IMG/VR virus record: IMGVR_UViG_3300020122_000058
Coordinates: 1 to 64,000 of that record
Strand: one strand, 5' to 3'
DNA: 64,000 nucleotides
Source of the DNA: a virus
The notes below the pieces were generated by a model. It was not told the origin of the DNA. It did no database searches and was given only the letters and a program-made list of their open reading frames with translations. The position numbers and the translations under genes were made by a program. Shown here one piece after another: positions 1 through 64,000 of the stretch (the stretch's first letter is position 1; each line of letters opens with the position of its first letter).

Positions 1-93
1 ACCGAAATGGAAGCACTCGCCGCACGCGGCCCTGCCATGGGTGAAGGCAGCGTGATGGAGTTCTTCACAGTCATCTTTGAGGATGTGATATGA
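1..93 (+). CDS. hypothetical protein, C-terminal fragment
   Basis: Frame 1 is open from nt 1 to TGA at 91-93. The stop overlaps the next start (ATATGA), matching the tight packing downstream. Confidence 0.4.
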   Translation, partial: TEMEALAARGPAMGEGSVMEFFTVIFEDVI

Positions 94-257
94 ATGATCT
101 GCTTGAACGAGCGCGTAAGCTGGCTGAGGAAGCCAGCGACCCGATCCTGAACCGGGGTGACCATGATACCTGCCGCATGGTAGGTGAACTGGCCAAGCTT
201 CTTCTCAGAGCGTGCGAACGCCTTGAGAGTCTTGAATATCAAATCAGAGGGGAATGA
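90..257 (+). CDS. hypothetical small protein (55 aa)
   Basis: I translated ATG 90 to TGA 255-257 by hand with no internal stop (MNDLLERARKLAEEASDP...). Both ends overlap neighbours (ATGA). It falls below the ORF-track size cut-off. Confidence 0.5.
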   Translation: MNDLLERARKLAEEASDPILNRGDHDTCRMVGELAKLLLRACERLESLEYQIRGE

Positions 258-448
258 CCATGCAATACTTCGTTTCATACCGGATACCGGTGCGTGAGTT
301 TCGCGAGGAAGAACGCACCGTCATCAAAGGGTGGCGCAGGCAGTACACGTTTCTGCAAGCGTGCAGCAAGGCCGGGGCCGTAGCGCTGGTCAAGCGCTTC
401 GTGCCGGTGGCCAGCAATATCAAGGTGGAGGCTACGGATGCCGAATGA
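254..448 (+). CDS. hypothetical protein (64 aa)
   Basis: ORF track. The ATG overlaps the preceding stop (ATGA). No recognisable motif. Confidence 0.5.
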   Translation: MTMQYFVSYRIPVREFREEERTVIKGWRRQYTFLQACSKAGAVALVKRFVPVASNIKVEATDAE

Positions 449-689
449 TCTTACCGTTGAGCAGTGGAGTCTGCTGCGCTGGCTGAGCGCCGAAGAGTAC
501 AGCCAGTACGGAGAATGCCACGGCGCTAATCTTGATGTGCTGCTGGAACGTGGCTTGGCCAAGGTGGTGGAAGATCCTGCCGCTCAAGCCGGGTTCATCG
601 CTCAGGGCCGCAGCAAGATGTTTCAAGCAGTTACACTCACAGATGCGGGACTCAAGCTGTTGAAGGAGGGTAGCCATGACCAAACTTGA
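438..689 (+). CDS. hypothetical protein (83 aa)
   Basis: ORF track. It overlaps neighbours by a few nt on both sides, and codon usage is like its neighbours. Confidence 0.55.
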   Translation: MPNDLTVEQWSLLRWLSAEEYSQYGECHGANLDVLLERGLAKVVEDPAAQAGFIAQGRSKMFQAVTLTDAGLKLLKEGSHDQT

Positions 690-1197
690 CAAGCCCGCCT
701 ACGGCACTCCCTGCAACGGTTGCGGGGCGTGCTGCGTCACTGCCTTATGCCCGCTGGGGGTGCATGTGCTTGGGGCGCAGCCGGGGCCGTGCCCCGCCCT
801 GGAAGACGCTGGGCCGATGTTTGGGTGTGGGCTGGTTGCCCACCCTGAGCGCTATGCCCCGGTACTGGCAGCCCGCCATGGGCGTGAGGCGTTGCAGCAG
901 GCCGCTGCCTACCTAGTGGGGGTGGGCAGCGGTTGCGACGCACGGCTGGCCAGTGAGCCTGAGAACCTTGCCTTCAAGCGCGGCATACAGCGCAAGGCGC
1001 AGGAAGAATGGATTGCCGCTGCAATCGCCAAAAAACATATGGGGTGCATCATGAGCGTTCAAGAAGCAGCGGGCTACATCGTTGTCGGTCTTGTGATACT
1101 GGCACTGCTGGTGCTGGTGGCAACCATGCCGATGTGCCCAACCGGTTCTTCGCCTGTGTTCAACGGACAATGGGAGTGCAGCTATGGAGAGAACTGA
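676..1197 (+). CDS. YkgJ/UPF0153-like Cys-cluster (Zn/Fe-chelating) protein with C-terminal TM helix
   Basis: 173 aa. The N-terminal CNGCGACC (CxxCxxCC) motif plus further Cys is typical of the YkgJ-type domain. The C-terminal hydrophobic helix is IVVGLVILALLVLVA. Confidence 0.55.
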   Translation: MTKLDKPAYGTPCNGCGACCVTALCPLGVHVLGAQPGPCPALEDAGPMFGCGLVAHPERYAPVLAARHGREALQQAAAYLVGVGSGCDARLASEPENLAFKRGIQRKAQEEWIAAAIAKKHMGCIMSVQEAAGYIVVGLVILALLVLVATMPMCPTGSSPVFNGQWECSYGEN

Positions 1198-1519
1198 AGC
1201 ATTGGCGCGCGCTGAGCGCGACCAGAAGATCGCCGACTATCCAGGGTGCCAGCTTGGCTTCCTGCAATGTCGGTCTCAGACATGCGCGTGCAATGGACTG
1301 AGGCCATGCCGCGCATTCATCCGTGCACGCGCGGACATGTATCTCAACGACAGCTTTTCTATGTGGGAGATGCAGAACGCGTCGGAGATAGGGTGGGACA
1401 AGAACGCACCCATCACACTGCCACGCATCTCAGCAGAGCAGCGTTGGGCTCTCTGGGAGTTTGCATATGTGCTGGCGGTGTTTGCGCTGTCGCTGTGGTA
1501 CTGGGGCACGCACCCATGA
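1184..1519 (+). CDS. Cys-rich membrane-anchored hypothetical protein
   Basis: 111 aa. It has a Cys-rich segment (CQLGFLQCRSQTCACNGLRPC) and a C-terminal TM helix (WALWEFAYVLAVFALSLWYW). Confidence 0.5.
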   Translation: MERTEALARAERDQKIADYPGCQLGFLQCRSQTCACNGLRPCRAFIRARADMYLNDSFSMWEMQNASEIGWDKNAPITLPRISAEQRWALWEFAYVLAVFALSLWYWGTHP

Positions 1520-1917
1520 TCACGCTGGTGTGTGGTGGGCGGACGTTCGGCGATGAGAAACTTGTTTTCTCATCGTTGGATGCACTCGAGTTGGCGTTCG
1601 CTGTGCAGTTGATTGTGGTCCAGGGTGGTGCCCACGGCGCTGACAAGCTGGGCTGGAAGTGGGCCATGGTGCGCGGGCGCAAGAACTTCACAGAGCATGC
1701 TGAGTGGCGCAAGTACGGGCGCAGCGCTGGCCCAAAGCGCAACACAAGGATGCTTGAACTATACAAGCCCAAGCTGGCAGTCGCATTTCCGGGCGGGGCT
1801 GGCACGGCAGATATGGTGCGTAAGGCCACGGCGGCAGGCGTGGCAGTGTGGAAGCCTGCTGAAGAAGGGCTGGTGGCCTTTCTTATGACTCATGAAATCA
1901 AACCAACAGGAGACTGA
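1516..1917 (+). CDS. DUF2493-like SLOG (LOG/DprA-like Rossmann) family protein
   Basis: 133 aa from ATG 1516, which overlaps the upstream stop (ATGA). The motifs MITLVCGGRTF, VVQGGAHGADKLG, SAGPKRNTRML and AFPGGAGTADMV match my recollection of DUF2493. The 1246 start in the track is an out-of-context extension. Confidence 0.7.
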   Translation: MITLVCGGRTFGDEKLVFSSLDALELAFAVQLIVVQGGAHGADKLGWKWAMVRGRKNFTEHAEWRKYGRSAGPKRNTRMLELYKPKLAVAFPGGAGTADMVRKATAAGVAVWKPAEEGLVAFLMTHEIKPTGD

Positions 1918-1918
1918 T

Positions 1919-2293
1919 ATGAAGAAGATGATCACGATTGCGCTCGGCCTTTGTGTGCTGGGCGGTTGCAGTGCACCGCGTGTGGATGAGTTCGGCTACC
2001 AGCGCCACTCGTTCTTCTACGACACGGACTACATGGAGCCAGCCAAGCACATCACGTTTGATGATGCAGCGCAATTGGCTGCATGGTGCACAAGCAAGCT
2101 GGGACACATCAGCTACGATGGCCTCGGCTGTGCCAGCGATGACGGCGGGCTGGTCACCGAGGACTGCACGGAGGCCAACGTGGCTGGCATGCCTGCCGAC
2201 AGGCTGGTGGCTCTCACGCGCTGGATGGACGGCATCTGCCGGGGCTGGCGTGACAAGTGGACCACCACCGCCATCAGCAGCACGCACTGGTAA
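1919..2293 (+). CDS. lipoprotein, function unknown
   Basis: 124 aa from ATG 1919. MKKMITIALGLCVLGGC is a lipoprotein signal with lipobox LGGC. Confidence 0.65.
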   Translation: MKKMITIALGLCVLGGCSAPRVDEFGYQRHSFFYDTDYMEPAKHITFDDAAQLAAWCTSKLGHISYDGLGCASDDGGLVTEDCTEANVAGMPADRLVALTRWMDGICRGWRDKWTTTAISSTHW

Positions 2294-2314
2294 GCGGCTG
2301 GCGTAGGGTTCCCC

Positions 2315-2349
2315 AAGGCCCCGGCTCACCACCGGGGCCTTTTCTTTTA
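2315..2349. terminator. bidirectional rho-independent terminator
   Basis: Stem aaggccccgg (2315-2324) pairs with ccggggcctt (2332-2341) around a 7-nt loop, followed by ttcttttat. It sits between convergent genes ending at 2293 (+) and 2347 (-). Confidence 0.7.
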
Positions 2350-2808
2350 TGCGCGCCACTTGCCGTTCTCATCATAGCCGGGCTTAAGCACCTTCTCTTT
2401 CTGCGCCGTGCCCTGCGTGATGAAGTCAGATACTTCAGCGGCCATGGCCACGCGCACCTTGTCCATCTCTGCCAGAAACTTGGTGCGGGTGGCTTCCAGT
2501 TCAGCGCTTACCTGCTTGCGCAGCGCATTCAACTGGGCAGCCATGTTCTTCTTGAATTCATTGTGGCGCGTCAGAGCATTCTTGGTGCTTGCACCTGCGG
2601 CCTGTATCTCTGCAGGCCCGCCCTTGGGGCCAACCACCTTTGGGCTGCGCCATACGCGCTCGCCTTCTGCGTTGGCCTCCACTACGATGATTGGGCCTGG
2701 AGGGTCTTTGAAATTCAGCAGCGCTTTCTCTGCTGATTCGCGCGTGGTGTTTGCTGGCAGCGTCTGAAGGAATACACCGCCTTTTAAGGGGAGAATGTGG
2801 AAGGGCAT
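2347..2808 (-). CDS. hypothetical protein with coiled-coil C-half (lone minus-strand gene)
   Basis: 153 aa from ATG 2808 (MPFHILPLKGG...); an alternative start lies at 2853. The C-terminal half is heptad-like (NEFKKNMAAQLNALRKQVSAELEATRTKFLAEMDKV). The terminator lies just downstream. Confidence 0.5.
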   Translation of the reverse strand: MPFHILPLKGGVFLQTLPANTTRESAEKALLNFKDPPGPIIVVEANAEGERVWRSPKVVGPKGGPAEIQAAGASTKNALTRHNEFKKNMAAQLNALRKQVSAELEATRTKFLAEMDKVRVAMAAEVSDFITQGTAQKEKVLKPGYDENGKWRA

Positions 2809-2954
2809 ATGACAACCTTTCATGAGTGTGGGTGCCCAAAGGGCGCACAACATGCGCGACTAACTTTGAGACACAGGCAGTTTGCTAGGCCGCGCTGGGA
2901 ACGGCAACGTAGTGGGTGCATGGCTGTATGGGGGCATGGCTGCGGCGCAAGCCG

Positions 2955-3060
2955 TACTATTTTACTATTACCCCTTTGAAAGTTGAAAATATATATCAAG
3001 TTAAGCACGCCATTGTTTTGGCTACGAAATTCAGAATCAGAATGGACGTTTGAAAGTTGA
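2955..3060. promoter_or_regulatory. A/T-rich intergenic core with 12-bp direct repeats (candidate divergent promoter and/or packaging-site region)
   Basis: tttgaaagttga occurs at 2975-2986 and again at 3049-3060. A tandem cagaatcagaat lies at 3032-3043. This is the only long non-coding stretch, and it sits just upstream of the small terminase gene. Confidence 0.3.
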
Positions 3061-3316
3061 GCAGTTGCGTGCACGTTGGGCGCTTTGCTGGCGTTTCTGA
3101 GCGGCTGGTGCGTGCGTTTGGGCATTGTGCAGCGGGCGCAGTGTGAGTTGGACCCATTGTTGGCTTTTGCACTGGAGTGGCTGTGGCACGCTGTGAAAGC
3201 CCCCAGTTGCCAAAGGCGGCACGCTGCCCCTATAAGTCCGACCGCGCCCGTACTGCGTTCAGCGGCCACCTGGAGCGCTTTGGTTTCTTTCCAAATCTGC
3301 AGAAGAAGATCATCTC

Positions 3317-3757
3317 ATGGCGAGAGGAGGTTCGCGTCCGAACGGAGGACGCAAAGTCGGGACACTGAACGGCACCACCAGACAGATGGCGGTGTCTGCG
3401 TTCAAGACAGCAGGTCTTCTCCCGATTGAAGTCATGGCGAAGAACATGACGTTCTGGTTCCATGAAGCCGAGAAGATCGGCAAGGAATTGCAGAAGTTGA
3501 TCGTTGACATTGAAGATCCTGAAGACCGCAGGGAATTCATCGCGATGGTCAATCGCTTCATGGACTTCCGTCAGCGCGCGCAGGAGTGTGCAGTTGATGC
3601 AGCACCCTACGTGCATCCGCGTTTCGCGGCCATTGAGTTCATGAATGAAGATAGCATTGATGCACACCGCAAGGCGCTTGAAGAAGCCAGCGCAGCCGGT
3701 AAGAGCGTGAAGGAAATGGCAGAGGGTTATGCAGGACTCGTCAGCCCGCCTGCTTAA
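3317..3757 (+). CDS. terS: terminase small subunit
   Basis: 146 aa, immediately upstream of and overlapping the large terminase. The basic N-terminus (MARGGSRPNGGRKVG) and the AAPYVHPRFAA motif recur in small terminases I know. Confidence 0.65.
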   Translation: MARGGSRPNGGRKVGTLNGTTRQMAVSAFKTAGLLPIEVMAKNMTFWFHEAEKIGKELQKLIVDIEDPEDRREFIAMVNRFMDFRQRAQECAVDAAPYVHPRFAAIEFMNEDSIDAHRKALEEASAAGKSVKEMAEGYAGLVSPPA

Positions 3758-5483
3758 AGCCCCTTGGGCACCGTTCCCCGCTGAGGAATACAGGTGGCCT
3801 TTCAAGGACTACGTGAGGCCTGGAGAAGGAACGTGGCCTCCTGATTACCGCGCTGTGTACCGGTGGCGCATGCTTATGCTGGATAGGTACAAGCATGATC
3901 CGGCCTGCTTGGTCGGCGCTGTGGAGTACTACCGGCAGCCTGAGCACTACATTGATTTCGTCAACCACTGGGTGGACACCTACGATCCGCGCAATGCCGT
4001 TGATCCCAATCTGCCAACGCGCTTGCCGCTTATCACGTTTGAAAAGCAGGCGCAGCTATTCACGTTCCTGAATGAGTGCGAGCGTGACCAAGTCGGCGGT
4101 GCTGTTGACAAAGCACGCGACACCGGCGTTACGTGGCTGTGCTGCTCATTCAGCGTGTGCAAGTGGCTGTTCAGCGACGGCAGCAGCATAGGCTGGGGCA
4201 GTCGCAAGCAAGATCTGGTCGACAAGCTGGGTGTGCCTGACAGCATCTTTGAGAAGATGCGGCGCATCATCTTCGGCACTCCGCGCGTGTTCTGGCCGGA
4301 GCATTTCTATCCTGACAAGCACATGACGTTCATGCGCATTGTCAACCCGCAAAACGATGCAACGATTACCGGTGAGGCCGGTGATGACATCGGTCGTGGC
4401 GGCAGAAAGTCCATCTACTTCAAGGACGAGTCTGCGCACTACGAGCATCCTGAGTCCATTGAAGCAGCGCTAAGTGAAAACACCAACGTGCAGATTGACA
4501 TCAGCACACACAAGGGCGTTGGCACCGTGTTCTATCGCAAGATCCAGGCAGGCCAAGTGTGGTCGCCGGGTTGCGATTTGCCCAAGGGCATGACGCGTGT
4601 GTTTCCGTTTGAGTGGCGTGACCATCCAGCGAAGACGCAGGAATGGCACGATACCAAGGAACAGAAGGCCAAGGACGAGGGCCTGCTGCACCTGTTCAGA
4701 CAAGAAGTTGACCGCGATGCGTCTGCCAGCTTGGCGGGCATCATCATCAACGCTGAATGGGTGGAAGCCGCCGTTGATGCACATCTGAAGCTGAAGATGA
4801 ACATCACAGGCGGATGGTCAGGCAGCCTGGACGTTGCAGATGAAGGCGGTGACCTGAACGCGCTGACGTTCCGCAAGGGCATCTTGCTCTCCTACGCTGA
4901 AGACTGGGGCGAAGGAGACACCGGCGCTACGGCACGCAAGGCCATCACCACGGCGCAGAACTTTCGGCCCGTCACCATTCAGTATGACTGCGTGGGTGTG
5001 GGCGCTGGCGTGAAGTCCGAATACAACAGACTGAAGCAGGAACAGAAACTGCCGCAGGGCATCTTGCTCAGTCCGTGGGATGCAGGCATGGGGCCGCTGA
5101 ACCCGGAAGCGCGGTTGATCAGCGGCGATGTCAACACGCCGTTGATCAAGGACTACTTCGCGAATGTCAAGGCGCAAGGCTGGTGGCATCTGTCACAGCG
5201 CTTCTATCGCACATATCGTGCGGTGAAGGAAGGGATCAAGTCGTACAAGGATTCTGAGCTCATCTCTCTTGACTCTAAGCTGGCACGCCTGCCGCAGATC
5301 AAGAGAGAACTGAGCCAGCCTGTTTGGGCTTACACCGGTGATCTGAAATTGCTGGTGGACAAGAAGCCGGAGGGTGCGCGTAGCCCCAACTTCGGTGACT
5401 CAATCATGATGAATTATCACCCGATGAAACTGCAAGTCGTCTTCACTGAGGCGATGGTGCGGGAAAGCGCGGTGAAGAGATGA
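3729..5483 (+). CDS. terL: terminase large subunit
   Basis: 584 aa, located between the small terminase and the portal. It has a deviant Walker-A-like KARDTGVT, and the size and two-domain layout are typical of TerL. Confidence 0.8.
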   Translation: MQDSSARLLKAPWAPFPAEEYRWPFKDYVRPGEGTWPPDYRAVYRWRMLMLDRYKHDPACLVGAVEYYRQPEHYIDFVNHWVDTYDPRNAVDPNLPTRLPLITFEKQAQLFTFLNECERDQVGGAVDKARDTGVTWLCCSFSVCKWLFSDGSSIGWGSRKQDLVDKLGVPDSIFEKMRRIIFGTPRVFWPEHFYPDKHMTFMRIVNPQNDATITGEAGDDIGRGGRKSIYFKDESAHYEHPESIEAALSENTNVQIDISTHKGVGTVFYRKIQAGQVWSPGCDLPKGMTRVFPFEWRDHPAKTQEWHDTKEQKAKDEGLLHLFRQEVDRDASASLAGIIINAEWVEAAVDAHLKLKMNITGGWSGSLDVADEGGDLNALTFRKGILLSYAEDWGEGDTGATARKAITTAQNFRPVTIQYDCVGVGAGVKSEYNRLKQEQKLPQGILLSPWDAGMGPLNPEARLISGDVNTPLIKDYFANVKAQGWWHLSQRFYRTYRAVKEGIKSYKDSELISLDSKLARLPQIKRELSQPVWAYTGDLKLLVDKKPEGARSPNFGDSIMMNYHPMKLQVVFTEAMVRESAVKR

Positions 5484-5550
5484 TGTTGGGGTAACGTCTG
5501 CGCCCTTGCATCTGCATCCAATGCAGACACTCATTCGGAGCTAGAACCCG

Positions 5551-5700
5551 ATGAACAAAGACGAACTTACAAAACACGTTGAAGCTCTTGCCGCGAAGGC
5601 CGCAGGACAAGGCGACTCAGGAGATGCGATGCGCTTTGCGCAAGCCGCGCTGAACGTCGCGAATGCCTTGGCTACTTTGCAGGCTAACGACAAGAGCTGA
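5551..5700 (+). CDS. hypothetical small protein (49 aa)
   Basis: Hand-translated as MNKDELTKHVEALAAKAAGQGDSGDAMRFAQAALNVANALATLQANDKS. It fills the terminase-portal gap and is below the track cut-off. Confidence 0.45.
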   Translation: MNKDELTKHVEALAAKAAGQGDSGDAMRFAQAALNVANALATLQANDKS

Positions 5701-5793
5701 GAGATGAAGCGCAGGTTGGTATTACTCTCCTTGGTGTGCCCCCCTTCCTCGGCCGGTGGACCAGCCTGCGCTTCTGCCTTACAGGTGCAATGA

Positions 5794-7482
5794 ATGATCG
5801 TTGACTGGCTTGCCCGCAAGTATGGCTATGTGCCCAAGCGCGAAGCCGTGTCACAAGATCTCCGTGCTGATCTGCCGGTGGCACCGCCGTCTGCGAAGAA
5901 GACGATAAACTGGCCAGCGGTCGGCGATCAGTCACGGCCCAAGCTGCACCCGAAAGTGAAGGTGAAGGATCTCACGCTGGCCACATTGGTGAAGGTGGCA
6001 ACGCCACCGCCTGGAGTGCTGCCCGCAGGTACCGAACTACCTGCACCCGTCATCAACGGCATCAAGTTCGCGATGGATGCGGACCCCGGCCAATTCCAGA
6101 CATGGTATGGCCAATCATACGGCAGCTACGCATTCATAGAGGGCTACACGTTCCTCGGCTATCCGTACTTGGCGCAACTTTCACAGATCACGGAGTACCG
6201 GCTTGTCAGCGGTACGCTTGCGGAAGAAGTCACGCGCAAGTGGATCACTGTCAAGTCTCGCCAAGATGAAACGGAAAAACAGAAGCACAACGGTTCGTTG
6301 CCGGAAGGCTATGAGTCAAAGGCCGAACGCATCCAGGAACTGAACGATGAGATGGAGCGCCTTGGCGTAAAGGCTGCGTTCAGGACGTTGGTGGAGCAAG
6401 ACGGCTACTTCGGTCGTAGCCACTTGTACATTGACACCGGTCAGACTGAAGAGCGCGACGAGCTAATCACTGATATCGGTGACGGTGATGAAGTCAGCGA
6501 GCAAAAAATACAGAAAGGCAGCCTGCGCGCGCTGAAGACCGTGGAAGCTGTGTGGACGTACCCCAACATCTACAACAGCTACGATCCGCTCAGTGACAAA
6601 TGGTACAGGCCAGACATCTGGTACGTGATGGGCAAGCAGATCCATCGCAGCCGCCTGCTGACCATGGTAGCGCGCCCGGTGCCTGATCTGTACAAGCCCG
6701 CGTTCAGCTTTGGTGGCTTGTCCCTAAGCCAGATGGTGAAGCCGTATGTTGATAACTGGCTGCAGACGCGTCAGTCCGTCAACGACATCATCCACTCGTT
6801 CAGCATAATGGTGCTGCTCACAGACATGGCTTCCTTCCTTCAGGATGGCAGCACGGCGCAGTTGACCCACCGTCTCAATATGTTCACCAACTATCGTGAT
6901 AACTCCGGTGTGTTTGCGCTGAGCAAGACGGAAGAAGATTTCAAGAACGTTGCCGCCCCCTTGGGCACGTTAGACCATCTTCAGGCCCAAGCCCAGGAGC
7001 ATATCTGCTCCGCCGCTCAGCAACCGCTGGTGAAGTACACCGGTATCTCGCCCAGCGGGTTGAATGCATCGGGTGAGACTGAACTGAAGGTGTATGACGA
7101 TCGCATCCATGCGTTCCAGGAGTCGGTGGTTGATAAGCCGCTTGGCATCGTATTCAAGATGATCCAGATCAGCATGTGGGGCAAGGTGGACAAGGATCTC
7201 TACTACGAATTCAACCCGCTCCGTGAAATGACGGAGAAGGAGAAGTCTGAGATCGAGAAGAATGAAGCCGATGCAGACAGCACCCGCATTGAAGCAGGTG
7301 TGCTTGATCCTTTGGATGCACGCATCGCGATCGCCAAGAAACCTGATGGCCGCTACTCTGGCATCAACGTGAACGAAGTTCCGCAGATCACTGAACCGCT
7401 ACCCGGCAATATCAAGGAACGGGTGGACGAGGACGAGGATGAAGCGGAGACTGTGGACAAGCCTGAGAAGGAAGCAGCATGA
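5794..7482 (+). CDS. portal protein
   Basis: 562 aa, the next large gene after the terminase. It has an acidic C-terminal tail (DEDEDEAETVDKPEKEAA) and resembles DUF1073-type portals by recollection. Confidence 0.75.
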   Translation: MIVDWLARKYGYVPKREAVSQDLRADLPVAPPSAKKTINWPAVGDQSRPKLHPKVKVKDLTLATLVKVATPPPGVLPAGTELPAPVINGIKFAMDADPGQFQTWYGQSYGSYAFIEGYTFLGYPYLAQLSQITEYRLVSGTLAEEVTRKWITVKSRQDETEKQKHNGSLPEGYESKAERIQELNDEMERLGVKAAFRTLVEQDGYFGRSHLYIDTGQTEERDELITDIGDGDEVSEQKIQKGSLRALKTVEAVWTYPNIYNSYDPLSDKWYRPDIWYVMGKQIHRSRLLTMVARPVPDLYKPAFSFGGLSLSQMVKPYVDNWLQTRQSVNDIIHSFSIMVLLTDMASFLQDGSTAQLTHRLNMFTNYRDNSGVFALSKTEEDFKNVAAPLGTLDHLQAQAQEHICSAAQQPLVKYTGISPSGLNASGETELKVYDDRIHAFQESVVDKPLGIVFKMIQISMWGKVDKDLYYEFNPLREMTEKEKSEIEKNEADADSTRIEAGVLDPLDARIAIAKKPDGRYSGINVNEVPQITEPLPGNIKERVDEDEDEAETVDKPEKEAA

Positions 7483-7595
7483 TCACCGGAACGCAGATCA
7501 TTGAATGGCTTGCATGGGGCTTCTTCATGGGGCTTGGTTGGTCGGTGGCCACGTGGCTGGTCAACATGCTGCTGAGCAAGAAGTCCAATGGCTGA
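7479..7595 (+). CDS. small membrane protein (38 aa)
   Basis: The ATG overlaps the portal stop (ATGA). MITGTQIIEWLAWGFFMGLGWSVATWLVNMLLSKKSNG is hydrophobic. Its end overlaps the next start. Confidence 0.45.
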   Translation: MITGTQIIEWLAWGFFMGLGWSVATWLVNMLLSKKSNG

Positions 7596-7992
7596 GAACA
7601 CGCATGACATTCTAGGCCAGATCGTGCAGACCGTGCGGTGCAAACCCGGTTGGACTTTCCGTCTGAAGGATGAAGAAGGTGCGCTGCGCCTTGTGATCAC
7701 AGTGAACGGCTTTGACTCTTCCATGCCGGAAGATGATGTGCCGTTCACCGTCAGTCACTACTTTCCGGTGCCCACTGCCACCTACAACGAACGCTCATGG
7801 AGACGGTGGGTGTTTGAAATGTGCCGCCGCGTGGAAAACCATGAGCTAGGCGAATGGTTCCGTATCGGTGCTGAAAGGCCATTCGCACCGTTGCACGGCC
7901 CCGGTGAAGATCCTTATACGGTGCATGAGTATCGTTCAATGAAGGATCAGTTGACCACGCAGAACGGCTCTATCAGGGAGCCGTATGAGTAA
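7588..7992 (+). CDS. hypothetical protein (134 aa)
   Basis: ORF track. It lies in the operon between the portal and the MuF-like gene. No motif recognised. Confidence 0.6.
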   Translation: MAENTHDILGQIVQTVRCKPGWTFRLKDEEGALRLVITVNGFDSSMPEDDVPFTVSHYFPVPTATYNERSWRRWVFEMCRRVENHELGEWFRIGAERPFAPLHGPGEDPYTVHEYRSMKDQLTTQNGSIREPYE

Positions 7993-8791
7993 CCGCAAGC
8001 CGCGCCCAAAGCTGCGCACGCTTGCGCCGGTGAGGCCCAGTGTGGGCTTCCAGATGATCATTCAGCGCGCGCTGGAAGACATCATCAAGCGCATGCATGA
8101 CAGCACCATGTACTGGGTGCGTGCTGCGTATCGTGCTAATGAGCCTGAGATCGCTCAAGATGAATTGCCTGCTGTAGCGCTGAAGCGTGCGTTGGCGCGG
8201 CTCAGTCGCCGCTGGCAGAAGAACATTGACGGAGCCGCGCCGGAGTTGGCGAAGTATTTCGCGACCAGCATCAACAAGCGCAGCAGCAAGCGCCTTGGCA
8301 GCATTCTGAAGAACCATGGGCTGACTGTGGAGTTCAAGATGACGAGACCCATGCGTGACGTGATGAACGCCACCATCCAGGAGCAGGTGGGGCTGATCAA
8401 GTCCATTCCGCAGCAATACTTCAAGGCTGTGGAAGGTGCCGTCATGCGTAGCGTGGCAGCAGGCCGTGATCTTGGAGATCTGAGCAAGAAGCTGGAGAAC
8501 ACTTACGGCGTCACCAAGCGCCGCGCAGCGTTCATCGCGTTGGACCAGAACAACAAGGCCACTGCCAGCATGACGCGCGTGCGCCAACTTGAGGCTGGTC
8601 TTGAAGAGGCCATCTGGCTGCATTCGCATGGCGGCAAGACACCGCGCAAGCGGCATCTTGCGTACAACGGTAAGCGCTACAACATCGCCAAGGGTGCACC
8701 GGTCGGCGATAACAATGGCAACTATGTGCACCCTGGAGAAGAAGTCGGTTGCCGCTGTGTACCAAAGCCAATCGTTCCGGGGTTTGCATGA
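7985..8791 (+). CDS. head morphogenesis protein (Mu F / SPP1 gp7-like)
   Basis: 268 aa. The C-terminal WLHSHGGKTPRKRHLAYNGKRY ... HPGEEVGCRCVPKP is the characteristic MuF-domain ending. Its position after the portal fits. Confidence 0.8.
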   Translation: MSNRKPRPKLRTLAPVRPSVGFQMIIQRALEDIIKRMHDSTMYWVRAAYRANEPEIAQDELPAVALKRALARLSRRWQKNIDGAAPELAKYFATSINKRSSKRLGSILKNHGLTVEFKMTRPMRDVMNATIQEQVGLIKSIPQQYFKAVEGAVMRSVAAGRDLGDLSKKLENTYGVTKRRAAFIALDQNNKATASMTRVRQLEAGLEEAIWLHSHGGKTPRKRHLAYNGKRYNIAKGAPVGDNNGNYVHPGEEVGCRCVPKPIVPGFA

Positions 8792-9114
8792 GTGGACCAG
8801 CCGATCCTGCACCACAGCACGTGATTGATGCGATCCTGTTCCAGTACCGCCGCAATGTGAAGACGCGCAAGATCGCGAAAGACAACGGTGTGAAGCTGGG
8901 CACGGTCACGTACTACATTCGCAAATTCATAAAGCGCGAAGAGGCACGGCGCTCCACGTTCATCGGCTTCAGTCGTGGCCGACATAGCAGCGCAGAGTCT
9001 TTTGAACATGTCGCGCCGTACAAGGCACCGCCGCACAAGCGTCCACGCACCGGCTCTGCCAGCGGTTTCATACGTCCTTTGGATTACGCCAAACTCACGG
9101 GGAGGAAAGCATGA
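8788..9114 (+). CDS. putative HTH DNA-binding protein
   Basis: 108 aa from ATG 8788 (ATGA overlap). The KTRKIAKDNGVKLGTVTYYIRKF segment looks like a helix-turn-helix. The C-half is basic. Confidence 0.45.
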   Translation: MSGPADPAPQHVIDAILFQYRRNVKTRKIAKDNGVKLGTVTYYIRKFIKREEARRSTFIGFSRGRHSSAESFEHVAPYKAPPHKRPRTGSASGFIRPLDYAKLTGRKA

Positions 9115-9263
9115 GTCAAGATGATCTTGTCTTCTTTACGCTGCTCGCATTCGCAAGCTGCATCGGGTTGCTGATGCTGTACCGCGTTGCCGAAGACTGG
9201 TGGCTGACGCGCCGTCGCAATCATGAGCTCGCCGTGCGTGAGCGCACCTTCAGGAGTTTCTGA
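9111..9263 (+). CDS. small membrane protein (50 aa)
   Basis: ATGA overlap at the start. MSQDDLVFFTLLAFASCIGLLMLY is a TM helix followed by a basic tail. It ends at TGA 9261-9263, which overlaps the next ATG. Confidence 0.45.
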   Translation: MSQDDLVFFTLLAFASCIGLLMLYRVAEDWWLTRRRNHELAVRERTFRSF

Positions 9264-9448
9264 TGGAAGGCAAAAGCGAAGTTGAGATGGCAGGCCAGTT
9301 GAAGATGGAAGCGCGCGGCCTGCTTGATCAGTTGTGCATAGTCATGAACAAGGCGCGGGCGCAGGGCATGATCCTGAATTGGAACATCTCTCCCAACCCG
9401 CTCGGCATGGCCGAAGTGCAGACTGTCACGGTGATGAAACCGCTGTGA
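9263..9448 (+). CDS. hypothetical protein (61 aa)
   Basis: ORF track, translationally coupled on both sides. Confidence 0.45.
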   Translation: MEGKSEVEMAGQLKMEARGLLDQLCIVMNKARAQGMILNWNISPNPLGMAEVQTVTVMKPL

Positions 9449-9618
9449 GCCGTAGCACTGTCAAGTTAACCGGTGATCCCTGCAAGAAGTGCAAAGGGCG
9501 TACCTATTATCGTGACGGAAGATGTGTCCGGTGTGTCGCCATACGGGCTAACAACATGCGAATTCGTGTTCGGGCTGCGGTCAGAGAAGCAATCCGAAGT
9601 CAAGGGAAACCGCTATGA
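9445..9618 (+). CDS. zinc-ribbon protein (57 aa)
   Basis: GTG 9445 overlaps the upstream stop (GTGA). Two CxxC pairs are present (CKKCKG ... CVRCV). Confidence 0.45.
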   Translation: MSRSTVKLTGDPCKKCKGRTYYRDGRCVRCVAIRANNMRIRVRAAVREAIRSQGKPL

Positions 9619-9824
9619 GCGCCAACATGAAATTCAATCGTCAGCGCATGCTGATGGGTGGTGCATATCGTCCCGAAGACATCATGAAGGTGCCAGTGGT
9701 ATTCAAGAACCCTGAGCCGAAGGTAGGCGAGTCGTATTCGCCCACTGCCAACGGCATCTTCGGCACGGGTGGCGTGGGCGCAGCACCAAACGAAGAAGAA
9801 ATCCTAAGGAGTCTGAAGAAATGA
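9615..9824 (+). CDS. hypothetical protein (69 aa)
   Basis: ORF track, with ATGA-type coupling at both ends. Confidence 0.5.
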   Translation: MSANMKFNRQRMLMGGAYRPEDIMKVPVVFKNPEPKVGESYSPTANGIFGTGGVGAAPNEEEILRSLKK

Positions 9825-10189
9825 AGTTCAGCTTCGCGCAGATCAGCATTGTCCTCGGCGTCCTTCTCTCCGGTGGGACGCTGGCTGCCAGCTTGGGCTA
9901 TTCGTGGCCCTGGACTACGGCCCAAGCTGGGGTTGCGATCGACACACGTGAACAGCAGCATTACCGTACCACGGAACAGCAGTTCAAGATCACTGAGAAG
10001 CAAATCGGTGATCTGAGTAACGCCGTTTCTGAGGTGAACATGAATACCAAGGAGATCGTGCTGCTGCAGAAGCGGCAAGCTGCGGTGAACGCGTTGAACG
10101 GTCTCAAGAAGGGTTCACCGGCGTATGTGCTGATCTCTGGCCAGCTTGCCGAGATTGATCACCAATTGAAACAGATGGGTCGCCAATGA
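9821..10189 (+). CDS. N-terminally anchored coiled-coil protein
   Basis: 122 aa. It has a hydrophobic N-terminus (FAQISIVLGVLLSGGTLAASLG) followed by heptad-like sequence. Confidence 0.5.
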   Translation: MKFSFAQISIVLGVLLSGGTLAASLGYSWPWTTAQAGVAIDTREQQHYRTTEQQFKITEKQIGDLSNAVSEVNMNTKEIVLLQKRQAAVNALNGLKKGSPAYVLISGQLAEIDHQLKQMGRQ

Positions 10190-10422
10190 AAACGAAGCAC
10201 TTCGAGGATTTTGCGGTGCACACGCTGCACCATCGTGGCCCGATGACCACGGAAGATCTGCATGCGCATTTCCGCAATGCTGGCAACGGTGATATGGCCG
10301 ACGGCAATATCTCGGATTACACCATGCACGAGCAGGTGCTTCACGATGCCACCGTGAAGATCGGCGATGAAGAAATGAAGCGTTTCGTAAAGGTGGGCAA
10401 CCTATGGAACCTGAACAAGTAG
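10186..10422 (+). CDS. hypothetical protein (78 aa)
   Basis: ORF track, with a coupled start. Confidence 0.5.
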   Translation: MKTKHFEDFAVHTLHHRGPMTTEDLHAHFRNAGNGDMADGNISDYTMHEQVLHDATVKIGDEEMKRFVKVGNLWNLNK

Positions 10423-10673
10423 ATCCGCGCGCTGCGCAAGAGATGATGATCCTGGACTCATTGCCGAAGCGCCTGCAACGGTTCGCTGATCGCGAAAGCA
10501 GGTACGGGGTGAGTGCTGGTGAACTTCTTCTATTTTACCAGCGCTTCAACTGGGACGTGGATGCCACGTTGCAGTTCTTCCGGAATGCAGAAAACAACCT
10601 GACAGCCGCCATCAGAGCAGATCTGGTGAAGTTCGGCCCGCAGGTAGCGAGGTCCATCCGCCGTGCCGCTTGA
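10404..10673 (+). CDS. hypothetical protein (89 aa; start uncertain)
   Basis: ORF track. An alternative start lies at the internal MMILDSL. Confidence 0.45.
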   Translation: MEPEQVDPRAAQEMMILDSLPKRLQRFADRESRYGVSAGELLLFYQRFNWDVDATLQFFRNAENNLTAAIRADLVKFGPQVARSIRRAA

Positions 10674-13101
10674 TCCAGGGTCTTCTGAGAAGGCCATCAG
10701 CCACAACATCGCAGAACTGAAACGTGCGGGCCACCCCACAGATCAGGCTGCGGCCATCGCCTACAAGCAGGCGGGCAAGGACGCTGCGCTCCGTTGTGGT
10801 ACCGCGCTTGACGGTGAAGTCAAAGGCGGTGCCGCTGGCGTGATGCTGATGAATGGCGACGGCAAGATGCTGTTCATCCGCCGCAGTCAAGACGAGAAGA
10901 ATTATGCGGGATACTGGGCGCTGCCCGGTGGCGGTGTTAACACCGGAGAAAGCCACGAGCAGGCGGCTGATCGCGAAGCTACGGAAGAAGTCGGCTACAA
11001 GCCCAACGGTGCGAAGAAGGTTCTGGACCGTGCCCTCACTCCCTTGGGCATTGACTTCCGCACCTTCGTTGCTGGCTGTGATGAATTCACACCGACGCTG
11101 AACCCTGAGCATGATGCGTACACGTGGGCCGATCCTATCAAGCCGCCCAGCCCCTTGCACCCCGGCGTTGAGAAGACGCTGAAAGACCGTGTTGGCGTGA
11201 CGCGCGACATGGATCCTGCGGAATGGGAGCAGATGCGTAGCGCGTTCGTGAAGTGGACGCGCGAGGAAGAGCGTGAGCCGGAGCATGCTGAAGACACTGG
11301 TTCTCACAAGAATGAATTCGTGACGAAGCGTCGCATGGCATGGCATGCAAAGCGCATGGCAGAGCTACAGGGCCAAGGTAAGAGTCGTGAAGAGGCTTCG
11401 CGGCAGGCCATGAAGGAAGCCCAGCAGCAAGACTTCAACTCTGAATGGTTGGAGTACAAGCGTGCGCGTTTCGGCAATAGCGCTGAGGACAGTAGGAAAG
11501 ATGATCTTCGCCGTAAGGCCCTGGAGTACAGGGACCGTGCACAGCAGTTGCACCGGCAGGGTGATCACAGACAGGCCCGTGATCTAGAGGACATGGCCAA
11601 GAATCTGGAACACCGCGCTAGCATGGCTTCAGATCAACGCATTGCTCTTGACTACAATTGTCGCATCGCCCTGGACAAGAACAGTCAGCGCTTCGTGGAC
11701 AAGGATGGGCACCTGCACGTCAAGCACAACCCCATCACCAAGGCCAACGTCGGCGAGTACTATGGCCATGAGATTCCTGAAGAGGACGTGAACGGTCAGC
11801 CGCTGCATCTTGAACCCAATCGGCGTTACCGCTTGCTGCGTCATCCTGATGAATTGGCCAAGGGTGCGCATACGCTCAACGGCAAGCCGTTGCTGATCGT
11901 GCATCAGCCGGTGTCACCTGACGCGCACCCGCACCACAAGACGGTCGGTAGCGTTGGCACCACGGCAGAATGGGATGAACCGTATATCTACAACGACTTG
12001 ACGGTGTGGACCGGTGAAGGTCTGGACGCCATCAACTCCAACAAACAGAAACAGCTTTCCGCGGGTTACAGGTACAAGCCTGAAATGACTCCCGGAACAT
12101 ATCTCGGTACGCCGTATGATGGCATCATGCGCGATATTGAGTTTAACCACGTGGCCCTCGTGGAAGAAGGCAGGGCAGGAGCCGACGTTGTTGTCGGTGA
12201 CAGTGTTCCGAAACCGAAGAACGGAGAAGTATTCATGAAGCCTAATGCAGTATTGACACGGAAAGCGCTCTTCGCGGCTGGCGCTGTCTCTGCCTACCTT
12301 TTGCCGCGCATGGCGCAGGACTCCAGGGTTGATATCACGCCTTGGTTCCGTGGCGTCACTGCGACCAACTTCGCAACGCACGTTCCGAAGATCCTGTCGC
12401 GCGCTGAAAAGCTGAAGCTCGCGAAAGACGCCAACATCGACGACCTGGAAGATCTGCTCGACATGGTCGCCGAGAAGGACGTCGCCGAGGGCGCCGACAC
12501 CGACCCTTCCTCTGGCCTGCCGATGAATGCGGCGGAGATGGAGAAGAAGGCCAAGGACGCTGCGGCCGAGGAAGAAGAGAAGAAGGCCAAGGATCGCAAG
12601 GCACGCGACGAGAAAGGCAAGGAGTTTCTCAAGAGCAAACTCTCTGCCGAAGACATGGCCGCGTACGACGAAATGATGGGCGAAGCCGAAGACGAATCGG
12701 CGGAAGAGAACGGCGAAGGAAAGCCCGCAGCCAAGGACAAGCACGGCATGGACTCTGTGCCGCGCTCGGAAATGGAAAAGGCCATCGCCGAAGCGACGAA
12801 GAATTCCGTCAAGCTGGCCAACGACATTGCAGCGGCACGTGAGTACGTACAGCCGTATGTCGGCAAGCTGGCCATGGACAGCGCCACGTGCCCGGAGGAC
12901 ATTTACAAGGCGGCACTCGGCATTCTGAAAGTGACCACGGACGGTATCCATCCTTCCGCGTTCAAGACCATCCTCGGCATGCAACCGAAGAAGGACCGTG
13001 CCGCACCTGCACCCCGCATCGCGGCGGACGCTTCTGTGACCAAGAAAGGGTTCACGGAGCGTTTCGGGGATTCGCTCGATCACATCGTCGTGAGCGCTTG
13101 A
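10663..13101 (+). CDS. NUDIX hydrolase fused to head scaffold/prohead-protease-like protein (DUF2213-like) with acidic/Lys-rich C-region
   Basis: 812 aa. A perfect NUDIX box, GGGVNTGESHEQAADREATEEVGY, lies at nt 10927-10998. The middle region (DKDGHLHVKHNPITKANVGEYYGHEIPE ... LLRHPDELAKGAHTLNGKPLLIVH) resembles DUF2213/XkdF-like proteins that precede DUF2184 capsids. The C-terminal part is a charged scaffold-like stretch (EEEEKKAKDRKARDEKGKE). Confidence 0.7.
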   Translation: MPLDPGSSEKAISHNIAELKRAGHPTDQAAAIAYKQAGKDAALRCGTALDGEVKGGAAGVMLMNGDGKMLFIRRSQDEKNYAGYWALPGGGVNTGESHEQAADREATEEVGYKPNGAKKVLDRALTPLGIDFRTFVAGCDEFTPTLNPEHDAYTWADPIKPPSPLHPGVEKTLKDRVGVTRDMDPAEWEQMRSAFVKWTREEEREPEHAEDTGSHKNEFVTKRRMAWHAKRMAELQGQGKSREEASRQAMKEAQQQDFNSEWLEYKRARFGNSAEDSRKDDLRRKALEYRDRAQQLHRQGDHRQARDLEDMAKNLEHRASMASDQRIALDYNCRIALDKNSQRFVDKDGHLHVKHNPITKANVGEYYGHEIPEEDVNGQPLHLEPNRRYRLLRHPDELAKGAHTLNGKPLLIVHQPVSPDAHPHHKTVGSVGTTAEWDEPYIYNDLTVWTGEGLDAINSNKQKQLSAGYRYKPEMTPGTYLGTPYDGIMRDIEFNHVALVEEGRAGADVVVGDSVPKPKNGEVFMKPNAVLTRKALFAAGAVSAYLLPRMAQDSRVDITPWFRGVTATNFATHVPKILSRAEKLKLAKDANIDDLEDLLDMVAEKDVAEGADTDPSSGLPMNAAEMEKKAKDAAAEEEEKKAKDRKARDEKGKEFLKSKLSAEDMAAYDEMMGEAEDESAEENGEGKPAAKDKHGMDSVPRSEMEKAIAEATKNSVKLANDIAAAREYVQPYVGKLAMDSATCPEDIYKAALGILKVTTDGIHPSAFKTILGMQPKKDRAAPAPRIAADASVTKKGFTERFGDSLDHIVVSA

Positions 13102-13133
13102 GCAACATCTGAAACCAAAAAGGAACTGAAGCA

Positions 13134-14102
13134 ATGCCTGGAGATTTTCAGGGACAAGTGAATGTTGCTCAGGCACCGGCAGCAATCGGTGACTGGGCTT
13201 CCAAGAATCCCCGCGACTTCTATGACGCCGGTCCCGGCGGTCTGGTTGCTGGGCCGAACGGCTGTCTCGTCGGCCACTTCGCTTGGGCAACTGCCCCGGT
13301 GGATGGTGACGGCGCTGCCAGCGTTGTCAGCAGCACTGGCTTCGGACTGCCGTCTGGCTTCGTGCACCGGCAGCAGCAGGGTCTGATCATCAACTATCTG
13401 GCGTCGTCTGGTCTGACGGTGCAACCCGGCTTCGGCGTTGCGCTCACGATCAAAGGCGATCTCTGGGTGGTGAACAACGGTTCAGGACAAGCCACGCCGG
13501 GGATGAAAGCCTATGCCAACTTCGCGGATGGTTCCGTGACGTTCGCAGCGGCTGGTTCTCCCACTGCGGGCGGCACGTCCACAGCGTCAACTGTCGCGGC
13601 TGGCACCAGCAGCTTCACGGCGTCCATCACGGGCGCAGTGATGCAGGTGACGGCTGTTGGTTCCGGTACGATCTACCCCGGCACTACGATCAGCGGCACC
13701 AGCGTCACCAGCGGCAACCAAGTGGTCTCGCAGATCACGCCGTTGCTGGTTGGTGAAACGACGGGTGGCATTGGCCGGTACAACGTCAGCATCGGCGAGC
13801 AGTCCGTTGCTGCCGGTACCACCATCAGCGGCACCTACGGTCTTCTCACGATCGGCGGCACCGTTGGCGGCACGCCGTATCAGGTTGGCCAGTCCATCAG
13901 CGGCACCAACGTGGTGGCGGGTACCAGCATCCGCGCCAATGGCACCGGCACGGGCGGTGCAGGCACTTACATCGTGGACAACAACACGGTCGTCAGTTCC
14001 ACTGCCATCAACTCGCAGACCAACGTCGAAACGAAATACTACGCGCGCTCTTCCGGTCTCGCCGGTGAGCTCGTGAAAATTTCGCCCACTACGCTGGCAT
14101 AA
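13134..14102 (+). CDS. capsid decoration/cement-like protein carrying two copies of the shared ~55-aa module
   Basis: 322 aa, between the scaffold and the major capsid gene. The N-terminus (FQGQVNVAQAPAAIGDWASKNPRDFY) resembles cement (Gp24-like) proteins by recollection. The C-half carries repeats ending in GTGGAGTYIV. Confidence 0.5.
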   Translation: MPGDFQGQVNVAQAPAAIGDWASKNPRDFYDAGPGGLVAGPNGCLVGHFAWATAPVDGDGAASVVSSTGFGLPSGFVHRQQQGLIINYLASSGLTVQPGFGVALTIKGDLWVVNNGSGQATPGMKAYANFADGSVTFAAAGSPTAGGTSTASTVAAGTSSFTASITGAVMQVTAVGSGTIYPGTTISGTSVTSGNQVVSQITPLLVGETTGGIGRYNVSIGEQSVAAGTTISGTYGLLTIGGTVGGTPYQVGQSISGTNVVAGTSIRANGTGTGGAGTYIVDNNTVVSSTAINSQTNVETKYYARSSGLAGELVKISPTTLA

Positions 14103-14115
14103 GGAGAACGCATCA

Positions 14116-15234
14116 ATGCCTGCATTCAAGTTCAATGACCTCTCCTCGGCGATGACAGCGTGGGAAGAAGATCGCGCCCAGCTTGCTCGTCGTGGTCTGG
14201 TTCTCGAAAACGTCGTTGCCTACCTTCCGGATGAATTCCGTCACAACTACGACGGCGCAATCCGCATGGCACTCGACGCACAGCCTGCAATGTCCACTGC
14301 GCAAAACTCGGCGCTTCCGACGATGCTGACGAGCTACATCGATCCGGAAGTGACGCGTATCATCTTCTCGCTCAACAAGATCGCCAAGATCGCCGGTGAA
14401 GAGAAGAAGGGCGATTGGACGATGGACACGGCGCTGTTCCCGCTCGTGGAACACACCGGTGAAACATCGGCGTATGACGACTACGCTGAGAACGGTTCCA
14501 CCGGCGCGAACGTCAACTGGCCCCAGCGTCAGAACTTCCGGTATCAGACGATGCAGGAATGGGGCGAGTTGGAATTGGAGCGGATGGGCCTCTCCAAACT
14601 CAACTGGGTCGGCGAGCAGGATCAAGCCTGCGCTCTGACCATGAACAAGTACGAAAATCTCGGCTACGCGTTCGGTATCGCTGGGCTGCAGAACTACGGC
14701 TTGCTCAACGATCCCAACCTGCCTGCCAGCATCACGCCAGCGCCCAAGGCATGGGGCGGCAGCAAATGGGTGAACAACGGCGTCGTCGTTGCCACTGCCA
14801 ACGAAATCTTCACCGACATTCAGTCGCTCGTCCTCCAGGCTGTGAACCAGTCCGGCGGCACGGTGACCGAAGAAGATCAGTGCAAGCTGGCGATGGCACC
14901 TGTCGTGAAAGTGGCCATGACGCAGACCAACTCGTTCGGTGTGAACGTGCGTGCGCTGCTGAAGGAAAACTTCCCCGGTCTGGAAGTCGTGGACGCAGTG
15001 CAGTACGGCGTCCTCAATTCCACCAACCCGCAGGGCATCGCGGCTGGCAATCTGGTGCAGTTGATCTTTGACCGCGTGGAAGGGCAGAAGACCGCCCGCT
15101 GTGCGTTCAGCGAGAAGATGCGCAAGCACAAGATCATCCAGGCTACTTCGTCCTGGAAGAACAAGGTGTCCGGCGCATTGTGGGGGACGGTCATCAAGCA
15201 GCCGTTCGCCATTTCGTCCATGCTCGGCGTCTGA
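14116..15234 (+). CDS. major capsid protein (DUF2184/XkdG-like)
   Basis: 372 aa with a strong RBS (aaggag). It follows the scaffold and decoration genes and is followed by a terminator hairpin. The sequence resembles the DUF2184 capsid family by recollection. Confidence 0.75.
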   Translation: MPAFKFNDLSSAMTAWEEDRAQLARRGLVLENVVAYLPDEFRHNYDGAIRMALDAQPAMSTAQNSALPTMLTSYIDPEVTRIIFSLNKIAKIAGEEKKGDWTMDTALFPLVEHTGETSAYDDYAENGSTGANVNWPQRQNFRYQTMQEWGELELERMGLSKLNWVGEQDQACALTMNKYENLGYAFGIAGLQNYGLLNDPNLPASITPAPKAWGGSKWVNNGVVVATANEIFTDIQSLVLQAVNQSGGTVTEEDQCKLAMAPVVKVAMTQTNSFGVNVRALLKENFPGLEVVDAVQYGVLNSTNPQGIAAGNLVQLIFDRVEGQKTARCAFSEKMRKHKIIQATSSWKNKVSGALWGTVIKQPFAISSMLGV

Positions 15235-15253
15235 ACCGGAACGGTTCTCAAAG

Positions 15254-15278
15254 CCCACGCGGAGGAGCGCGTGGGTTT
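15254..15278 (+). terminator. stem-loop after major capsid gene (attenuating terminator)
   Basis: cccacgcg (15254-15261) pairs with cgcgtggg (15268-15275) around the loop gaggag, followed by ttt. Confidence 0.45.
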
Positions 15279-15303
15279 GCATAACCGCTCAACGGAGGAA
15301 CCC

Positions 15304-15813
15304 ATGGCGGACGTACAGCAGCAGCAGGCCCAGCCCAAGGCATCAGCGCCGAAGACTGGTACAGACACGGTGACGGTGGCGCTGAAGCACCCTACCGGCA
15401 TCACGATTGAGCGCTTCGAGAAGATGCCGATTACGGAAGACGTGGTCGGTGGCGGCAAGCGAGAAACGTTCGTCTTCAAGCCGACCGGCGAACGCTTCAC
15501 GATCAACGGCAATGAAGCACCCGTCGGCAAGACGCTGCCGTTTGAAATGTCCAACGGCTACGCGCTCACGCCGGGTGTGCCGCGCGATCTGTGGGAGCAT
15601 TGGCTTGCGCACCACAAGGATAGTCCGTTGGTTGTCAACGGTCTGATCTATGCCAGCGACAGTCGTGGCCGAATTGAAGGCGCGACGAAGGAAGGCATTG
15701 ACAGGCGCACTGGGCTGGAGCGCCTTTCCGTGAAAGACGATCCGCGCACGCCGAAGCATCGCACGCGCAGCGGCAAGTTCGAAGACGTGATGCAGCCGTT
15801 CGTGAAAGACTGA
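15304..15813 (+). CDS. hypothetical head-module protein
   Basis: 169 aa from ATG 15304, preceded by the RBS ggagga (MADVQQQQAQPK...). The 15271 start in the track lies inside the hairpin. Confidence 0.6.
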   Translation: MADVQQQQAQPKASAPKTGTDTVTVALKHPTGITIERFEKMPITEDVVGGGKRETFVFKPTGERFTINGNEAPVGKTLPFEMSNGYALTPGVPRDLWEHWLAHHKDSPLVVNGLIYASDSRGRIEGATKEGIDRRTGLERLSVKDDPRTPKHRTRSGKFEDVMQPFVKD

Positions 15814-15814
15814 C

Positions 15815-16252
15815 ATGTCCAGCGCAGGCGCAGTTACATTTAATTATGCTGCGTGGATAGCACGCTATCCTGAGTTCACGGCTGTGACGCAGCCAACGGC
15901 TCAGATGTACTTTGACGAGGCCACGTTGTACTGCGCCAACGTGGTCGGTCTTGTCAAGACCACTGCACAGCTTTCGGTGTTTCTGAACATGGTGACGGCG
16001 CACATCGCGGCGCTGGCAGCACGCGTGGCAGCGGCGGGGAATAACCCCAGTGCGCCTCCTGGGCGCATCAGCAGCGCAACGGAAGGTTCTGTCACTGCCA
16101 ATTTTGAAGTGGTGGGTGTTCCTGGATCCAAGGATTGGTTTGACCAGACTATCTACGGTCAAGCCTTCTGGCAGGCCACGCTGCGTTACCGCCTGAGCCA
16201 ATATGTCGTTGGCCCCGGTGGACGTGTGCCGCGTCGTGGAAGACTTTGCTGA
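15815..16252 (+). CDS. head-tail connector protein (DUF4054-like)
   Basis: 145 aa. FNYAAWIARYPEFTAV ... MYFDEATLYC matches the DUF4054 N-terminal pattern by recollection. The position fits. Confidence 0.55.
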   Translation: MSSAGAVTFNYAAWIARYPEFTAVTQPTAQMYFDEATLYCANVVGLVKTTAQLSVFLNMVTAHIAALAARVAAAGNNPSAPPGRISSATEGSVTANFEVVGVPGSKDWFDQTIYGQAFWQATLRYRLSQYVVGPGGRVPRRGRLC

Positions 16253-16695
16253 TGGCCACTGTACGAGGAGGCACCAAGTTTGAAGCAGCCCTCAAGTCTC
16301 TGGCGGAGAAGCTGAAGAAAGCAAAGGTGGTGCGTGTCGGTTTTCTTGAAGATGCCACGTATCCTGACGGTACGAAAGTCGCTCTCGTTGCGGCAACCCA
16401 GAACTTCGGTGCCCCCAAGCGGAAAATTCCTCCGCGTCCGTTCTTCTCCAACATGGTGGAAGAACGTCAGAAAGAATGGCCCAAGGCGCTGGCGACAAAT
16501 TTGAAGAACAACGGGTATGACGCTGCGAAGGCGCTGGATCTGGTTGGATTCGGCATTGAAGGCCAACTCAGACAGTCTATCCAGCAAACCAATGAGCCGC
16601 CGTTGAAAGCGGCCACGGTGAAACGGAAGGGCTTCAACAAGCCCCTCATTGATACTAGTCACATGATCAACAGCGTCGACCACGAGGTCGAATAA
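16252..16695 (+). CDS. HK97 gp10-like head-tail/neck protein
   Basis: 147 aa from ATG 16252, which overlaps the upstream TGA. The ending KRKGFNKPLIDTSHMINSVDHEV resembles the gp10-family PLxDTG motif. Confidence 0.5.
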   Translation: MATVRGGTKFEAALKSLAEKLKKAKVVRVGFLEDATYPDGTKVALVAATQNFGAPKRKIPPRPFFSNMVEERQKEWPKALATNLKNNGYDAAKALDLVGFGIEGQLRQSIQQTNEPPLKAATVKRKGFNKPLIDTSHMINSVDHEVE

Positions 16696-16704
16696 GGAGA
16701 AGTC

Positions 16705-17736
16705 ATGAACGCTCTTACAGCATCTCTTTTCAGTTCTGCGGTTGGTGATCTTCCTGGCTTCTCTGCGCTGGCAGCGTTGGCAGGTCTGGATGCAGCACCG
16801 ACCAACACAAACATCACCACTGCTGGCAACGGCACTCTGACTGCGGCTGCCATCGTCGGTGGGCTCATCACGCGCACTGGCCCGACCGGCGCTTACACCG
16901 ATACCACGGACACTGCGGCTGCGATCGTTGCCGCTGCCGGTGGTGTATTCACCTCTGGGCAGATCATCACGTTCACCGTGAAGAATTCTGTTGGGTTCAC
17001 ACAGACGATCAACGGCGGCACCGGCGTCACGATGCCTGCAAACAATATCGTCGGTCCGTTGCAGGAAGCCACGTTTGAAGCAACCGTCGGCGGTACCGCT
17101 GCGGCACCGACTCTCACGGTAACGCATGTCGGCACTACTTCCATTTCCATGGCACCCTCCGTCACTGCGCCTGTATCAACAGCGCTCAACACGGTCGGCG
17201 CTGGCACTATCACAGCGGCAGGCATCAACGGCGGCATCACGGCGCGCGGCGGTTCACAGGCCAACGCTGCATTCACGGATACCACGGATACCGCAGCCAA
17301 CATCGTCGCTGGCAATCCTGCATTGATCGGCAAGGTGGGCGCTTCTTTCCTCTACGCATACCAGAACACCACCAACGCGAACGCCACGTTGCAGGGCGGC
17401 ACCGGCGTTACTGTTTCAGGCGTCACAGTGGTGCCAGGAAACTGCACCGCGCTGTTCCTCGTTACGCAGACTGCGGCCAACACCATCACGATGGTCGGTT
17501 TGCTTGTCACGCATCCCAGTGCGCCGAACGGAACGTTCGTGGCCAACGGTGCCACTGCGGTGGTCGTCGCTGATACGCGTCTCACCGCCAATTCTGTGAT
17601 CGTGTTCACGATGAAAACTGTGGGCGGCACGCCTGCCGGTGCGCCGTTCCTCTCTGCAGCAACGCCGGGCACCGGCTTCTCGGTGAAAGCCGCAGCCGGT
17701 GACACCAGCACCTACAACTACATCATCCTGAACTAA
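16705..17736 (+). CDS. T/A/G-rich structural protein with internal tandem duplication
   Basis: 343 aa. Two related halves each contain TDTTDTAA[AN]IVA ... GGTGVT[MV]. No family recognised. Confidence 0.6.
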   Translation: MNALTASLFSSAVGDLPGFSALAALAGLDAAPTNTNITTAGNGTLTAAAIVGGLITRTGPTGAYTDTTDTAAAIVAAAGGVFTSGQIITFTVKNSVGFTQTINGGTGVTMPANNIVGPLQEATFEATVGGTAAAPTLTVTHVGTTSISMAPSVTAPVSTALNTVGAGTITAAGINGGITARGGSQANAAFTDTTDTAANIVAGNPALIGKVGASFLYAYQNTTNANATLQGGTGVTVSGVTVVPGNCTALFLVTQTAANTITMVGLLVTHPSAPNGTFVANGATAVVVADTRLTANSVIVFTMKTVGGTPAGAPFLSAATPGTGFSVKAAAGDTSTYNYIILN

Positions 17737-17737
17737 G

Positions 17738-18112
17738 ATGAACCTGCACGGGTTGGTCTCAGGCTTGATTGGTGTCATCAATCCGTTTGAGACCATCACG
17801 TACAATCAGAGTTCGGGATCCGAAACAGTGAGAAGCGGTAAGCGTACCCCAGAGTATGCCGCTTCCGTCAGCATAGTAGCGCAAGTTCAACCGTTGAACG
17901 CGAAGGATCTCACCCAAGTAGCAGGCTTAAATCTTCAGGGTGAATTCAAGAAGTTCTGGTTCAACGGCGAGGCCTTTGACACCGTACGCAAATTCCTGAA
18001 GGGCGGCGATATCATCGTGCGCCCAAAGGATGGTACCACGTGGCTCACCACCCAAGTGGTGGAGCAGTGGCCTGATTGGTGCAGCATCATCGGCACGCTG
18101 CAAAACGGTTGA
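17738..18112 (+). CDS. head-tail adaptor/head-closure-like protein
   Basis: 124 aa. The C-terminal KGGDIIVRPKDGTTWLTTQVVEQW resembles the head-tail joining family ending. The position fits. Confidence 0.4.
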   Translation: MNLHGLVSGLIGVINPFETITYNQSSGSETVRSGKRTPEYAASVSIVAQVQPLNAKDLTQVAGLNLQGEFKKFWFNGEAFDTVRKFLKGGDIIVRPKDGTTWLTTQVVEQWPDWCSIIGTLQNG

Positions 18113-18122
18113 GGAGACAAGC

Positions 18123-18512
18123 ATGAAACACAAGATCATCGGCGCTGCTGTTGCGCTGGCGCTCTGCCTTGGGCAGCGTGCCTTCGCGCAAGTTGCGCCT
18201 CCGCAGCCGCCCGGTACGCCTGCACTCGCAGGGTTCGTGACGGTCAGCGTTACCAACAGTGCATCTGCCGGTGCGGCTCTGCCTGGATCAACGCAGGCAT
18301 TTCCGGCTCTGACGCTGAAGAATTCCGGAACAAAGGATGCGTTCTGCGCGTTCGGAGGATCTGGCGTAGCAGCCACCACCAGCAGCACACCGATCCGCTC
18401 TGGTGATCATGTGAATATGTGGGCAGGCACCGGCACCTATGTGTCCTGTATCACAGGCGGCACGGACACTACGACTGTGACTGTGTATCAGGCGAACGGA
18501 CCGGTGATGTAA
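18123..18512 (+). CDS. secreted-type protein, stand-alone copy of the fibre N-terminal domain
   Basis: 129 aa from ATG 18123 (RBS gaggag). The signal peptide is MKHKIIGAAVALALCLGQRAFA/QV. The mature part is paralogous to residues about 25-130 of the next gene. Confidence 0.65.
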   Translation: MKHKIIGAAVALALCLGQRAFAQVAPPQPPGTPALAGFVTVSVTNSASAGAALPGSTQAFPALTLKNSGTKDAFCAFGGSGVAATTSSTPIRSGDHVNMWAGTGTYVSCITGGTDTTTVTVYQANGPVM

Positions 18513-21500
18513 TGCTCAAGAAACTTCTTGCCGCTGCGCTTTTCCTGCTGGCCATTCCGGCAGCGGCGCAGCAACTTCCCATCCCGCCTACGGCAGCGCT
18601 CGCACCCGGTGTGCAGCCGGTTATCAACGTCACCAATGCCACCGGCACTGCGCCTGTGCAGCTTCCGGCCTCCACGGTGCCGTACCCCGCTGTCACGTTG
18701 CTGAATTCCGGTAACAAGGACGCCTACTGCGCTCTCGGCGGGCCTGGAGTGGTGGCAACCACAAGTTCCCCGCCGCTGCGGGCTGGTACCAGCCTGCCGC
18801 TGCTGGCGCAGGGGAACGGCTACGTGGCGTGCGTTACGGCAAGCACCGATACCACCACCGTCACGGTGTATCAGGCCACAGGGGCTCTCAGCCTGCGCAC
18901 GCAGGGCAGCAGCGGGGGTGGCGGCAGCGGCGGTATTACCCAACTGACAACCGACGTATCTGCGAGTGGACCGGGAACAGCCGTCGCTACGGTCAACTCC
19001 TACAATGGCGGCACCACCTTCGGGACTGCGGCTCACCAAAACGTAAGCGCGTTCCTGCAACCTTCCAACAATCTCTCTGACGTTGGCAGCGCATCTACTT
19101 CGCGCACCAACCTTGGCTTGGGAACGGCTGCAACGCAGAACGTATCTGCATTTCTGCAGCCATCCAACAATCTGTCAGATGTGCTGAGCGCATCTACTTC
19201 GCGCACCAATCTTGGTCTTGGCACCGCTGCCACGCAGAACGTGAGTGCGTTCCTGCAACCATCCAACAATCTGTCGGATGTGAGCAGCGTTTCAACGTCA
19301 CGCACCAATCTTGGTCTCGGCACTGCCGCGCTCGTCAACACCGGTACCACGTCAGGCACCGTTCCTCTCCTGGACACCAACGGCAATCTCGCGGCCAATC
19401 AGTCTGGCAATGCTTGCGCCTTGGGCTCAGTGTACCGGATTGATTTCTGCGATGACTTTCATCGCCCCAACACTTCAACAGGTGTGATCGGTACTCCGCC
19501 CAACGGCGTGGCCTACAATCTGGTGAACGCCAGCGGTGGAGCAGATACTCTCAGCCAGATCATCAGCAACACCTGGACCCAACAGCAGTCGAATCTGCCT
19601 GTCGGTACTTCAGCCTCGTACGCCTACCAATCATTCAATTATCAGGCCAACCACTTCGGTGGCTGCTTCGTGTGGAATTCAACCGGTCAGGCTGGAGCGG
19701 ATAGCTCGCCTGCGGTGGCTTCTACCGTCAGTTCGGCAGGTACGTTCACCTCTGTTGCTGTGCACGTGGTGCCCACCCGTACCAATTTGCAGATCGGCTA
19801 CTTCCTGAGTGGTGTGCTTACACCGGTGTCGGGTTCTCCGATTACGCTGCCGTTCACCATCGCAGTTGGCCAACAAGTTTGCCTAGACATCGTGGTGGAT
19901 GCCGGTATGATCCGGTATTCCTACGCAGGTGTCTCCGGAACGCTGTACAACAAGAACATCAGCAACATCCAGCTAGGCAACAAAGTCTTCTGGGAATTGT
20001 TCAACAACGTTCAGAACCCGGCCAATATCCCGGCGTGGACAGCCGCTTGGGCTGGCAATGCGCTCACTGGCGTGCCCAGCGCGGCAGACAACGTGATTGC
20101 CGCGTACCATTTTGATAGCGGCCTGAACGATGCTACTGGCAACGGTAACACGCTCACTGGCGTGAATAGCCCCACCTTCGTGGTGCCAGGACAGGTAGGC
20201 GGTGCGCTCAATCTTGTAGCTGCATCTTCTCAGAAGGCGACTCTTGCCTCAAATACTGATGTTCAGCTTGGCAATTCTGACTGGACCATTTCAGGATGGG
20301 TCAAGTTCAACTCATTGCCTGCGTCTGGTCATTTCATGGCTATCGTTGATAAATCCACAGGGGCCAATGCGCTTGAGAATACCATCTATGTAGTGAATGC
20401 GGCTGGCACCACAACCTTCAGCGCGGAAGCAAGCCAGGATGGCACCCAAACCAATGCGAAGAACGTAGCGGATAGCACTCCGCTTTCCACCGGCACTTGG
20501 TATTACTTTGAAGAACGCTACAATTCTATTGGAGCAGGTCTGCTGACGTTGCAGATCAACAACGGTACCAACAGGAATGTCGTTCTTTCCGGAAACTTCA
20601 ACGGTACCGGCACGTTCACCGTTGGTTACAGCCCATGGCTCAACGCGTCAGTCGCCAACCCGTATCTTGATGGTCAGGTGGATGAGCTAACCATCTTCAA
20701 GACGCCCCCTGGAATGGGAGGCAATCTCAGCGTTCAGAAACAGAACCAAGTGTACAACGATGGTCGTGGTACCGCGTGGCCCTTGGGCGGTGTTCCGCCT
20801 GCGCTGGCCAATGCAGTCTCCACCACCGGCACGCCTGCCACCGGTAATCTGACCAAGTTCTCAGGTGCGACCACCATCACCAACGGTGATCTGTCAGGGG
20901 ATTGCACCACCACCGGCACGCTTGCCATTACCTGTACCAAGACCAACGGTGTGTCCTTCGCTACCAGCGCCACGACGGACACTACCAATGCCAGCAATAT
21001 CTCCAGCGGCACGCTTGCTGCGGCACGCGGCGGTGCAGGCACAATCACAGGAGCGCTCAAGGGCAACGGTGCTGGCCTTGTGAGCCAAGCAGCCTGCGCA
21101 GATCTGTCAAACGCGGCAGCGTCCTGTTCCACGGATGCTACGAATGCGTCCAACATTTCGTCAGGCTCCTTGGCGATCGGGCGCTTTCCTGCCATTGCTG
21201 CTGACAGCACATTCCTGAATGCTACAGGCAGCAGCGCTGCACCAACTGCGGTGGCGTTTCCGTCCTGTTCCACAGGCACAAGCGCGCTCACGTACAACAC
21301 GACCACGCATGCGCTTGGATGCAATAGCATCTCTGGTGGTGGTCTTACTGTGGGAACGACGACTATAGCTTCAGGAACGGCTGGTGGTCTTCTCTATGAT
21401 AGCGGCCCCGGCACGCTCCAGGAGGATAGCGGCCTCACGCGCCCAGGACCGGGACAGATAAGCCATGCAACTGGTTCTCTCTCGGCGAATGGTCCAGTGC

Positions 21501-22138
21501 TGAACTTCACGACAACATGGAACAATTCAGGAGTCGCATTCAAGGCGATCACCGGAACAATCACGAATACGGCGAGCGCAGCGGGTTCTTACGTCATCGA
21601 TATCCTCAACGGAACAAATCACGTTCTTACGATGGATCCGACGAACGTCATGTATCTTGGAGATAGCGGTGGCGTCTCCAAGATTTGTTCTGACTCTTCT
21701 GGCGCTATCTCAACGACGACTTGTACTGTTTGGCAGACGAATGGAGCAATCTCCTTCTACTCAAACGGCAATGGCGGCTTTCAGGTAGGCAGCTACTTTG
21801 CCACTGGTACTAACCGAACGCCTATCGGTTGGGCTAACATCGCGAATATCGGTCCGACAACGTCTGCAGCCGATACAGCCTTCTCACGTGACGCTGCTAA
21901 AGTTGTTGATCTTGGAAACGGCACACAGGCAGATAAGACCGGGCAACTCAATCTCACGACGATCGGTCTTCAAGGTGTGACAGTGGCTTCTCTTCCTGGA
22001 ACACCTGCTGCTGGGATGGTTGCCTACGTCAGTGATGCAAACGCAGCTTGCTCTGCAGGAACAACTCCGACGGGTGGCGGCTCAACAAAATGCTTCGTTG
22101 GCTACAACGGCACTGCATGGAAGGAATTTGGAATATGA
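18512..22138 (+). CDS. giant fibre-like protein (1208 aa): signal peptide, duplicated N-domain, 3x33-aa fibre repeats, LamG-like lectin domain
   Basis: It starts at ATG 18512 (TAATG overlap) with MLKKLLAAALFLLAIPAAA/QQ. After a GGGGSGG linker it carries three NVSAFLQPSNNLSDV..S.STSRTNLGLGTAA repeats. The LamG-like region runs AYHFDSGLNDATGNGNTLTG ... WTISGWVKF ... LDGQVDELTIF. Confidence 0.75.
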   Translation: MLKKLLAAALFLLAIPAAAQQLPIPPTAALAPGVQPVINVTNATGTAPVQLPASTVPYPAVTLLNSGNKDAYCALGGPGVVATTSSPPLRAGTSLPLLAQGNGYVACVTASTDTTTVTVYQATGALSLRTQGSSGGGGSGGITQLTTDVSASGPGTAVATVNSYNGGTTFGTAAHQNVSAFLQPSNNLSDVGSASTSRTNLGLGTAATQNVSAFLQPSNNLSDVLSASTSRTNLGLGTAATQNVSAFLQPSNNLSDVSSVSTSRTNLGLGTAALVNTGTTSGTVPLLDTNGNLAANQSGNACALGSVYRIDFCDDFHRPNTSTGVIGTPPNGVAYNLVNASGGADTLSQIISNTWTQQQSNLPVGTSASYAYQSFNYQANHFGGCFVWNSTGQAGADSSPAVASTVSSAGTFTSVAVHVVPTRTNLQIGYFLSGVLTPVSGSPITLPFTIAVGQQVCLDIVVDAGMIRYSYAGVSGTLYNKNISNIQLGNKVFWELFNNVQNPANIPAWTAAWAGNALTGVPSAADNVIAAYHFDSGLNDATGNGNTLTGVNSPTFVVPGQVGGALNLVAASSQKATLASNTDVQLGNSDWTISGWVKFNSLPASGHFMAIVDKSTGANALENTIYVVNAAGTTTFSAEASQDGTQTNAKNVADSTPLSTGTWYYFEERYNSIGAGLLTLQINNGTNRNVVLSGNFNGTGTFTVGYSPWLNASVANPYLDGQVDELTIFKTPPGMGGNLSVQKQNQVYNDGRGTAWPLGGVPPALANAVSTTGTPATGNLTKFSGATTITNGDLSGDCTTTGTLAITCTKTNGVSFATSATTDTTNASNISSGTLAAARGGAGTITGALKGNGAGLVSQAACADLSNAAASCSTDATNASNISSGSLAIGRFPAIAADSTFLNATGSSAAPTAVAFPSCSTGTSALTYNTTTHALGCNSISGGGLTVGTTTIASGTAGGLLYDSGPGTLQEDSGLTRPGPGQISHATGSLSANGPVLNFTTTWNNSGVAFKAITGTITNTASAAGSYVIDILNGTNHVLTMDPTNVMYLGDSGGVSKICSDSSGAISTTTCTVWQTNGAISFYSNGNGGFQVGSYFATGTNRTPIGWANIANIGPTTSAADTAFSRDAAKVVDLGNGTQADKTGQLNLTTIGLQGVTVASLPGTPAAGMVAYVSDANAACSAGTTPTGGGSTKCFVGYNGTAWKEFGI
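19037..19333 (+). repeat. 3 x 99-bp in-frame tandem repeat (fibre collar repeats)
   Basis: The units lie at 19037-19135, 19136-19234 and 19235-19333. They are read directly from the DNA and encode the 33-aa repeats. Confidence 0.85.
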
Positions 22139-22509
22139 AGAACCTGTTCAGGGCCGTTGCCCTTGGGTTTTGTTTCTGGGCTGCGCTTCACGCTGATGCC
22201 TTAGCGGCAACGTCTTCTCCTGGAACAACCGGACTTTCGCTCAGTGAAACTGATGCAACCACATCTACGCCGATTACGTATTTTTCAATCGTGAGCGCAA
22301 ATCTGAACACGGTTGATGGAACGACATCTATCATAGTATGCGGGTACGTCAGTCAGGCAGTTGCTGTGGCCAACCCGCGCGGCGGCTGTATCACTAGCCG
22401 CACACTCACGGCAAATGTCATTCCGACTGGAGATTTGCTGTTGGCCGCGTACAGCAAACTGCTGACGCTTCCGGAATTCTCTGGTGCCGTGCAAGTCGGC
22501 ACTCCCTAG
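22135..22509 (+). CDS. secreted-type protein (124 aa)
   Basis: ATG 22135 overlaps the fibre stop (ATGA). The signal peptide is MKNLFRAVALGFCFWAALHADALA/AT. Confidence 0.6.
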   Translation: MKNLFRAVALGFCFWAALHADALAATSSPGTTGLSLSETDATTSTPITYFSIVSANLNTVDGTTSIIVCGYVSQAVAVANPRGGCITSRTLTANVIPTGDLLLAAYSKLLTLPEFSGAVQVGTP

Positions 22510-22533
22510 TTCACCAAGCGCAAAGGAGGAACC

Positions 22534-22809
22534 ATGCGCATTTTGAAGATGACGGCATTCGCCGTCTTGTTGGCCACCGCAGCCACAGCGGAAACCAAGC
22601 CAGCGGCACCACCGCAGGAGCCTACCACGACGATGGAGGTCACCATGCAAGATCTCCAGATATTCTCCACGCAACTCAGCTCTGCCGGTGCGCAGTGTGA
22701 TGCAGGCAATCAGTTCGCCTGTCTTCTCACGAACCCGAATGTGCGCGGTCCGCTGTTGAACAAGATCAACGCGGCGGCCCAGGAGCTTCAGAAGAAGGCG
22801 AAGAAATAA
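22534..22809 (+). CDS. secreted-type protein (91 aa)
   Basis: The signal peptide is MRILKMTAFAVLLATAATA/ET. The mature part has two Cys and a Lys-rich end. Confidence 0.6.
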   Translation: MRILKMTAFAVLLATAATAETKPAAPPQEPTTTMEVTMQDLQIFSTQLSSAGAQCDAGNQFACLLTNPNVRGPLLNKINAAAQELQKKAKK

Positions 22810-22810
22810 C

Positions 22811-23215
22811 GTGGCTGCAACCGTCGTCAAATATGCTCTGGACGCAAATACAGAGCAACCGTTCCCAACCCTGTGGTATGACGACGGCTCTGGCAATCTG
22901 AAGCAGGTCGTTGAGAACGTCAACAATCTGCCCAGCGGGATCACGCCGGTCACAGGGCAATTCACGCAGACCGGCGTGAGCGCCAGCTTCACTCCCATTC
23001 CGGGACGTGGGTTCAACGTCACCATCTGGGGTAATTGGCAGGGTGCGCTCCAGTTGAACCGTTCGTTTGACGGCGGTACCACCTGGATACCGGTGGATAC
23101 TTCGCTCATTCAGAACGTGAGCAAGGTGTACGTTGAACCAGAAGCCGGTGTGATGTATCAGCTTGACTGCACTGGCTTTGTGAACGGACCAGTCAACTAC
23201 CGTATCAGTCAGTAA
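22811..23215 (+). CDS. hypothetical tail/neck-module protein (GTG start)
   Basis: 134 aa, from GTG 22811 one nt after the upstream stop. The composition is beta-rich. Confidence 0.55.
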   Translation: MAATVVKYALDANTEQPFPTLWYDDGSGNLKQVVENVNNLPSGITPVTGQFTQTGVSASFTPIPGRGFNVTIWGNWQGALQLNRSFDGGTTWIPVDTSLIQNVSKVYVEPEAGVMYQLDCTGFVNGPVNYRISQ

Positions 23216-23216
23216 G

Positions 23217-23987
23217 ATGCCAGGAACACCGTGGTTCTGGTTTGGTGGCGTTGCTGAAGGCGCAGGCATTGCCTCGCTCGTGCCTTCACAGGACGACATT
23301 CAGATCGTACTGCGTGACTTTCTGCTTGCCATCTGTCCCGGCGTTGAAGTGGTGGAAGGCTGGGACAACCGCGTACCAGAACCAAAGGGGGACAACTACA
23401 TCGTTTTCTGGCCGATCAGGCGCAAGCGCTTGGCCACGAACTACGATAAGACCGTAGATGCGGCTTTCATCGGCAGCATCAACGGCAATGTGCTGACCAT
23501 CACGGAAGTGCTGGCTGGCAGGCTTGATGCGCAGGCCCAGCTTTATGGGTTGAACATCGTGCCGGGTACCACGGTGGTTGCCATGATCTCCGGCGAAGGC
23601 GGAGTAGGCACTTACCAATTGGACAAAGCCCAGAACCTTGGGCCTACGATCATTCAGACCGGCACACAGGAATTCACTCAGTCAACGGACGTTACGTTCC
23701 AGATTGAGCCGCACGGTCCCAAGGCCGCAGACATGGCGCAAACGATCTCAACCATGTTCAGGGATAATTATGCCTTTGAGTTCTTTGAAGAACGCGAGGC
23801 AGATATCTATCCTCTACATGCTGATGATCCAAACTTCGTGCCATTCCAGAACGATCAGAACCAAGTAGAATTCCGGTGGATCGTAATGGCCCACGTGCAA
23901 GCAGATCAGACCAACAAGTTCCCGCAGCAGTTCATGACAGCGATTGAGGTCAACCTCATCGAAGTGGACACAACCTACAGAGGATAG
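23217..23987 (+). CDS. tail terminator/sheath-proximal protein with one inserted copy of the shared module
   Basis: 256 aa, directly upstream of the sheath gene. The insert is SINGNVLTITEVLAGRLDAQAQLYGLNIVPGTTVVAMISGEGGVGTYQL. Confidence 0.45.
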   Translation: MPGTPWFWFGGVAEGAGIASLVPSQDDIQIVLRDFLLAICPGVEVVEGWDNRVPEPKGDNYIVFWPIRRKRLATNYDKTVDAAFIGSINGNVLTITEVLAGRLDAQAQLYGLNIVPGTTVVAMISGEGGVGTYQLDKAQNLGPTIIQTGTQEFTQSTDVTFQIEPHGPKAADMAQTISTMFRDNYAFEFFEEREADIYPLHADDPNFVPFQNDQNQVEFRWIVMAHVQADQTNKFPQQFMTAIEVNLIEVDTTYRG

Positions 23988-23988
23988 A

Positions 23989-25959
23989 ATGACGACAATC
24001 CCAGTTTCTCCGAATATCATTCAGGTCAACCCGTCAGTCCTCTCTGCTGGAGGGGCTGGCATCGCGTTGACCGGCATGGTGTGTTCTTCAAGCACGCGTG
24101 TCCCTGTGGGCACGGTGCAGAATTTCGCCAGCCAACCGGCGGTGGCTGCGTACTTCGGCGTGAACAGTCCTCAGGCCGCGTTTGCCACCGTGTATTTCAA
24201 TGGCTTTGACAACAAGACGCAGGCTCCGGCCAGCTTGTTGTACACCCAATTCAACATGAACGCGGTGGCAGCCTATGAGCGTGGCGCTTCACAGACCGGC
24301 ACGCTGGCAGCGTTGCAGCAACTCAGCGGCACGTTCTCAGCCATTGTGGATGGCTATACCTGGAACGCTGGCTCAGTCAATCTTTCAACCGCCACGTCCT
24401 TCTCCAACGCTGCGTCTCTCATTCAGACAGCGCTGGTGGGTTCACCGCCTGCGGTGGCGTCCGTCACCGGCAGCATCGCGGCTGGCACGGCGTCCGTCAC
24501 CGCCAGCATAGCGGGCAATGTGATGTACGTCACAGCGTTGGCGAGCGGTACCGTGCACCGTGGCATGGCAATCACCGGTACAGGAGTCTCAGCCAATACG
24601 GTGGTGGATGGCCAACTCAGCGGCACGGCGGGCGGCATCGGTACCTACGCGGTCAACAACTCACAGATCGTTGCTTCCACCACCATTTCTGGAACCTACG
24701 GCATTCTCACGGTGACGGCGGTTTCTTCAGGCGCTCTCGCTGTTGGGCAAACTGTCACAGGCTCTGGTGTTACGGCTGGCACCATCATTACGGAACTTGG
24801 CAGCGGCACAGGCGGCAACGGCACGTACTATGTGAACTTGACGCAGACAGCAACTTCTACGACTATCACCGGTTCCGGCACCGCACCCACGGTCACCTTT
24901 GATGCCACGGCCTCTGCATTCGTCGTGACGTCAGGTATTCGTGGCGCTGCTTCTACCATGGCGTTCTCTACCGGTACTCTGGCCACGGCGCTGGGTATGA
25001 CCAGCACCACCGGCGCGGTGCTGAGCCAAGGTGCAGCACCGCAGACGCCGTCTGGCTTCATGGCCACGCTCACGGCTCTCACGCAGGCGTTTGCCACGTT
25101 CTCCACGGACTTTGATCCGGACGGTGGCCCCGGCACCATCACTCAGAAGCTGGCCTTCTCACAGTGGACCAGTCAGCAGAACAAGCGCTACGCTTACGTC
25201 GGCTGGGATACGGATCCCAATCCTACGACCACGCTGCCCGCAACTGGCAGCTTCGGCTACGCGTTGCAGACCAACCTGTACGACGGCACCATCCCGGTCT
25301 GGGAACCTTCAGACCTGTATCACGAAGCCTTCGTGATGGGTATGGCTGCCAGCATCAACTGGAATGCCAAGGGCGGGCGCATCACGCTGGCATTCAAGTC
25401 ACAGTCTGGTCTCACCGCTGGCGTCTCCACGCAGCAGGCCGCAACCAACTTGGCTGGCAACCCGCAAGCCGCAGGCAGCTTCGGCAACGGGTACAATTTC
25501 TATGGCGCATACGCCACCGCCCTGACGCCGTACAACTGGTTCCAGCGCGGCACGATCTCTGGCAGCTACACGTGGGCTGACACCTACCTGAACCAGATCT
25601 GGTTGAACCAGCAGATTATCGCTGCGGAAGCTACGCTTCTTTCTCAGGTCAACAGCGTTCCGTTCAACAGCACAGGCTATACGCTGATCCAGGAGTCTCT
25701 CTCCGGGGTCATTGCTGCGGCGCTGAATAACGGTGTGATCGTGGCAGGCGTCACACTGTCTGCAACGCAGGCTGCACAGGTGAACTTGGCAGCAGGCCTC
25801 AGCATCGCTTCCACGCTCCAGCAGCAGGGCTGGTATCTCCAGGTTCTGCCCGCAACACCTGCCCAGAGGCAGGCACGCGGTACACCGCCCATCAACTTCT
25901 GGTACTGCGATGGCGGTTCCATCCAGTGCATCAGCTTGGGCTCCGTCGTTCTCCAGTAA
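23989..25959 (+). CDS. tail sheath protein (DUF3383-like) with two inserted copies of the shared module
   Basis: 656 aa from ATG 23989, immediately upstream of a tube-like gene. It resembles DUF3383 sheaths by recollection. The inserts end in GTAGGIGTYAV and GTGGNGTYYV. Confidence 0.7.
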   Translation: MTTIPVSPNIIQVNPSVLSAGGAGIALTGMVCSSSTRVPVGTVQNFASQPAVAAYFGVNSPQAAFATVYFNGFDNKTQAPASLLYTQFNMNAVAAYERGASQTGTLAALQQLSGTFSAIVDGYTWNAGSVNLSTATSFSNAASLIQTALVGSPPAVASVTGSIAAGTASVTASIAGNVMYVTALASGTVHRGMAITGTGVSANTVVDGQLSGTAGGIGTYAVNNSQIVASTTISGTYGILTVTAVSSGALAVGQTVTGSGVTAGTIITELGSGTGGNGTYYVNLTQTATSTTITGSGTAPTVTFDATASAFVVTSGIRGAASTMAFSTGTLATALGMTSTTGAVLSQGAAPQTPSGFMATLTALTQAFATFSTDFDPDGGPGTITQKLAFSQWTSQQNKRYAYVGWDTDPNPTTTLPATGSFGYALQTNLYDGTIPVWEPSDLYHEAFVMGMAASINWNAKGGRITLAFKSQSGLTAGVSTQQAATNLAGNPQAAGSFGNGYNFYGAYATALTPYNWFQRGTISGSYTWADTYLNQIWLNQQIIAAEATLLSQVNSVPFNSTGYTLIQESLSGVIAAALNNGVIVAGVTLSATQAAQVNLAAGLSIASTLQQQGWYLQVLPATPAQRQARGTPPINFWYCDGGSIQCISLGSVVLQ

Positions 25960-25974
25960 AGGAAGGAAATCAGA

Positions 25975-26403
25975 ATGTCGCTTACTTCAGCAACGGCCCA
26001 GTTGATGCTCAGTGTGACTGGGCTCTTCACAAGCCCACAGCAGCTTCAGCAATTCGATGCGGATGACATCTTCAACTCTGAGCAAGTGAAGATCGCAGAA
26101 ACCCGCATGGGTGTGGACGGTATTCTGTCCGCCGGTCTCGTCTTCAACGAGAAGGTGATGAATATCGTGCTGGCGTCCAACTCGCCTTCCATCGCGGTGT
26201 TCAACTCATGGATCGCCGCCATGAAAGCGCAGGGAGAAGTCCTGCCGGGAAGCATGACGGTGCTGATCAAAGGCATCGGTATCAAATTCAGTTGCCCGAA
26301 AGGGTTTCTGACCGACTATCCACCGTTCCCCGACCTGAAGAAACTGGTCGGTCCGCAGAAGTTCACGCTGCGCTGGGAAGACGTGGTGCCGTCGCCGGTC
26401 TAA
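25975..26403 (+). CDS. tail tube protein (DUF3277-like)
   Basis: 142 aa with the RBS aaggaagg. It sits in the canonical position after the sheath. Confidence 0.65.
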   Translation: MSLTSATAQLMLSVTGLFTSPQQLQQFDADDIFNSEQVKIAETRMGVDGILSAGLVFNEKVMNIVLASNSPSIAVFNSWIAAMKAQGEVLPGSMTVLIKGIGIKFSCPKGFLTDYPPFPDLKKLVGPQKFTLRWEDVVPSPV

Positions 26404-26432
26404 GTTCCACATTCTCGCTATGGGAGGAGCCA

Positions 26433-26909
26433 ATGCGAGCCACGAAAGAATACACGGTAGAACTGAACAACAGGGACAAGGGTAAAACCTTTATCCTGAC
26501 AGAGTGGCCTGCCACCACAGCGGAACGCTGGGCCAACCGCGCAATCATCGCGGTGGGTAATTCAGGCGCGAAGATAGACCATGTGCAAGGCATGGGCGTC
26601 AACGGCGTAGCCATCCTCGGCTTCAAGGCATTGTTCGGCATACAGGAGGGCGTTGCCCTTACTCTGCTTGACGAGTTGATGCTTTGCGTCAAGAAGAAAG
26701 AGGAAGCTGCGCCGGATGGGCGTGATCTGGTTGAAGATGACATTGAAGAAGTCACGACCAGATGGCGCATCAAACAGGAGGTCTTCGCCCTCCATACGGG
26801 TTTTTCGTGGGCCGAGATCGAGCGAATATTGATCTCGGCCATTACCCCACGTCCCGAAGACTCATCGAATACCCCTCCCACATCCCCAGAACAATCGGCT
26901 TCGTCATAG
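26433..26909 (+). CDS. tail assembly chaperone (short, zero-frame product)
   Basis: 158 aa with the RBS gggaggag. It lies between the tube and the tape measure and has an acidic C-half. Confidence 0.7.
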   Translation: MRATKEYTVELNNRDKGKTFILTEWPATTAERWANRAIIAVGNSGAKIDHVQGMGVNGVAILGFKALFGIQEGVALTLLDELMLCVKKKEEAAPDGRDLVEDDIEEVTTRWRIKQEVFALHTGFSWAEIERILISAITPRPEDSSNTPPTSPEQSASS

Positions 26910-27034
26910 CCTCTGAAAGGGCGACGCTGGTGGAACTGGACACACACCTTGGTGTGCGAGATCTCTACGATATCATTGACATGATACTCGTTGACTCGCA
27001 TAATCGTCGCGTGCTGCAACAAGAGAACAAATAA
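26433..27034 (+). CDS. tail assembly chaperone, -1 frameshift fusion product (~200 aa)
   Basis: The slippery heptamer G GGT TTT lies at 26798-26804 in the zero frame. The -1 frame is open to TAA 27032-27034, which overlaps the tape-measure ATG. The new C-terminus is ATLVELDTHLGVRDLYDIIDMILVDSHNRR. Confidence 0.6.
26798..26804 (+). promoter_or_regulatory. programmed -1 ribosomal frameshift slippery site GGGTTTT
   Basis: It has the X XXY YYZ pattern in the correct phase (codons GGT TTT of ...HTGFS...). Confidence 0.55.
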
Positions 27035-28887
27035 TGGCTGAAGCCACCGTCATTGACTCTCTTGTGGTTGAACTGGGGCTAGACCCTTCGAAACTTGACG
27101 CGCAGCAGAAGCGCGCGGTTGACGCGTTTAAGAAAGCACAAGAAGCTGGCAAGAAAGCCGGTCAAGAGATTGAAGAGCGCGCAGCCAAGGCGGCAGAGGG
27201 TCTAGAGAAGATTGCCAAAGCGGCATTCGGTGTGTTCGCCGCGTTTACTGCTGGGCGCGGTATTCGTGACTTCGTTGAGGGTATGATAGAAGTCAATTCT
27301 GAACTTGGCCGCTCTGCGAAGAACATTGACTCCAATGCTCAGATCCTTTCGCAATGGCGCGGTGCAGCCACGCAGGTGGGCGGCACTGCACAGGCTACTA
27401 CAGCCAGCATCGCAGGGCTGGTGGGCCAGTTTGAGATGTTCTCAATCACTGGCAATTCTTCCGTCATTCCATATTTCCGCGCCCTTGGCGTGCACATCTC
27501 TGACGCAGAGGGCCGCATGCGGCCCTTCAACGATATCATGCTCGAATTGGCTGACAGGTTCAGCCACATGGATCGTGCACGTGCAAACGTATTCGGTCAG
27601 CAGCTTGGTCTAGATCAAGGCACCATCAACTTGCTTCTCCAGGGGCGGCAAGCTGTGCAGGCCATGCTGGAAGCGCAGAAGCGGTACGCACCGACAGACA
27701 AGGATATAGCAGCCGCCACCAAGATGCAGGCGGAGCTCGCCAAGCTGCAACAGGCCAGCACTCGCTTGGGCATTACGCTCCTCACGGAAGCCACGCCTGC
27801 CATAGACAAGGTGGCCACGTTGCTCAACAACCTTGCTGACTGGCTACAGGCGCATCCAACGGTGCTTACAGCAATCGCCATCGGGCTTGGGGCTATAGGC
27901 ACTGCGATCACTGTCGGGCTTTCAGTTTCTGCTCTCAGCGTGGCGGCAACTGGTCTCGCTACCGTGACTTCTGCCGTTGCCTCTCTTGGGTTCACGATGC
28001 TGTTCACCCCATTCGGGTGGTTCTTGCTCAGCATTGCTGCCATTGTTTATGCCTTCACGCATTGGCGCGATATCATGAAGGAGGTCAAATCCCTCTGGGA
28101 AGATCTTACGACAAAAGCTGGCGCTCAGAGACGTGCTGCAAGCTACGCAGCACAGCAGCGTGCAATACATGATCGTGAGCATGGCATCTGGCATCCCATC
28201 AGTTGGTACAAGGATCACGACGAAAAACAGGCCGCGGTTGCCAAACAAGTCCAGAATCTTTCCCCGAGAACGAAAGCCCTGTTGACAGACATTGCAGGCG
28301 GAGAGTCAGGCGGTCAGTACAATGTGATGTACGGCGGAAGCACGTTCTCATCGTATGCGGATCATCCAAACATTCCGCATCTCATCACTTCAGGACCGAA
28401 CGTAGGCAAGTATTCCACCGCTGCTGGCAAGTACCAATTCACCCACGAGACATGGAAAGAGGCTCAGAAAGCCCTTGGCCTGAAGGACTTCAGTCCAGCA
28501 AGCCAAGACAAGGCAGCGATGTGGGTCGCAGCGCGGGATTATCTGAGCAGGACTGGACGTGATCTGAACAAGGATCTCCAGTCTAATGACCCTCATACGC
28601 TGGCAATGATCGGTCGCGCTCTTGCGCCTACCTGGACATCTCTTCCTGGAGGGATAGAGTCTTCTCAATCTTCACAGCATTTTGTATCTTCGCTTACCGG
28701 CGCACCGGCAGCCGCAATGGCTGCGTCTGGTGGTGCTGGCGGTCAAGGCGGTAAGCGCTCAATCACCATTGGTAACATTAGCGTGGATGCTTCCAACGCC
28801 AAGGATGCCGCTGAGACTTGGCAGGATACTGGTAAGGCGATTGATAACTTTGACGTAGCACTGCAAGCGAACGGAGGCCCCGCGTGA
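27034..28887 (+). CDS. tape measure protein with C-terminal lambda-R-like (GH104) lytic transglycosylase domain
   Basis: 617 aa with central TM-like helices. Its C-terminal domain lines up with lambda R as I remember it: GGESGGQYNVMYGGSTFSSYADHP with GGELFTDYSDHP, STAAGKYQF...LGLKDFSPASQD with STGAGRYQL...LGLKDFSPKSQD, and TWTSLPGG with IWASLPGA. Confidence 0.8.
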   Translation: MAEATVIDSLVVELGLDPSKLDAQQKRAVDAFKKAQEAGKKAGQEIEERAAKAAEGLEKIAKAAFGVFAAFTAGRGIRDFVEGMIEVNSELGRSAKNIDSNAQILSQWRGAATQVGGTAQATTASIAGLVGQFEMFSITGNSSVIPYFRALGVHISDAEGRMRPFNDIMLELADRFSHMDRARANVFGQQLGLDQGTINLLLQGRQAVQAMLEAQKRYAPTDKDIAAATKMQAELAKLQQASTRLGITLLTEATPAIDKVATLLNNLADWLQAHPTVLTAIAIGLGAIGTAITVGLSVSALSVAATGLATVTSAVASLGFTMLFTPFGWFLLSIAAIVYAFTHWRDIMKEVKSLWEDLTTKAGAQRRAASYAAQQRAIHDREHGIWHPISWYKDHDEKQAAVAKQVQNLSPRTKALLTDIAGGESGGQYNVMYGGSTFSSYADHPNIPHLITSGPNVGKYSTAAGKYQFTHETWKEAQKALGLKDFSPASQDKAAMWVAARDYLSRTGRDLNKDLQSNDPHTLAMIGRALAPTWTSLPGGIESSQSSQHFVSSLTGAPAAAMAASGGAGGQGGKRSITIGNISVDASNAKDAAETWQDTGKAIDNFDVALQANGGPA

Positions 28888-29564
28888 CAACGTTCCCCGG
28901 CTTGCCCCCACTTGCGCCTGAAGACCAGCCGCCTGACGCGCCGGATCAACAGGGAGACGATACTGTAAATCCACCCTCAGATCCCAATTCTCCTCAATGG
29001 GGTCTGTACAAGGATGGCGAAGCAGTGATTGTTGCGGACTCGGTAACTGCCGTTCATCTGCGCCCTACTTCTCAGATCTCTGACTATCCTGTGGAAGAAG
29101 GTGGTTTTCAGTCGTACGACAAGGTGCAACTTCCTCTGACAGGGGTGTTCAGGTTTACGACTGGCGGTTCTGTCTCTGATCGCGCTGATATGCTGGACTC
29201 AATAGAAGATGCCAAGCAATCACTTGATCTGTACGACTTCGTAATGCCTGAGAAGACGTATCCAAACGTCAATGTCACTGATTATGATCTGAGCCGTGCC
29301 AACACAGACTCAGGCCTCCTGTCAGTAGACGTTTCAGTTGAAGAAGTGCGTTCCACGGTGGTGGCGGCTTTCTCAAAATCGGCAGCACCAAATTCCAAGT
29401 CCATAACCAATGCCAAGACACCCACAGCGAATGACTCTCAGTCTGGTGGTACAGTGGCACCGGGGCTCACTACGGCTACGCAAGACACCGCCTTAGCCAA
29501 CACGTACTTCCCTGGACCTCCTGATCCCTCGCCTCTTGGGCAGCCTTACGTGGCGGGGCACTGA
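28884..29564 (+). CDS. tail/baseplate protein
   Basis: 226 aa from GTG 28884 (GTGA overlap). It has a Pro/Asp-rich N-terminus. The motif ISDYPVEEGGFQSYDKVQLPL is common in proteins that follow tape measures. Confidence 0.5.
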   Translation: MTTFPGLPPLAPEDQPPDAPDQQGDDTVNPPSDPNSPQWGLYKDGEAVIVADSVTAVHLRPTSQISDYPVEEGGFQSYDKVQLPLTGVFRFTTGGSVSDRADMLDSIEDAKQSLDLYDFVMPEKTYPNVNVTDYDLSRANTDSGLLSVDVSVEEVRSTVVAAFSKSAAPNSKSITNAKTPTANDSQSGGTVAPGLTTATQDTALANTYFPGPPDPSPLGQPYVAGH

Positions 29565-29884
29565 TGGCCCAGACCATTCCAGTACAGGCGGTGCCAAACC
29601 AGACGCTGAGCCTTACACTCAATGATCAAGCAGTCACGTTGAACATCTACCAGAAGAGCTCAGGTCTCTACATGGATGTGCTGGTGAACAACACAGACGT
29701 GATCGTTGGCGGTGTCATCTGTCAAAACCTGAACCGAATTGTGCGCGATCTGTATCTTGGCTTCACCGGTGATTTCTCGTGGTTTGACAACCAAGGCAAT
29801 TCGGATCCTGAGTACACAGGCATCGGAGATCGTTGGACGCTTCTTTACCTGGAACCCGCTGACTTGCCGCCGGGTGCTGGCTGA
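29564..29884 (+). CDS. tail/baseplate assembly protein
   Basis: 106 aa with TGATG coupling at both ends. Confidence 0.5.
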   Translation: MAQTIPVQAVPNQTLSLTLNDQAVTLNIYQKSSGLYMDVLVNNTDVIVGGVICQNLNRIVRDLYLGFTGDFSWFDNQGNSDPEYTGIGDRWTLLYLEPADLPPGAG

Positions 29885-30783
29885 TGGCTGACAGCTTCAC
29901 TGCCAAGCGCCTGCGGTTCACCTTCACCTTGGGCCATGGCCAATTCGGCGCTGATGGTTCTGACACGTTGATGGTCAGCGAAGTGCGTTCTGCCGTGCAC
30001 GTTGAATATGCGGGCGGCGGAGTTATGCCGAAGGCTTCTGCGAAGATCTTCGGAATGAAGCAAGATCAGATGAATGCGCTTTCTACATTGGGGCAGGTGG
30101 CTACCACGTGGCGTCGTAACCTTGTGACCATAGAAGCAGGGGAAGAAGGTGGTGCCTTCTCTCAAGTGTTTACTGGTGTCATCGTCAACGGATACGGCGA
30201 TTATGCCCAGATGCCGAAACCACCGTTCATCGTTGATGCTGCCGGTGGTTTCACAGATCAGCTGATGCCGCCGAAAAATGGACAGACCAGTTATGTCGGG
30301 GCCACAGACGTGGCCACGATGCTCGCCAACTTGGCAGATCAATGCGATCCACCGTTGAAGTTCGAGAACAACGGTGTCAACCGTGTGCTAACGAATCCGT
30401 ACTATGCTGGCAGCCCTCGTCAACAGATCAGACAGATCGTTGAAGATGCAGGAATTGAATGGAACAGCGGTGAGAAAGGTATTCTGGCAATTTGGGAACC
30501 AGGACAATTCCGCACAGGTATGATCCCTCTTATTGCACCACCGCCTGAAGGCTCAATGATTGGCTATCCTGCGTTCTTCAGTCAGGGCATTACCGTGCGC
30601 AATATCTATAATCCGAATGTGCGCCAAGGCGGCAAGGTACAGGTGAAGAGTTCTCTGCCAGCAGCCAATCAGGTATGGGGCGTTACGCGCGTGGATTATG
30701 ATCTGGAAGCCATGATGCCCAAGGGGCGATGGGATATGACTATCTGGGCGGCACCGCCCGGTTTCACGATTGTGCCAACATGA
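29884..30783 (+). CDS. baseplate hub-like protein
   Basis: 299 aa, placed before the V-like spike gene. The call rests on gene order only. Confidence 0.4.
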   Translation: MADSFTAKRLRFTFTLGHGQFGADGSDTLMVSEVRSAVHVEYAGGGVMPKASAKIFGMKQDQMNALSTLGQVATTWRRNLVTIEAGEEGGAFSQVFTGVIVNGYGDYAQMPKPPFIVDAAGGFTDQLMPPKNGQTSYVGATDVATMLANLADQCDPPLKFENNGVNRVLTNPYYAGSPRQQIRQIVEDAGIEWNSGEKGILAIWEPGQFRTGMIPLIAPPPEGSMIGYPAFFSQGITVRNIYNPNVRQGGKVQVKSSLPAANQVWGVTRVDYDLEAMMPKGRWDMTIWAAPPGFTIVPT

Positions 30784-31496
30784 GCTCAGCAGGCAAAGGG
30801 TATCCGGGGCAGGCTGGCACCGGCAGCGGCAACACGCGTTCTTCAGCGATGTTGTTTCTCGTCAAGCAGATGCTGCGCTTGGTGCAGACAGCGACCATCG
30901 TGCAGGTGAAGGCAGTAAAAGGCGGAGGACTTGATTACCCGGCAGAGGTGAATGTGCTGCCACTTGTGAACCTTCAAGATGGCATCGGAACCATTTCCAA
31001 ACATGGTATCGTGAATGGCCTGCCGTGCTGGCGCTTGCAAGGTGGCGACAACAGCATCATCTGCGATCCGGTTATCAACGATATTGGCATCGCGATATTC
31101 GCGAGCCGCGATATCAGTTCCGTGAAAAACAACAAGGCGCAATCAAACCCCGGCTCTCGGCGCATCTTCAGTTGGGCTGATGGAATGTACCTTGGCGGCA
31201 TTTTGAATGCCGCGCCGGTACAGTACGTCTGGTTCAAGTCTGACGGCATACAGCTAGTTGACAAGAACGGTAACACAATCACGTTGAATGCCACCGGTAT
31301 GGATCTGGTGGATAAGAACACGAACGAAATCAAAACAGACAGCGGCGGTATCCACATCAACGGTGTTCTATTCGCTCGTGATCAAAGCATAACCAACGCC
31401 AAGAACATCACGACTCAGAGCAGCATTGATCTCAACACCCATGTTCATACCGGTGTCACAACTGGTGGCGGCAACACAGGAGGACCCACAGGATGA
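30780..31496 (+). CDS. baseplate spike protein (gpV / Mu gp45-like)
   Basis: 238 aa from ATG 30780 (ATGA overlap). It has an OB-like N-half (IVQVKAVKGGG ... LPLVNLQDG) and a C-terminal HxH apex motif (NTHVHTGV). Confidence 0.6.
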   Translation: MSSAGKGYPGQAGTGSGNTRSSAMLFLVKQMLRLVQTATIVQVKAVKGGGLDYPAEVNVLPLVNLQDGIGTISKHGIVNGLPCWRLQGGDNSIICDPVINDIGIAIFASRDISSVKNNKAQSNPGSRRIFSWADGMYLGGILNAAPVQYVWFKSDGIQLVDKNGNTITLNATGMDLVDKNTNEIKTDSGGIHINGVLFARDQSITNAKNITTQSSIDLNTHVHTGVTTGGGNTGGPTG

Positions 31497-31843
31497 GCGC
31501 CTCTCTGTATCTAGTGCCCAGCACGTGGGATCTAACGGCGGATCTAAACGGCAATATCGCGATCGCCAATGATCCGTATGCTACTGCGCAGGACGTTGCA
31601 TGCGCTGTGAAGCTGTTTCTTGGCGGCTTGTACTACGATATCACGCAGGGCATTCCGTGGGATACAATCCTCGGTAAGTTGCCCCCTATCGGTTATGTGC
31701 GCTCGAAAATCGTTGATGCCGCCATGACGGTGCCCAACGTAGCGACGGCGCAAGCATTCTTCTCGTCCTTCTCTAACAGGGCAATCGCAGGGCAGGTTGT
31801 CTGCACTACCAAAACCGGCCAACGAATTGTCGTGAGCTTCTGA
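31493..31843 (+). CDS. baseplate wedge protein (gp25/W-like)
   Basis: 116 aa, located between the V-like and J-like genes. Confidence 0.45.
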   Translation: MSASLYLVPSTWDLTADLNGNIAIANDPYATAQDVACAVKLFLGGLYYDITQGIPWDTILGKLPPIGYVRSKIVDAAMTVPNVATAQAFFSSFSNRAIAGQVVCTTKTGQRIVVSF

Positions 31844-33291
31844 TGACCATCCAGACAAACGTTCCAGCGATTACGTTTTCGCCGACCGGCTTTGTGCCGC
31901 CTCCCACGTCTTCTGTGTTGTCAGGAGTCCAGGAGGATATGCAGTTTGCCTTCGGCGGGAAACTGAATTTCACTACGACTTCAGGGAGCGTCACCAACTC
32001 AACGCCTCAGGCACAGCTTTGTGATAGCCTTACAGCCATCATTGATAACAACAACCAAGGCTTCTGCAATCTTACGGCGCTGATGGATCCAGCGTATTCA
32101 TACGGACGCTGGCAAGATGGCATTGGGCGCATCTACTTCATCACGCGTTTCCCGGCGCTGCCGACTGTTATCTCAGTGTCGTGCATCGGTGCTCAGGGAG
32201 TGCAGATACCAACTGGCGCTCTGATTGAAGATAGTTCCGGCTTTGAGTACACATGCACAGAGGGCGGCACCATTCCGGCTTCAGGGAATGTGACGTTGAA
32301 TTTTGCCAACACCCAAGTTGGCCCCAACCCTATCCCGGAAAGCAATTCAGTTTCCATCGTGCAGGTCATCAACGGCTGGGATGCCGTTACCTGTACGGGC
32401 GGCACCATAGGTCAAAATGAGGAGAACCGTTCGCAGTTTGAGCAGCGCCGCGCTGCCACTGTTGATCAGAATGCCTTTGGGCCTATCGGACCGGTTATCG
32501 GTGCAGTGTCCAAGGTTCCAGGCATCGTGGATTACTTCGGGTACGACAACGGTACCAGCACAACGGTCGCAGTGAACGGCGTCAATATTCCGCCTAATTC
32601 AATGTATATCTGTGTGGCTCCTGGATCTGCAACGAATGCTTCAGTGGCGCAGGCAATCTTCTCTAAGAAAGCGCCGGGGTGTTCTACGTTCGGTAGCACC
32701 AATGCTGTGGCGTATGACAATAATCCTCTCTACACCGCGCCAGTGCCGTACACGATCAATTTCCAGATCGCGACATTCTTGCAGATACTGGTGCAGGTAA
32801 ATCTCGTGGCTGGCCCCACGGTGCCCTCTGATGCAGCCACGCAGGTGCAGAACCAGATCATTGCCGCTTTTGCGGGTTCCGTGGCTGGCGTGCCGCGTGC
32901 GCGTATCAATTCGCTTCTGCTGGCTGATAATCTTGCATCAGCCATCCGCGCGCTCGGCACATGGGTAAAGCTGCGCTCCCTGTACTTGGGTTCAAACAAC
33001 AGCCCAGGAGCAACCTTCAACGCGACTATTGCTGGCACGGCGCTGACTGTGACGGGTGGATTGACTGGCACCATAGCCATAGGTCAGACCATCTCTGATG
33101 CCGGTGGCGTTATCCCAGAGGGCACCACCATCGTCAGCGGCAGCGGTACTTCTTGGGTCATCAGCCAGCCTGTTACCATAGGCTCGCCGACGGCAATAAC
33201 GGCTGCGGTGGCAAGCCTGTCTCAGTTGCAGGTGCAGGCCAATCAGGAACCTGAAGCGGTGGCAGCCAACATTCAGGTCAATGTGACATGA
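31843..33291 (+). CDS. baseplate J-like protein with one C-terminal copy of the shared module
   Basis: 482 aa; size and order fit. The C-terminal insert is ATIAGTALTVTGGLTGTIAIGQTISDAGGVIPEGTTIVSGSGTSWVIS. Confidence 0.6.
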   Translation: MTIQTNVPAITFSPTGFVPPPTSSVLSGVQEDMQFAFGGKLNFTTTSGSVTNSTPQAQLCDSLTAIIDNNNQGFCNLTALMDPAYSYGRWQDGIGRIYFITRFPALPTVISVSCIGAQGVQIPTGALIEDSSGFEYTCTEGGTIPASGNVTLNFANTQVGPNPIPESNSVSIVQVINGWDAVTCTGGTIGQNEENRSQFEQRRAATVDQNAFGPIGPVIGAVSKVPGIVDYFGYDNGTSTTVAVNGVNIPPNSMYICVAPGSATNASVAQAIFSKKAPGCSTFGSTNAVAYDNNPLYTAPVPYTINFQIATFLQILVQVNLVAGPTVPSDAATQVQNQIIAAFAGSVAGVPRARINSLLLADNLASAIRALGTWVKLRSLYLGSNNSPGATFNATIAGTALTVTGGLTGTIAIGQTISDAGGVIPEGTTIVSGSGTSWVISQPVTIGSPTAITAAVASLSQLQVQANQEPEAVAANIQVNVT

Positions 33292-33959
33292 CCGAGAGCG
33301 GACCTCCGTATCCACCGGCACCTGCGGCTGGTTCCAATGCCATCGGTATATTCCAGATTGGCATCAGCCCGATCGGCAGTATCTCTCCGTTCAACATCTG
33401 GGATACCGTCAATCCTGAATATGCCAACAGTCCTGTCATCACTTCGCTTATTGAAAGTTGGTTTGATGCGCTAGACCTGACACAAGTCACGGATCAATTC
33501 TACGATGACATGTGGAATATCGCCACTGCTGTTGGATACGGGTTGGACGTATGGGGACGCATCGTAGGTGTAAGCCGTGTTCTGAATATCGCTGCTGGCT
33601 CGTATTTCGGCTTTGAAGAAGCTGTTTCTGGTGGTGGTATTTCTGGCTTCAACCAGTCTCCATTCTTTTCTGGAGAGACAACCACAACCAACTTCGTACT
33701 CTCTGATGAGAATTACCGGCAGCTTATTCTGGCTAAAGCCGCGTACAACATCTGTGATGGTTCCATTCCTTCTATCAACGCCATCCTGATGAACCTGTTT
33801 GGTACTTCCGGTCAGTGCTACGTAACTGACAACGGCGGCATGTCAATGACGTACACGTTCAACTTTCAGCCGACGCTTCTGCAACTGGCCATCATCTATC
33901 AGTCTGGCGTACTGCCAAAGCCCGCCGGAGTAGAAGCTACGGTCATCATCAACCCGTGA
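33288..33959 (+). CDS. baseplate/tail-fibre-proximal protein (DUF2612-like)
   Basis: 223 aa. The LDVWGRIVGVSRVL motif is typical of DUF2612 by recollection. It follows the J-like gene. Confidence 0.55.
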   Translation: MTESGPPYPPAPAAGSNAIGIFQIGISPIGSISPFNIWDTVNPEYANSPVITSLIESWFDALDLTQVTDQFYDDMWNIATAVGYGLDVWGRIVGVSRVLNIAAGSYFGFEEAVSGGGISGFNQSPFFSGETTTTNFVLSDENYRQLILAKAAYNICDGSIPSINAILMNLFGTSGQCYVTDNGGMSMTYTFNFQPTLLQLAIIYQSGVLPKPAGVEATVIINP

Positions 33960-33967
33960 GGAAATCC

Positions 33968-35428
33968 ATGAAGAAACTTATCTCTGCGTTCTTGGCGCTC
34001 TGCGCTCTGTGCGCGCCTGCAAGCGCGTTGAACCAGACGGACATACCGGCAAAGTTCCCGATCACGTGGGGTGCTAACGCCGGGCCTTCATTCATTCGCA
34101 GCATTCCGGTGACTTCTCAGATCGGTATCCAGAATGGTGCTGCATCTCTCACTGACGGTTTCCCTCCGCTGACGTTCACGCCGGTTTCTGCTGGTGGCGT
34201 CCCGCCCTTTGGGCAGGACATGAATGGCATCCTCAACCAGCTTTCTGCATGGGGTCAATGGCAAAACGCTGGCGGACCGGTGCAGTACGATGCCAGCTTC
34301 GCAGCGACTGCCGGTGGCTATCCCAAGGGCGCGGTGCTTTCTGCAACCAGCTTCGGCAATTTCTGGGTCAGTACGGTGGATGGTAACACGTCCAATCCGG
34401 ACACAGGCGGTGCCAACTGGGTTGGCTTCTCACCGGTGTATCAGTACGCACTTGACACTGGTACCGCCAACGCTGGCTCTGTGACGTTGCCGATTACGAT
34501 CACAGCGCTTTCCCAAATTACCGGCAGACCGATCACAGTCAAGAAGATCAGTCAGAGCAACACCGGAGCGTACACGCTTACCATCAACACGTTCTCTGCT
34601 TCTGTGCGGCATATTGACGGCACCGCGCTGAACAGCGGTGATCTCCCGGCGAGCGGCCCCTTCACAGTCGTGTACGACGGCACTAACCTGTATCTTCAGT
34701 CTCCGGTGCAAGCCTCTGTTCTTGGCACGGCTGCTACCAAGAATGCGACGGATAACACGCAGACCAAAGTGGCTTCTGTCAAAGGCACTATCACGTCCAC
34801 TCATCTTGCTGTGTTCCTGGACAGCAACGGTACTATCGGAGATGCCGGTTCTGCCTTGGGCAGTTATCTCCAGGCACCGAACAATCTTTCTGATCTGGCC
34901 TCTGTTTCAACGGCACGCACCAATCTTGGTCTTGGCGCTACGGCTACGCTGAATGTCGGCACTGGGCTTTCTTCTGGCTCCGGCAATCTGAACATCGCTA
35001 CGAACGGCGTTACCAACTCTCTTCTCGCCCAAGCACCTGCGAACACTCTCAAGGGAAACAACACAGGCTCAACAGCCAATGATGCAGATCTGACAGTCGC
35101 CCAAGTGAAGGCGATGGTCGGCGGCACTGCGGCGCAGATCTTCTACGGCACTGTTTCCGGAACGACTCTTACACCAGTCTATACGCTTGGCGGTGTTTCA
35201 TGCTCGCGTGTCAGCACCGGCATCTATTCATGCAATCTTGGTTCCACTCCGCTGGTGGTTGGCAACGGTACGATCACCGGCAGCTTCCCCGGCGCAACTT
35301 CTCAGCGTGATTGGTATTGGCTGACACCGGGGCCATTCTCGGCCAATCAGACTGGCGTTCAGGCTCAGTTCCAGAATGCCTCAAACAACAATACCGATCC
35401 CTCTGATGTTCTTCTCATCTTCTACTGA
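33968..35428 (+). CDS. tail fibre protein 1 with signal-peptide-like N-terminus
   Basis: 486 aa from ATG 33968 (RBS gagga). The N-terminus reads MKKLISAFLALCALCAPASA/LN. The conserved fibre N-region is GFPPLTF...GGVPPFGQDMNGILNQLS. One NNLSDLASVSTARTNLGLG collar repeat is present. Confidence 0.7.
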   Translation: MKKLISAFLALCALCAPASALNQTDIPAKFPITWGANAGPSFIRSIPVTSQIGIQNGAASLTDGFPPLTFTPVSAGGVPPFGQDMNGILNQLSAWGQWQNAGGPVQYDASFAATAGGYPKGAVLSATSFGNFWVSTVDGNTSNPDTGGANWVGFSPVYQYALDTGTANAGSVTLPITITALSQITGRPITVKKISQSNTGAYTLTINTFSASVRHIDGTALNSGDLPASGPFTVVYDGTNLYLQSPVQASVLGTAATKNATDNTQTKVASVKGTITSTHLAVFLDSNGTIGDAGSALGSYLQAPNNLSDLASVSTARTNLGLGATATLNVGTGLSSGSGNLNIATNGVTNSLLAQAPANTLKGNNTGSTANDADLTVAQVKAMVGGTAAQIFYGTVSGTTLTPVYTLGGVSCSRVSTGIYSCNLGSTPLVVGNGTITGSFPGATSQRDWYWLTPGPFSANQTGVQAQFQNASNNNTDPSDVLLIFY

Positions 35429-35437
35429 GGTCTAGTT

Positions 35438-37672
35438 ATGCTGAAGCGAATTCTGTTTCCCATCCTCGCGCTGCTGGCGCTGGCTGCACCTGCTGCGGCT
35501 GCGCCGTGTCCTTGGCCATTTTCATACGGCCAAGTGCTAACGACGGCGCAGTGGAATTACTGTGTCGGCTTGGCGGTGAATGCTCTGCCAACTTCCGGTG
35601 GATCCATGACGGGGCCGCTCATCACGGCTCCATCAACCATCAACGGTGCGGGGTTTAACATTCCTGCTGGCATTGCGCCCACAGCGCCGAATAACGGAGA
35701 TATGTACGACACGCTCTCCGGTCTATTCGCGTATGTGAACGGTCAGTGGGTTGGTCCGTTCCCCGGTACGTCAGCCACCAAGGGTCTCGGTACCAGCGTG
35801 AATGACCCTGGAACTGGAAACCTGGAAGCACTGATACCAGTGCAGACAGTGACGGGTGCCAGCAAGACCTACACTACTGCTGATCTCTTCAAGCGCACGC
35901 GGCGCACAAATTCTGGCTCAGCGATGTCGGACACGTTGCCAGCCGCAGGCACTACTGGTTTGGCAAACGGTACGACAATCCAGATCGCAAACTCTGATGC
36001 CACTGCCGTTGACACCATCACGGCAGGTGCTGGTACCACGATCGGCAGCGGCAGCACTTATTCTCTCATCGCTTCGCGCTCAGTCTGGTTCACCTATGAT
36101 CTGGCGAATACGGCATGGCGCTCTGTCGCTGACACCACGTCAACCGTCAGCGGTCCCGCTTCCTCTGTGAACAATGACATCGTCACTTTCAGCGGCACTT
36201 CCGGCCTGCTGATCCAGGACTCCGGTCAAGTGATGCCTAGCGGAACACTGGTGGCCACTTCAACAGGTTCACCGGCGAAAGGAGACGTGCTGTACTACAA
36301 CGGCACCAACTGGACAGATCTTCCCGCTGGTACTTCTGGCTTCTTCCTTGAGACGCTCGGTGCGGGTGCCAACCCGGCATGGGCCGCAGCGGCAGGCGGC
36401 TCTGGTTGCACCATCTCCGGCGGTTCGCAGTTTCAGATCATCGTGAACAACGGTTCAAGCGGCTGTTCTTCCTCTGCCAATGGTTCACTCCAGGTTGGTG
36501 CATTGACGCTGGGTGCTTCCGGCACCTTGGGCTCAGTGAGCATGGGCAACGCCACGAGCGGCACTGTGAAAGTGCAGCCTGTTACCGGAGCGCTTGGTTC
36601 CTCCGTGGTTTCTCTACCAGCCGTTACCGGTACTGCACTGGTCACCACCACTGCTTCTCCGGCGCAGGGCGATATTGAATACTTCAACGGCACCAACTGG
36701 GTTTCTCTTGCTGCCGGTACTTCTGGTCAAGTGTTGAAGACAAACGGTGCAGGTGCAAACCCTGCATGGACTGCGGCAGCTTCTGGCTGTACCATAGTCG
36801 GCGGTTCAGTGAACAACCCAATCACGAACAACGGCTCTAGCGGTTGCCAGAACGACACGTCTGCCACGCTCAACGCAGGTGCGCTTGCTTTGGGCTCATC
36901 CGGCGTAGCTGGCTCTGTGGCCATGGGCAACGCAACAAGCGGCACCGTTACCGTGCAGCCTGTGACTGGTGCGCTTGGCTCCGTGACGGCAAGCCTGCCT
37001 GCCAACACCGGCACCGTTGCTGAGCTCAATCTGGCCCAAACATGGACGGCGGTGCAGTCGCATAACTCCGGCAATCTTGCGCTTAATGGCGCAACGTCTG
37101 GCTCGCTGACCGTGAATTGCACAGCAACATGCGGCAGCAACACCGCAACGTTCCCAGCCAACACCGGCACCGTTGCTGAGCTCAATCTGGCCCAAACGTG
37201 GACGGCTGCGCAATCATTCAATAGCAGCACGTTGAAAGTCAATGGTTCTACTTCAGGAACCATGACGGTCAATTGTGCTGCCACATGCGGCAGCAACACC
37301 ATGACGTTGCCAGCCGTGACGGACACGGTGGCAGTGCTGGGCACAGCCGATCAGACCGTATCCGGTGGTGCCAATCTTACGGCATTCAGCATCGGCACGG
37401 TTAGCTCTGGCACCACCACCATTGACTGCGGTAAGAACGCCGTTCAATATCTCACCAACGGTGGGGCATTCACATTCGCTGCACCCAGCAATGATGGGGC
37501 CTGCGTGGTTCTGGTGACGAACAACGGAACGGCTGGCACCATTACTTTCTCCGGCTTCTCAGTCGGCTCCAACACTGGTGACGCATTGACGACCACGAAT
37601 ACCAACAAGTTCATGATCTCAGTGCTGCGCATCAACGGCACTGCCACTTACACAGTGAAGGCCCTCCAATGA
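35438..37672 (+). CDS. tail fibre protein 2 with signal-peptide-like N-terminus and nested internal repeats
   Basis: 744 aa. The N-terminus reads MLKRILFPILALLALAAPAAA/AP. It contains two ~125-aa repeats followed by two 52-aa repeats. Confidence 0.7.
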   Translation: MLKRILFPILALLALAAPAAAAPCPWPFSYGQVLTTAQWNYCVGLAVNALPTSGGSMTGPLITAPSTINGAGFNIPAGIAPTAPNNGDMYDTLSGLFAYVNGQWVGPFPGTSATKGLGTSVNDPGTGNLEALIPVQTVTGASKTYTTADLFKRTRRTNSGSAMSDTLPAAGTTGLANGTTIQIANSDATAVDTITAGAGTTIGSGSTYSLIASRSVWFTYDLANTAWRSVADTTSTVSGPASSVNNDIVTFSGTSGLLIQDSGQVMPSGTLVATSTGSPAKGDVLYYNGTNWTDLPAGTSGFFLETLGAGANPAWAAAAGGSGCTISGGSQFQIIVNNGSSGCSSSANGSLQVGALTLGASGTLGSVSMGNATSGTVKVQPVTGALGSSVVSLPAVTGTALVTTTASPAQGDIEYFNGTNWVSLAAGTSGQVLKTNGAGANPAWTAAASGCTIVGGSVNNPITNNGSSGCQNDTSATLNAGALALGSSGVAGSVAMGNATSGTVTVQPVTGALGSVTASLPANTGTVAELNLAQTWTAVQSHNSGNLALNGATSGSLTVNCTATCGSNTATFPANTGTVAELNLAQTWTAAQSFNSSTLKVNGSTSGTMTVNCAATCGSNTMTLPAVTDTVAVLGTADQTVSGGANLTAFSIGTVSSGTTTIDCGKNAVQYLTNGGAFTFAAPSNDGACVVLVTNNGTAGTITFSGFSVGSNTGDALTTTNTNKFMISVLRINGTATYTVKALQ
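37001..37312 (+). repeat. 2 x 156-bp in-frame tandem duplication in fibre 2
   Basis: The units start at 37001 and 37157. Their first 50 nt differ at one base (gccaacaccggcaccgttgctgagctcaatctggcccaaac[a/g]tggacggc), and the rest has diverged. Confidence 0.8.
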
Positions 37673-38421
37673 GATATCTCTGCGCTCTTCTAGCGTGGCT
37701 GTTGCTCTCTGCGTTTACGGCTACGAATGTCGGCACTAACGCAAACACTTCAGGAGCGACGCTCGCTGTCACACTTGGCAGCGGTGTCACAGGCTCTTCC
37801 ACGACGTGGATATGGGTTTGCGTGGACGAGCATACTTCTTCTCTCACGATTGGACCTATCGCAGACAGTAGAAGCAACACCTATCACGCATTTCAAAACA
37901 ACACGCTGACCAACAACAATGCGACTTTGTTCTACGCCAACGTCGCGACCAGCCTGATAGCTGGTGACACCATCACTTTCACCAAGGCAGTTTCTGGTGA
38001 TCGTGCTGCGATGTCGGTGTTGGTTGTTTCTCCAGGTGTTGATCCTGGAATAGCTGGCAATTCTGCGGGAGGTAACGCCACCGGCACCAGTTCAACTCCC
38101 AGCGCCCAGATAGGCGTGAACGCGGGGCCTTCTCCGCCGTGGTACCTGATCGGCTGTATCGGCACAGGTGGCAATGCGGGAACATTCACGCAGGCACTAT
38201 CCCCGGCAGCGTGGTCTGTGCCGTTCAACGAAGCCAAGTCTGGCACCACAAGTAGTGACGCCAGAGTTGACGGTGGTTTCCTCAGCATCACGAGTCCCTC
38301 TTTCCCGAACTACGCTCCCACATTTTCAGTCTCCGTTCCTTGGATTGATGTTGGTTCGGGAGTCAAGCAATTCGTACCCGGCACTGGCGGTTTCATCTTT
38401 AACCCGAATGTGATCCCATGA
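37669..38421 (+). CDS. secreted-type protein downstream of fibres (250 aa)
   Basis: ATGA overlap at the start. The N-terminus MRYLCALLAWLLLSAFTATNVG is signal-like. The rest is beta-rich and Ser/Thr/Gly/Asn-rich. Confidence 0.6.
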   Translation: MRYLCALLAWLLLSAFTATNVGTNANTSGATLAVTLGSGVTGSSTTWIWVCVDEHTSSLTIGPIADSRSNTYHAFQNNTLTNNNATLFYANVATSLIAGDTITFTKAVSGDRAAMSVLVVSPGVDPGIAGNSAGGNATGTSSTPSAQIGVNAGPSPPWYLIGCIGTGGNAGTFTQALSPAAWSVPFNEAKSGTTSSDARVDGGFLSITSPSFPNYAPTFSVSVPWIDVGSGVKQFVPGTGGFIFNPNVIP

Positions 38422-38909
38422 TCATCTCAGACGTGTTGCTTAACAATGCGCTGGCCATCGCATGCCCCTTCGTGCAGAAGTGGGAAGCGTTCAAGTCGCA
38501 TCCGTATCTGTGCCCGACAGGGCACTGGACGATCGGCTTCGGTTCCACGAGCTATCCAGACGGCACGTCTGTGACACAGCACGACGCACCCATCTCGCTC
38601 AGCACTGCAATCGAGATGGCGGTGAATGGCATGCGTAAGGAGGCCGGTCAGATCTCGTTCACACGCGTGCCCACGGCGCATCAACTCGCGGCCATCCTGG
38701 CATTCGCATACAATGTGGGTGCACACGGTGCGGATCACTCCACGCTGATGCACTTGTTCAACCAAGGTTTTGTGAACGCGGCTGCGGCGCACTTCATGGA
38801 CTGGGACAAGGGTCGTGACAAGAACGGCACCCTCATTGTGATAAATGGCTTGCTGAACCGGCGCATGGCAGAAAGCGCCATGTTCCAAACGCCGGACAGC
38901 GCCCCGTGA
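38418..38909 (+). CDS. endolysin, T4-lysozyme (GH24) family
   Basis: 163 aa. WEAFKSHPYLCPTGHWTIGFG fits the catalytic E-x8-(D/C)-x5-T triad. NGLLNRRMAESAMF is the typical ending. Confidence 0.8.
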   Translation: MIISDVLLNNALAIACPFVQKWEAFKSHPYLCPTGHWTIGFGSTSYPDGTSVTQHDAPISLSTAIEMAVNGMRKEAGQISFTRVPTAHQLAAILAFAYNVGAHGADHSTLMHLFNQGFVNAAAAHFMDWDKGRDKNGTLIVINGLLNRRMAESAMFQTPDSAP

Positions 38910-39325
38910 GGCGCTTGGCGTTGGCACTGCCTGTGCTGCTGTGCGGCTGCGCAGGGCTGCCAGATTACAAACCCTACGTGGTCGTAGCCGATGCCCCGCA
39001 GTACCAGCGGGATGACGCCTATTGCCGCCACGTGGCAGCCCTTGACCCTAACAGCGGGCTCTCTACAGGGGCAATCGCAGGGCAGGGCGGCAAAGGTGCC
39101 GCCAGCAATCTACCGGCAAGCCTGCCCGCTATGGGAACCAGTACCAAGGGCATGAATTGGTTCGTCATTTTGTTTGGCGCTATCGGCGGCAGCTTGGGTG
39201 AAGTGTCTGAAGAGCTACACGTCACCGACGTGCGCCAGCAACGCATCTTCTTGAAGTGCTTGGACAAGATCACTGAACGGGATCGGTCAGGTCTTGTCGT
39301 TGAACCAGAACCGATCCAGCAATAA
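38906..39325 (+). CDS. lipoprotein with Gly-zipper hydrophobic segment (lysis-cassette associated)
   Basis: 139 aa with a GTG start (GTGA overlap). MRRLALALPVLLCGC has the lipobox LLCGC. An internal segment reads WFVILFGAIGGSLG. Confidence 0.55.
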   Translation: MRRLALALPVLLCGCAGLPDYKPYVVVADAPQYQRDDAYCRHVAALDPNSGLSTGAIAGQGGKGAASNLPASLPAMGTSTKGMNWFVILFGAIGGSLGEVSEELHVTDVRQQRIFLKCLDKITERDRSGLVVEPEPIQQ

Positions 39326-39336
39326 GGAGGACTACC

Positions 39337-39705
39337 GTGGATTTCATTCTCAAAGCAATGCGTGCCGCCTTGAACAACGGCCTGCTCCGCGCCAAGATCC
39401 TTGGCGCTCTTCGTCATCTCGCGACTGCGGGCGGCGGAGCCATCGTTACACTCGCTATCCCTTTTCTGCTTTCACACGGCTTCACAGCGCAAGACGCCAC
39501 CACGTATGGTGACGCTGCCGGTGGACTTGCGGTGGGCTTCATCATGCTCGTCGGCGGTGCGACCCTTTCATGGGTTGACAAGAACAAGGTTGACGTTCAA
39601 CTTCAGACGGCGGCTGCCACCAGTATGATCGTGCCGGTGCCGGGTGTGCTGAAGGTGCCTTCCGCCGATCAAGTGATCGCAGATGCAAAGGCGGGGAAGT
39701 TCTGA
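39337..39705 (+). CDS. holin-like membrane protein
   Basis: 122 aa from GTG 39337, preceded by the RBS aaggagg. It has two hydrophobic helices (GGAIVTLAIPFLLSHGF and GGLAVGFIMLVGGATLSW). It is adjacent to the endolysin. Confidence 0.55.
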   Translation: MDFILKAMRAALNNGLLRAKILGALRHLATAGGGAIVTLAIPFLLSHGFTAQDATTYGDAAGGLAVGFIMLVGGATLSWVDKNKVDVQLQTAAATSMIVPVPGVLKVPSADQVIADAKAGKF

Positions 39706-39995
39706 TGCGTGAAGTCAAGACTGCCCTCTTTGGGCTTGCTGGCATGCTCTTGGTTGGCCTTGGAGACGCCGCATGCACGGAAAACAAACCGATCCCGCCA
39801 CCGCCTGAACTCAACAGCTTCATCTTCCAACCGACGCAGGTGCCGCCGTGCCCTGCGCCGGTAAAGTACGACCCCAGCTTCATCGCTAAGCTTGGGAATG
39901 AAATGGATCAACTCAAACATCAAGGAGGATACGCGGAAATTCTACAAGCCATTCAAGACTATCGCGCGCAACGTAAAGCACAGGGCGTGCCGTAG
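39705..39995 (+). CDS. spanin-like Pro-rich envelope protein
   Basis: 96 aa. It has a hydrophobic N-terminus ending in GLGDAAC and then a Pro-rich stretch (KPIPPPPELN ... PPCPAP). It is the last gene of the lysis cassette. Confidence 0.4.
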   Translation: MREVKTALFGLAGMLLVGLGDAACTENKPIPPPPELNSFIFQPTQVPPCPAPVKYDPSFIAKLGNEMDQLKHQGGYAEILQAIQDYRAQRKAQGVP

Positions 39996-39998
39996 CGG

Positions 39999-40071
39999 TC
40001 CAGGCCCAAGGGCATCCGCTAGGCGGTGCTCCTCCCATCTCTCTGCGGATGAGTGGACCCTTGGGCCTGGA
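39999..40071 (+). other. long imperfect stem-loop after lysis cassette
   Basis: tccaggcccaaggg (39999-40012) pairs with cccttgggcctgga (40058-40071). An inner pair joins catccgc (40013-40019) to gcggatg (40045-40051). There is no U-tail. Confidence 0.4.
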
Positions 40072-40116
40072 GCCGGTGCGGCACAACTTGCACCTAACCC
40101 CTTAAGGAGGATTACC

Positions 40117-40512
40117 ATGACTACCGAAGACAAGAAGACACCGACAGCAGCAGCACCGGTGCAGCATGAAGACTTCTTTCAGCAGGTCGGAGACGAACTG
40201 ATGAAGGCATGGGCCGACGTCGAATGGTTCGGCAAGGAAGTCGTCACTGAACTTGAAACCGTTGCCGAGAAGGAACTTGCGGCTGTGAAGGCCGCAATCG
40301 TTTCGGTCGGCGGCGAATTCGTGCCCAAGCAGTTGGCGCTGATCCACGGCTGGGTCTCGGACTTCAAGGCGAAGGTTGGCAACAACGCCAACCCGTTTGC
40401 TGCGGCCGAGTACTGCGTGGGGCAGGATGCCGTGCAGGAAGTGCAGTTCATCAACGGCGAACTCAGCGTCGGCCTTCAGGCTGTCGCCGCCGCGTTCCTG
40501 AACTCGATCTAA
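40117..40512 (+). CDS. hypothetical protein (131 aa)
   Basis: ATG 40117 is preceded by the RBS aaggagg (MTTEDKKTPTAAAP...). The 39892 start in the track would read through the stem-loop. Confidence 0.6.
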   Translation: MTTEDKKTPTAAAPVQHEDFFQQVGDELMKAWADVEWFGKEVVTELETVAEKELAAVKAAIVSVGGEFVPKQLALIHGWVSDFKAKVGNNANPFAAAEYCVGQDAVQEVQFINGELSVGLQAVAAAFLNSI

Positions 40513-40523
40513 AGCGAAAGGAA

Positions 40524-40549
40524 GGGAGAGCGTGGGTGGCCGCTCTCCC
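40524..40549 (+). terminator. rho-independent-type terminator
   Basis: gggagagcg (40524-40532) pairs with cgctctccc (40541-40549) around an 8-nt loop, followed by gactttctt. Confidence 0.5.
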
Positions 40550-40586
40550 GACTTTCTTATGTTCAACCGCAAACTCAGAAGAGACA

Positions 40587-41138
40587 ATGGAAGAGGCTCT
40601 CAGAAAGCGACTGGACGAAATTGCCGGGGTGGCACAGGCGGCTCTCAAAGTGGCTGAACAGGCAAAAGCAAATCAGGAGGCACATGAGGAGATTTGCCTT
40701 CTGATACGCAAAGGCCATGAAGAAGCGCAGAAGCGGAACGAACAGTTTCAAAGCACCATTCTGAATAAAGTAGAGGATGGGCTTAAGCTGGTACGCGAAT
40801 CGTTTCAAATATCACAGACAGATCAAGCTGCTGAGCATGATCGTCAGATGTCTGACTTCAACGTGCGACTTGGCAACTCAATCAAGACTACGATTGACAG
40901 CATCACAACTTCTGTGAACAGCATGAAGGACACGTTAACATTGTCTATCGGTGCCGTTTCAAATGCGATGGTAGTATTCTCAACAGCACAAACGCAGACC
41001 AATAAAGATTTGAATGAAGGCGTGCGTGCCGTTGACAATCGCATGTGGACTCTGGTAGTTGGCATAGGCGCTTCAGTGATCCTCACGCTGCTCGGAGCCC
41101 TCGGTGCGACAGTCACCAAGCTGATACACCTATGGTGA
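40587..41138 (+). CDS. tail-anchored coiled-coil protein (A/T-richer moron-like gene)
   Basis: 183 aa from ATG 40587 (MEEALRKRLDEIAG...). It has long heptad-like regions and a C-terminal TM helix (WTLVVGIGASVILTLLGALGA). Its codon usage is visibly richer in A/T than its neighbours. Confidence 0.55.
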   Translation: MEEALRKRLDEIAGVAQAALKVAEQAKANQEAHEEICLLIRKGHEEAQKRNEQFQSTILNKVEDGLKLVRESFQISQTDQAAEHDRQMSDFNVRLGNSIKTTIDSITTSVNSMKDTLTLSIGAVSNAMVVFSTAQTQTNKDLNEGVRAVDNRMWTLVVGIGASVILTLLGALGATVTKLIHLW

Positions 41139-41283
41139 GTCGTTGGCTGGGTCCTTAGTGAACCAAGGATCTGCACCAACTATCATGACTGAATGTCCCA
41201 GGATCGTAAGACCATAATATCCTGGGCCTTCCTGAAGCAACTCTTGCCACTTGCGCAGCGTTGCGGAGAACACTTCCAACCAC

Positions 41284-41994
41284 CTATTCATTCTTCCCAC
41301 CCCAGTACCCGTTCAGCCCATTCTTGAGGGCGTGCAGGGCAACACCCCTGTTGAGCGAATAGGCTTCATCTAGAAGCTCCGGGTACCAATCCTCCACCAC
41401 GATCTTCAGCACCACTGCCACCAGCCGCACTCTGGGTTTGTCAACCCATACCTGCTGGGCGCGCTCGTACCACGGCACGTAAGTGCTGCGGTAATGTTCT
41501 AGCAGATCTTCATCCATGGTTTCTATAGGGTGCAGAAACTGGCTGCGCTTGCCGCCTGCCATCAGGCTGCTTGAAGAAGAGCGACCCTTGGCGAATGCAT
41601 GCCATACCGACTTGATCTTCTCGGCAGCGGCTTCCTGATCTGCGGAAAGCCTGTCTGCCTTGTTGCGGTACTGCGCGATATGGGTGAGCGAATCCAGCTT
41701 GGGCGCTTTACCGGCGCAAGGTTGCTCCTTCAGTAGATCAACCAGCGCAAAGGTTTCCAGCGTGTCATGCCCAAAGCGGTTGAACGCTTCCTGGCGCAGC
41801 GTGAAAGCGAAGTTGGCCACGAATTCACGGCTGGCCTGCGTGCGGTTGTTCGTCTGAAGGTGATCTCTGCACATCTTGTGCACGAATTCCCACATCTTGT
41901 CAGTGAACAAGCACGGCAGCCCAACAGGCACCGGTGTCTTTTCAAGCGCCTTCACCAGTCGCTTCTCTGTGGATTGAATTTCCTTGCTACGCAT
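41284..41994 (-). CDS. hypothetical protein (236 aa)
   Basis: ORF track. It is the last gene of the minus-strand arm. No motif recognised. Confidence 0.6.
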   Translation of the reverse strand: MRSKEIQSTEKRLVKALEKTPVPVGLPCLFTDKMWEFVHKMCRDHLQTNNRTQASREFVANFAFTLRQEAFNRFGHDTLETFALVDLLKEQPCAGKAPKLDSLTHIAQYRNKADRLSADQEAAAEKIKSVWHAFAKGRSSSSSLMAGGKRSQFLHPIETMDEDLLEHYRSTYVPWYERAQQVWVDKPRVRLVAVVLKIVVEDWYPELLDEAYSLNRGVALHALKNGLNGYWGGKNE

Positions 41995-42865
41995 CGTCTT
42001 CCTCTATGTGCTGGCCTTTGCCCATTTCACCAGCGGTTTTCCATTTGCGTTCTCGGTTGATGGCCATCTTGGCGTTCACCGCTTCGCCAAGGTTGAAGCC
42101 CAGCACAGAACAGACTGCGAGCAGCATGATGTTGACATCAGCACATTCGCTCTTAATCTTCTCCAAGTTGTTTTCATGCAGGGCATCACCCAACTCTTTC
42201 AGTTCCACAGCAATACGGTCAAACACCACGCGCACGCTCTTGCACGGGCCAAAGGTGCGTAGCTGCCACGCGTAGATGCTGGCCTGCGTCTCCACGTTGG
42301 GGGCCAGCAGCCTAGCCAGCGCCTCGGCTGGCACCCTGTGAGCGGCGCTGGCCCCGTTTGGGGCTTCTACCAGTATGGTGGCCATGGGCACAGCCACCCG
42401 CTCCAGCACTCCAGGGGCCACGCGGTCTGACTGGGGTGCCCTGTGGTGGGGGCCAATCTGGTCGCGGTTGTGCATCGCCCGTGGGGGCTGCCGCAGGCTT
42501 GGCCCCGGCAGCAGTATCACGATCTCGCCGGGGCGCAGGGCGGCACGGCAGTCCGTGGTGGTGAACCCCGGCGTGATGCTGGCAACGGTGGGCCAGCTTT
42601 TATCAGAGATGGAAGCGCAGAGAACCGTGCCGTGCTTACGCTCTCTGACGCTGAGAAGATAGCCGGTGTCGAAGGGGCGCAACGCCAGCTTCTTATTCGT
42701 GATGTCAGGGAAGAAGCGCATGTTAGGCAGCACACTACGGATCTTGTCGTAGTGTTCATGTTCAAACTGCACGGTCAGACGCTGTTCTCCGCTGATTATA
42801 TCGGAGTGCAAATCCGTCTTACCGATGCGACAGTCTATGATCACCTCAGAACGCAGGTCTGTCAT
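41987..42865 (-). CDS. MazG-like nucleotide pyrophosphohydrolase fused to unknown ~160-aa N-terminal domain
   Basis: 292 aa. The C-terminal FDRIAVELKELGDALHENNLEKIKSECADVNIMLLAVCSVLGFNLGEAVNAKMAINRERKW is MazG-like (E..E...E..D helices). An in-frame internal Met (MATILVE) could also give a stand-alone MazG. Confidence 0.65.
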   Translation of the reverse strand: MTDLRSEVIIDCRIGKTDLHSDIISGEQRLTVQFEHEHYDKIRSVLPNMRFFPDITNKKLALRPFDTGYLLSVRERKHGTVLCASISDKSWPTVASITPGFTTTDCRAALRPGEIVILLPGPSLRQPPRAMHNRDQIGPHHRAPQSDRVAPGVLERVAVPMATILVEAPNGASAAHRVPAEALARLLAPNVETQASIYAWQLRTFGPCKSVRVVFDRIAVELKELGDALHENNLEKIKSECADVNIMLLAVCSVLGFNLGEAVNAKMAINRERKWKTAGEMGKGQHIEEDDA

Positions 42866-45263
42866 GTCCGTTTCCCAGCTTTGGTGGTTGTAGTTGATCG
42901 CCCCACTCTGTTTCTCCGTACAGCTTTTCCCAAGCCTTGCGTGCTTCGTTCAGCGCCGGTATTTCCCAGAAGTACGTGCGCCCTTCTACCTTGCGCATGA
43001 ACCCGTCGTTGGTAGGTTCTTCCCAGCTTGCCATCATCTGCACCGCGCGCAGCTTTGGGCATACCTTGCGCAAGAAGCGCCCCAGTGCCGTCTGATTGCC
43101 GCGCCGTGACACGTTGAAGCGCCGGGTGTACTCAACGTAATCGTCCACTAGCGCATCCTTGCGGATCTGCTCCATCCAGTCTTCAGTGCCGGTGCGCAAT
43201 AGGCGACCGTCTTCCAACTTCTGAAACCACCACTCCTCTTCTACGTTGAGCGAGAGCAGCTTCTGCTCTTGCAGCGCGGATGTCTGCGGTACTGCGCGCA
43301 CGTTGAAGCCGGAGATGTCAATAGTCTGGAGGTGATGCAGCAACGCTTCATAACCACCAGCTTCCATCTGTGCATCTATGGCCGCAAAGTATGCGGCGTC
43401 CTGCTTCTTGTCATCTGAAACGTCCAGCACAAAGTACCGGCGCTCATCGCCGCCTGCCGGTACAACGTGCTGGTCATTGGAAGACATGATCAGATGTATG
43501 AAGTTGGGTGCGCTTTCTGCATCCACACCCTTGGCTTCAATGGTCACCATTTCTTCCGTGATAAGTGTGTTAAGAATGCTTCGATGTTTTTTGTCCCCGG
43601 CGTAGAAAGCCTCATCCGCAAATAGCACGACACAGTCTCTGAGGTGGCTGTTGAAATTTCCCACCAGATGGCTACTGTTAGAGATGTGTAGAAAGTGCCT
43701 GCCGAACAGTGCACCAAATGTCTTAGCAGCTTTGCCTTTACCGGTGCCCCGTCCACCCCGTAGTACGATAGCCACTTCTCCAGGGCTGGCAGGATTTTGG
43801 ACGGCTCTCGCCATCCAGCGTATAAGATATTCGTAATGAGTTTTGTTTCCCCGGCACACATTGAGTTCAAGGTGTTCCAGGAATAATCCGCACTCTCCGG
43901 GCCGTTGCTCAAATGCAAATCCGCGCCACAGATTATATGCATTCTTCACCTCTCTGCCGGGGCTGAATACGATGGTTTCAAACTGTCGCCGTTGGGCATG
44001 CCCAAGCCACCACTTGCCGATGGCCATCATGATTGGCTTGCCTTCACTGTCTTGGCCAACCTTGATCAGCTTGTTCATGTAGCGGTTACGGAAGTCCTCA
44101 AACGATTGCCGTGTCAGTCGCGTGCGCCCAAGGAAGCTGGCGTCAGAGACTTCCTCCACCACGCGGCACTTGCCTCCGATGTTGCTGATCACTGCGTGCC
44201 GGTTGTTCAACTGGCTGAGCCAAGGATCAATGGAGTATTCCTTGGCGCGCGCCATCTGCCGCAGCGCGTACTTCTCAATGTTGGAGCCTTTATCCAATAC
44301 GCTGCTGCTTATGCCGTAGTCCTTGTCTGTGATAAGCGAGTAAATCACATCTTCAGGCACGTTCTGCCGGTACAGATTGCACAGTGCATCAAACAGCCAT
44401 GCGCTACGGCTGTTGTCACCTTCCTTGGTTTCCTCAGGGTGGAAGCCCTGCACCACAATGATCTTCACGCGGTCAGGCACTGACCACGCATCCAACTCGT
44501 TGATATCCTGGATGCGCTCTACGTTGCTGCTTACCTTGACGGTGGTGGCGTGCCCTGCTGGGCCGCTGTCATCCTTCAACTGCACAGGTGCAGCTTTGAT
44601 GAAGGCATTCAGCGGGTACACCAAGTCTTCAGCAAACTTGGTCACCTTTGCCAGTGCGGGCTTGCGGCCTTTCTTCTGCTTCTTGGCATCAGGGATATTG
44701 ATAGAACCCGGCAGCCGCAAAATGCGATCCACGTTGTGGCAGTTGTCACCTCCGAAGATCAACTCTAGCTGCACGTTGTACAGCTTGGCCTCTTCGTAGA
44801 TGGCTTCTTCACCGTTGATCTCTACCGGCTGGTCCAGTTTCCAGAATGCTTGGTAGCCACCGCCCGAGAACAGGATGACGCTTGGCGGCGGCACACCTTG
44901 CGGAAGCTTCTTGGTCAGCAATTCAAGGATACGCTCCAGTTCAGACTTCAGGTTCTCTGCCGCGTCTTCATCAGGCTTCGGCGGGCGCGCGTCTATGTCA
45001 ACGTGCAGCCAATTCATTGACTTGATGTTTTCGCGACTGGCCTTCTGGTTGAATTCGCGCATCACGGGGTTGATGCCGAAGTACAGATTGAATTTGCCGT
45101 TGCGCTCCTTGATCCAGGGTTCTAGATCAGCGAATGTTTCCTTCGTGAACAGCTTGCCCTGAATTGATTTCTTGTCAGGCTTGATCGCCGTAAGCGCCCA
45201 AGGGCCTTCCGGGTACATTCTGACCAGAAAATCTACGGCAGCTTTGGTATCTGGTGTGGGCAT
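42846..45263 (-). CDS. DNA primase / SF3 helicase fusion (RepB-prime/AEP-like N-domain plus D5/P4-type NTPase)
   Basis: 805 aa. The N-terminal LYFGINPV ... WLHVDIDARPP looks primase-like. The Walker A is VLRGGRGTGKGKAA and the Walker B-like motif is VVLFADEA. The size and layout are those of phage primase-helicases. Confidence 0.75.
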   Translation of the reverse strand: MPTPDTKAAVDFLVRMYPEGPWALTAIKPDKKSIQGKLFTKETFADLEPWIKERNGKFNLYFGINPVMREFNQKASRENIKSMNWLHVDIDARPPKPDEDAAENLKSELERILELLTKKLPQGVPPPSVILFSGGGYQAFWKLDQPVEINGEEAIYEEAKLYNVQLELIFGGDNCHNVDRILRLPGSINIPDAKKQKKGRKPALAKVTKFAEDLVYPLNAFIKAAPVQLKDDSGPAGHATTVKVSSNVERIQDINELDAWSVPDRVKIIVVQGFHPEETKEGDNSRSAWLFDALCNLYRQNVPEDVIYSLITDKDYGISSSVLDKGSNIEKYALRQMARAKEYSIDPWLSQLNNRHAVISNIGGKCRVVEEVSDASFLGRTRLTRQSFEDFRNRYMNKLIKVGQDSEGKPIMMAIGKWWLGHAQRRQFETIVFSPGREVKNAYNLWRGFAFEQRPGECGLFLEHLELNVCRGNKTHYEYLIRWMARAVQNPASPGEVAIVLRGGRGTGKGKAAKTFGALFGRHFLHISNSSHLVGNFNSHLRDCVVLFADEAFYAGDKKHRSILNTLITEEMVTIEAKGVDAESAPNFIHLIMSSNDQHVVPAGGDERRYFVLDVSDDKKQDAAYFAAIDAQMEAGGYEALLHHLQTIDISGFNVRAVPQTSALQEQKLLSLNVEEEWWFQKLEDGRLLRTGTEDWMEQIRKDALVDDYVEYTRRFNVSRRGNQTALGRFLRKVCPKLRAVQMMASWEEPTNDGFMRKVEGRTYFWEIPALNEARKAWEKLYGETEWGDQLQPPKLGNGHDRPAF

Positions 45264-45264
45264 C

Positions 45265-45582
45265 TTATTGCTCCCAATACCAGAGAAGATCGTCGCAGGA
45301 CTCTAGCCCAAGTTCCATCTTGTTCAGCCAGTACCGGCTGCATCCAAGAACCTTGGCCACCTGCAACTGCGTCTTGCCGCAACGCCTGCGCATGATCAAG
45401 CAGCGTTCATGCGATTTCAGACGTTCTACCGCTGGCACCGTCTTCACGGCAACGGTGCCTGCTTCCATAGCGCCATACGTATTGCGTGAGACGTTCAGCC
45501 TCTGCGCTGCTTGGGCTTGAGTCTCTCCTCTTCTCCTGCGATCAATGAGGAGGCATTCACAATCCGTGAGTTCGACAGACAT
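45265..45582 (-). CDS. tandem double HTH (XRE-like) DNA-binding protein
   Basis: 105 aa with two related segments: LLIDRRRRGETQAQAAQRLNVSRNTYGAMEAG and LIMRRRCGKTQLQVAKVLGCSRYWLNKMELG. Confidence 0.6.
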   Translation of the reverse strand: MSVELTDCECLLIDRRRRGETQAQAAQRLNVSRNTYGAMEAGTVAVKTVPAVERLKSHERCLIMRRRCGKTQLQVAKVLGCSRYWLNKMELGLESCDDLLWYWEQ

Positions 45583-45968
45583 GCGGTCAGCTCTTTTGCG
45601 ATGAGGCCGTTACGCCAATGTTTCAGGGCTTCTTTTTCAAGTACGATACGTGTAACGCGGCCAACGTACAGCGCTGCTCTATCACCAGAAAACAGCATCC
45701 ATTCATGGCCGATCTGCCAGAGCAGGAATACGTTGCCGCCCTGCGCCCAGCGACGCATATGCCAGACGCGCTGTTTCTGCGTGTAGTGAGGCAGCAGCAC
45801 GGGAGACTCGTTGGCATTCTCTGGCCAACGGCGCAGCCACTTCAACTCCAACCAGCCCTCAACATAGTTGATGTCCGGCGTGCCGGGGTGGCAAGGATTC
45901 TCTACGCGCACAGGATCTAGAGAGCGTACTGCTCTCCGCACCGTGTGCGCCATGGTGTGTTCTGACAT
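45495..45968 (-). CDS. PD-(D/E)xK nuclease (VRR-NUC-like)
   Basis: 157 aa. The motif GTPDINYVEGWLELKW has the form D...E-x-K. Its 3' end overlaps the next gene by 88 nt. Confidence 0.55.
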   Translation of the reverse strand: MSEHTMAHTVRRAVRSLDPVRVENPCHPGTPDINYVEGWLELKWLRRWPENANESPVLLPHYTQKQRVWHMRRWAQGGNVFLLWQIGHEWMLFSGDRAALYVGRVTRIVLEKEALKHWRNGLIAKELTACLSNSRIVNASSLIAGEEERLKPKQRRG

Positions 45969-46441
45969 CAGATTGCCCTTACCGGCACTTCAGGCTGATC
46001 CTGATAGCGCCCCTTGTACCCACGTGTGTGGCCATTCAATTCGTTGAACACCACCTGCGCGATGGGCATTCCCGGATGCAGTTGAAAGTGATCTTGGTGG
46101 CCCACGTACATCAACTCCAGCGTGATGTGACCGTACCATCCAGGCTCTAGCGTGGTGGTGGGCTGCCACAAGCCCAAGCGAACGAGCGTGGATTTGTTGT
46201 ACACGTGGGCGATCACGTCTGTCGGTATGAACACCTTCTCCAGACTGACAGCCAATTTCTGCACGAGCCTTGGCAGCGCTGCGATGCTTGAGTGATGATT
46301 GTGGCTCAGCCTGATATCGTAGCTGGCTTCACACAGGCCGTATGAAAGATCAAAGCCATCCACCTTGACGCGTTCCTTGGTCCAGATGGCTGGTTCAATC
46401 TTGATGCGCTTCTGAATTTCATCTGCTGTGAGACCGGACAT
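45968..46441 (-). CDS. dcd: dCTP deaminase / dUTPase-superfamily enzyme
   Basis: 157 aa. SYDIRL ... NKSTLVRLGLWQPTTTLEPGWYGHITLELMYVG ... LHPGMPIAQVVF lines up with E. coli Dcd (GRSSLARLGL ... IDPGWSGCIVLEF ... LRPGMLIGALSF). Confidence 0.75.
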   Translation of the reverse strand: MSGLTADEIQKRIKIEPAIWTKERVKVDGFDLSYGLCEASYDIRLSHNHHSSIAALPRLVQKLAVSLEKVFIPTDVIAHVYNKSTLVRLGLWQPTTTLEPGWYGHITLELMYVGHQDHFQLHPGMPIAQVVFNELNGHTRGYKGRYQDQPEVPVRAI

Positions 46442-46452
46442 TGGTTTCCTCT

Positions 46453-48477
46453 CTATGCCGCCTTTTTGACTTCGCCCCAGCTTGGGCCAACTTCCACGTC
46501 CACGCGGAAGGGCACCTTTGCCGGATACACAAACTGCATGATATTAGAGATCTCTCTTGCCTCTTTCACCTCTCCGACTGATGAGTTTAACTCATCGTGA
46601 ACTTGAAGTTGCAGGTAGTGCCCTGCCGCATCTACTTCTACCATCGCCTTCTTGACTTGGTCTGCGCTGCTGCCTTGGATCAAACGGTTCAGCGCCTTGT
46701 GCACCCAGTCATATCCGCCGTCACCAAGTTCAGGGAAGTGCAGGTGCCTTCCACCGATGGTGATAATGTAGCCGCGCTTGGTTGCCGTCTTGCTGACTTC
46801 TTTTGCCAGCTTGCGGATGAATGGGGCGCGATTGTCAAACGTATTCAGAATGCGTTGGCCTTCTTCACCGGCTGCTTCGTAGATATAGCGCTCAGGATAT
46901 TCACGCCCTGCCTTGTAGGCGTCAAACTTATTGGCGAAGTATTCCGTACGGCGCTCTCTACCGCGCCCGATCACAAGCGCCCAGCGAGTGGGAAGATTTA
47001 GATCATGACACAGCTTGGCACCGCCTTCGCCGTAGCACAGCCCAAGATAAATGCATTTGCACACATCACGTGCACGCTTGAATTCCTCCGGCGTCATGGC
47101 GTTGGCAGCGGCTTCGCCATGAATAAGCCGCGTCATAAAGTCGTGATTGTCCAGGTTTGGATTGTCGCAGTACGCTTGGCAGGCTTCAGCGCCACCCGGC
47201 AAATTTATGAGACCGGCAAAGTGTGTGGTCCAACGCGGCTCCTGCTGGCTGTAGTCGTTGCAATCCCATGTAGCCCCTGCCTCTGGAATGTAGATCTTGC
47301 GCCACATCTTGGCAAATTCATCACGTGCCGGTTGCTGCTGCATGTTGGGATGCACACAACTCAGGCGTCCGTACCGTGCGCCCTTGTGGTCTTGCCCATC
47401 CTCTGTCGCAGCACGCATCTGGTTGAAGCTGCAATGGATGCGGCCATTGGTCATGTACTTGCGGATGCTGGCTGCAAAGGTGGTACGCAGCTTGTTCACC
47501 TTGCGAGCGCGCGCAATTGCCTTAGCCACCGGGTGATTGATTTCACCAAGCACGTCCTTATCTATGTGCGGCTTGCCGATGCTGGTCACATCCAGCTTGA
47601 TGCCGATGGCGTGCAGCGCTGGTGCTAGAGCATCAGCCTTCCATACATTGCCGATGCCGATGTCATAGCCGGTTTCCTCCTTCACCAGCTTCAGCGCTTT
47701 GGCTTCTTCTGCGAAGGACCATGCTTCCACCTTGGTCAAGTGATCTTGGTCAATAAGTATGCCGCGCCTGCGCATGCGCACCAGCACGGGCGTCACCTGA
47801 GACTCCAGGTTGTAAATGTCCCACAGGTTGCGATCGTCTATGATGCGCTCTTGCCTGCGCAGCACTTGCAACGGGCGCTGAGTATCCACCTCACAGTATT
47901 GGCCAACGAAGCGACCGGGAAGCTGCCACAGGCCCTTCTTGTGGAAACTCTTCTTTTTCTTCTCCGTCTTGCTCAGATAGACGTTGGCTGCTTCCAGCAG
48001 CATCTTCTCATCTTTACCCGGCAAGCCATGCCGCGCGCAGATAGAGTCCAGGTCGTAGTCATCCTGCAATTCATCTATCAGAGGCTCCGCGATCTGCACA
48101 TCACGGAAGTATTTCACATTCTTGTATTCAATCTCCTCCTCTGACAGGTAATCCAAATCGTAGTCCAGCTTGGCCCCTACGATTTCCCCTTTGAATGCCT
48201 TCGCTTGGGCTTTCAGATAGCGCTTCACCTGCTTCAGATCTAGGTTGTCACCGCCCTGATGGCGCACCGGCAGGTAATGACTGGGGCCATCCTCAATGGT
48301 GAAACCAAAGCCCACCACGTAACCGCCACGGCGCACGCCGATGCCCAAGGTGCCAAGGCTTTCATCGCGCGTCTCTACGTCCACACAGACGCGCTTGGCT
48401 TCCCGCCAATTCGGCAGAGCCGACATGGCGGGAAGCTTCCAACTTGTCTCAGGCACGAAGAGCGGTAACTGGGTCAT
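46453..48477 (-). CDS. family A DNA polymerase with 3'-5' exonuclease domain
   Basis: 674 aa. The Exo I motif is CVDVETRD and the Pol motif C is LQVHDEL. The other palm and finger regions appear in the usual order. Confidence 0.85.
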   Translation of the reverse strand: MTQLPLFVPETSWKLPAMSALPNWREAKRVCVDVETRDESLGTLGIGVRRGGYVVGFGFTIEDGPSHYLPVRHQGGDNLDLKQVKRYLKAQAKAFKGEIVGAKLDYDLDYLSEEEIEYKNVKYFRDVQIAEPLIDELQDDYDLDSICARHGLPGKDEKMLLEAANVYLSKTEKKKKSFHKKGLWQLPGRFVGQYCEVDTQRPLQVLRRQERIIDDRNLWDIYNLESQVTPVLVRMRRRGILIDQDHLTKVEAWSFAEEAKALKLVKEETGYDIGIGNVWKADALAPALHAIGIKLDVTSIGKPHIDKDVLGEINHPVAKAIARARKVNKLRTTFAASIRKYMTNGRIHCSFNQMRAATEDGQDHKGARYGRLSCVHPNMQQQPARDEFAKMWRKIYIPEAGATWDCNDYSQQEPRWTTHFAGLINLPGGAEACQAYCDNPNLDNHDFMTRLIHGEAAANAMTPEEFKRARDVCKCIYLGLCYGEGGAKLCHDLNLPTRWALVIGRGRERRTEYFANKFDAYKAGREYPERYIYEAAGEEGQRILNTFDNRAPFIRKLAKEVSKTATKRGYIITIGGRHLHFPELGDGGYDWVHKALNRLIQGSSADQVKKAMVEVDAAGHYLQLQVHDELNSSVGEVKEAREISNIMQFVYPAKVPFRVDVEVGPSWGEVKKAA

Positions 48478-48896
48478 CAGAACGGGATCTTATCGTTCTC
48501 AGATTGTGCAGCGTCAATCAGAGAATAGATGGCGCTGCGTGCAACACCGAGATGGTCCAATGTTCGCCATGAAGCCAGTAGGCAGCATATCTCCTTCTCG
48601 GTATCGTTCAGATCATTGGCTCCTGCGTACACCGTGGTCACCAGAATGATCACCTGATCATTGAGCGCTGAACGATTTTTGCGACCATGCTTCTCCGCAT
48701 TGTCAATCAGCTTGTCAATGTAGTGCACGGCCTTTTCAAGACCCAGCACACCTTCTGGCTTCTTGCGCCACCGTGTCACGTACTTAGTGGCACACGCTTC
48801 ATGCCAGCCCATACCGATGTGATCCACCCAGTCCCAATGCTGGTAGTCACTGCGATAGTGGGTGCCCCCCACTTGTCTCTCATTCACCGCGTTCAT
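48477..48896 (-). CDS. DUF3310-like protein
   Basis: 139 aa from ATG 48896 (ATGA overlap). VGGTHYRSDYQHWDWV ... ATKYVTRWRKK resembles DUF3310 by recollection. Confidence 0.55.
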   Translation of the reverse strand: MNAVNERQVGGTHYRSDYQHWDWVDHIGMGWHEACATKYVTRWRKKPEGVLGLEKAVHYIDKLIDNAEKHGRKNRSALNDQVIILVTTVYAGANDLNDTEKEICCLLASWRTLDHLGVARSAIYSLIDAAQSENDKIPF

Positions 48897-49483
48897 GCTG
48901 TTGCTGCCTTGCCTGCTTCTGCGTTGCGGATGGCTTCGTGTTCTTCTGCCAGCGTGCGCCCTGTGTTGGGCACCACCTGCACGCACCGGTCGTCCCATAG
49001 CTCCATCATCAGCCAGTCCTTCACGTTGGTGATGGGCAGGGCGCGGCCGATCTCACGAAGACACCATTGCTCAATGGCATCGCGCACCGCTGCAAGATCA
49101 TGCGGTGTGCCGTCTTCATTCTTGTCCTTCTCGGTCACGCGCGCTGTGAAGATGCGCACGTCGCGCCCTTGGGCCAGCCATGCCTTGATGCGTGCCACCA
49201 TGACAGGGATCGGCTCGCCGATGTGGTAGGGGCCTTGCCACTTGGTGTAGATGGCAAGCGTTCCATCTAAGTCCACACCGATCCAACCGGCATGTTTCTG
49301 GATGAAGGGATCAAACTTGTTGCACTCATCTCCTTCATCTAATGAATGCGGTCCACACGAGCATTCCACATAATGCTCTCCGTCATCGTGTTGTTTCACG
49401 GTGTACACCTGTCCCTTCTTCAGACATAGCGCATCACCGGTGTACACGACTTCATCGTCTTTGCAGAATTTACTGACTGGCAT
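48893..49483 (-). CDS. HAD-superfamily phosphatase (nucleotidase-like) with small N-terminal domain
   Basis: 196 aa from ATG 49483 (RBS aaggag). The HAD motif I is GVDLDGTLA. A later segment reads VRIFTARV. Confidence 0.6.
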   Translation of the reverse strand: MPVSKFCKDDEVVYTGDALCLKKGQVYTVKQHDDGEHYVECSCGPHSLDEGDECNKFDPFIQKHAGWIGVDLDGTLAIYTKWQGPYHIGEPIPVMVARIKAWLAQGRDVRIFTARVTEKDKNEDGTPHDLAAVRDAIEQWCLREIGRALPITNVKDWLMMELWDDRCVQVVPNTGRTLAEEHEAIRNAEAGKAATA

Positions 49484-50051
49484 TGGTAGTCTCCTTTGGC
49501 ATATCAACAGCCCCCAGCTTGCGCAGCGCATCCGTTACCGCGAGGGCTTGAGTAACGGCATCATCAACGGCGCTGTGCTTCAACGGGTTTTCTGGCCACT
49601 GCACATCAGGGCACAACCAGAACAAGGTGCGCGTGTCACGAACGGCCTTGTAGCTCCAGGGGTAGCTCAGCTTCAGCTTCTTGAATGACCATTCCAAGAT
49701 CGGAATGTCAAACCCGGCACCGTGCGACCATACACATTGCACGTTCTGCCAGTTGCCCCGTTGCAGGTAGATGAGCGCATCACGCAGAGTCATCTGGCTA
49801 TCAGCCAAGAACGGTGCGCGTGCCTCATCAGATTGGCCCAGCCACCACCTGACGGCTGACCAGTCAATCTGCATACCGCTGTTCAGAGCAGAAGCAGGAT
49901 CAATGAAATACGAGAACTTGTGCTTGATGGGATCCACTGCTCCAGGCTGAAACAGGCAGCCGCCGATCTGCGTGATCACCGCGTCCGTGTTTGTGCTCAA
50001 TGTCTCCAGGTCAAGCATGACATGGAGTTCCTCGCTGCCTATCTTAAGCAC
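49470..50051 (-). CDS. DnaQ-like 3'-5' exonuclease
   Basis: 193 aa from GTG 50051, or 182 aa from ATG 50018. HVMLDLETLST is a DEDD Exo I motif. WSHGAGFDIPIL and H-x4-D (HSAVDD) follow. Confidence 0.65.
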   Translation of the reverse strand: MLKIGSEELHVMLDLETLSTNTDAVITQIGGCLFQPGAVDPIKHKFSYFIDPASALNSGMQIDWSAVRWWLGQSDEARAPFLADSQMTLRDALIYLQRGNWQNVQCVWSHGAGFDIPILEWSFKKLKLSYPWSYKAVRDTRTLFWLCPDVQWPENPLKHSAVDDAVTQALAVTDALRKLGAVDMPKETTNASQ

Positions 50052-51099
50052 TGGCTGCTCCTTTGGTCATACGCCAGTTGTCGTGACGACGGCTAAGCCA
50101 GCCCAAAGCAGCCGCGCGCCAATCGCAGGGCACGCAGTAGTCATCAAGGTAGGCCATGGGTTCGGTGTACTTGGCCTCACCCTTCACGGACTTGAACATC
50201 AGATGAGCCGTGAAGAGCGGCATGGCCAGCTTCGTGAAGAACTGAGTGTCGTACAGGCCACGCGCATCCTTCTTGAAGAATTCTTCAAGGTCATCGTGGA
50301 ACACGTCCACGCCTTCAGGGCCAATGAGCGGGAATGGTTCAACGTAACCCAAGCCGTACTGACACGGCGTGTCCAGCGCCGCGCGTTCCAGCAGCGGTTC
50401 CATCACTTCCAGATAGGCGTGATAGTTGTTAGACACGTGGTAGTAGATGCCCACCGGAACGCCGATGCGCGCTGCCATGTACTCCTGAAGAACGCTGAAG
50501 TGCACGGCGTTGGCACCGCACAGGCCCCAGATGAGATCGTTGCTGCGGCAACACACCGTCATATCCAGCGTGCCGCTTGGGCTGATGCCGAAGTAGATAT
50601 GAGTATTGCACGGCAAATCCTTGGAGTTGAGACCAAGATCGTGCGCAGGGTCCCACATGCCCACGACTGAACGGCGATCCGTAGGGTCGGCTTTCAGGCG
50701 TTCAGCTACGATGGCGAGCTGGTCAATGGGTGTTCCCAATACTTCTTCAGTGTCCTCGCTATGCGGCACAAACCAATTCTTCCACCTATACCCATACGCA
50801 CCGTTCAGCGTGACGCCATCATCACTGAACGTTTCCATGCGCTGCACAAACTGACGCACGAAGGCGACATCGTTGCGGCCTGCAAGCATCCACAGCGCTT
50901 CAAAGAAGTGGAAGAACGGGTTATCGTCGCGCCCGACGTGGAACAGCACGCGCTCCGTGGGGCGCTCAAAGATGGTGGTTACAGGGCCGCTCATCCTGAT
51001 CACAGGGCCGTTGCGGCTTTGGTTGCGCACGCCGTGCAGTTTCAACGCTTGGATGCCCTTGGGCAATGCTTCATGAACGTTACGAACTTGGATCTCCAT
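50044..51099 (-). CDS. thymidylate-synthase-fold enzyme (ThyA or dUMP hydroxymethylase)
   Basis: 351 aa. TS-family motifs appear in order: NPFFHFFEALWMLAG, DQLAIV, DRRSVVGMWDP, catalytic DLPCNTHIYF, CCRSNDLIWGLCGANAVHF and NNYHAY. An Asn aligns with the uracil-reading Asn of ThyA. Confidence 0.75.
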   Translation of the reverse strand: MEIQVRNVHEALPKGIQALKLHGVRNQSRNGPVIRMSGPVTTIFERPTERVLFHVGRDDNPFFHFFEALWMLAGRNDVAFVRQFVQRMETFSDDGVTLNGAYGYRWKNWFVPHSEDTEEVLGTPIDQLAIVAERLKADPTDRRSVVGMWDPAHDLGLNSKDLPCNTHIYFGISPSGTLDMTVCCRSNDLIWGLCGANAVHFSVLQEYMAARIGVPVGIYYHVSNNYHAYLEVMEPLLERAALDTPCQYGLGYVEPFPLIGPEGVDVFHDDLEEFFKKDARGLYDTQFFTKLAMPLFTAHLMFKSVKGEAKYTEPMAYLDDYCVPCDWRAAALGWLSRRHDNWRMTKGAASA

Positions 51100-51108
51100 A
51101 GGTTCCTC

Positions 51109-51297
51109 TCAGAGTTCAACTTCTAGATCAATGCGATCTGCACGTGTGGGATCCACAATGCCGACCAACCTTCCAGGCTTACGCAGGGCAGTTTCTACTT
51201 CCCTGCTGATGTCCAGCAATGCGGTGTTTCGCTTTTCTGGATCTCTGTGTTCCCCTTCTGTCTGCGCAGGGAAAATCATGATGGCTATGCGCATCAT
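51109..51297 (-). CDS. hypothetical protein (62 aa)
   Basis: ORF track, with a coupled start. Confidence 0.45.
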   Translation of the reverse strand: MMRIAIMIFPAQTEGEHRDPEKRNTALLDISREVETALRKPGRLVGIVDPTRADRIDLEVEL

Positions 51298-51761
51298 TCT
51301 CTTGCCTCCATGTGTACGTACACCCCTTCTTTCACGCGACGCAGCACACCGCTTTCAGACATGCGGAACATGATGGAGCGCACATCGTCTGTAGAAACCA
51401 GCCCCGTGCGCTTTTCCACATTCTTCTTGATTGCAGAGTAGGTAATTTCGCCTTTGACTTTGCCTATCTCCTCCCTGATAACGTCTGTCTTGCTCATTCT
51501 GCCGGTACTGATGCGCAAGTCATCAGTCTTGGGCATGAAGCTGCCGGTGTAGTTGAGCCGGTACAGGTCCACCAGCCCAGCGGCAGCGCGCAACCCGGCG
51601 CGCTCGGCTGGCATCTTCTCAGCAGCCAGCCTGAACATTCCGTTCAGGGCATCCAGCATCTTGACAATGCGGTTGCGCGAACAACGCTCTTCCAGCAGAA
51701 GCAGTATCTGCTCATCAGAAAGATGGAAGGCGCGGTGCGCCTCCAACGATGCCTTATCCAT
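51294..51761 (-). CDS. winged-helix DNA-binding-like protein
   Basis: 155 aa. The C-terminal ITYSAIKKNVEKRTGLVSTDDVRSIMFRMSESGVLRRVKEGVYV looks like a wHTH. Confidence 0.5.
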   Translation of the reverse strand: MDKASLEAHRAFHLSDEQILLLLEERCSRNRIVKMLDALNGMFRLAAEKMPAERAGLRAAAGLVDLYRLNYTGSFMPKTDDLRISTGRMSKTDVIREEIGKVKGEITYSAIKKNVEKRTGLVSTDDVRSIMFRMSESGVLRRVKEGVYVHMEARE

Positions 51762-52024
51762 CAGTAGAGATCCTTCTCCAACTCTGCACGGCGCTCAGCC
51801 GGTGCCGTTTCAACAATGCTGCGCGCCAGTACCCCAGCCGGGATCTGCAGAAGCGTGGACATTTCCGCCAGCAGAATACGGCGGCATGCCTTCAATGATT
51901 GATCCTTGACTGCCGGAACCGCCGTCAGTACAAGCTGCACCGCGATGCGCAGCATCTCTGCATGCGCCTTGCGTAGTTCAGCCTGTCTGTCTGCCGGTAG
52001 CGGGTTCAATTTGGCCACGTTCAT
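51761..52024 (-). CDS. hypothetical protein (87 aa)
   Basis: ORF track, coupled at both ends. Confidence 0.5.
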   Translation of the reverse strand: MNVAKLNPLPADRQAELRKAHAEMLRIAVQLVLTAVPAVKDQSLKACRRILLAEMSTLLQIPAGVLARSIVETAPAERRAELEKDLY

Positions 52025-52788
52025 TTGCCGTATGCCTTACGCCACTGCACCACGACGTCCTTGCGCTCGCCTTCCATGCCTTTCCATTCGGCCTTCTTGA
52101 CGCGCACAGATACGAAGTCAGGATGCAGTGCAGCCAGTCGTTCAGCGGAATAGTTCTGCGTCTCCAGGGTACGCCACAGACTGGCACCGCCTGCGCTATT
52201 GCTTGGGCTCGGGTTGATGCAGGCATCCACGTTCAGCCGGTTGGGGTGGCCCTTGCGCAGCAGTTGCAGGGTCATGTGGAAATCATCCATGCTGAACTTG
52301 TGGTTGACACCCTTGGTGAAATCACAGCCTGCCTTCAGCACTGCTTTTGGATTGTAGGCAAGCACATGCATCAGCCGCGTTACTTCCATGTGCGGGCCGG
52401 GGTGCTGCCAGTTCAAACTGCGGATGGTGATACCGGCGTGCGTGAACCCGCTTTTCACCCATTCCTCCAACAGCCCAAAGGCGGCTTCATGCTGCGGCAC
52501 CGTGATGGGCTTGATCTTGCGCTCCGCATCCTTGTAGAAGAAGTCCAGGTCATCATCAAGCATGACCAAGAACTTCTCGTTCTTGTTCTGCTCCAAGATC
52601 CATTGGCGTGTGGCTGCAATGCCCTTGGCATCTGTGCCGATGATCTTGGTGTTACGATGATGGAATTCGTAAGAACCAACTTCGCCTGTCGGCACGACAA
52701 GCGTAGTCAACTCTCTGAGACTGGACGGCAAATTCCGCAGGGTCTTCTGCGTGGATTTACGCCCCATGGTGGGTATGAATATGAGCAT
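52021..52788 (-). CDS. GT-A fold glycosyltransferase (candidate DNA-base glycosyltransferase)
   Basis: 255 aa with the RBS aaggag. It has an N-terminal beta-strand start (LIFIPTMGR) and a DxD motif (VMLDDDLDFF). It lies between the TS-fold gene and the 296-aa gene. Confidence 0.55.
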   Translation of the reverse strand: MLIFIPTMGRKSTQKTLRNLPSSLRELTTLVVPTGEVGSYEFHHRNTKIIGTDAKGIAATRQWILEQNKNEKFLVMLDDDLDFFYKDAERKIKPITVPQHEAAFGLLEEWVKSGFTHAGITIRSLNWQHPGPHMEVTRLMHVLAYNPKAVLKAGCDFTKGVNHKFSMDDFHMTLQLLRKGHPNRLNVDACINPSPSNSAGGASLWRTLETQNYSAERLAALHPDFVSVRVKKAEWKGMEGERKDVVVQWRKAYGK

Positions 52789-52799
52789 ATTGGTTCTCC

Positions 52800-53066
52800 T
52801 TATTGCGTCCGGCGCGGCAGTTCAGAGCGTGCTGCGGCCTGCACCTGCGGCTTCAGCACCTTGTATATCTTCGGCGGCTTGCGTTCCACCTTCATGGGAA
52901 ATGCGCTGCGGATCAGAGTAAGAATGTCAAACGTGAAGAAGTGCGCAAGCGTGCGCCCACGCGGCGCAGTGAATACAGACTTGAACATCTTGCGGCGCTG
53001 GCTGCCATCTCCGTGCAGGCCAGCGGCCATGTAGCGGCGGATGCGCAGTGGTTTGTAAACAGTCAT
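52800..53066 (-). CDS. small basic protein (88 aa)
   Basis: ORF track, with the RBS gagagga upstream of ATG 53066. It fills the gap between the GT gene and the 296-aa gene and is very Arg/Lys-rich. Confidence 0.45.
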   Translation of the reverse strand: MTVYKPLRIRRYMAAGLHGDGSQRRKMFKSVFTAPRGRTLAHFFTFDILTLIRSAFPMKVERKPPKIYKVLKPQVQAAARSELPRRTQ

Positions 53067-53068
53067 CG

Positions 53069-53959
53069 TTATCCTCTCTGGTGATACTGGCTGCGGGGTT
53101 TGCCTTCCTTTAGGCGGACGCGTTCGTACTTGTCAAATTCACAGAGCGTGAATTGAATATCGGTGGGTGCAAGCCAGCCCTTGTTCTTCCAGAAGCCAGC
53201 CTGCGCCGCATGAAGTTTCAGAAGATCCTTCAGCCCCACCTTTTTCAGGAGCTCAGGGTGCACCCTTGGGCTTTCACCGGAGAACACGCGCATCAGCCCA
53301 CGCTGCGCTCCAGGCCCAATGGGGGTCCAGTCTCCGTAGTCGCGTGGCCAGCTACCATCAATGTGGTCAGTGCGTTTCTTCGGCCAGAAGTTTGGAAAGA
53401 ACATGGTGTCCAGCGTGACTTCCTTGCCCATGAAGCCGCTGCCGCCAAAGCCCTGCACGTGTGAAAGCTGATCAAGAACAGATTCCCAGCTTCCTTTGCT
53501 CAGCCCCATCATGTTCTGCAATTTCTTGCGCGCTTCCCACACGCCCTTGATGAACATGTCCACCACCACGTCTTCCTTCGGCGCGCTGATGCCTTGGTTG
53601 GTGATAACGTAGGCACCCGTGAATACCTTCTGCCCTTGGCCAGCGCGCTCCTTGGCGACAGCCTTTAGATGCGCAGGCTTAAAGTCGTTCTGCCAGCCGA
53701 TGGCGGTGTAGTACTCTTCACTGCCGAAGTAGCGCGCAATGGCGCAGTTCAGCCAGATCAACTCTGGTGGTGCATCCGGATGACGCGCGTATATCTTCTT
53801 GAATTCCTGCGTTGTGCGATCATACTCGCGCCGCACGTTGGTGAACTTGTACGTCTGCAGAATTGGATCCTTGGTCCAGGGCCATGGCTTGCCAGCCGCC
53901 TTGGCAAGTCTGATCTGCTCACGCTCTGCAGCGTAAGCGTAGAATTCCTTCGCTCTCAT
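53069..53959 (-). CDS. all-alpha protein, possible alpha-glutamyl/putrescinyl-thymine pyrophosphorylase-like (aGPT-Pplase-like) DNA hypermodification enzyme
   Basis: 296 aa from ATG 53959 (ATGA overlap, RBS aagga). The N-terminal EREQIRLAKAAGKPWPWTKDPILQTYKFTNVRREYDRTTQ matches my recollection of that family. This is unverified. Confidence 0.4.
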   Translation of the reverse strand: MRAKEFYAYAAEREQIRLAKAAGKPWPWTKDPILQTYKFTNVRREYDRTTQEFKKIYARHPDAPPELIWLNCAIARYFGSEEYYTAIGWQNDFKPAHLKAVAKERAGQGQKVFTGAYVITNQGISAPKEDVVVDMFIKGVWEARKKLQNMMGLSKGSWESVLDQLSHVQGFGGSGFMGKEVTLDTMFFPNFWPKKRTDHIDGSWPRDYGDWTPIGPGAQRGLMRVFSGESPRVHPELLKKVGLKDLLKLHAAQAGFWKNKGWLAPTDIQFTLCEFDKYERVRLKEGKPRSQYHQRG

Positions 53960-54177
53960 ATCATTCCTTTTTCTTTGGAGATCCATTCAGATAATTCAAA
54001 ATGAGAGAAGACAACGCCGCTTTCACGGCATATCTCTTCGGCCATCTCTTCACGAGTGGTATCACCAAGCTGATCGTGCGGGATCCAGTATTCATCGCCC
54101 TCGTATCTCACGAGAACGGCTGTATCCGTTTCACGGATATACGTGACAGGTGCAAGTTCTACGTATGCGGCAGCCAT
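53956..54177 (-). CDS. hypothetical acidic protein (73 aa)
   Basis: ORF track. No motif recognised. Confidence 0.5.
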   Translation of the reverse strand: MAAAYVELAPVTYIRETDTAVLVRYEGDEYWIPHDQLGDTTREEMAEEICRESGVVFSHFELSEWISKEKGMI

Positions 54178-54271
54178 GCCCGCGCGCCCCTTTGCGTTGC
54201 CTTCGAACCGGCAAGGTTAAGCGCGTAGGCAAATGACAAGCAAACTCTTAAAAGGGGCTACGCACAGGCCC

Positions 54272-54559
54272 CTAGCGGCTCTGGCGCTTGCGGCGGTGCT
54301 TGGCAGCGCCCTTGGGCGCTAGAGTGGCTGCCACGTTGGTTACGTGCGTGCTGTTGCCGTGTGCATCCACCGCGTACACCATCGCTGGACGCCCGTTTGA
54401 GTGCTTGGCTGCCAGCGCTGCCGCAGCCGTGCACGCGGCCTGTAGAGTGGGCAGGCCATGCACGGCATCGTATTGTGCACGCCCCAGGAACATCGTTGCA
54501 GAGTAGCTGGCTGCGTTAGCCTGCACCGCTGCGTCTGCTTCTTGCCGGGTGTTGTGCAT
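54272..54559 (-). CDS. hypothetical protein (95 aa)
   Basis: ATG 54559 is preceded by the RBS ggaggg. The longer 54586 start would run into the upstream terminator hairpin. It is Ala-rich with a basic tail. Confidence 0.5.
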   Translation of the reverse strand: MHNTRQEADAAVQANAASYSATMFLGRAQYDAVHGLPTLQAACTAAAALAAKHSNGRPAMVYAVDAHGNSTHVTNVAATLAPKGAAKHRRKRQSR

Positions 54560-54572
54560 GGTCCCTCCAAAC

Positions 54573-54598
54573 AAAAAGGGCGGCATCGCTGCCGCCCT
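54573..54598 (-). terminator. rho-independent terminator (minus strand)
   Basis: On the minus strand, agggcggca-gcga-tgccgccct is followed by TTTTTG. It lies 27 nt after the stop at 54625. Confidence 0.65.
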
Positions 54599-54624
54599 CT
54601 TCGTCCTCCAGTTGTGCGGGCCGA

Positions 54625-54957
54625 TCAGCCGCTGATCTTGATGTGGCCCTGATTGACCCAGTAGCGCAGGTTGCCGCGCCCGTCCCAGTCCTTGGCAGCC
54701 GCCTTCTTCACGTAGTCGCCGACGGTCATGCCGTCCTTGAGTGCCGCGAACATGGTGTGCGCATTGGTGTTGGCGCGCGCCGGGTTGCCGTCCTTGGCCA
54801 AGATCTTGATCTTGGCGGTGTCGCTGTACGTGGCGCGACGGCCCGTGCTGGCCGACTTCGTCTTCTTCGCGGCCTTCTTGGCCTTTTTCTTCGCCGGTGC
54901 CTTGCGGGCCTTTTTCGCCTTTGTCTCCGTGATGACGGTATCGGTTGCTTCAGTCAT
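54625..54957 (-). CDS. histone H1-like Lys/Ala-rich DNA-binding protein
   Basis: 110 aa from ATG 54957 (RBS ggagga). The N-terminal tract is TKAKKARKAPAKKKAKKAAKKTKSAS, followed by a ~70-aa globular domain. Confidence 0.55.
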   Translation of the reverse strand: MTEATDTVITETKAKKARKAPAKKKAKKAAKKTKSASTGRRATYSDTAKIKILAKDGNPARANTNAHTMFAALKDGMTVGDYVKKAAAKDWDGRGNLRYWVNQGHIKISG

Positions 54958-55001
54958 GACAATTCCTCCAAACAAGGTTGAGGGCTAACGCCCGATGCGG
55001 A

Positions 55002-55020
55002 GCATTATCCCAGATAATGC
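55002..55020. promoter_or_regulatory. 19-bp palindrome upstream of the H1-like gene
   Basis: gcattatc-cca-gataatgc (8-bp perfect arms) lies 45-63 nt upstream of ATG 54957. Confidence 0.3.
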
Positions 55021-55059
55021 CTGAGAAAACAAACGGATGAAAAGCCCATGGATACTGGA

Positions 55060-56796
55060 TTAGTCAGCACAAGTTTTCCGGCCCATATCATCAATTGTGC
55101 AGGCTGCACCTTCAGGAACAGCCGTCAGCACGGCCCCGCGTTTGCAGTCTGTGCGGTACGTGGTGCAGCCCTTGGCACCGCCGTAGTAGGCATCCACATA
55201 AATCTTCTTGAATTCCTCCCAGTTGGTGCTGGGCGGCACGTTGCACGTCTTGCTGACGGCGCTGTCCACGTGCTTCTGGGCTGCCAGCAACACGGCGAGA
55301 TGCTCCTGCACTGTTACCTGATCTGCCGTCTTGCCCTTGGTGCCGTACACGCGATAGGCGTAATCAGGAAGTGTTTCAGTGCGTTCGCCTTCAAATTCAA
55401 TGACGGTGCGTTTCATCTCCAACGCGAACACCGGCTCAATGCCACCACTGATGTTATCTGCGCTGGTTGCAATGGTGCCGGTGGGCGCGATGCTTGTGAG
55501 ATGGCTGTTGCGGATGCCGTACTTGTAGATGAGTTCCTGCACATCTGCATCCAGGGTCTGAATGAATTTGCCCTGCATGTACTTGTCACGGTTGAACAGC
55601 TTGAACGGCCCCTTCTCCTTCGCAAGTAACGCGCTGGCACGGTAAGCCTCGTTCTTCAACGTGCTGAGGATGGTTTCTTCCACCGCAATGAATTCTTCAC
55701 TGCCGTATGGATGGCCCATGGTTTCAATCGCATTGGCCAAGCCTGCAACGCCCAAGCCGATGCGGCGCTTGGCCTTGGCTTCTTTTTCCTGCTCGTAGAG
55801 CGGGTAAATGGTGCGATCAATCACGTTGTCCATGGCGCGCACCACGTGCGGAATGTCCGCCTTAAACGCACCAAGGTTGTAGGCCCAATTATCGCTTTCA
55901 CCCTTCGTCAAGAACTGAGGAAGATTGAAACTGCCCAACAGGCACGCACCGAACGGAGGCAATGGCTGCTCGCCGCATGGGTTGGTCGCAGCGATGTATT
56001 CACAGTACCAGAGATTGTTCATCTGGTTGATGCGGTCAATGAACAGCACGCCGGGTTCTGCCCAATCCCAAGTTCCGCGCATCATGGCGTCCCACAATTC
56101 GCCGGGGTCAACGGTGTTGTAGGTTTCACCTTCCCACACCAGATCAAACGGCTTGCCTGTGCGCAGTGCTTCCATGAACGCATCGGTAACGCCGACGCTG
56201 AGATTGAAGCCGGTCAGCTTGTCTGCATTCTGTTTGACGTGAATGAATTCCATGATGTCGGGATGATCAATGCGCAGCACGCCCATCTGTGCGCCACGGC
56301 GGTGGCCGCTGCTGGCGATGGCTTGCCCGCCTGCGCTGTAGTAGCTCATCCACGCCACGGGGCCGCTGGACTTGCTCTGCAGCTTCTTGATGGTAGCGCC
56401 CCTTGGGCGCAAGGTGGACCAATCATAACCAATGCCACCGCCCATGCGCATGGTCTGCAACGCCTGCCCAGCACGGGATTGAATGCTGCCGTCACCATCC
56501 AGCAGAGTGTCCTCAATAATGCCGCTCACAAAACAGTTGAACGCAGTAACAGCGCGCGAGGAACCGACACCTGATTGCACGCGTCCGCCGGGTAGGAAAC
56601 GCATGCCAAGGTAGATATCGCGGAAGGCGTAGAAGTCTTCTTCCTTGTCCTTCAGCACATTCGCAAGTCTGTTGCCGACTTCGCGGAATGTTTCTCCAGG
56701 TCCACGGTATTTCTGCGCGTGAAGTTCATCGCAATAAGCAAGCTGAGGCCCAGCCATCTTGAATCCTTTGTTGACGGTTGTTGTGAGGGTAGGCAT
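55060..56796 (-). CDS. nrdJ: ribonucleotide reductase, class II (B12-dependent) type
   Basis: 578 aa from ATG 56796. The active-site motif is NPCGEQPLPPFGACLLGSFNL, and a C-terminal Cys pair is present (ACTIDDMGRKTC). No NrdB-like partner is seen in the window. Confidence 0.75.
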   Translation of the reverse strand: MPTLTTTVNKGFKMAGPQLAYCDELHAQKYRGPGETFREVGNRLANVLKDKEEDFYAFRDIYLGMRFLPGGRVQSGVGSSRAVTAFNCFVSGIIEDTLLDGDGSIQSRAGQALQTMRMGGGIGYDWSTLRPRGATIKKLQSKSSGPVAWMSYYSAGGQAIASSGHRRGAQMGVLRIDHPDIMEFIHVKQNADKLTGFNLSVGVTDAFMEALRTGKPFDLVWEGETYNTVDPGELWDAMMRGTWDWAEPGVLFIDRINQMNNLWYCEYIAATNPCGEQPLPPFGACLLGSFNLPQFLTKGESDNWAYNLGAFKADIPHVVRAMDNVIDRTIYPLYEQEKEAKAKRRIGLGVAGLANAIETMGHPYGSEEFIAVEETILSTLKNEAYRASALLAKEKGPFKLFNRDKYMQGKFIQTLDADVQELIYKYGIRNSHLTSIAPTGTIATSADNISGGIEPVFALEMKRTVIEFEGERTETLPDYAYRVYGTKGKTADQVTVQEHLAVLLAAQKHVDSAVSKTCNVPPSTNWEEFKKIYVDAYYGGAKGCTTYRTDCKRGAVLTAVPEGAACTIDDMGRKTCAD

Positions 56797-56797
56797 G

Positions 56798-57058
56798 TTA
56801 GGCACCTTTCGTAAGAGTGTTAAGCAGGGTACGCAGTTGCGCTGCCATTTGCTCAACCTGCTCAACTTGCTTAACCAGCAACGTGGGGCTTATGGCGCGG
56901 CGCACCAGTGCGCCTACGAGCTCGCCGTGTATGCGGCCCTGCAACGTGCAGATCTTGTCAAGCTGTGCAGCGATCACAGAAGATGGCAACGGAGCAGACT
57001 TACCGGGTGCGCCGGTCGGCTTCGGGCGTCTTGCTGCTTTCTTGACGCGGATGGTCAT
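56798..57058 (-). CDS. hypothetical basic protein (86 aa)
   Basis: ATG 57058 overlaps the upstream stop (ATGA). Confidence 0.45.
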   Translation of the reverse strand: MTIRVKKAARRPKPTGAPGKSAPLPSSVIAAQLDKICTLQGRIHGELVGALVRRAISPTLLVKQVEQVEQMAAQLRTLLNTLTKGA

Positions 57059-57420
57059 AGCTCGTAGCTCCACGTGCGCTTGGCGAAGCCGGGCCAGACG
57101 CGTGCAAACTCTTTCATGATGTCTTCACGTGGCAATCCTTTCTCAAGGAGTTCCACGTACAGAAGCTCCAAGCGGTCTGCAGTCAGACCGAGTTCAGTGA
57201 TGTACAGCGCGCTGAACTTGGGAAACACCAACACAGCTACGTGCACGGAGAATGCCGGAGGCGGAAGTGCCTTCACCACCATTTCCTTCAACTCTGCAAG
57301 CATATCTTGACGCATTGCTGGCGTCATCACCTTGCCGACGTATGGCGTCATGATTGCTTCCATAGGTCCCTGAAGATCAACGCCTCTGAAGAATACCTTG
57401 TATTCAGTGTCTGCAGTCAT
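57055..57420 (-). CDS. hypothetical protein (121 aa)
   Basis: ORF track. Confidence 0.55.
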   Translation of the reverse strand: MTADTEYKVFFRGVDLQGPMEAIMTPYVGKVMTPAMRQDMLAELKEMVVKALPPPAFSVHVAVLVFPKFSALYITELGLTADRLELLYVELLEKGLPREDIMKEFARVWPGFAKRTWSYEL

Positions 57421-57748
57421 ATCGGAAACTCCTGCCCTTCCTGGCTTGGTTTATTTCTCGCGGCACCATCTCCAAGTGCCATGGGTTCACGCATAGGGAA
57501 TTCTCGCATAGGTGATCCAGGTGCATGCCAGCAATCCACACCTGCCGGTAGATGGCGACGAATGAGAACTTGTGCGCGCGTACAACTTTGTCCCCAACTG
57601 AGAACGAGCCGTACCATTGCGTGTTTCCCTGCCCACGTGACTTGGCACCGCGCCATATCCAGCATTCCGTTTCCAGCGGGCCGCATTGCAGTACAATCTT
57701 CTGCGCGAAGCGTTCTATATCCTCCTGCGAGAATACGAACGACATCAC
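57404..57748 (-). CDS. HNH endonuclease (free-standing homing-endonuclease-like)
   Basis: 114 aa. The motif HLDHLCENSLCVNPWHLEMV is the H-N-H core. Confidence 0.75.
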   Translation of the reverse strand: MMSFVFSQEDIERFAQKIVLQCGPLETECWIWRGAKSRGQGNTQWYGSFSVGDKVVRAHKFSFVAIYRQVWIAGMHLDHLCENSLCVNPWHLEMVPREINQARKGRSFRYDCRH

Positions 57749-58992
57749 ATCCTCACTATCTTCACGCGCTTGGCTGCGCGTGTCAGGCCGGTGTATAGGT
57801 GCCGGTGCCGGTTCTCTCGGAACACATAGCTCTCATCAAAGAGCAACACGTTGTCCCACTGGCTGCCTTGGGCTTTGTGCACCGTCAGCGCACCGCCGTA
57901 GTCAAACTCCTGGGCATCCTTCTTGTGGTACCACGGCAGCTTCTCGCCGCGCTTTTCAAAGTAGTGCGTGTGGCTGGTCACGAAGATTGGTTTACCGCCT
58001 TCATCCTCAGGATGAAGGTGTAAACCAATGGTGCTGTCTGGTGTAGGGGTACCAGCTTCCACTACGAAATAGATCGCGCCGTTGAGCAGACCAACTTCGT
58101 GGTCATTGCGCAGACATACCAAGCGATCGCCCGTTACCGGCATCGTCTGGTATGGCTTGTCCTTGAACAGTTTCAGCTTGCGAAGCTTGACGTTGCTGTC
58201 TTTCCGTGTCTCATTCTTGCCGACAAGTATCTGATCTGCAGCGATTACATCTTCCAGATCAACTGCTTTCACTACCGACGACTCACCATAATTCCCAAGG
58301 TTCAACGATTTACCCTGCCGCACTTGGGCTGCCATCCACAGAATGGGATTGTCTTCAGCCTGCCGGTGTATCTCAGTCAGCTGAAAGTCAGGTTCACGAT
58401 TGGTGAAATAGCCGCAGCCGTACACAGGCGGCAACTGGAACGGATCGCCCAGGACGAGGACCTTCACTCCGAAGGATAGAAGGTCTCGTCCTAGTGGCTC
58501 ATCAACCATGGAAATCTCATCTACCACTGCCAGCTTTGAATTGCGCAAGGTGCTGTCAGGATTCAGCACAAACATCGGTGCCTTCAGCGCGTTCTCTTCA
58601 ATGCGGATCTCTTCGCGCAGCTTCTGCACCTTGGGCATTTCTTCCGGATCAAAGGTTGGATCGCCGTTTGACTCTGAGTGCAATTCATAGAGCATCTCAG
58701 CAAGACTCTCCTCCATCTCACGCAGTTTGGCCTTGGACTTGTCACGAGAAATGTAAATGCGTGAATGGATAGTGGTGGCGTCTGGGCAGCCCTTCTGGCG
58801 CATCACATAGGCTGCCTTGCCGGTGTAGCTCATGAAGTCTATCTGGCCTTCCACACCTGCTGCAAACTCTCGTGCAAGCGTGGTCTTGCCGGTGCCCGCA
58901 AACCCGGCAAGGTAGAACACCTGCTGGCTGGGGTCATGCAGCCATTCGCCGACGCGCTTCAGCGCTGTTTCTTGTTGAGGTGACCAGAGCAT
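57745..58992 (-). CDS. SF1 helicase (RecD/Dda-like)
   Basis: 415 aa. The Walker A is LAGFAGTGKTT and the Walker B is AVVDEISMV. The C-terminal ALTVHKAQGSQWDNV is a typical SF1 motif V/VI region. Confidence 0.8.
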   Translation of the reverse strand: MLWSPQQETALKRVGEWLHDPSQQVFYLAGFAGTGKTTLAREFAAGVEGQIDFMSYTGKAAYVMRQKGCPDATTIHSRIYISRDKSKAKLREMEESLAEMLYELHSESNGDPTFDPEEMPKVQKLREEIRIEENALKAPMFVLNPDSTLRNSKLAVVDEISMVDEPLGRDLLSFGVKVLVLGDPFQLPPVYGCGYFTNREPDFQLTEIHRQAEDNPILWMAAQVRQGKSLNLGNYGESSVVKAVDLEDVIAADQILVGKNETRKDSNVKLRKLKLFKDKPYQTMPVTGDRLVCLRNDHEVGLLNGAIYFVVEAGTPTPDSTIGLHLHPEDEGGKPIFVTSHTHYFEKRGEKLPWYHKKDAQEFDYGGALTVHKAQGSQWDNVLLFDESYVFRENRHRHLYTGLTRAAKRVKIVRM

Positions 58993-59318
58993 TATGAAGA
59001 GGCTTCCTTAACACGAAGATCGTGAACGACTGGATTATAGCCACGCGCTAACGCTAAGATCAGATCATACTGGTTCTTAATCTTCTCTGCATCTACCCAG
59101 AATTCTATTGGCGGCATGTCTTCTCCGCGCGCTGTCTTATAGCCGATAGACATGCGTTTGTAGAACACGCGCTCAATCTTCTCGCTGGCCAGTATGATAG
59201 GACTATTAGTGACGCTCACTTCACCTTGCACATGGGCGCTGGCAATTTCACCTTGACCTATGATCATATCTCCATCCAGTTTTCCACCAATGGCTAGGGC
59301 TCTCAATTCGTAATTCAT
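58992..59318 (-). CDS. hypothetical protein (108 aa)
   Basis: ATG 59318 has the RBS aaggaaag. The longer track start is unsupported. Confidence 0.5.
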   Translation of the reverse strand: MNYELRALAIGGKLDGDMIIGQGEIASAHVQGEVSVTNSPIILASEKIERVFYKRMSIGYKTARGEDMPPIEFWVDAEKIKNQYDLILALARGYNPVVHDLRVKEASS

Positions 59319-59527
59319 GACTTTCCTTTCGGTGCTTTCGGTATCGCTCTGCGTGGCTCCATGCTGGCCCAAGCAAACCACTGCTGAAACATCTCCGCGT
59401 GCGCATGACTGAATGTGGTTTCGCGTTGCAGCTTGGCACGCTGCAGAATGTGCGTGTCTATGTTCTTCGGCGGTGTCATGAAGTGCTTCTTCAAGCGCTC
59501 GTAGTACTCCGCCAGTTGCTTACTCAT
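59315..59527 (-). CDS. hypothetical protein (70 aa)
   Basis: ATG 59527 (MSKQLAEYYERLKKHF...). The longer track ORF overlaps the upstream gene in another frame. Confidence 0.45.
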   Translation of the reverse strand: MSKQLAEYYERLKKHFMTPPKNIDTHILQRAKLQRETTFSHAHAEMFQQWFAWASMEPRRAIPKAPKGKS

Positions 59528-59804
59528 TCTTAAACCCCGGCAGAAACTGCACGCCAACCGTGGCCACCAGCGCCGGACGCCACACATGGCCGCACTGTTG
59601 GCAGGCGTGCGTGTGATGCGGCTTTGTGGCGAATTCACTAACGTCAATGTGCCGCGTGTTGCACTCAGGGCACTTGAGCAGCATGGGGATGGGCTGTTGA
59701 AGTTCTCTGATGCGCTCATGTGCATTCGCAAGATCCACCTGCGCCCAGTGCAGCCGGTTGCGCGCTGACTTGGCTGTCAGCTTCTCAGGAGGCGTTGTCA
59801 TCAC
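59520..59804 (-). CDS. zinc-ribbon protein (94 aa)
   Basis: RBS gaggag. It has CPECN ... CQQCGH (two CxxC pairs). Confidence 0.5.
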   Translation of the reverse strand: MMTTPPEKLTAKSARNRLHWAQVDLANAHERIRELQQPIPMLLKCPECNTRHIDVSEFATKPHHTHACQQCGHVWRPALVATVGVQFLPGFKNE

Positions 59805-59967
59805 TCTTCTCCTCTACATACTGCACAGCGAAGAACCCTGGAGAACAGTAGTGACCCAGGAAATCGTACAGGCCCTGCGTCGGTAGCGGACCGGGTATGT
59901 CCGCTTCAATCCATTCGCCATCTGCGTTGGGCTGCGTCTTCGGTACTTGTTTGATGCGGTATTTCAT
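59785..59967 (-). CDS. hypothetical protein (60 aa)
   Basis: ATG 59967 overlaps the upstream stop (ATGA), with the RBS ggagg 8 nt upstream. Confidence 0.45.
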   Translation of the reverse strand: MKYRIKQVPKTQPNADGEWIEADIPGPLPTQGLYDFLGHYCSPGFFAVQYVEEKSDDNAS

Positions 59968-60380
59968 GTTGTAGGCCTCCACTCTGTAGGCATGTCTCCA
60001 TCATCGGTGCAGCGGTCACCTGCTACGGTACGCCAGCAGTGTTCGTCCTTCGGGCAGTTGTACGTGGCCACCGCAGGCTCGTACTCCCTGTCACGCTCAT
60101 ATCTGGCCAGCATCACGCGGTGCGGGTGCACTCCGTATCCACTTGGGCCGCGTAGCTCTACGAAGGTGCCGTCACGCGGAGCGGTGGCAAGGGGCTGCCA
60201 TGCCAGCGCTGCATCGTAGATACGTTCTGCCAACTTGCCATGAACACGTGCAGCGTGGCTGCATTGCCTGCGTGCATCGCCAAGTTGCTCCATGCAGATA
60301 GCAGCACAGGTGCCTTGGCCGGTTTCAAACTTACCACTCTTGCAGATTGCACGAGCGATTGGTTCCAGGTTCTTGGTCAT
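59964..60380 (-). CDS. DUF551-like protein
   Basis: 138 aa. WQPLATAPRDGTFVEL resembles the DUF551 core by recollection. Confidence 0.5.
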   Translation of the reverse strand: MTKNLEPIARAICKSGKFETGQGTCAAICMEQLGDARRQCSHAARVHGKLAERIYDAALAWQPLATAPRDGTFVELRGPSGYGVHPHRVMLARYERDREYEPAVATYNCPKDEHCWRTVAGDRCTDDGDMPTEWRPTT

Positions 60381-60401
60381 ATCTTCATCCTCTTAGAAAG
60401 A

Positions 60402-60439
60402 GTTTGGCCCCGCCGTGTTTGCACGCGGCGGGGCCAAAC
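60402..60439 (-). terminator. strong stem-loop terminator (minus strand)
   Basis: The 14-bp arms are gtttggccccgccg (60402-60415) and cggcggggccaaac (60426-60439). On the minus strand it is followed by TCTTTCT. It lies immediately after the stop at 60441. Confidence 0.65.
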
Positions 60440-60440
60440 A

Positions 60441-61295
60441 TTAGAACGGAGCCTTGCCGTCGCCCTCAGGGTCGGCGTCGGTGTCCACTTCACCGTCCAC
60501 GTGTTCACGCTGTTCGCTGGCTGCCTTGGCTTCGCCGCTGGCAACCATGTCACGCAAACGCCGTCCGGCATCCAGCAGATCGCTTTCCGTCCGCGGATCG
60601 ATCAGCGAGGACAGCATGTCCTTGCCGAACGGTGCGAAGACGAAGTTCGCGAACTTGCCCTTCTTGTTGCTGTCGGGGAACGACTGCAACAAGATGCGGT
60701 GTGCAAACAGAGGGGGACGCCCCTTCAGCATGTACATCGCGGTGAACCAGTTCTTGAACGGCTTGATCTTGGTGCCGGTGCAAGAAATAACGGCGAAGCC
60801 GTTCGGCATCTTGCCTTCTTCATCCAGGGTGTTGCCGTAGATGTAGTGCGTCTGAACGAGCTCGTTGCCGTTCTTCAGCTTCAGCTTGCCGAACTTCTTT
60901 TCGGCCGCTGCGATTGCATCCACCACCACCTTGGCGTCAGGCATGTGTCGGTCGACGATGCCGCCACCGTTGTCGCGCGGTGTCCATTCCACGTATGCGT
61001 CCTGACGGAAGCACGGTTGGAACGGCACGCCCGCCTTGACATTCTTGCGATCGTAGTTGGCGTCGTACAACACGCCGGTGACAGAGTTGAGCAACATGCC
61101 CGTCTTGCTGCCTTCCGGCTGGTGGTTCTCCACCTGCGGTGAATTGGCCTGGAGAAGCATCAGGAACGGGATCGTAAGATCCTTCGCCTTCGTGCCCTCA
61201 AAGCCTCCGCCTGCGTCGGCACCGTAGTCATGGACTGCGGTGCTGACGCCCGTTTCCTTCTTCACAACTTCCTTGTTCTCTTTGACCATTCTCAT
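60441..61295 (-). CDS. putative ssDNA-binding protein (acidic C-terminal tail)
   Basis: 284 aa (282 aa if it starts at the second ATG, 61289, which has better RBS spacing). It sits in the replication module. The acidic tail VDGEVDTDADPEGDGKAPF ends in Pro-Phe, as SSB tails do. The function is inferred only. Confidence 0.35.
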   Translation of the reverse strand: MRMVKENKEVVKKETGVSTAVHDYGADAGGGFEGTKAKDLTIPFLMLLQANSPQVENHQPEGSKTGMLLNSVTGVLYDANYDRKNVKAGVPFQPCFRQDAYVEWTPRDNGGGIVDRHMPDAKVVVDAIAAAEKKFGKLKLKNGNELVQTHYIYGNTLDEEGKMPNGFAVISCTGTKIKPFKNWFTAMYMLKGRPPLFAHRILLQSFPDSNKKGKFANFVFAPFGKDMLSSLIDPRTESDLLDAGRRLRDMVASGEAKAASEQREHVDGEVDTDADPEGDGKAPF

Positions 61296-61361
61296 TCTCC
61301 GTTAATGGCTGTACCGCTTTTATTTAAGCCACGTCGCGCGGTGGTGCCAAGAGTACGACGT

Positions 61362-61389
61362 ATTACTGAATGACGTGTCATTCAGTAAT
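61362..61389. promoter_or_regulatory. 28-bp palindrome (13-bp perfect arms)
   Basis: attactgaatgac-gt-gtcattcagtaat spans the stop codon of the 61378-61704 gene, upstream of the SSB-like gene. Confidence 0.45.
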
Positions 61390-61704
61390 CTTCATAACCG
61401 CTGCGGCATAGCGCAAATGTGCAGCGGTAAGTTTGTCTTTGGATTCTAGTCCCTCCAGTCTTATGCTGGAACGTATGGCATCTTGCGCAGAAATAATCCC
61501 CACGCGCTCTGCATCGGGTAGATCCACAAATCCCCCATGACGTTCTATCAACTTGGCGATAGGGGCTAGCGCTTTTTCTAATTCAGCTATGCGGTCTGCC
61601 GCCTGTTTCATGGTGATGAACGCCTGAGAGTGCTGTGTGATGCCTAGATTGGCAAAGCCAGCGAGTCTCTTCAAATCAGCTTTCAGGTTAGGAACAACTG
61701 CCAT
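61378..61704 (-). CDS. hypothetical protein (108 aa), A/T-richer cassette
   Basis: ORF track. Its composition is visibly lower in G+C than the flanks. Confidence 0.55.
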   Translation of the reverse strand: MAVVPNLKADLKRLAGFANLGITQHSQAFITMKQAADRIAELEKALAPIAKLIERHGGFVDLPDAERVGIISAQDAIRSSIRLEGLESKDKLTAAHLRYAAAVMKITE

Positions 61705-61706
61705 GG

Positions 61707-62159
61707 CTATTCCTCACTTCCAAATTTCAATGCCTTCACCATCATCACATCTCCCTGCTCAGAAGGTAGTCTGGCAATTTCTTTGAAGCCCCAATTCTTG
61801 GAATAGAAATCAGGTTTTCCAGTCATCAGAATTGCAGTATCGCAGATGGCTCTCATTTCCATAAGACACGCATTCACGATAGTTTTGCCGAAACCTCTCC
61901 TTTGCAAAAGCGGATGAACGTTTATCCAGGTCAACGCCCAGACATTCCAATCCATCCAGCTAGGCGCATATGCACCCAAGGCTTGAATTTCTCCGTCAAG
62001 CTCTAGCACCAAGAAATGCGGACGCCACGGCAAGTCAGAAAGCCCCATGTCCATTTCTATGAGACAATTCATTGCCACCATCTTGGTGTAATTAGCAGAG
62101 ACGATAGTCGCGCACTGCGCGATATCCTTACGTTCGAGCGGTCTGATCATTCTCCGCAC
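61707..62159 (-). CDS. GNAT family N-acetyltransferase
   Basis: 150 aa. Motif A is VHPLLQRRGFGKTIV. A later segment reads FYSKNWGFKE. It belongs to the A/T-richer cassette. Confidence 0.7.
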   Translation of the reverse strand: MRRMIRPLERKDIAQCATIVSANYTKMVAMNCLIEMDMGLSDLPWRPHFLVLELDGEIQALGAYAPSWMDWNVWALTWINVHPLLQRRGFGKTIVNACLMEMRAICDTAILMTGKPDFYSKNWGFKEIARLPSEQGDVMMVKALKFGSEE

Positions 62160-62680
62160 CCCAACCGTGCACCGCCCGTGCGCCCTTGGGCATCAGTCAT
62201 GGCGTAGAATTCCTTGAAGGACTTCCAGCCCTTTGGGCAGTGGAAGCCCCATTCACGCACACGCGGCCCAGTAACGAACAACGTCCAGCATCTTTCTGGA
62301 TCCCACACATTGTTGAGATCCATTTCATTGGCAAACAACTCCACCCGGTGGACAGCCCAAGGGCCGCGCACGATGAGGCCGGACCATTTACCTGCTTCAT
62401 GAACGGTGCGGCGCATCACACCGCCGTATCTGATGGTCTGCTCCTTGTACTTGCCGCACAGCAGAATGCTGAAGTTGAACAGCCATGGATGGTCGTGCAG
62501 CGCATCGTCTTCATCACTGCGCAGAAATTGGTGCAGATAGATGCTGAAGAATGGATTGCGTGGCACTACATACCAGCGGCGCAGGTATGGATTGTCCGGC
62601 TCGCCGTTGGTAATGACGAAATCAGGGCCACGCTTGGCGACGATGCTGGTCATCAGTTTCTGGTATAGCCATTTGATCAT
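62147..62680 (-). CDS. cupin-like hypothetical protein
   Basis: 177 aa from ATG 62680. YLRRWYVVPRNPFFSIYLHQFLRSDEDDALHDHPW is a recurring phage motif with a His cluster. Confidence 0.45.
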   Translation of the reverse strand: MIKWLYQKLMTSIVAKRGPDFVITNGEPDNPYLRRWYVVPRNPFFSIYLHQFLRSDEDDALHDHPWLFNFSILLCGKYKEQTIRYGGVMRRTVHEAGKWSGLIVRGPWAVHRVELFANEMDLNNVWDPERCWTLFVTGPRVREWGFHCPKGWKSFKEFYAMTDAQGRTGGARLGCGE

Positions 62681-63138
62681 TGTGCTACTCCTGTTCCTTT
62701 GCATGCTGCGCAGCGCAGCGTATCCACCATTCCTGTGCCTCCGCAGCCGGGGCATTCCACCACCATCACATCAGCAATGCCGATATCTGACTTGGCTTTG
62801 TGCCGCCTGCGCCACTCCTCAAGCGGAATGCGGCGCACGCGCGCAAATTCCGTCTCAGCAAGAGTATCCAGAGTGAAGTACGCGATCTCGTTCGCTGCCA
62901 GAGCCGCGTGCAATAGCTCCAGGGTTGCCGCGCACTGCGCCAACTCCTTCATGAGTGCACCGGCAGGGCGGCTGTACACACGTGCAGCCAGCCGCCCGAT
63001 CTCGTCTGCTGTGATGCCCTGCACCTGCCCCAGTTCAATGGCTTCCTCCACGAAGCGCAGAGCGCGCTCCTTGGGGTCCAATGCCAGCGGGCCGAAGGTG
63101 CTTACACACCACGCCAGGAATTCAGTTGCGCGTGTCAT
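62677..63138 (-). CDS. MazG-like (DUF550-type) NTP pyrophosphohydrolase fused to DnaJ-type zinc finger
   Basis: 153 aa. It has an N-terminal ERALRFVEEAIELGQ helix motif and two C-terminal CxxCxGxG motifs (CPGCGGTG and CAACKGTG). Confidence 0.55.
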   Translation of the reverse strand: MTRATEFLAWCVSTFGPLALDPKERALRFVEEAIELGQVQGITADEIGRLAARVYSRPAGALMKELAQCAATLELLHAALAANEIAYFTLDTLAETEFARVRRIPLEEWRRRHKAKSDIGIADVMVVECPGCGGTGMVDTLRCAACKGTGVAQ

Positions 63139-63322
63139 CTTTCTTTTCCTCCAAAATGGCCATCGTCAGCAGCACGAATGCCGCCACAAACCACACCAAG
63201 ATGATGAGATCGTCGTTACCGCTGCGTCTGAACGGCTTGCTGCTGCTTAACGCGAGCATGTGCCACATCAACACGCAGCCCAGCAGGTACAGGGCACCTG
63301 CAACTATCCAGCCGAACATCAT
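63122..63322 (-). CDS. small membrane protein (66 aa)
   Basis: ATG 63322 overlaps the stop of the upstream 52-aa ORF (ATGA). It has two hydrophobic helices. The track offers a longer 63370 start. Confidence 0.45.
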   Translation of the reverse strand: MMFGWIVAGALYLLGCVLMWHMLALSSSKPFRRSGNDDLIILVWFVAAFVLLTMAILEEKKDDTRN

Positions 63323-63477
63323 GACGCGTACCACCATGAAGCTGAGACGCCCACGAAAACATACCAGCATTCATCAGCAGCTTTAGCCCAGCGTCTCTTA
63401 CCCGTGAGAAGTTCATAGGAGAAAATACCTAGAAGCATACCAAGGAACACTAGAGCGTGTTTGGCTATGCTGGACAT
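63319..63477 (-). CDS. small membrane protein (52 aa)
   Basis: Hand-translated as MSSIAKHALVFLGMLLGIFSYELLTGKRRWAKAADECWYVFVGVSASWWYAS. It is below the track cut-off. Confidence 0.4.
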   Translation of the reverse strand: MSSIAKHALVFLGMLLGIFSYELLTGKRRWAKAADECWYVFVGVSASWWYAS

Positions 63478-64000
63478 TTCTTGCCCTCCTTCTTCTCAGG
63501 AATGCTCACCTCTGCCACCTTGCGGCGATGCACGCCGAACACTTCCAGCGGCAGGTTCAGCTTGCCCTCTTCCAGAATGTCCGTCACGGTCTTCTTCAGT
63601 GTGCCGGGGTGGATATTGCGGCTGACTTCGCTGTTCAACGGCTTCTTGCGCTTGAGCAGGTCACGCTGGAATTTCTTGGCCCATGCCTCATCGCCCTTAC
63701 CGAACTTGATCACGAATTGGCGCTTGATGATGTCGCCTAGCTTGTTCTTCTCCAGCCACGCGAACGCCTTGGGCTTGTTCTCCTCCTTGATGCTGGTGAA
63801 CACTTGCTCCTTCACCTCTATCATAAGGCCATCCGCTGTTGTGATCTTCAGCGAGTCGGCCTTCTCCATCAGATCAGGGATGATCTTCTCTTCCATCAGA
63901 GTGAGCCGATCAGTGGCCGCTTTCAATTCATCTTCCAGCTTGGCCACCACGGCACGCTGAGTGATGAGTTTCTGTGCGGCCTCACGTAATTGCCCAAGGA
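63465..64000 (-). CDS. coiled-coil protein, N-terminally truncated by window end
   Basis: The reading frame stays open upstream of the GTG at 63950 to nt 64000 (…LGQLREAAQKLITQRAV-VAKLEDELKAA…). No family assigned. Confidence 0.55.
   Translation of the reverse strand, partial: LGQLREAAQKLITQRAVVAKLEDELKAATDRLTLMEEKIIPDLMEKADSLKITTADGLMIEVKEQVFTSIKEENKPKAFAWLEKNKLGDIIKRQFVIKFGKGDEAWAKKFQRDLLKRKKPLNSEVSRNIHPGTLKKTVTDILEEGKLNLPLEVFGVHRRKVAEVSIPEKKEGKKCPA

Follow-up and report, generated by a model that had tools for sequence, protein, structure and literature searches.

Phages that hypermodify thymidine through 5-HMUDK (M6/PaMx11, Salmonella ViI, Delftia PhiW-14, and Bacillus SP10; Lee et al. 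2018, 2021) have a thymidylate synthase (TS) homologue and a protein of the PF18723 family, both also present at the locus described here; PF18723 occurs in 4/4 thymidine hypermodifiers of Table 3 in PMC5889632. In kinetoplastids, base J is made by JBP1/2 and JGT: a dioxygenase acts on T in DNA, and about 1% of T is substituted. T-even hmC glucosylation and TAGT (TET/5mYOX-associated) pathways (Burke 2021, Pyle 2024) share a logic in which a 5-hydroxymethylpyrimidine is made and then glycosylated in DNA. The closest gene arrangement is that of PhiJL001, phiRSL1, and HTVC023P-type pelagiphages (Wittmers 2022), where PF18723, a GT-A glycosyltransferase (GT), and a TS homologue follow each other in the same order as here. 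This association is carried by PhiJL001 (2005 annotation), was remarked on in pelagiphages by Wittmers et al. 2022, who state the co-location explicitly (PMC9599517), and underlies a count of GT-A+ThyS contigs in a metavirome by Pyle et al. (10.1101/2023.12.21.572611). Hence, the suggestion of an undescribed variant, made in an earlier sequence-only reading, does not fully hold for the gene association, and the present locus is new only as a distant member of it; for the chemistry the suggestion stands, as our literature search found no paper reporting it for the TS/PF18723/GT association.

We analyzed a 64-kb window of a 73.8-kb contig (about 9.8 kb of the contig lies outside the window) from a distant relative of Mesyanzhinovviridae. 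The minus strand at 50044-53959 codes for the TS homologue, the GT, a basic ORF, and the PF18723 protein (4/4 ORFs confirmed), within a replication and nucleotide-metabolism module:

45968..46441, minus strand: 157-aa dCTP-deaminase/dUTPase-fold protein (PF22769, E 7e-16; phrog_1663, E 8.5e-30)
46453..48477, minus strand: family A DNA polymerase, PolA (PF00476, E 4e-45)
48477..48896, minus strand: DUF3310-type protein, candidate 5-hm-dUMP kinase (phrog_5839, E 1.7e-31; phrog_236, E 3.9e-11)
48893..49531, minus strand: 212-aa protein with a HAD-type DxDxT motif (GVDLDGTLA; sequence motif)
50044..51099, minus strand: 351-aa TS-fold enzyme, predicted dUMP 5-hydroxymethyltransferase of the M6 gp58 type (PF00303, phrog_5131)
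51109..52024, minus strand: three small ORFs (62, 155, and 87 aa; ORFs only)
52021..52788, minus strand: 255-aa GT-A glycosyltransferase, predicted member of the TAGT / base-J-GT-like DNA-glycosylating family (PF20691, phrog_842)
52800..53066, minus strand: 88-aa very basic protein, pI 11.7 (ORF only)
53069..53959, minus strand: 296-aa all-alpha PF18723 protein, standalone, without a kinase domain (Pfam PF18723)
55060..56865, minus strand: ribonucleotide reductase, upstream bound of the module (PF02867, E 9e-102)

Island genes are separated by at most 11 nt or overlap by 1–8 nt, packing as expected of a putative co-transcribed block. The GT is the fourth gene from the TS homologue, as first read; the three ORFs in between have no Pfam or PHROG family match and no homologues in related loci, and are unconserved cargo. 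The basic ORF next to the GT is likewise real (it begins 2 nt past the upstream stop codon) and unconserved: it matches nothing in Pfam, PHROG, or NCBIfam and is unlike the small ORFs that relatives carry in its place. The PF18723 ORF has a longer possible form of 305 aa (the 296-aa form is database gene P0121), and the start used for the DUF3310-type protein is an internal Met abutting the upstream stop codon.

PhiJL001 gp19, gp22, and gp24 are 29, 33, and 42% identical to the PF18723 protein, GT, and TS homologue of the window. Compared with PhiJL001-type clusters, the window has a HAD-type protein in place of the HD 5'-nucleotidase, a dCTP-deaminase/dUTPase-fold protein (DCD) in place of dCMP deaminase, and small ORFs of its own. 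The order PF18723, GT, TS homologue, kinase-free, recurs in 8/9 independent GT-bearing phage lineages, and the three genes lie within a few kb in kinase-free loci L003, L004, L005, L006/7, L008/9, L015, PhiJL001, and phiRSL1. Across these very distant phages they stay adjacent inside a replication/nucleotide-metabolism module. PolA is next to it in all related loci, ribonucleotide reductase holds the same place in PhiJL001, L005, L014, and L015, and the M6 island likewise sits within a PolA/ribonucleotide reductase/deaminase module. Because the same three families cluster in many unrelated contigs, the arrangement is not due to chance. The gap between GT and TS homologue varies among relatives (GIY-YIG, epimerase, rSAM/SPASM with methyltransferase, or a second GT). 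Genes with a sugar connection found between PF18723 and TS include the epimerase, the second GT, NDP-sugar pyrophosphorylases, a sulfotransferase, and a GT-B; for GIY-YIG and for rSAM/SPASM with methyltransferase such a link is not obvious.

The TS homologue (PF00303, E 1.6e-21 in Pfam; phrog_5131, E 2e-111 in PHROG) diverges from housekeeping ThyA, as had been proposed, and falls far below all NCBIfam ThyA equivalog cut-offs (e.g. 67 bits versus 327). It shares 45% identity with Pseudomonas phage M6 gp58 and 42% with PhiJL001 gp24, in both cases over the full length and including a C-terminal extension of about 100 aa. Aligned with E. coli ThyA and T4 gp42, its DLPCNTH motif holds the invariant catalytic Cys164, R185-S186-x-D188 is kept, and the Asn of GLCGANAVHF (N197) matches E. 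coli N177, so the motifs first picked out by eye are real. The sequence of the TS homologue cannot by itself separate a hydroxymethylase from a methylase; its M6 relative comes from a phage with a 5-hmdU-derived base in its DNA (PMC5889632). In the window and in relatives, the module comes with deaminases that increase dU nucleotides, relatives having DCD or dCMP deaminase at the corresponding position; the window protein (TIGR02274 78 bits, under the cut-off of 92.8) probably provides the hydroxymethylase with dU nucleotides. The 212-aa protein weakly matches HAD phosphatase regions in PHROG (E 1e-6 and 1e-5) and stands where relatives have a PF12917 YfbR-like protein immediately after the TS gene; presumably it is functionally equivalent to an HD/YfbR-like 5'-deoxynucleotidase.

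The GT scores well above the Pfam TAGT cut-off (PF20691, 51.8 bits versus 27.5; phrog_842, E 7e-36), and its AF2 model (pLDDT 95.5) has a GT-A fold. Residues R10, D78-D79-D80, D169, and R206 are invariant, and D168-D169-F170 is consistent with the R...DDD...EDY/F motif of phage GT-A enzymes (10.1101/2023.12.21.572611). These enzymes match JGT structurally (same source), and it is through them that we liken the GT to JGT. Candidate acceptors are hmU, a group already on hmU, or a non-DNA substrate, with hmU predicted in our preferred reading.

The 296-aa protein matches PF18723 over almost the entire profile (E 1.4e-36, positions 5-278 of 281) and M6 gp55 at 32% identity (E 8e-36). Its AF2 model (pLDDT 93.3, 15 helices) resembles phiRSL1 ORF231 (TM 0.77), SP10 gp186 (TM 0.72), and a PhiW-14 protein (TM 0.71) in BFVD. 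Its earlier description as aGPT-Pplase-like is right for clade 1, since renamed HMUDK_hel (PF18723), but not for the amino-acid:DNA transferases of clade 2 (PF18724), to which a Pfam search gave no match. Very divergent PF18723 members share 25 invariant residues (e.g. D31, N41, R44, D47, R76, Y117, and also D184, D207, C273, E274, K277), with an invariant Cys-Glu-x-x-Lys on the last helix. The protein thus looks like an enzyme, and because so many polar residues are invariant, it may carry out a chemical step outside the scheme proposed below. It is not strictly needed with GT and TS, because one complete GT+TS genome is without PF18723.

Family assignments and, to a greater degree, the conserved gene neighborhood support reading the locus as a DNA hypermodification island: these point to 5-hmdU as the likely modified base, with a GT where characterized phages have a DNA kinase and a transferase. 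For the chemistry we infer, at every step, a two-stage thymidine hypermodification, which we hold to be on balance the probable pathway. By homology, the DCD-like enzyme would enlarge the dU-nucleotide supply, and the TS homologue would hydroxymethylate dUMP, as inferred for its M6 relative. 5-hm-dUMP would then be phosphorylated, with the nearby DUF3310-type protein and host kinases as possible enzymes, and phage PolA would incorporate 5-hm-dUTP at replication. After replication, the JGT/TAGT-type GT-A would use a host NDP-sugar to glycosylate 5-hmdU in DNA at its 5-hydroxymethyl group, yielding a base-J-like O-glycosyl-5-hydroxymethyl-dU without a phosphorylated intermediate. The PF18723 protein, whose helical fold resembles that of the PaMx11 gp46 transferase discussed below, would act in DNA on dU with a 5-substituent, as the conserved partner of the TS homologue; it is probably not an obligatory GT cofactor.

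Alternatively, an unseen kinase could act on 5-hmdU, PF18723 could be a Cys-dependent transferase comparable to the clade-2 enzymes (AADTs), and the GT could glycosylate the attached group. Such a kinase might be encoded in the 9.8 kb beyond the window, be a non-P-loop enzyme such as the DUF3310-type protein, or come from the host. PaMx11 gp46 is a base-flipping, Cys-dependent transferase with catalytic Cys247 (PMC11472151); it is the top PDB match of the PF18723 model (8z2n, E 0.27, TM 0.42), and the invariant PF18723 Cys occupies a comparable place on the C-terminal helix. Moreover, SP10 was reported without a clade-2 protein, yet has a PF18723 domain (PMC5889632, Table 3). However, a profile-profile comparison with the ADDT alignment gave a probability of 0.8%, i.e. 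no sequence homology, so that PF18723 and PF18724 transferases appear to have the fold alone in common, weakly, and group transfer in vitro went without M6 gp55 (gp55 and the SP10 gp186 C-terminal domain were dispensable in this setting; PMC8989533). Among all window ORFs of at least 40 aa, a Walker-A scan returned only the primase-helicase (42846-45263) and a RecD-like helicase (57745-58992), and tblastn with the M6 5-hmdU DNA kinase gp54 found no match in the window. Searches of 8 related loci and of the complete PhiJL001 genome gave neither a gp54 homologue nor a Walker-A kinase; helicase and terminase are the only Walker-A proteins of PhiJL001. The initial remark that no kinase is in view is thus correct for a DNA kinase, also beyond the island, but overlooks the DUF3310-type protein 1.1 kb downstream of the TS gene: phrog_236 is annotated "nucleotide kinase", and the L005 homologue carries PF11753 DUF3310. 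This protein lacks a Walker A motif in our scan and is present also in the replication module of kinase-encoding relatives, so it is not specific to the kinase-free variant; we tentatively consider it a candidate nucleotide-level (5-hm-dUMP) kinase. Overall, this kinase-dependent route seems unlikely to us.

One could also expect a cytosine route as in T-even phages and TET-associated systems, with the TS homologue a dCMP hydroxymethylase and the GT acting on 5hmC. Indeed, 5hmC is the substrate of all biochemically tested phage GT-A/TAGT enzymes, the PHROG GT family is named for the T6 hmC glucosyltransferase, and the TS homologue finds its best PDB sequence match in the CMP hydroxymethylase MilA. 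However, MilA carries Asp where the TS homologue has the uracil-reading Asn197, as does T4 dCMP hydroxymethylase (Asp179, one column off in the alignment), and Asn is found in 11/11 phage homologues, M6 gp58 among them. Mutant studies of ThyA N177D and T4 gp42 D179N reportedly establish this N/D switch as the determinant of U versus C preference, and dUMP, the substrate originally suggested, is supported. A dC-to-dU nucleotide deaminase would, in addition, counter a dCMP-based route, and PF18723, known from thymidine hypermodifiers, does not figure in the descriptions of cytosine pathways that we consulted. We regard this route as quite improbable.

That there is no DNA hypermodification at all (a divergent thymidylate synthase, a GT for a host surface polymer or protein, a DNA-repair-like PF18723) is highly improbable: the teichoic-acid GT TarP is the top solved structural neighbor of the GT (6h4m, E 8e-7), TS homologues are labelled "thymidylate synthase" in PHROG and GenBank, and PF18723 function is only putative, but TarP is also the top PDB neighbor of phage GT-A enzymes proven to glycosylate 5hmC in DNA (10.1101/2023.12.21.572611), the ThyA equivalog cut-offs are all failed, the three genes stay adjacent in very distant phages, and M6, the closest characterized-phage TS relative, makes 5-hmdU-derived bases.

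Glycosylation of 5-hmdU in DNA thus remains our preferred reading, and would set the locus apart from each chemically characterized system. In contrast to 5-HMUDK-dependent phages, the window has no PF18748 or other P-loop kinase, PF18724 transferase, PLP, radical-SAM, or FAD tailoring enzyme; a GT-A stands in their stead, and an O-glycoside is predicted where those phages have amino-acid derivatives attached through an amine or ether link. With TAGT and T-even pathways it shares GT Pfam family, fold, and motifs, whereas the predicted acceptor is hmU (Asn197, deaminase, PF18723) rather than hmC, and the precursor would come from a TS homologue instead of the methyltransferase and dioxygenase of TAGT pathways. 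The parallel with base J synthesis is a GT-A enzyme from the JGT-like superfamily, predicted to add a sugar to 5-hmU in DNA. Here, however, 5-hmU would arise as a nucleotide ahead of replication (the window showed no JBP/TET gene), and substitution could be genome-wide. If true, trypanosome base J would have a viral counterpart here, one that dispenses with the DNA kinase used by every characterized thymine-hypermodifying phage.

The window comes from a phage genome and has ~56% GC; the block at 50044-53959 lies within its replication and nucleotide-metabolism module. Genes of the block are co-directional and tightly packed, with overlaps of 1-8 nt and gaps of at most 11 nt. We consider it very probable that the block is a DNA hypermodification island. 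The sequence-only reading had proposed such an island, and all the elements it listed were found where it placed them; family assignments and a conserved neighbourhood support the proposal, with corrections described below. The layout is as follows.

About 3.7-41 kb, plus strand: structural genes
41-64 kb, minus strand: replication and nucleotide-metabolism module
Upstream of the block: class II-type ribonucleotide reductase (RNR)
53959-53069, minus strand: 296-aa protein, first in transcription order
Between the 296-aa gene and the glycosyltransferase gene, minus strand: 88-aa ORF, second
52788-52021, minus strand: 255-aa glycosyltransferase (GT), third
Between the GT and the thymidylate-synthase homologue, minus strand: small ORFs of 87, 155 and 62 aa, in transcription order
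51099-50044, minus strand: 351-aa thymidylate-synthase (TS) homologue, last
Downstream of the block: exonuclease, HAD-motif protein, DUF3310-type protein, PolA and dCTP-deaminase-fold protein

No homologues were found for the basic 88-aa ORF or the three small ORFs, and none of them resembles the small ORFs that relatives carry in the corresponding places. Hence, we take these four as lineage-specific cargo outside the conserved system. A 303-aa ORF (52123-53034, plus strand) runs antisense to the GT; long opposite-strand ORFs overlap real genes throughout the region, lack family support and arise from the 56% GC content. Further upstream in the module, an HNH/His-Me gene (57404-57748, minus strand) sits between the RNR and a RecD-like helicase as a homing-endonuclease-type interruption, and a GIY-YIG gene of the same type (9083-9670 of locus L005) separates the PF18723 and GT genes of the closest relative. 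Both are consistent with mobile-element traffic through the region. At 60441-62755 (minus strand), Pam3_Gp34-like phrog_2402 and phrog_4786 (labelled 'cysteine dioxygenase'), families named after Pseudanabaena phage Pam3, precede the helicase as they do in L005, L008 and L014-L016, forming a shared early-gene array upstream of the modification island.

The strongest evidence for the island comes from comparative genomics. Homologues of the GT fall into 201 clusters, which we traced to their contigs. In each of the viral loci listed here, genes for a PF18723 protein (the family of the 296-aa protein, see below), a GT and a TS homologue are no more than a few kb apart; TAGT denotes a GT of family PF20691 and HD an HD-type 5'-nucleotidase.

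L005, the closest relative: PF18723, GIY-YIG, 107 aa, TAGT, TS
L006/7: PF18723, 72 aa, TAGT, 305 aa, TAGT, TS, HD
L008/9: PF18723, radical-SAM (rSAM)/SPASM, methyltransferase, TAGT, TS, HD
L015: PF18723, epimerase, TAGT, TS, HD
L003 and L004, IMG/VR loci: PF18723, GT and TS homologue
PhiJL001: gp19 (PF18723), gp22 (GT), gp24 (TS homologue)
Ralstonia phage phiRSL1, NC_010811 161932-178756: a much larger version of the island

The phiRSL1 island encodes ORF231 (PF18723), three TAGT paralogues and a 414-aa TS homologue (ORF230), along with two NDP-sugar pyrophosphorylase/nucleotidyltransferases, an APS-kinase-like P-loop protein and a galactose-3-O-sulfotransferase-like protein. This content points to hypermodification of a pyrimidine with several sugars, and possibly with sulfate, in this cultured jumbo phage. 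Overall, the constant core is the PF18723 gene plus the TS homologue, usually accompanied by a 5'-nucleotidase and a deaminase, and the 'decorating' cassette varies: kinase, amino-acid transferase (AADT), PLP enzyme and rSAM enzyme in phage M6, sugar enzymes in the window.

Several related loci carry other genes around this core. The L008/L009 lineage is widespread, with its protein P0052 seen on 75 contigs; at 7615-11810, PF18723 and TAGT are separated by a radical-SAM/SPASM enzyme and a Methyltransf_21 protein. In L016 (8001-11961), an rSAM/SPASM protein and a 329-aa protein with no assigned family replace the GT beside the TS homologue. Both arrangements imply further undescribed chemistries on the same core. 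In the marine virus contig L014 (ERZ907637), the GT slot at 9146-10429, flanked by PF18723 and the TS homologue, is filled by a 427-aa protein that weakly matches GT-B (Glycos_transf_1, E 1e-4); hence, the decorating GT may have either fold. L014 and L016 both carry close PF18723 homologues.

Profile searches assigned the TS homologue to PF00303 (E 1.6e-21) and phrog_5131 (E 2e-111), and its score falls far under all curated ThyA equivalog thresholds. Full-length identity is 45% to M6 gp58 and 42% to PhiJL001 gp24, and the three proteins share a C-terminal extension of ~100 aa. In an alignment with E. coli ThyA and T4 gp42, the catalytic C164 is invariant, as are R185, S186 and D188, which form the Arg-Ser-x-Asp phosphate/pyrimidine-binding motif of the TS superfamily. 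N197 aligns with ThyA N177 and is Asn in 11/11 phage homologues; C-specific enzymes carry Asp there (MilA, and T4 gp42 Asp179, one MAFFT column off). An Asn/Asp switch at this position sets the preference for U or C, as known from the ThyA N177D and gp42 D179N mutants. The catalytic Cys and uracil-reading Asn recognised by the sequence-only reading are thus C164 and N197. We also considered loss of ThyA Trp80 as a hydroxymethylase signature: it is lost in all phage homologues, yet T4 gp42 retains it, so Trp80 is not diagnostic. Judging by its low ThyA scores, its likeness to the M6 enzyme and its place among hmU-specific genes, the TS homologue is a predicted dUMP hydroxymethyltransferase of the M6 gp58 type.

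The GT scores 51.8 bits against PF20691 (TAGT; Pfam gathering threshold 27.5), covering profile positions 2-185 of 205. PDB sequence searches with it returned only noise. Its structural model (pLDDT 95.5) has a GT-A fold, and the top PDB matches of the model are GT-A enzymes, the best being TarP (E 8e-7). R10, D78-D80 and D169 do not vary, and at least 90% of sequences have F170, so the protein carries the R...DDD...(E/D)D(Y/F) active-site motif of the TAGT/JGT-like GT-A family. According to Pyle et al. (10.1101/2023.12.21.572611), phage GT-A enzymes with glycosylating activity on 5hmC in DNA likewise show TarP likeness and R...DDD...EDY/F motifs, and these enzymes resemble the base-J glucosyltransferase. 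The TS homologue lies 0.9 kb downstream of the GT, and GT and TS genes are adjacent in 9/9 related GT loci. The GT is a putative DNA glycosyltransferase, predicted to act on a hydroxymethyl base.

Kinase-dependent systems require both a 5-hmdU DNA kinase (5-HMUDK, PF18748) and an AADT, and neither is encoded within the 64 kb examined of the 73.8-kb contig. A Walker-A scan of all window ORFs of at least 40 aa returned two helicases only. Searching the window by tblastn with M6 gp54 (the kinase), gp51 (AADT), gp52 (PLP) and gp53 (rSAM) gave no match. Hence, the PF18723 gene is neither fused nor adjacent to a P-loop 5-hmdU DNA kinase in the window, and the earlier remark that no kinase was in view holds over the 64 kb. 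The same is true of the relatives: no gp54 homologue was found in the L003, L004, L005, L006/7, L008/9, L015, PhiJL001 or phiRSL1 loci, and the only P-loop proteins of the complete PhiJL001 genome are a helicase and a terminase. The claim that the system is kinase-free rests on the 64-kb window together with these relatives.

The 296-aa protein is a full-length member of PF18723 (E 1.4e-36, positions 5-278 of 281). The sequence-only reading had named the aGPT-Pplase family; the superfamily was right, and the protein falls in clade 1 (PF18723), whereas M6 gp51, the proven glycine:DNA transferase, belongs to PF18724 ('ADDT'). No PF18724 match to the protein was found at E ≤ 0.1, hhalign of the PF18723 alignment against the ADDT alignment gave a probability of 0.8%, and no homology was detected between the PF18723 alignment and M6 gp51. 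GenBank labels for the M6-like PF18723 gene changed from 'aGPT-Pplase1' to '5-hmdU DNA kinase helical domain', and a 'Pplase1 ... clade 1' name survives in BFVD entries. Clustering at 50% identity divides the family into 4826 clusters, of which the best 150 are mostly standalone proteins of ~290 aa, and none of the 10 long members checked for fusions has a kinase domain. For these reasons the Pfam name '5-hmdU DNA kinase, helical domain' misleads; it fits SP10 gp186, not the family at large. Fusion partners gave no clue to function, the 10 long members being uninformative bar P0320, with an N-terminal HhH-GPD fragment, and P0331 (1045 aa), a eukaryote-like protein with ankyrin and C1 domains.

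The structural model of the 296-aa protein is all-alpha, with 15 helices (pLDDT 93.3), and matches PF18723 members of phiRSL1, SP10 (gp186) and PhiW-14 at TM 0.71-0.77. PDB sequence searches gave only noise. Among solved structures, the best match to the model is PaMx11 gp46 (8z2n, a 5-PmdU glycinyltransferase), which is weak (E 0.27, TM 0.42). QNG1 and MagIII, an HhH glycosylase, come next, and for each of the three E exceeds 0.1 and TM is near 0.4. Against BFVD, the model matches predicted ADDT proteins at E 0.012 and TM 0.54. Twenty-five residues are invariant among the window protein, M6 gp55, PhiJL001 gp19 and phiRSL1 ORF231, including D31, N41, R44, D47, R76, Y117, D184, D207 and C273-E274-x-x-K277 on the last helix. 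In gp46, the base is flipped out and its C6 is attacked by C247, with expulsion of phosphate (PMC11472151); this Cys is invariant in the ADDT alignment and may lie in a C-terminal region equivalent to that of PF18723 C273. Given the confident fold, the invariant residues with the C273 motif, and the gp46 mechanism, PF18723 is probably an enzyme acting on a flipped 5-substituted dU, more than a 'helical domain'. In vitro, neither M6 gp55 nor the SP10 gp186 C-terminal domain was required (PMC8989533).

We rejected the idea that PF18723 is an obligatory cofactor of the GT. In the available text of Pyle et al. (10.1101/2023.12.21.572611), reconstitutions of phage GT-A enzymes on 5hmC mention no PF18723 partner. 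Moreover, MW202897, a complete circular genome of 40.4 kb, encodes a GT, a TS homologue and an HD nucleotidase but no PF18723 homologue anywhere. This is the sole such case among nine GT loci and speaks against PF18723 being an obligatory GT partner.

As to the product, we lean slightly towards O-glycosylated 5-hmdU, made without a kinase. The chemical steps, all of which we infer, would begin with supply of dU nucleotides by the DCD-fold enzyme (in relatives, also by dCMP deaminase). The TS homologue would make 5-hm-dUMP, and a nucleotide kinase, possibly the DUF3310-type protein, would yield 5-hm-dUTP together with host NDK. PolA would put 5-hmdU into DNA, where the GT-A enzyme would glycosylate the hydroxymethyl group from a host NDP-sugar, proposed because the island has no sugar-nucleotide genes. 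A HAD-type phosphatase may lower competing dTMP. This 212-aa protein (48893-49531, minus strand) has a HAD DxDxT motif (GVDLDGTLA) and occupies the slot of the HD/YfbR-like 5'-deoxynucleotidase of nearly all relatives; it looks like a non-homologous replacement of the HD nucleotidase step, possibly dTMP removal. PF18723 would work on 5-hmdU or a derivative.

A more specific combined reading seems unlikely: that virions hold glycosylated 5-hmdU, the first viral base-J analogue, and that PF18723, by way of a Cys-C6 adduct, takes un-phosphorylated 5-hmdU in DNA as its direct substrate. Within it, PF18723 could possibly be the activity that turns undecorated 5-hmdU into thymidine. SPO1 DNA holds hmU only. 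PF18723 is present in PhiW-14, SP10, ViI and M6, whose DNA contains T and hyper-T, and is reported absent from SPO1 (PMC5889632). The conversion of 5-hmdU to thymidine in PhiW-14 and SP10 was described as 'still unknown' (Lee et al., PMC5889632). PF18723 also occurs in kinase-free GT systems and is not needed for decoration as such, and its distribution is compatible with the missing activity.

Compared with characterised systems, the module has the precursor logic and two proteins in common with M6, ViI, PhiW-14 and SP10 but lacks the kinase and AADT that define those systems. The GT links it to TET-associated 5hmC pathways, whereas the base differs; the kinetoplastid base-J pathway gives the product predicted here but differs in its first step. 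The sequence-only reading had suggested an undescribed variant. The gene association itself had already been noticed: it is visible in the PhiJL001 annotation, was noted in pelagiphages by Wittmers et al. 2022 (PMC9599517), and GT-A+ThyS contigs were counted by Pyle et al. (10.1101/2023.12.21.572611). As for the chemistry, our search of the published literature turned up no phage for which glycosylated 5hmU is reported. Hence, the window is a new divergent member of a recognised arrangement, and a new variant relative to the characterised systems.

If the prediction is true, such DNA should withstand many restriction enzymes and perhaps also CRISPR nucleases, its sequencing and cloning would be confounded, and 5hmU labelling would gain a candidate tool enzyme in the GT. 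The kinase-free context would offer a clean genetic background for the function of PF18723, a question dating from 2013-2018. The island would represent a third route of thymine hypermodification, beside the kinase/amino-acid-transferase and T-dioxygenase routes, applying to uracil the T-even logic of hydroxymethylating the nucleotide and glycosylating the DNA, and arriving by convergence at the chemistry of trypanosome base J.
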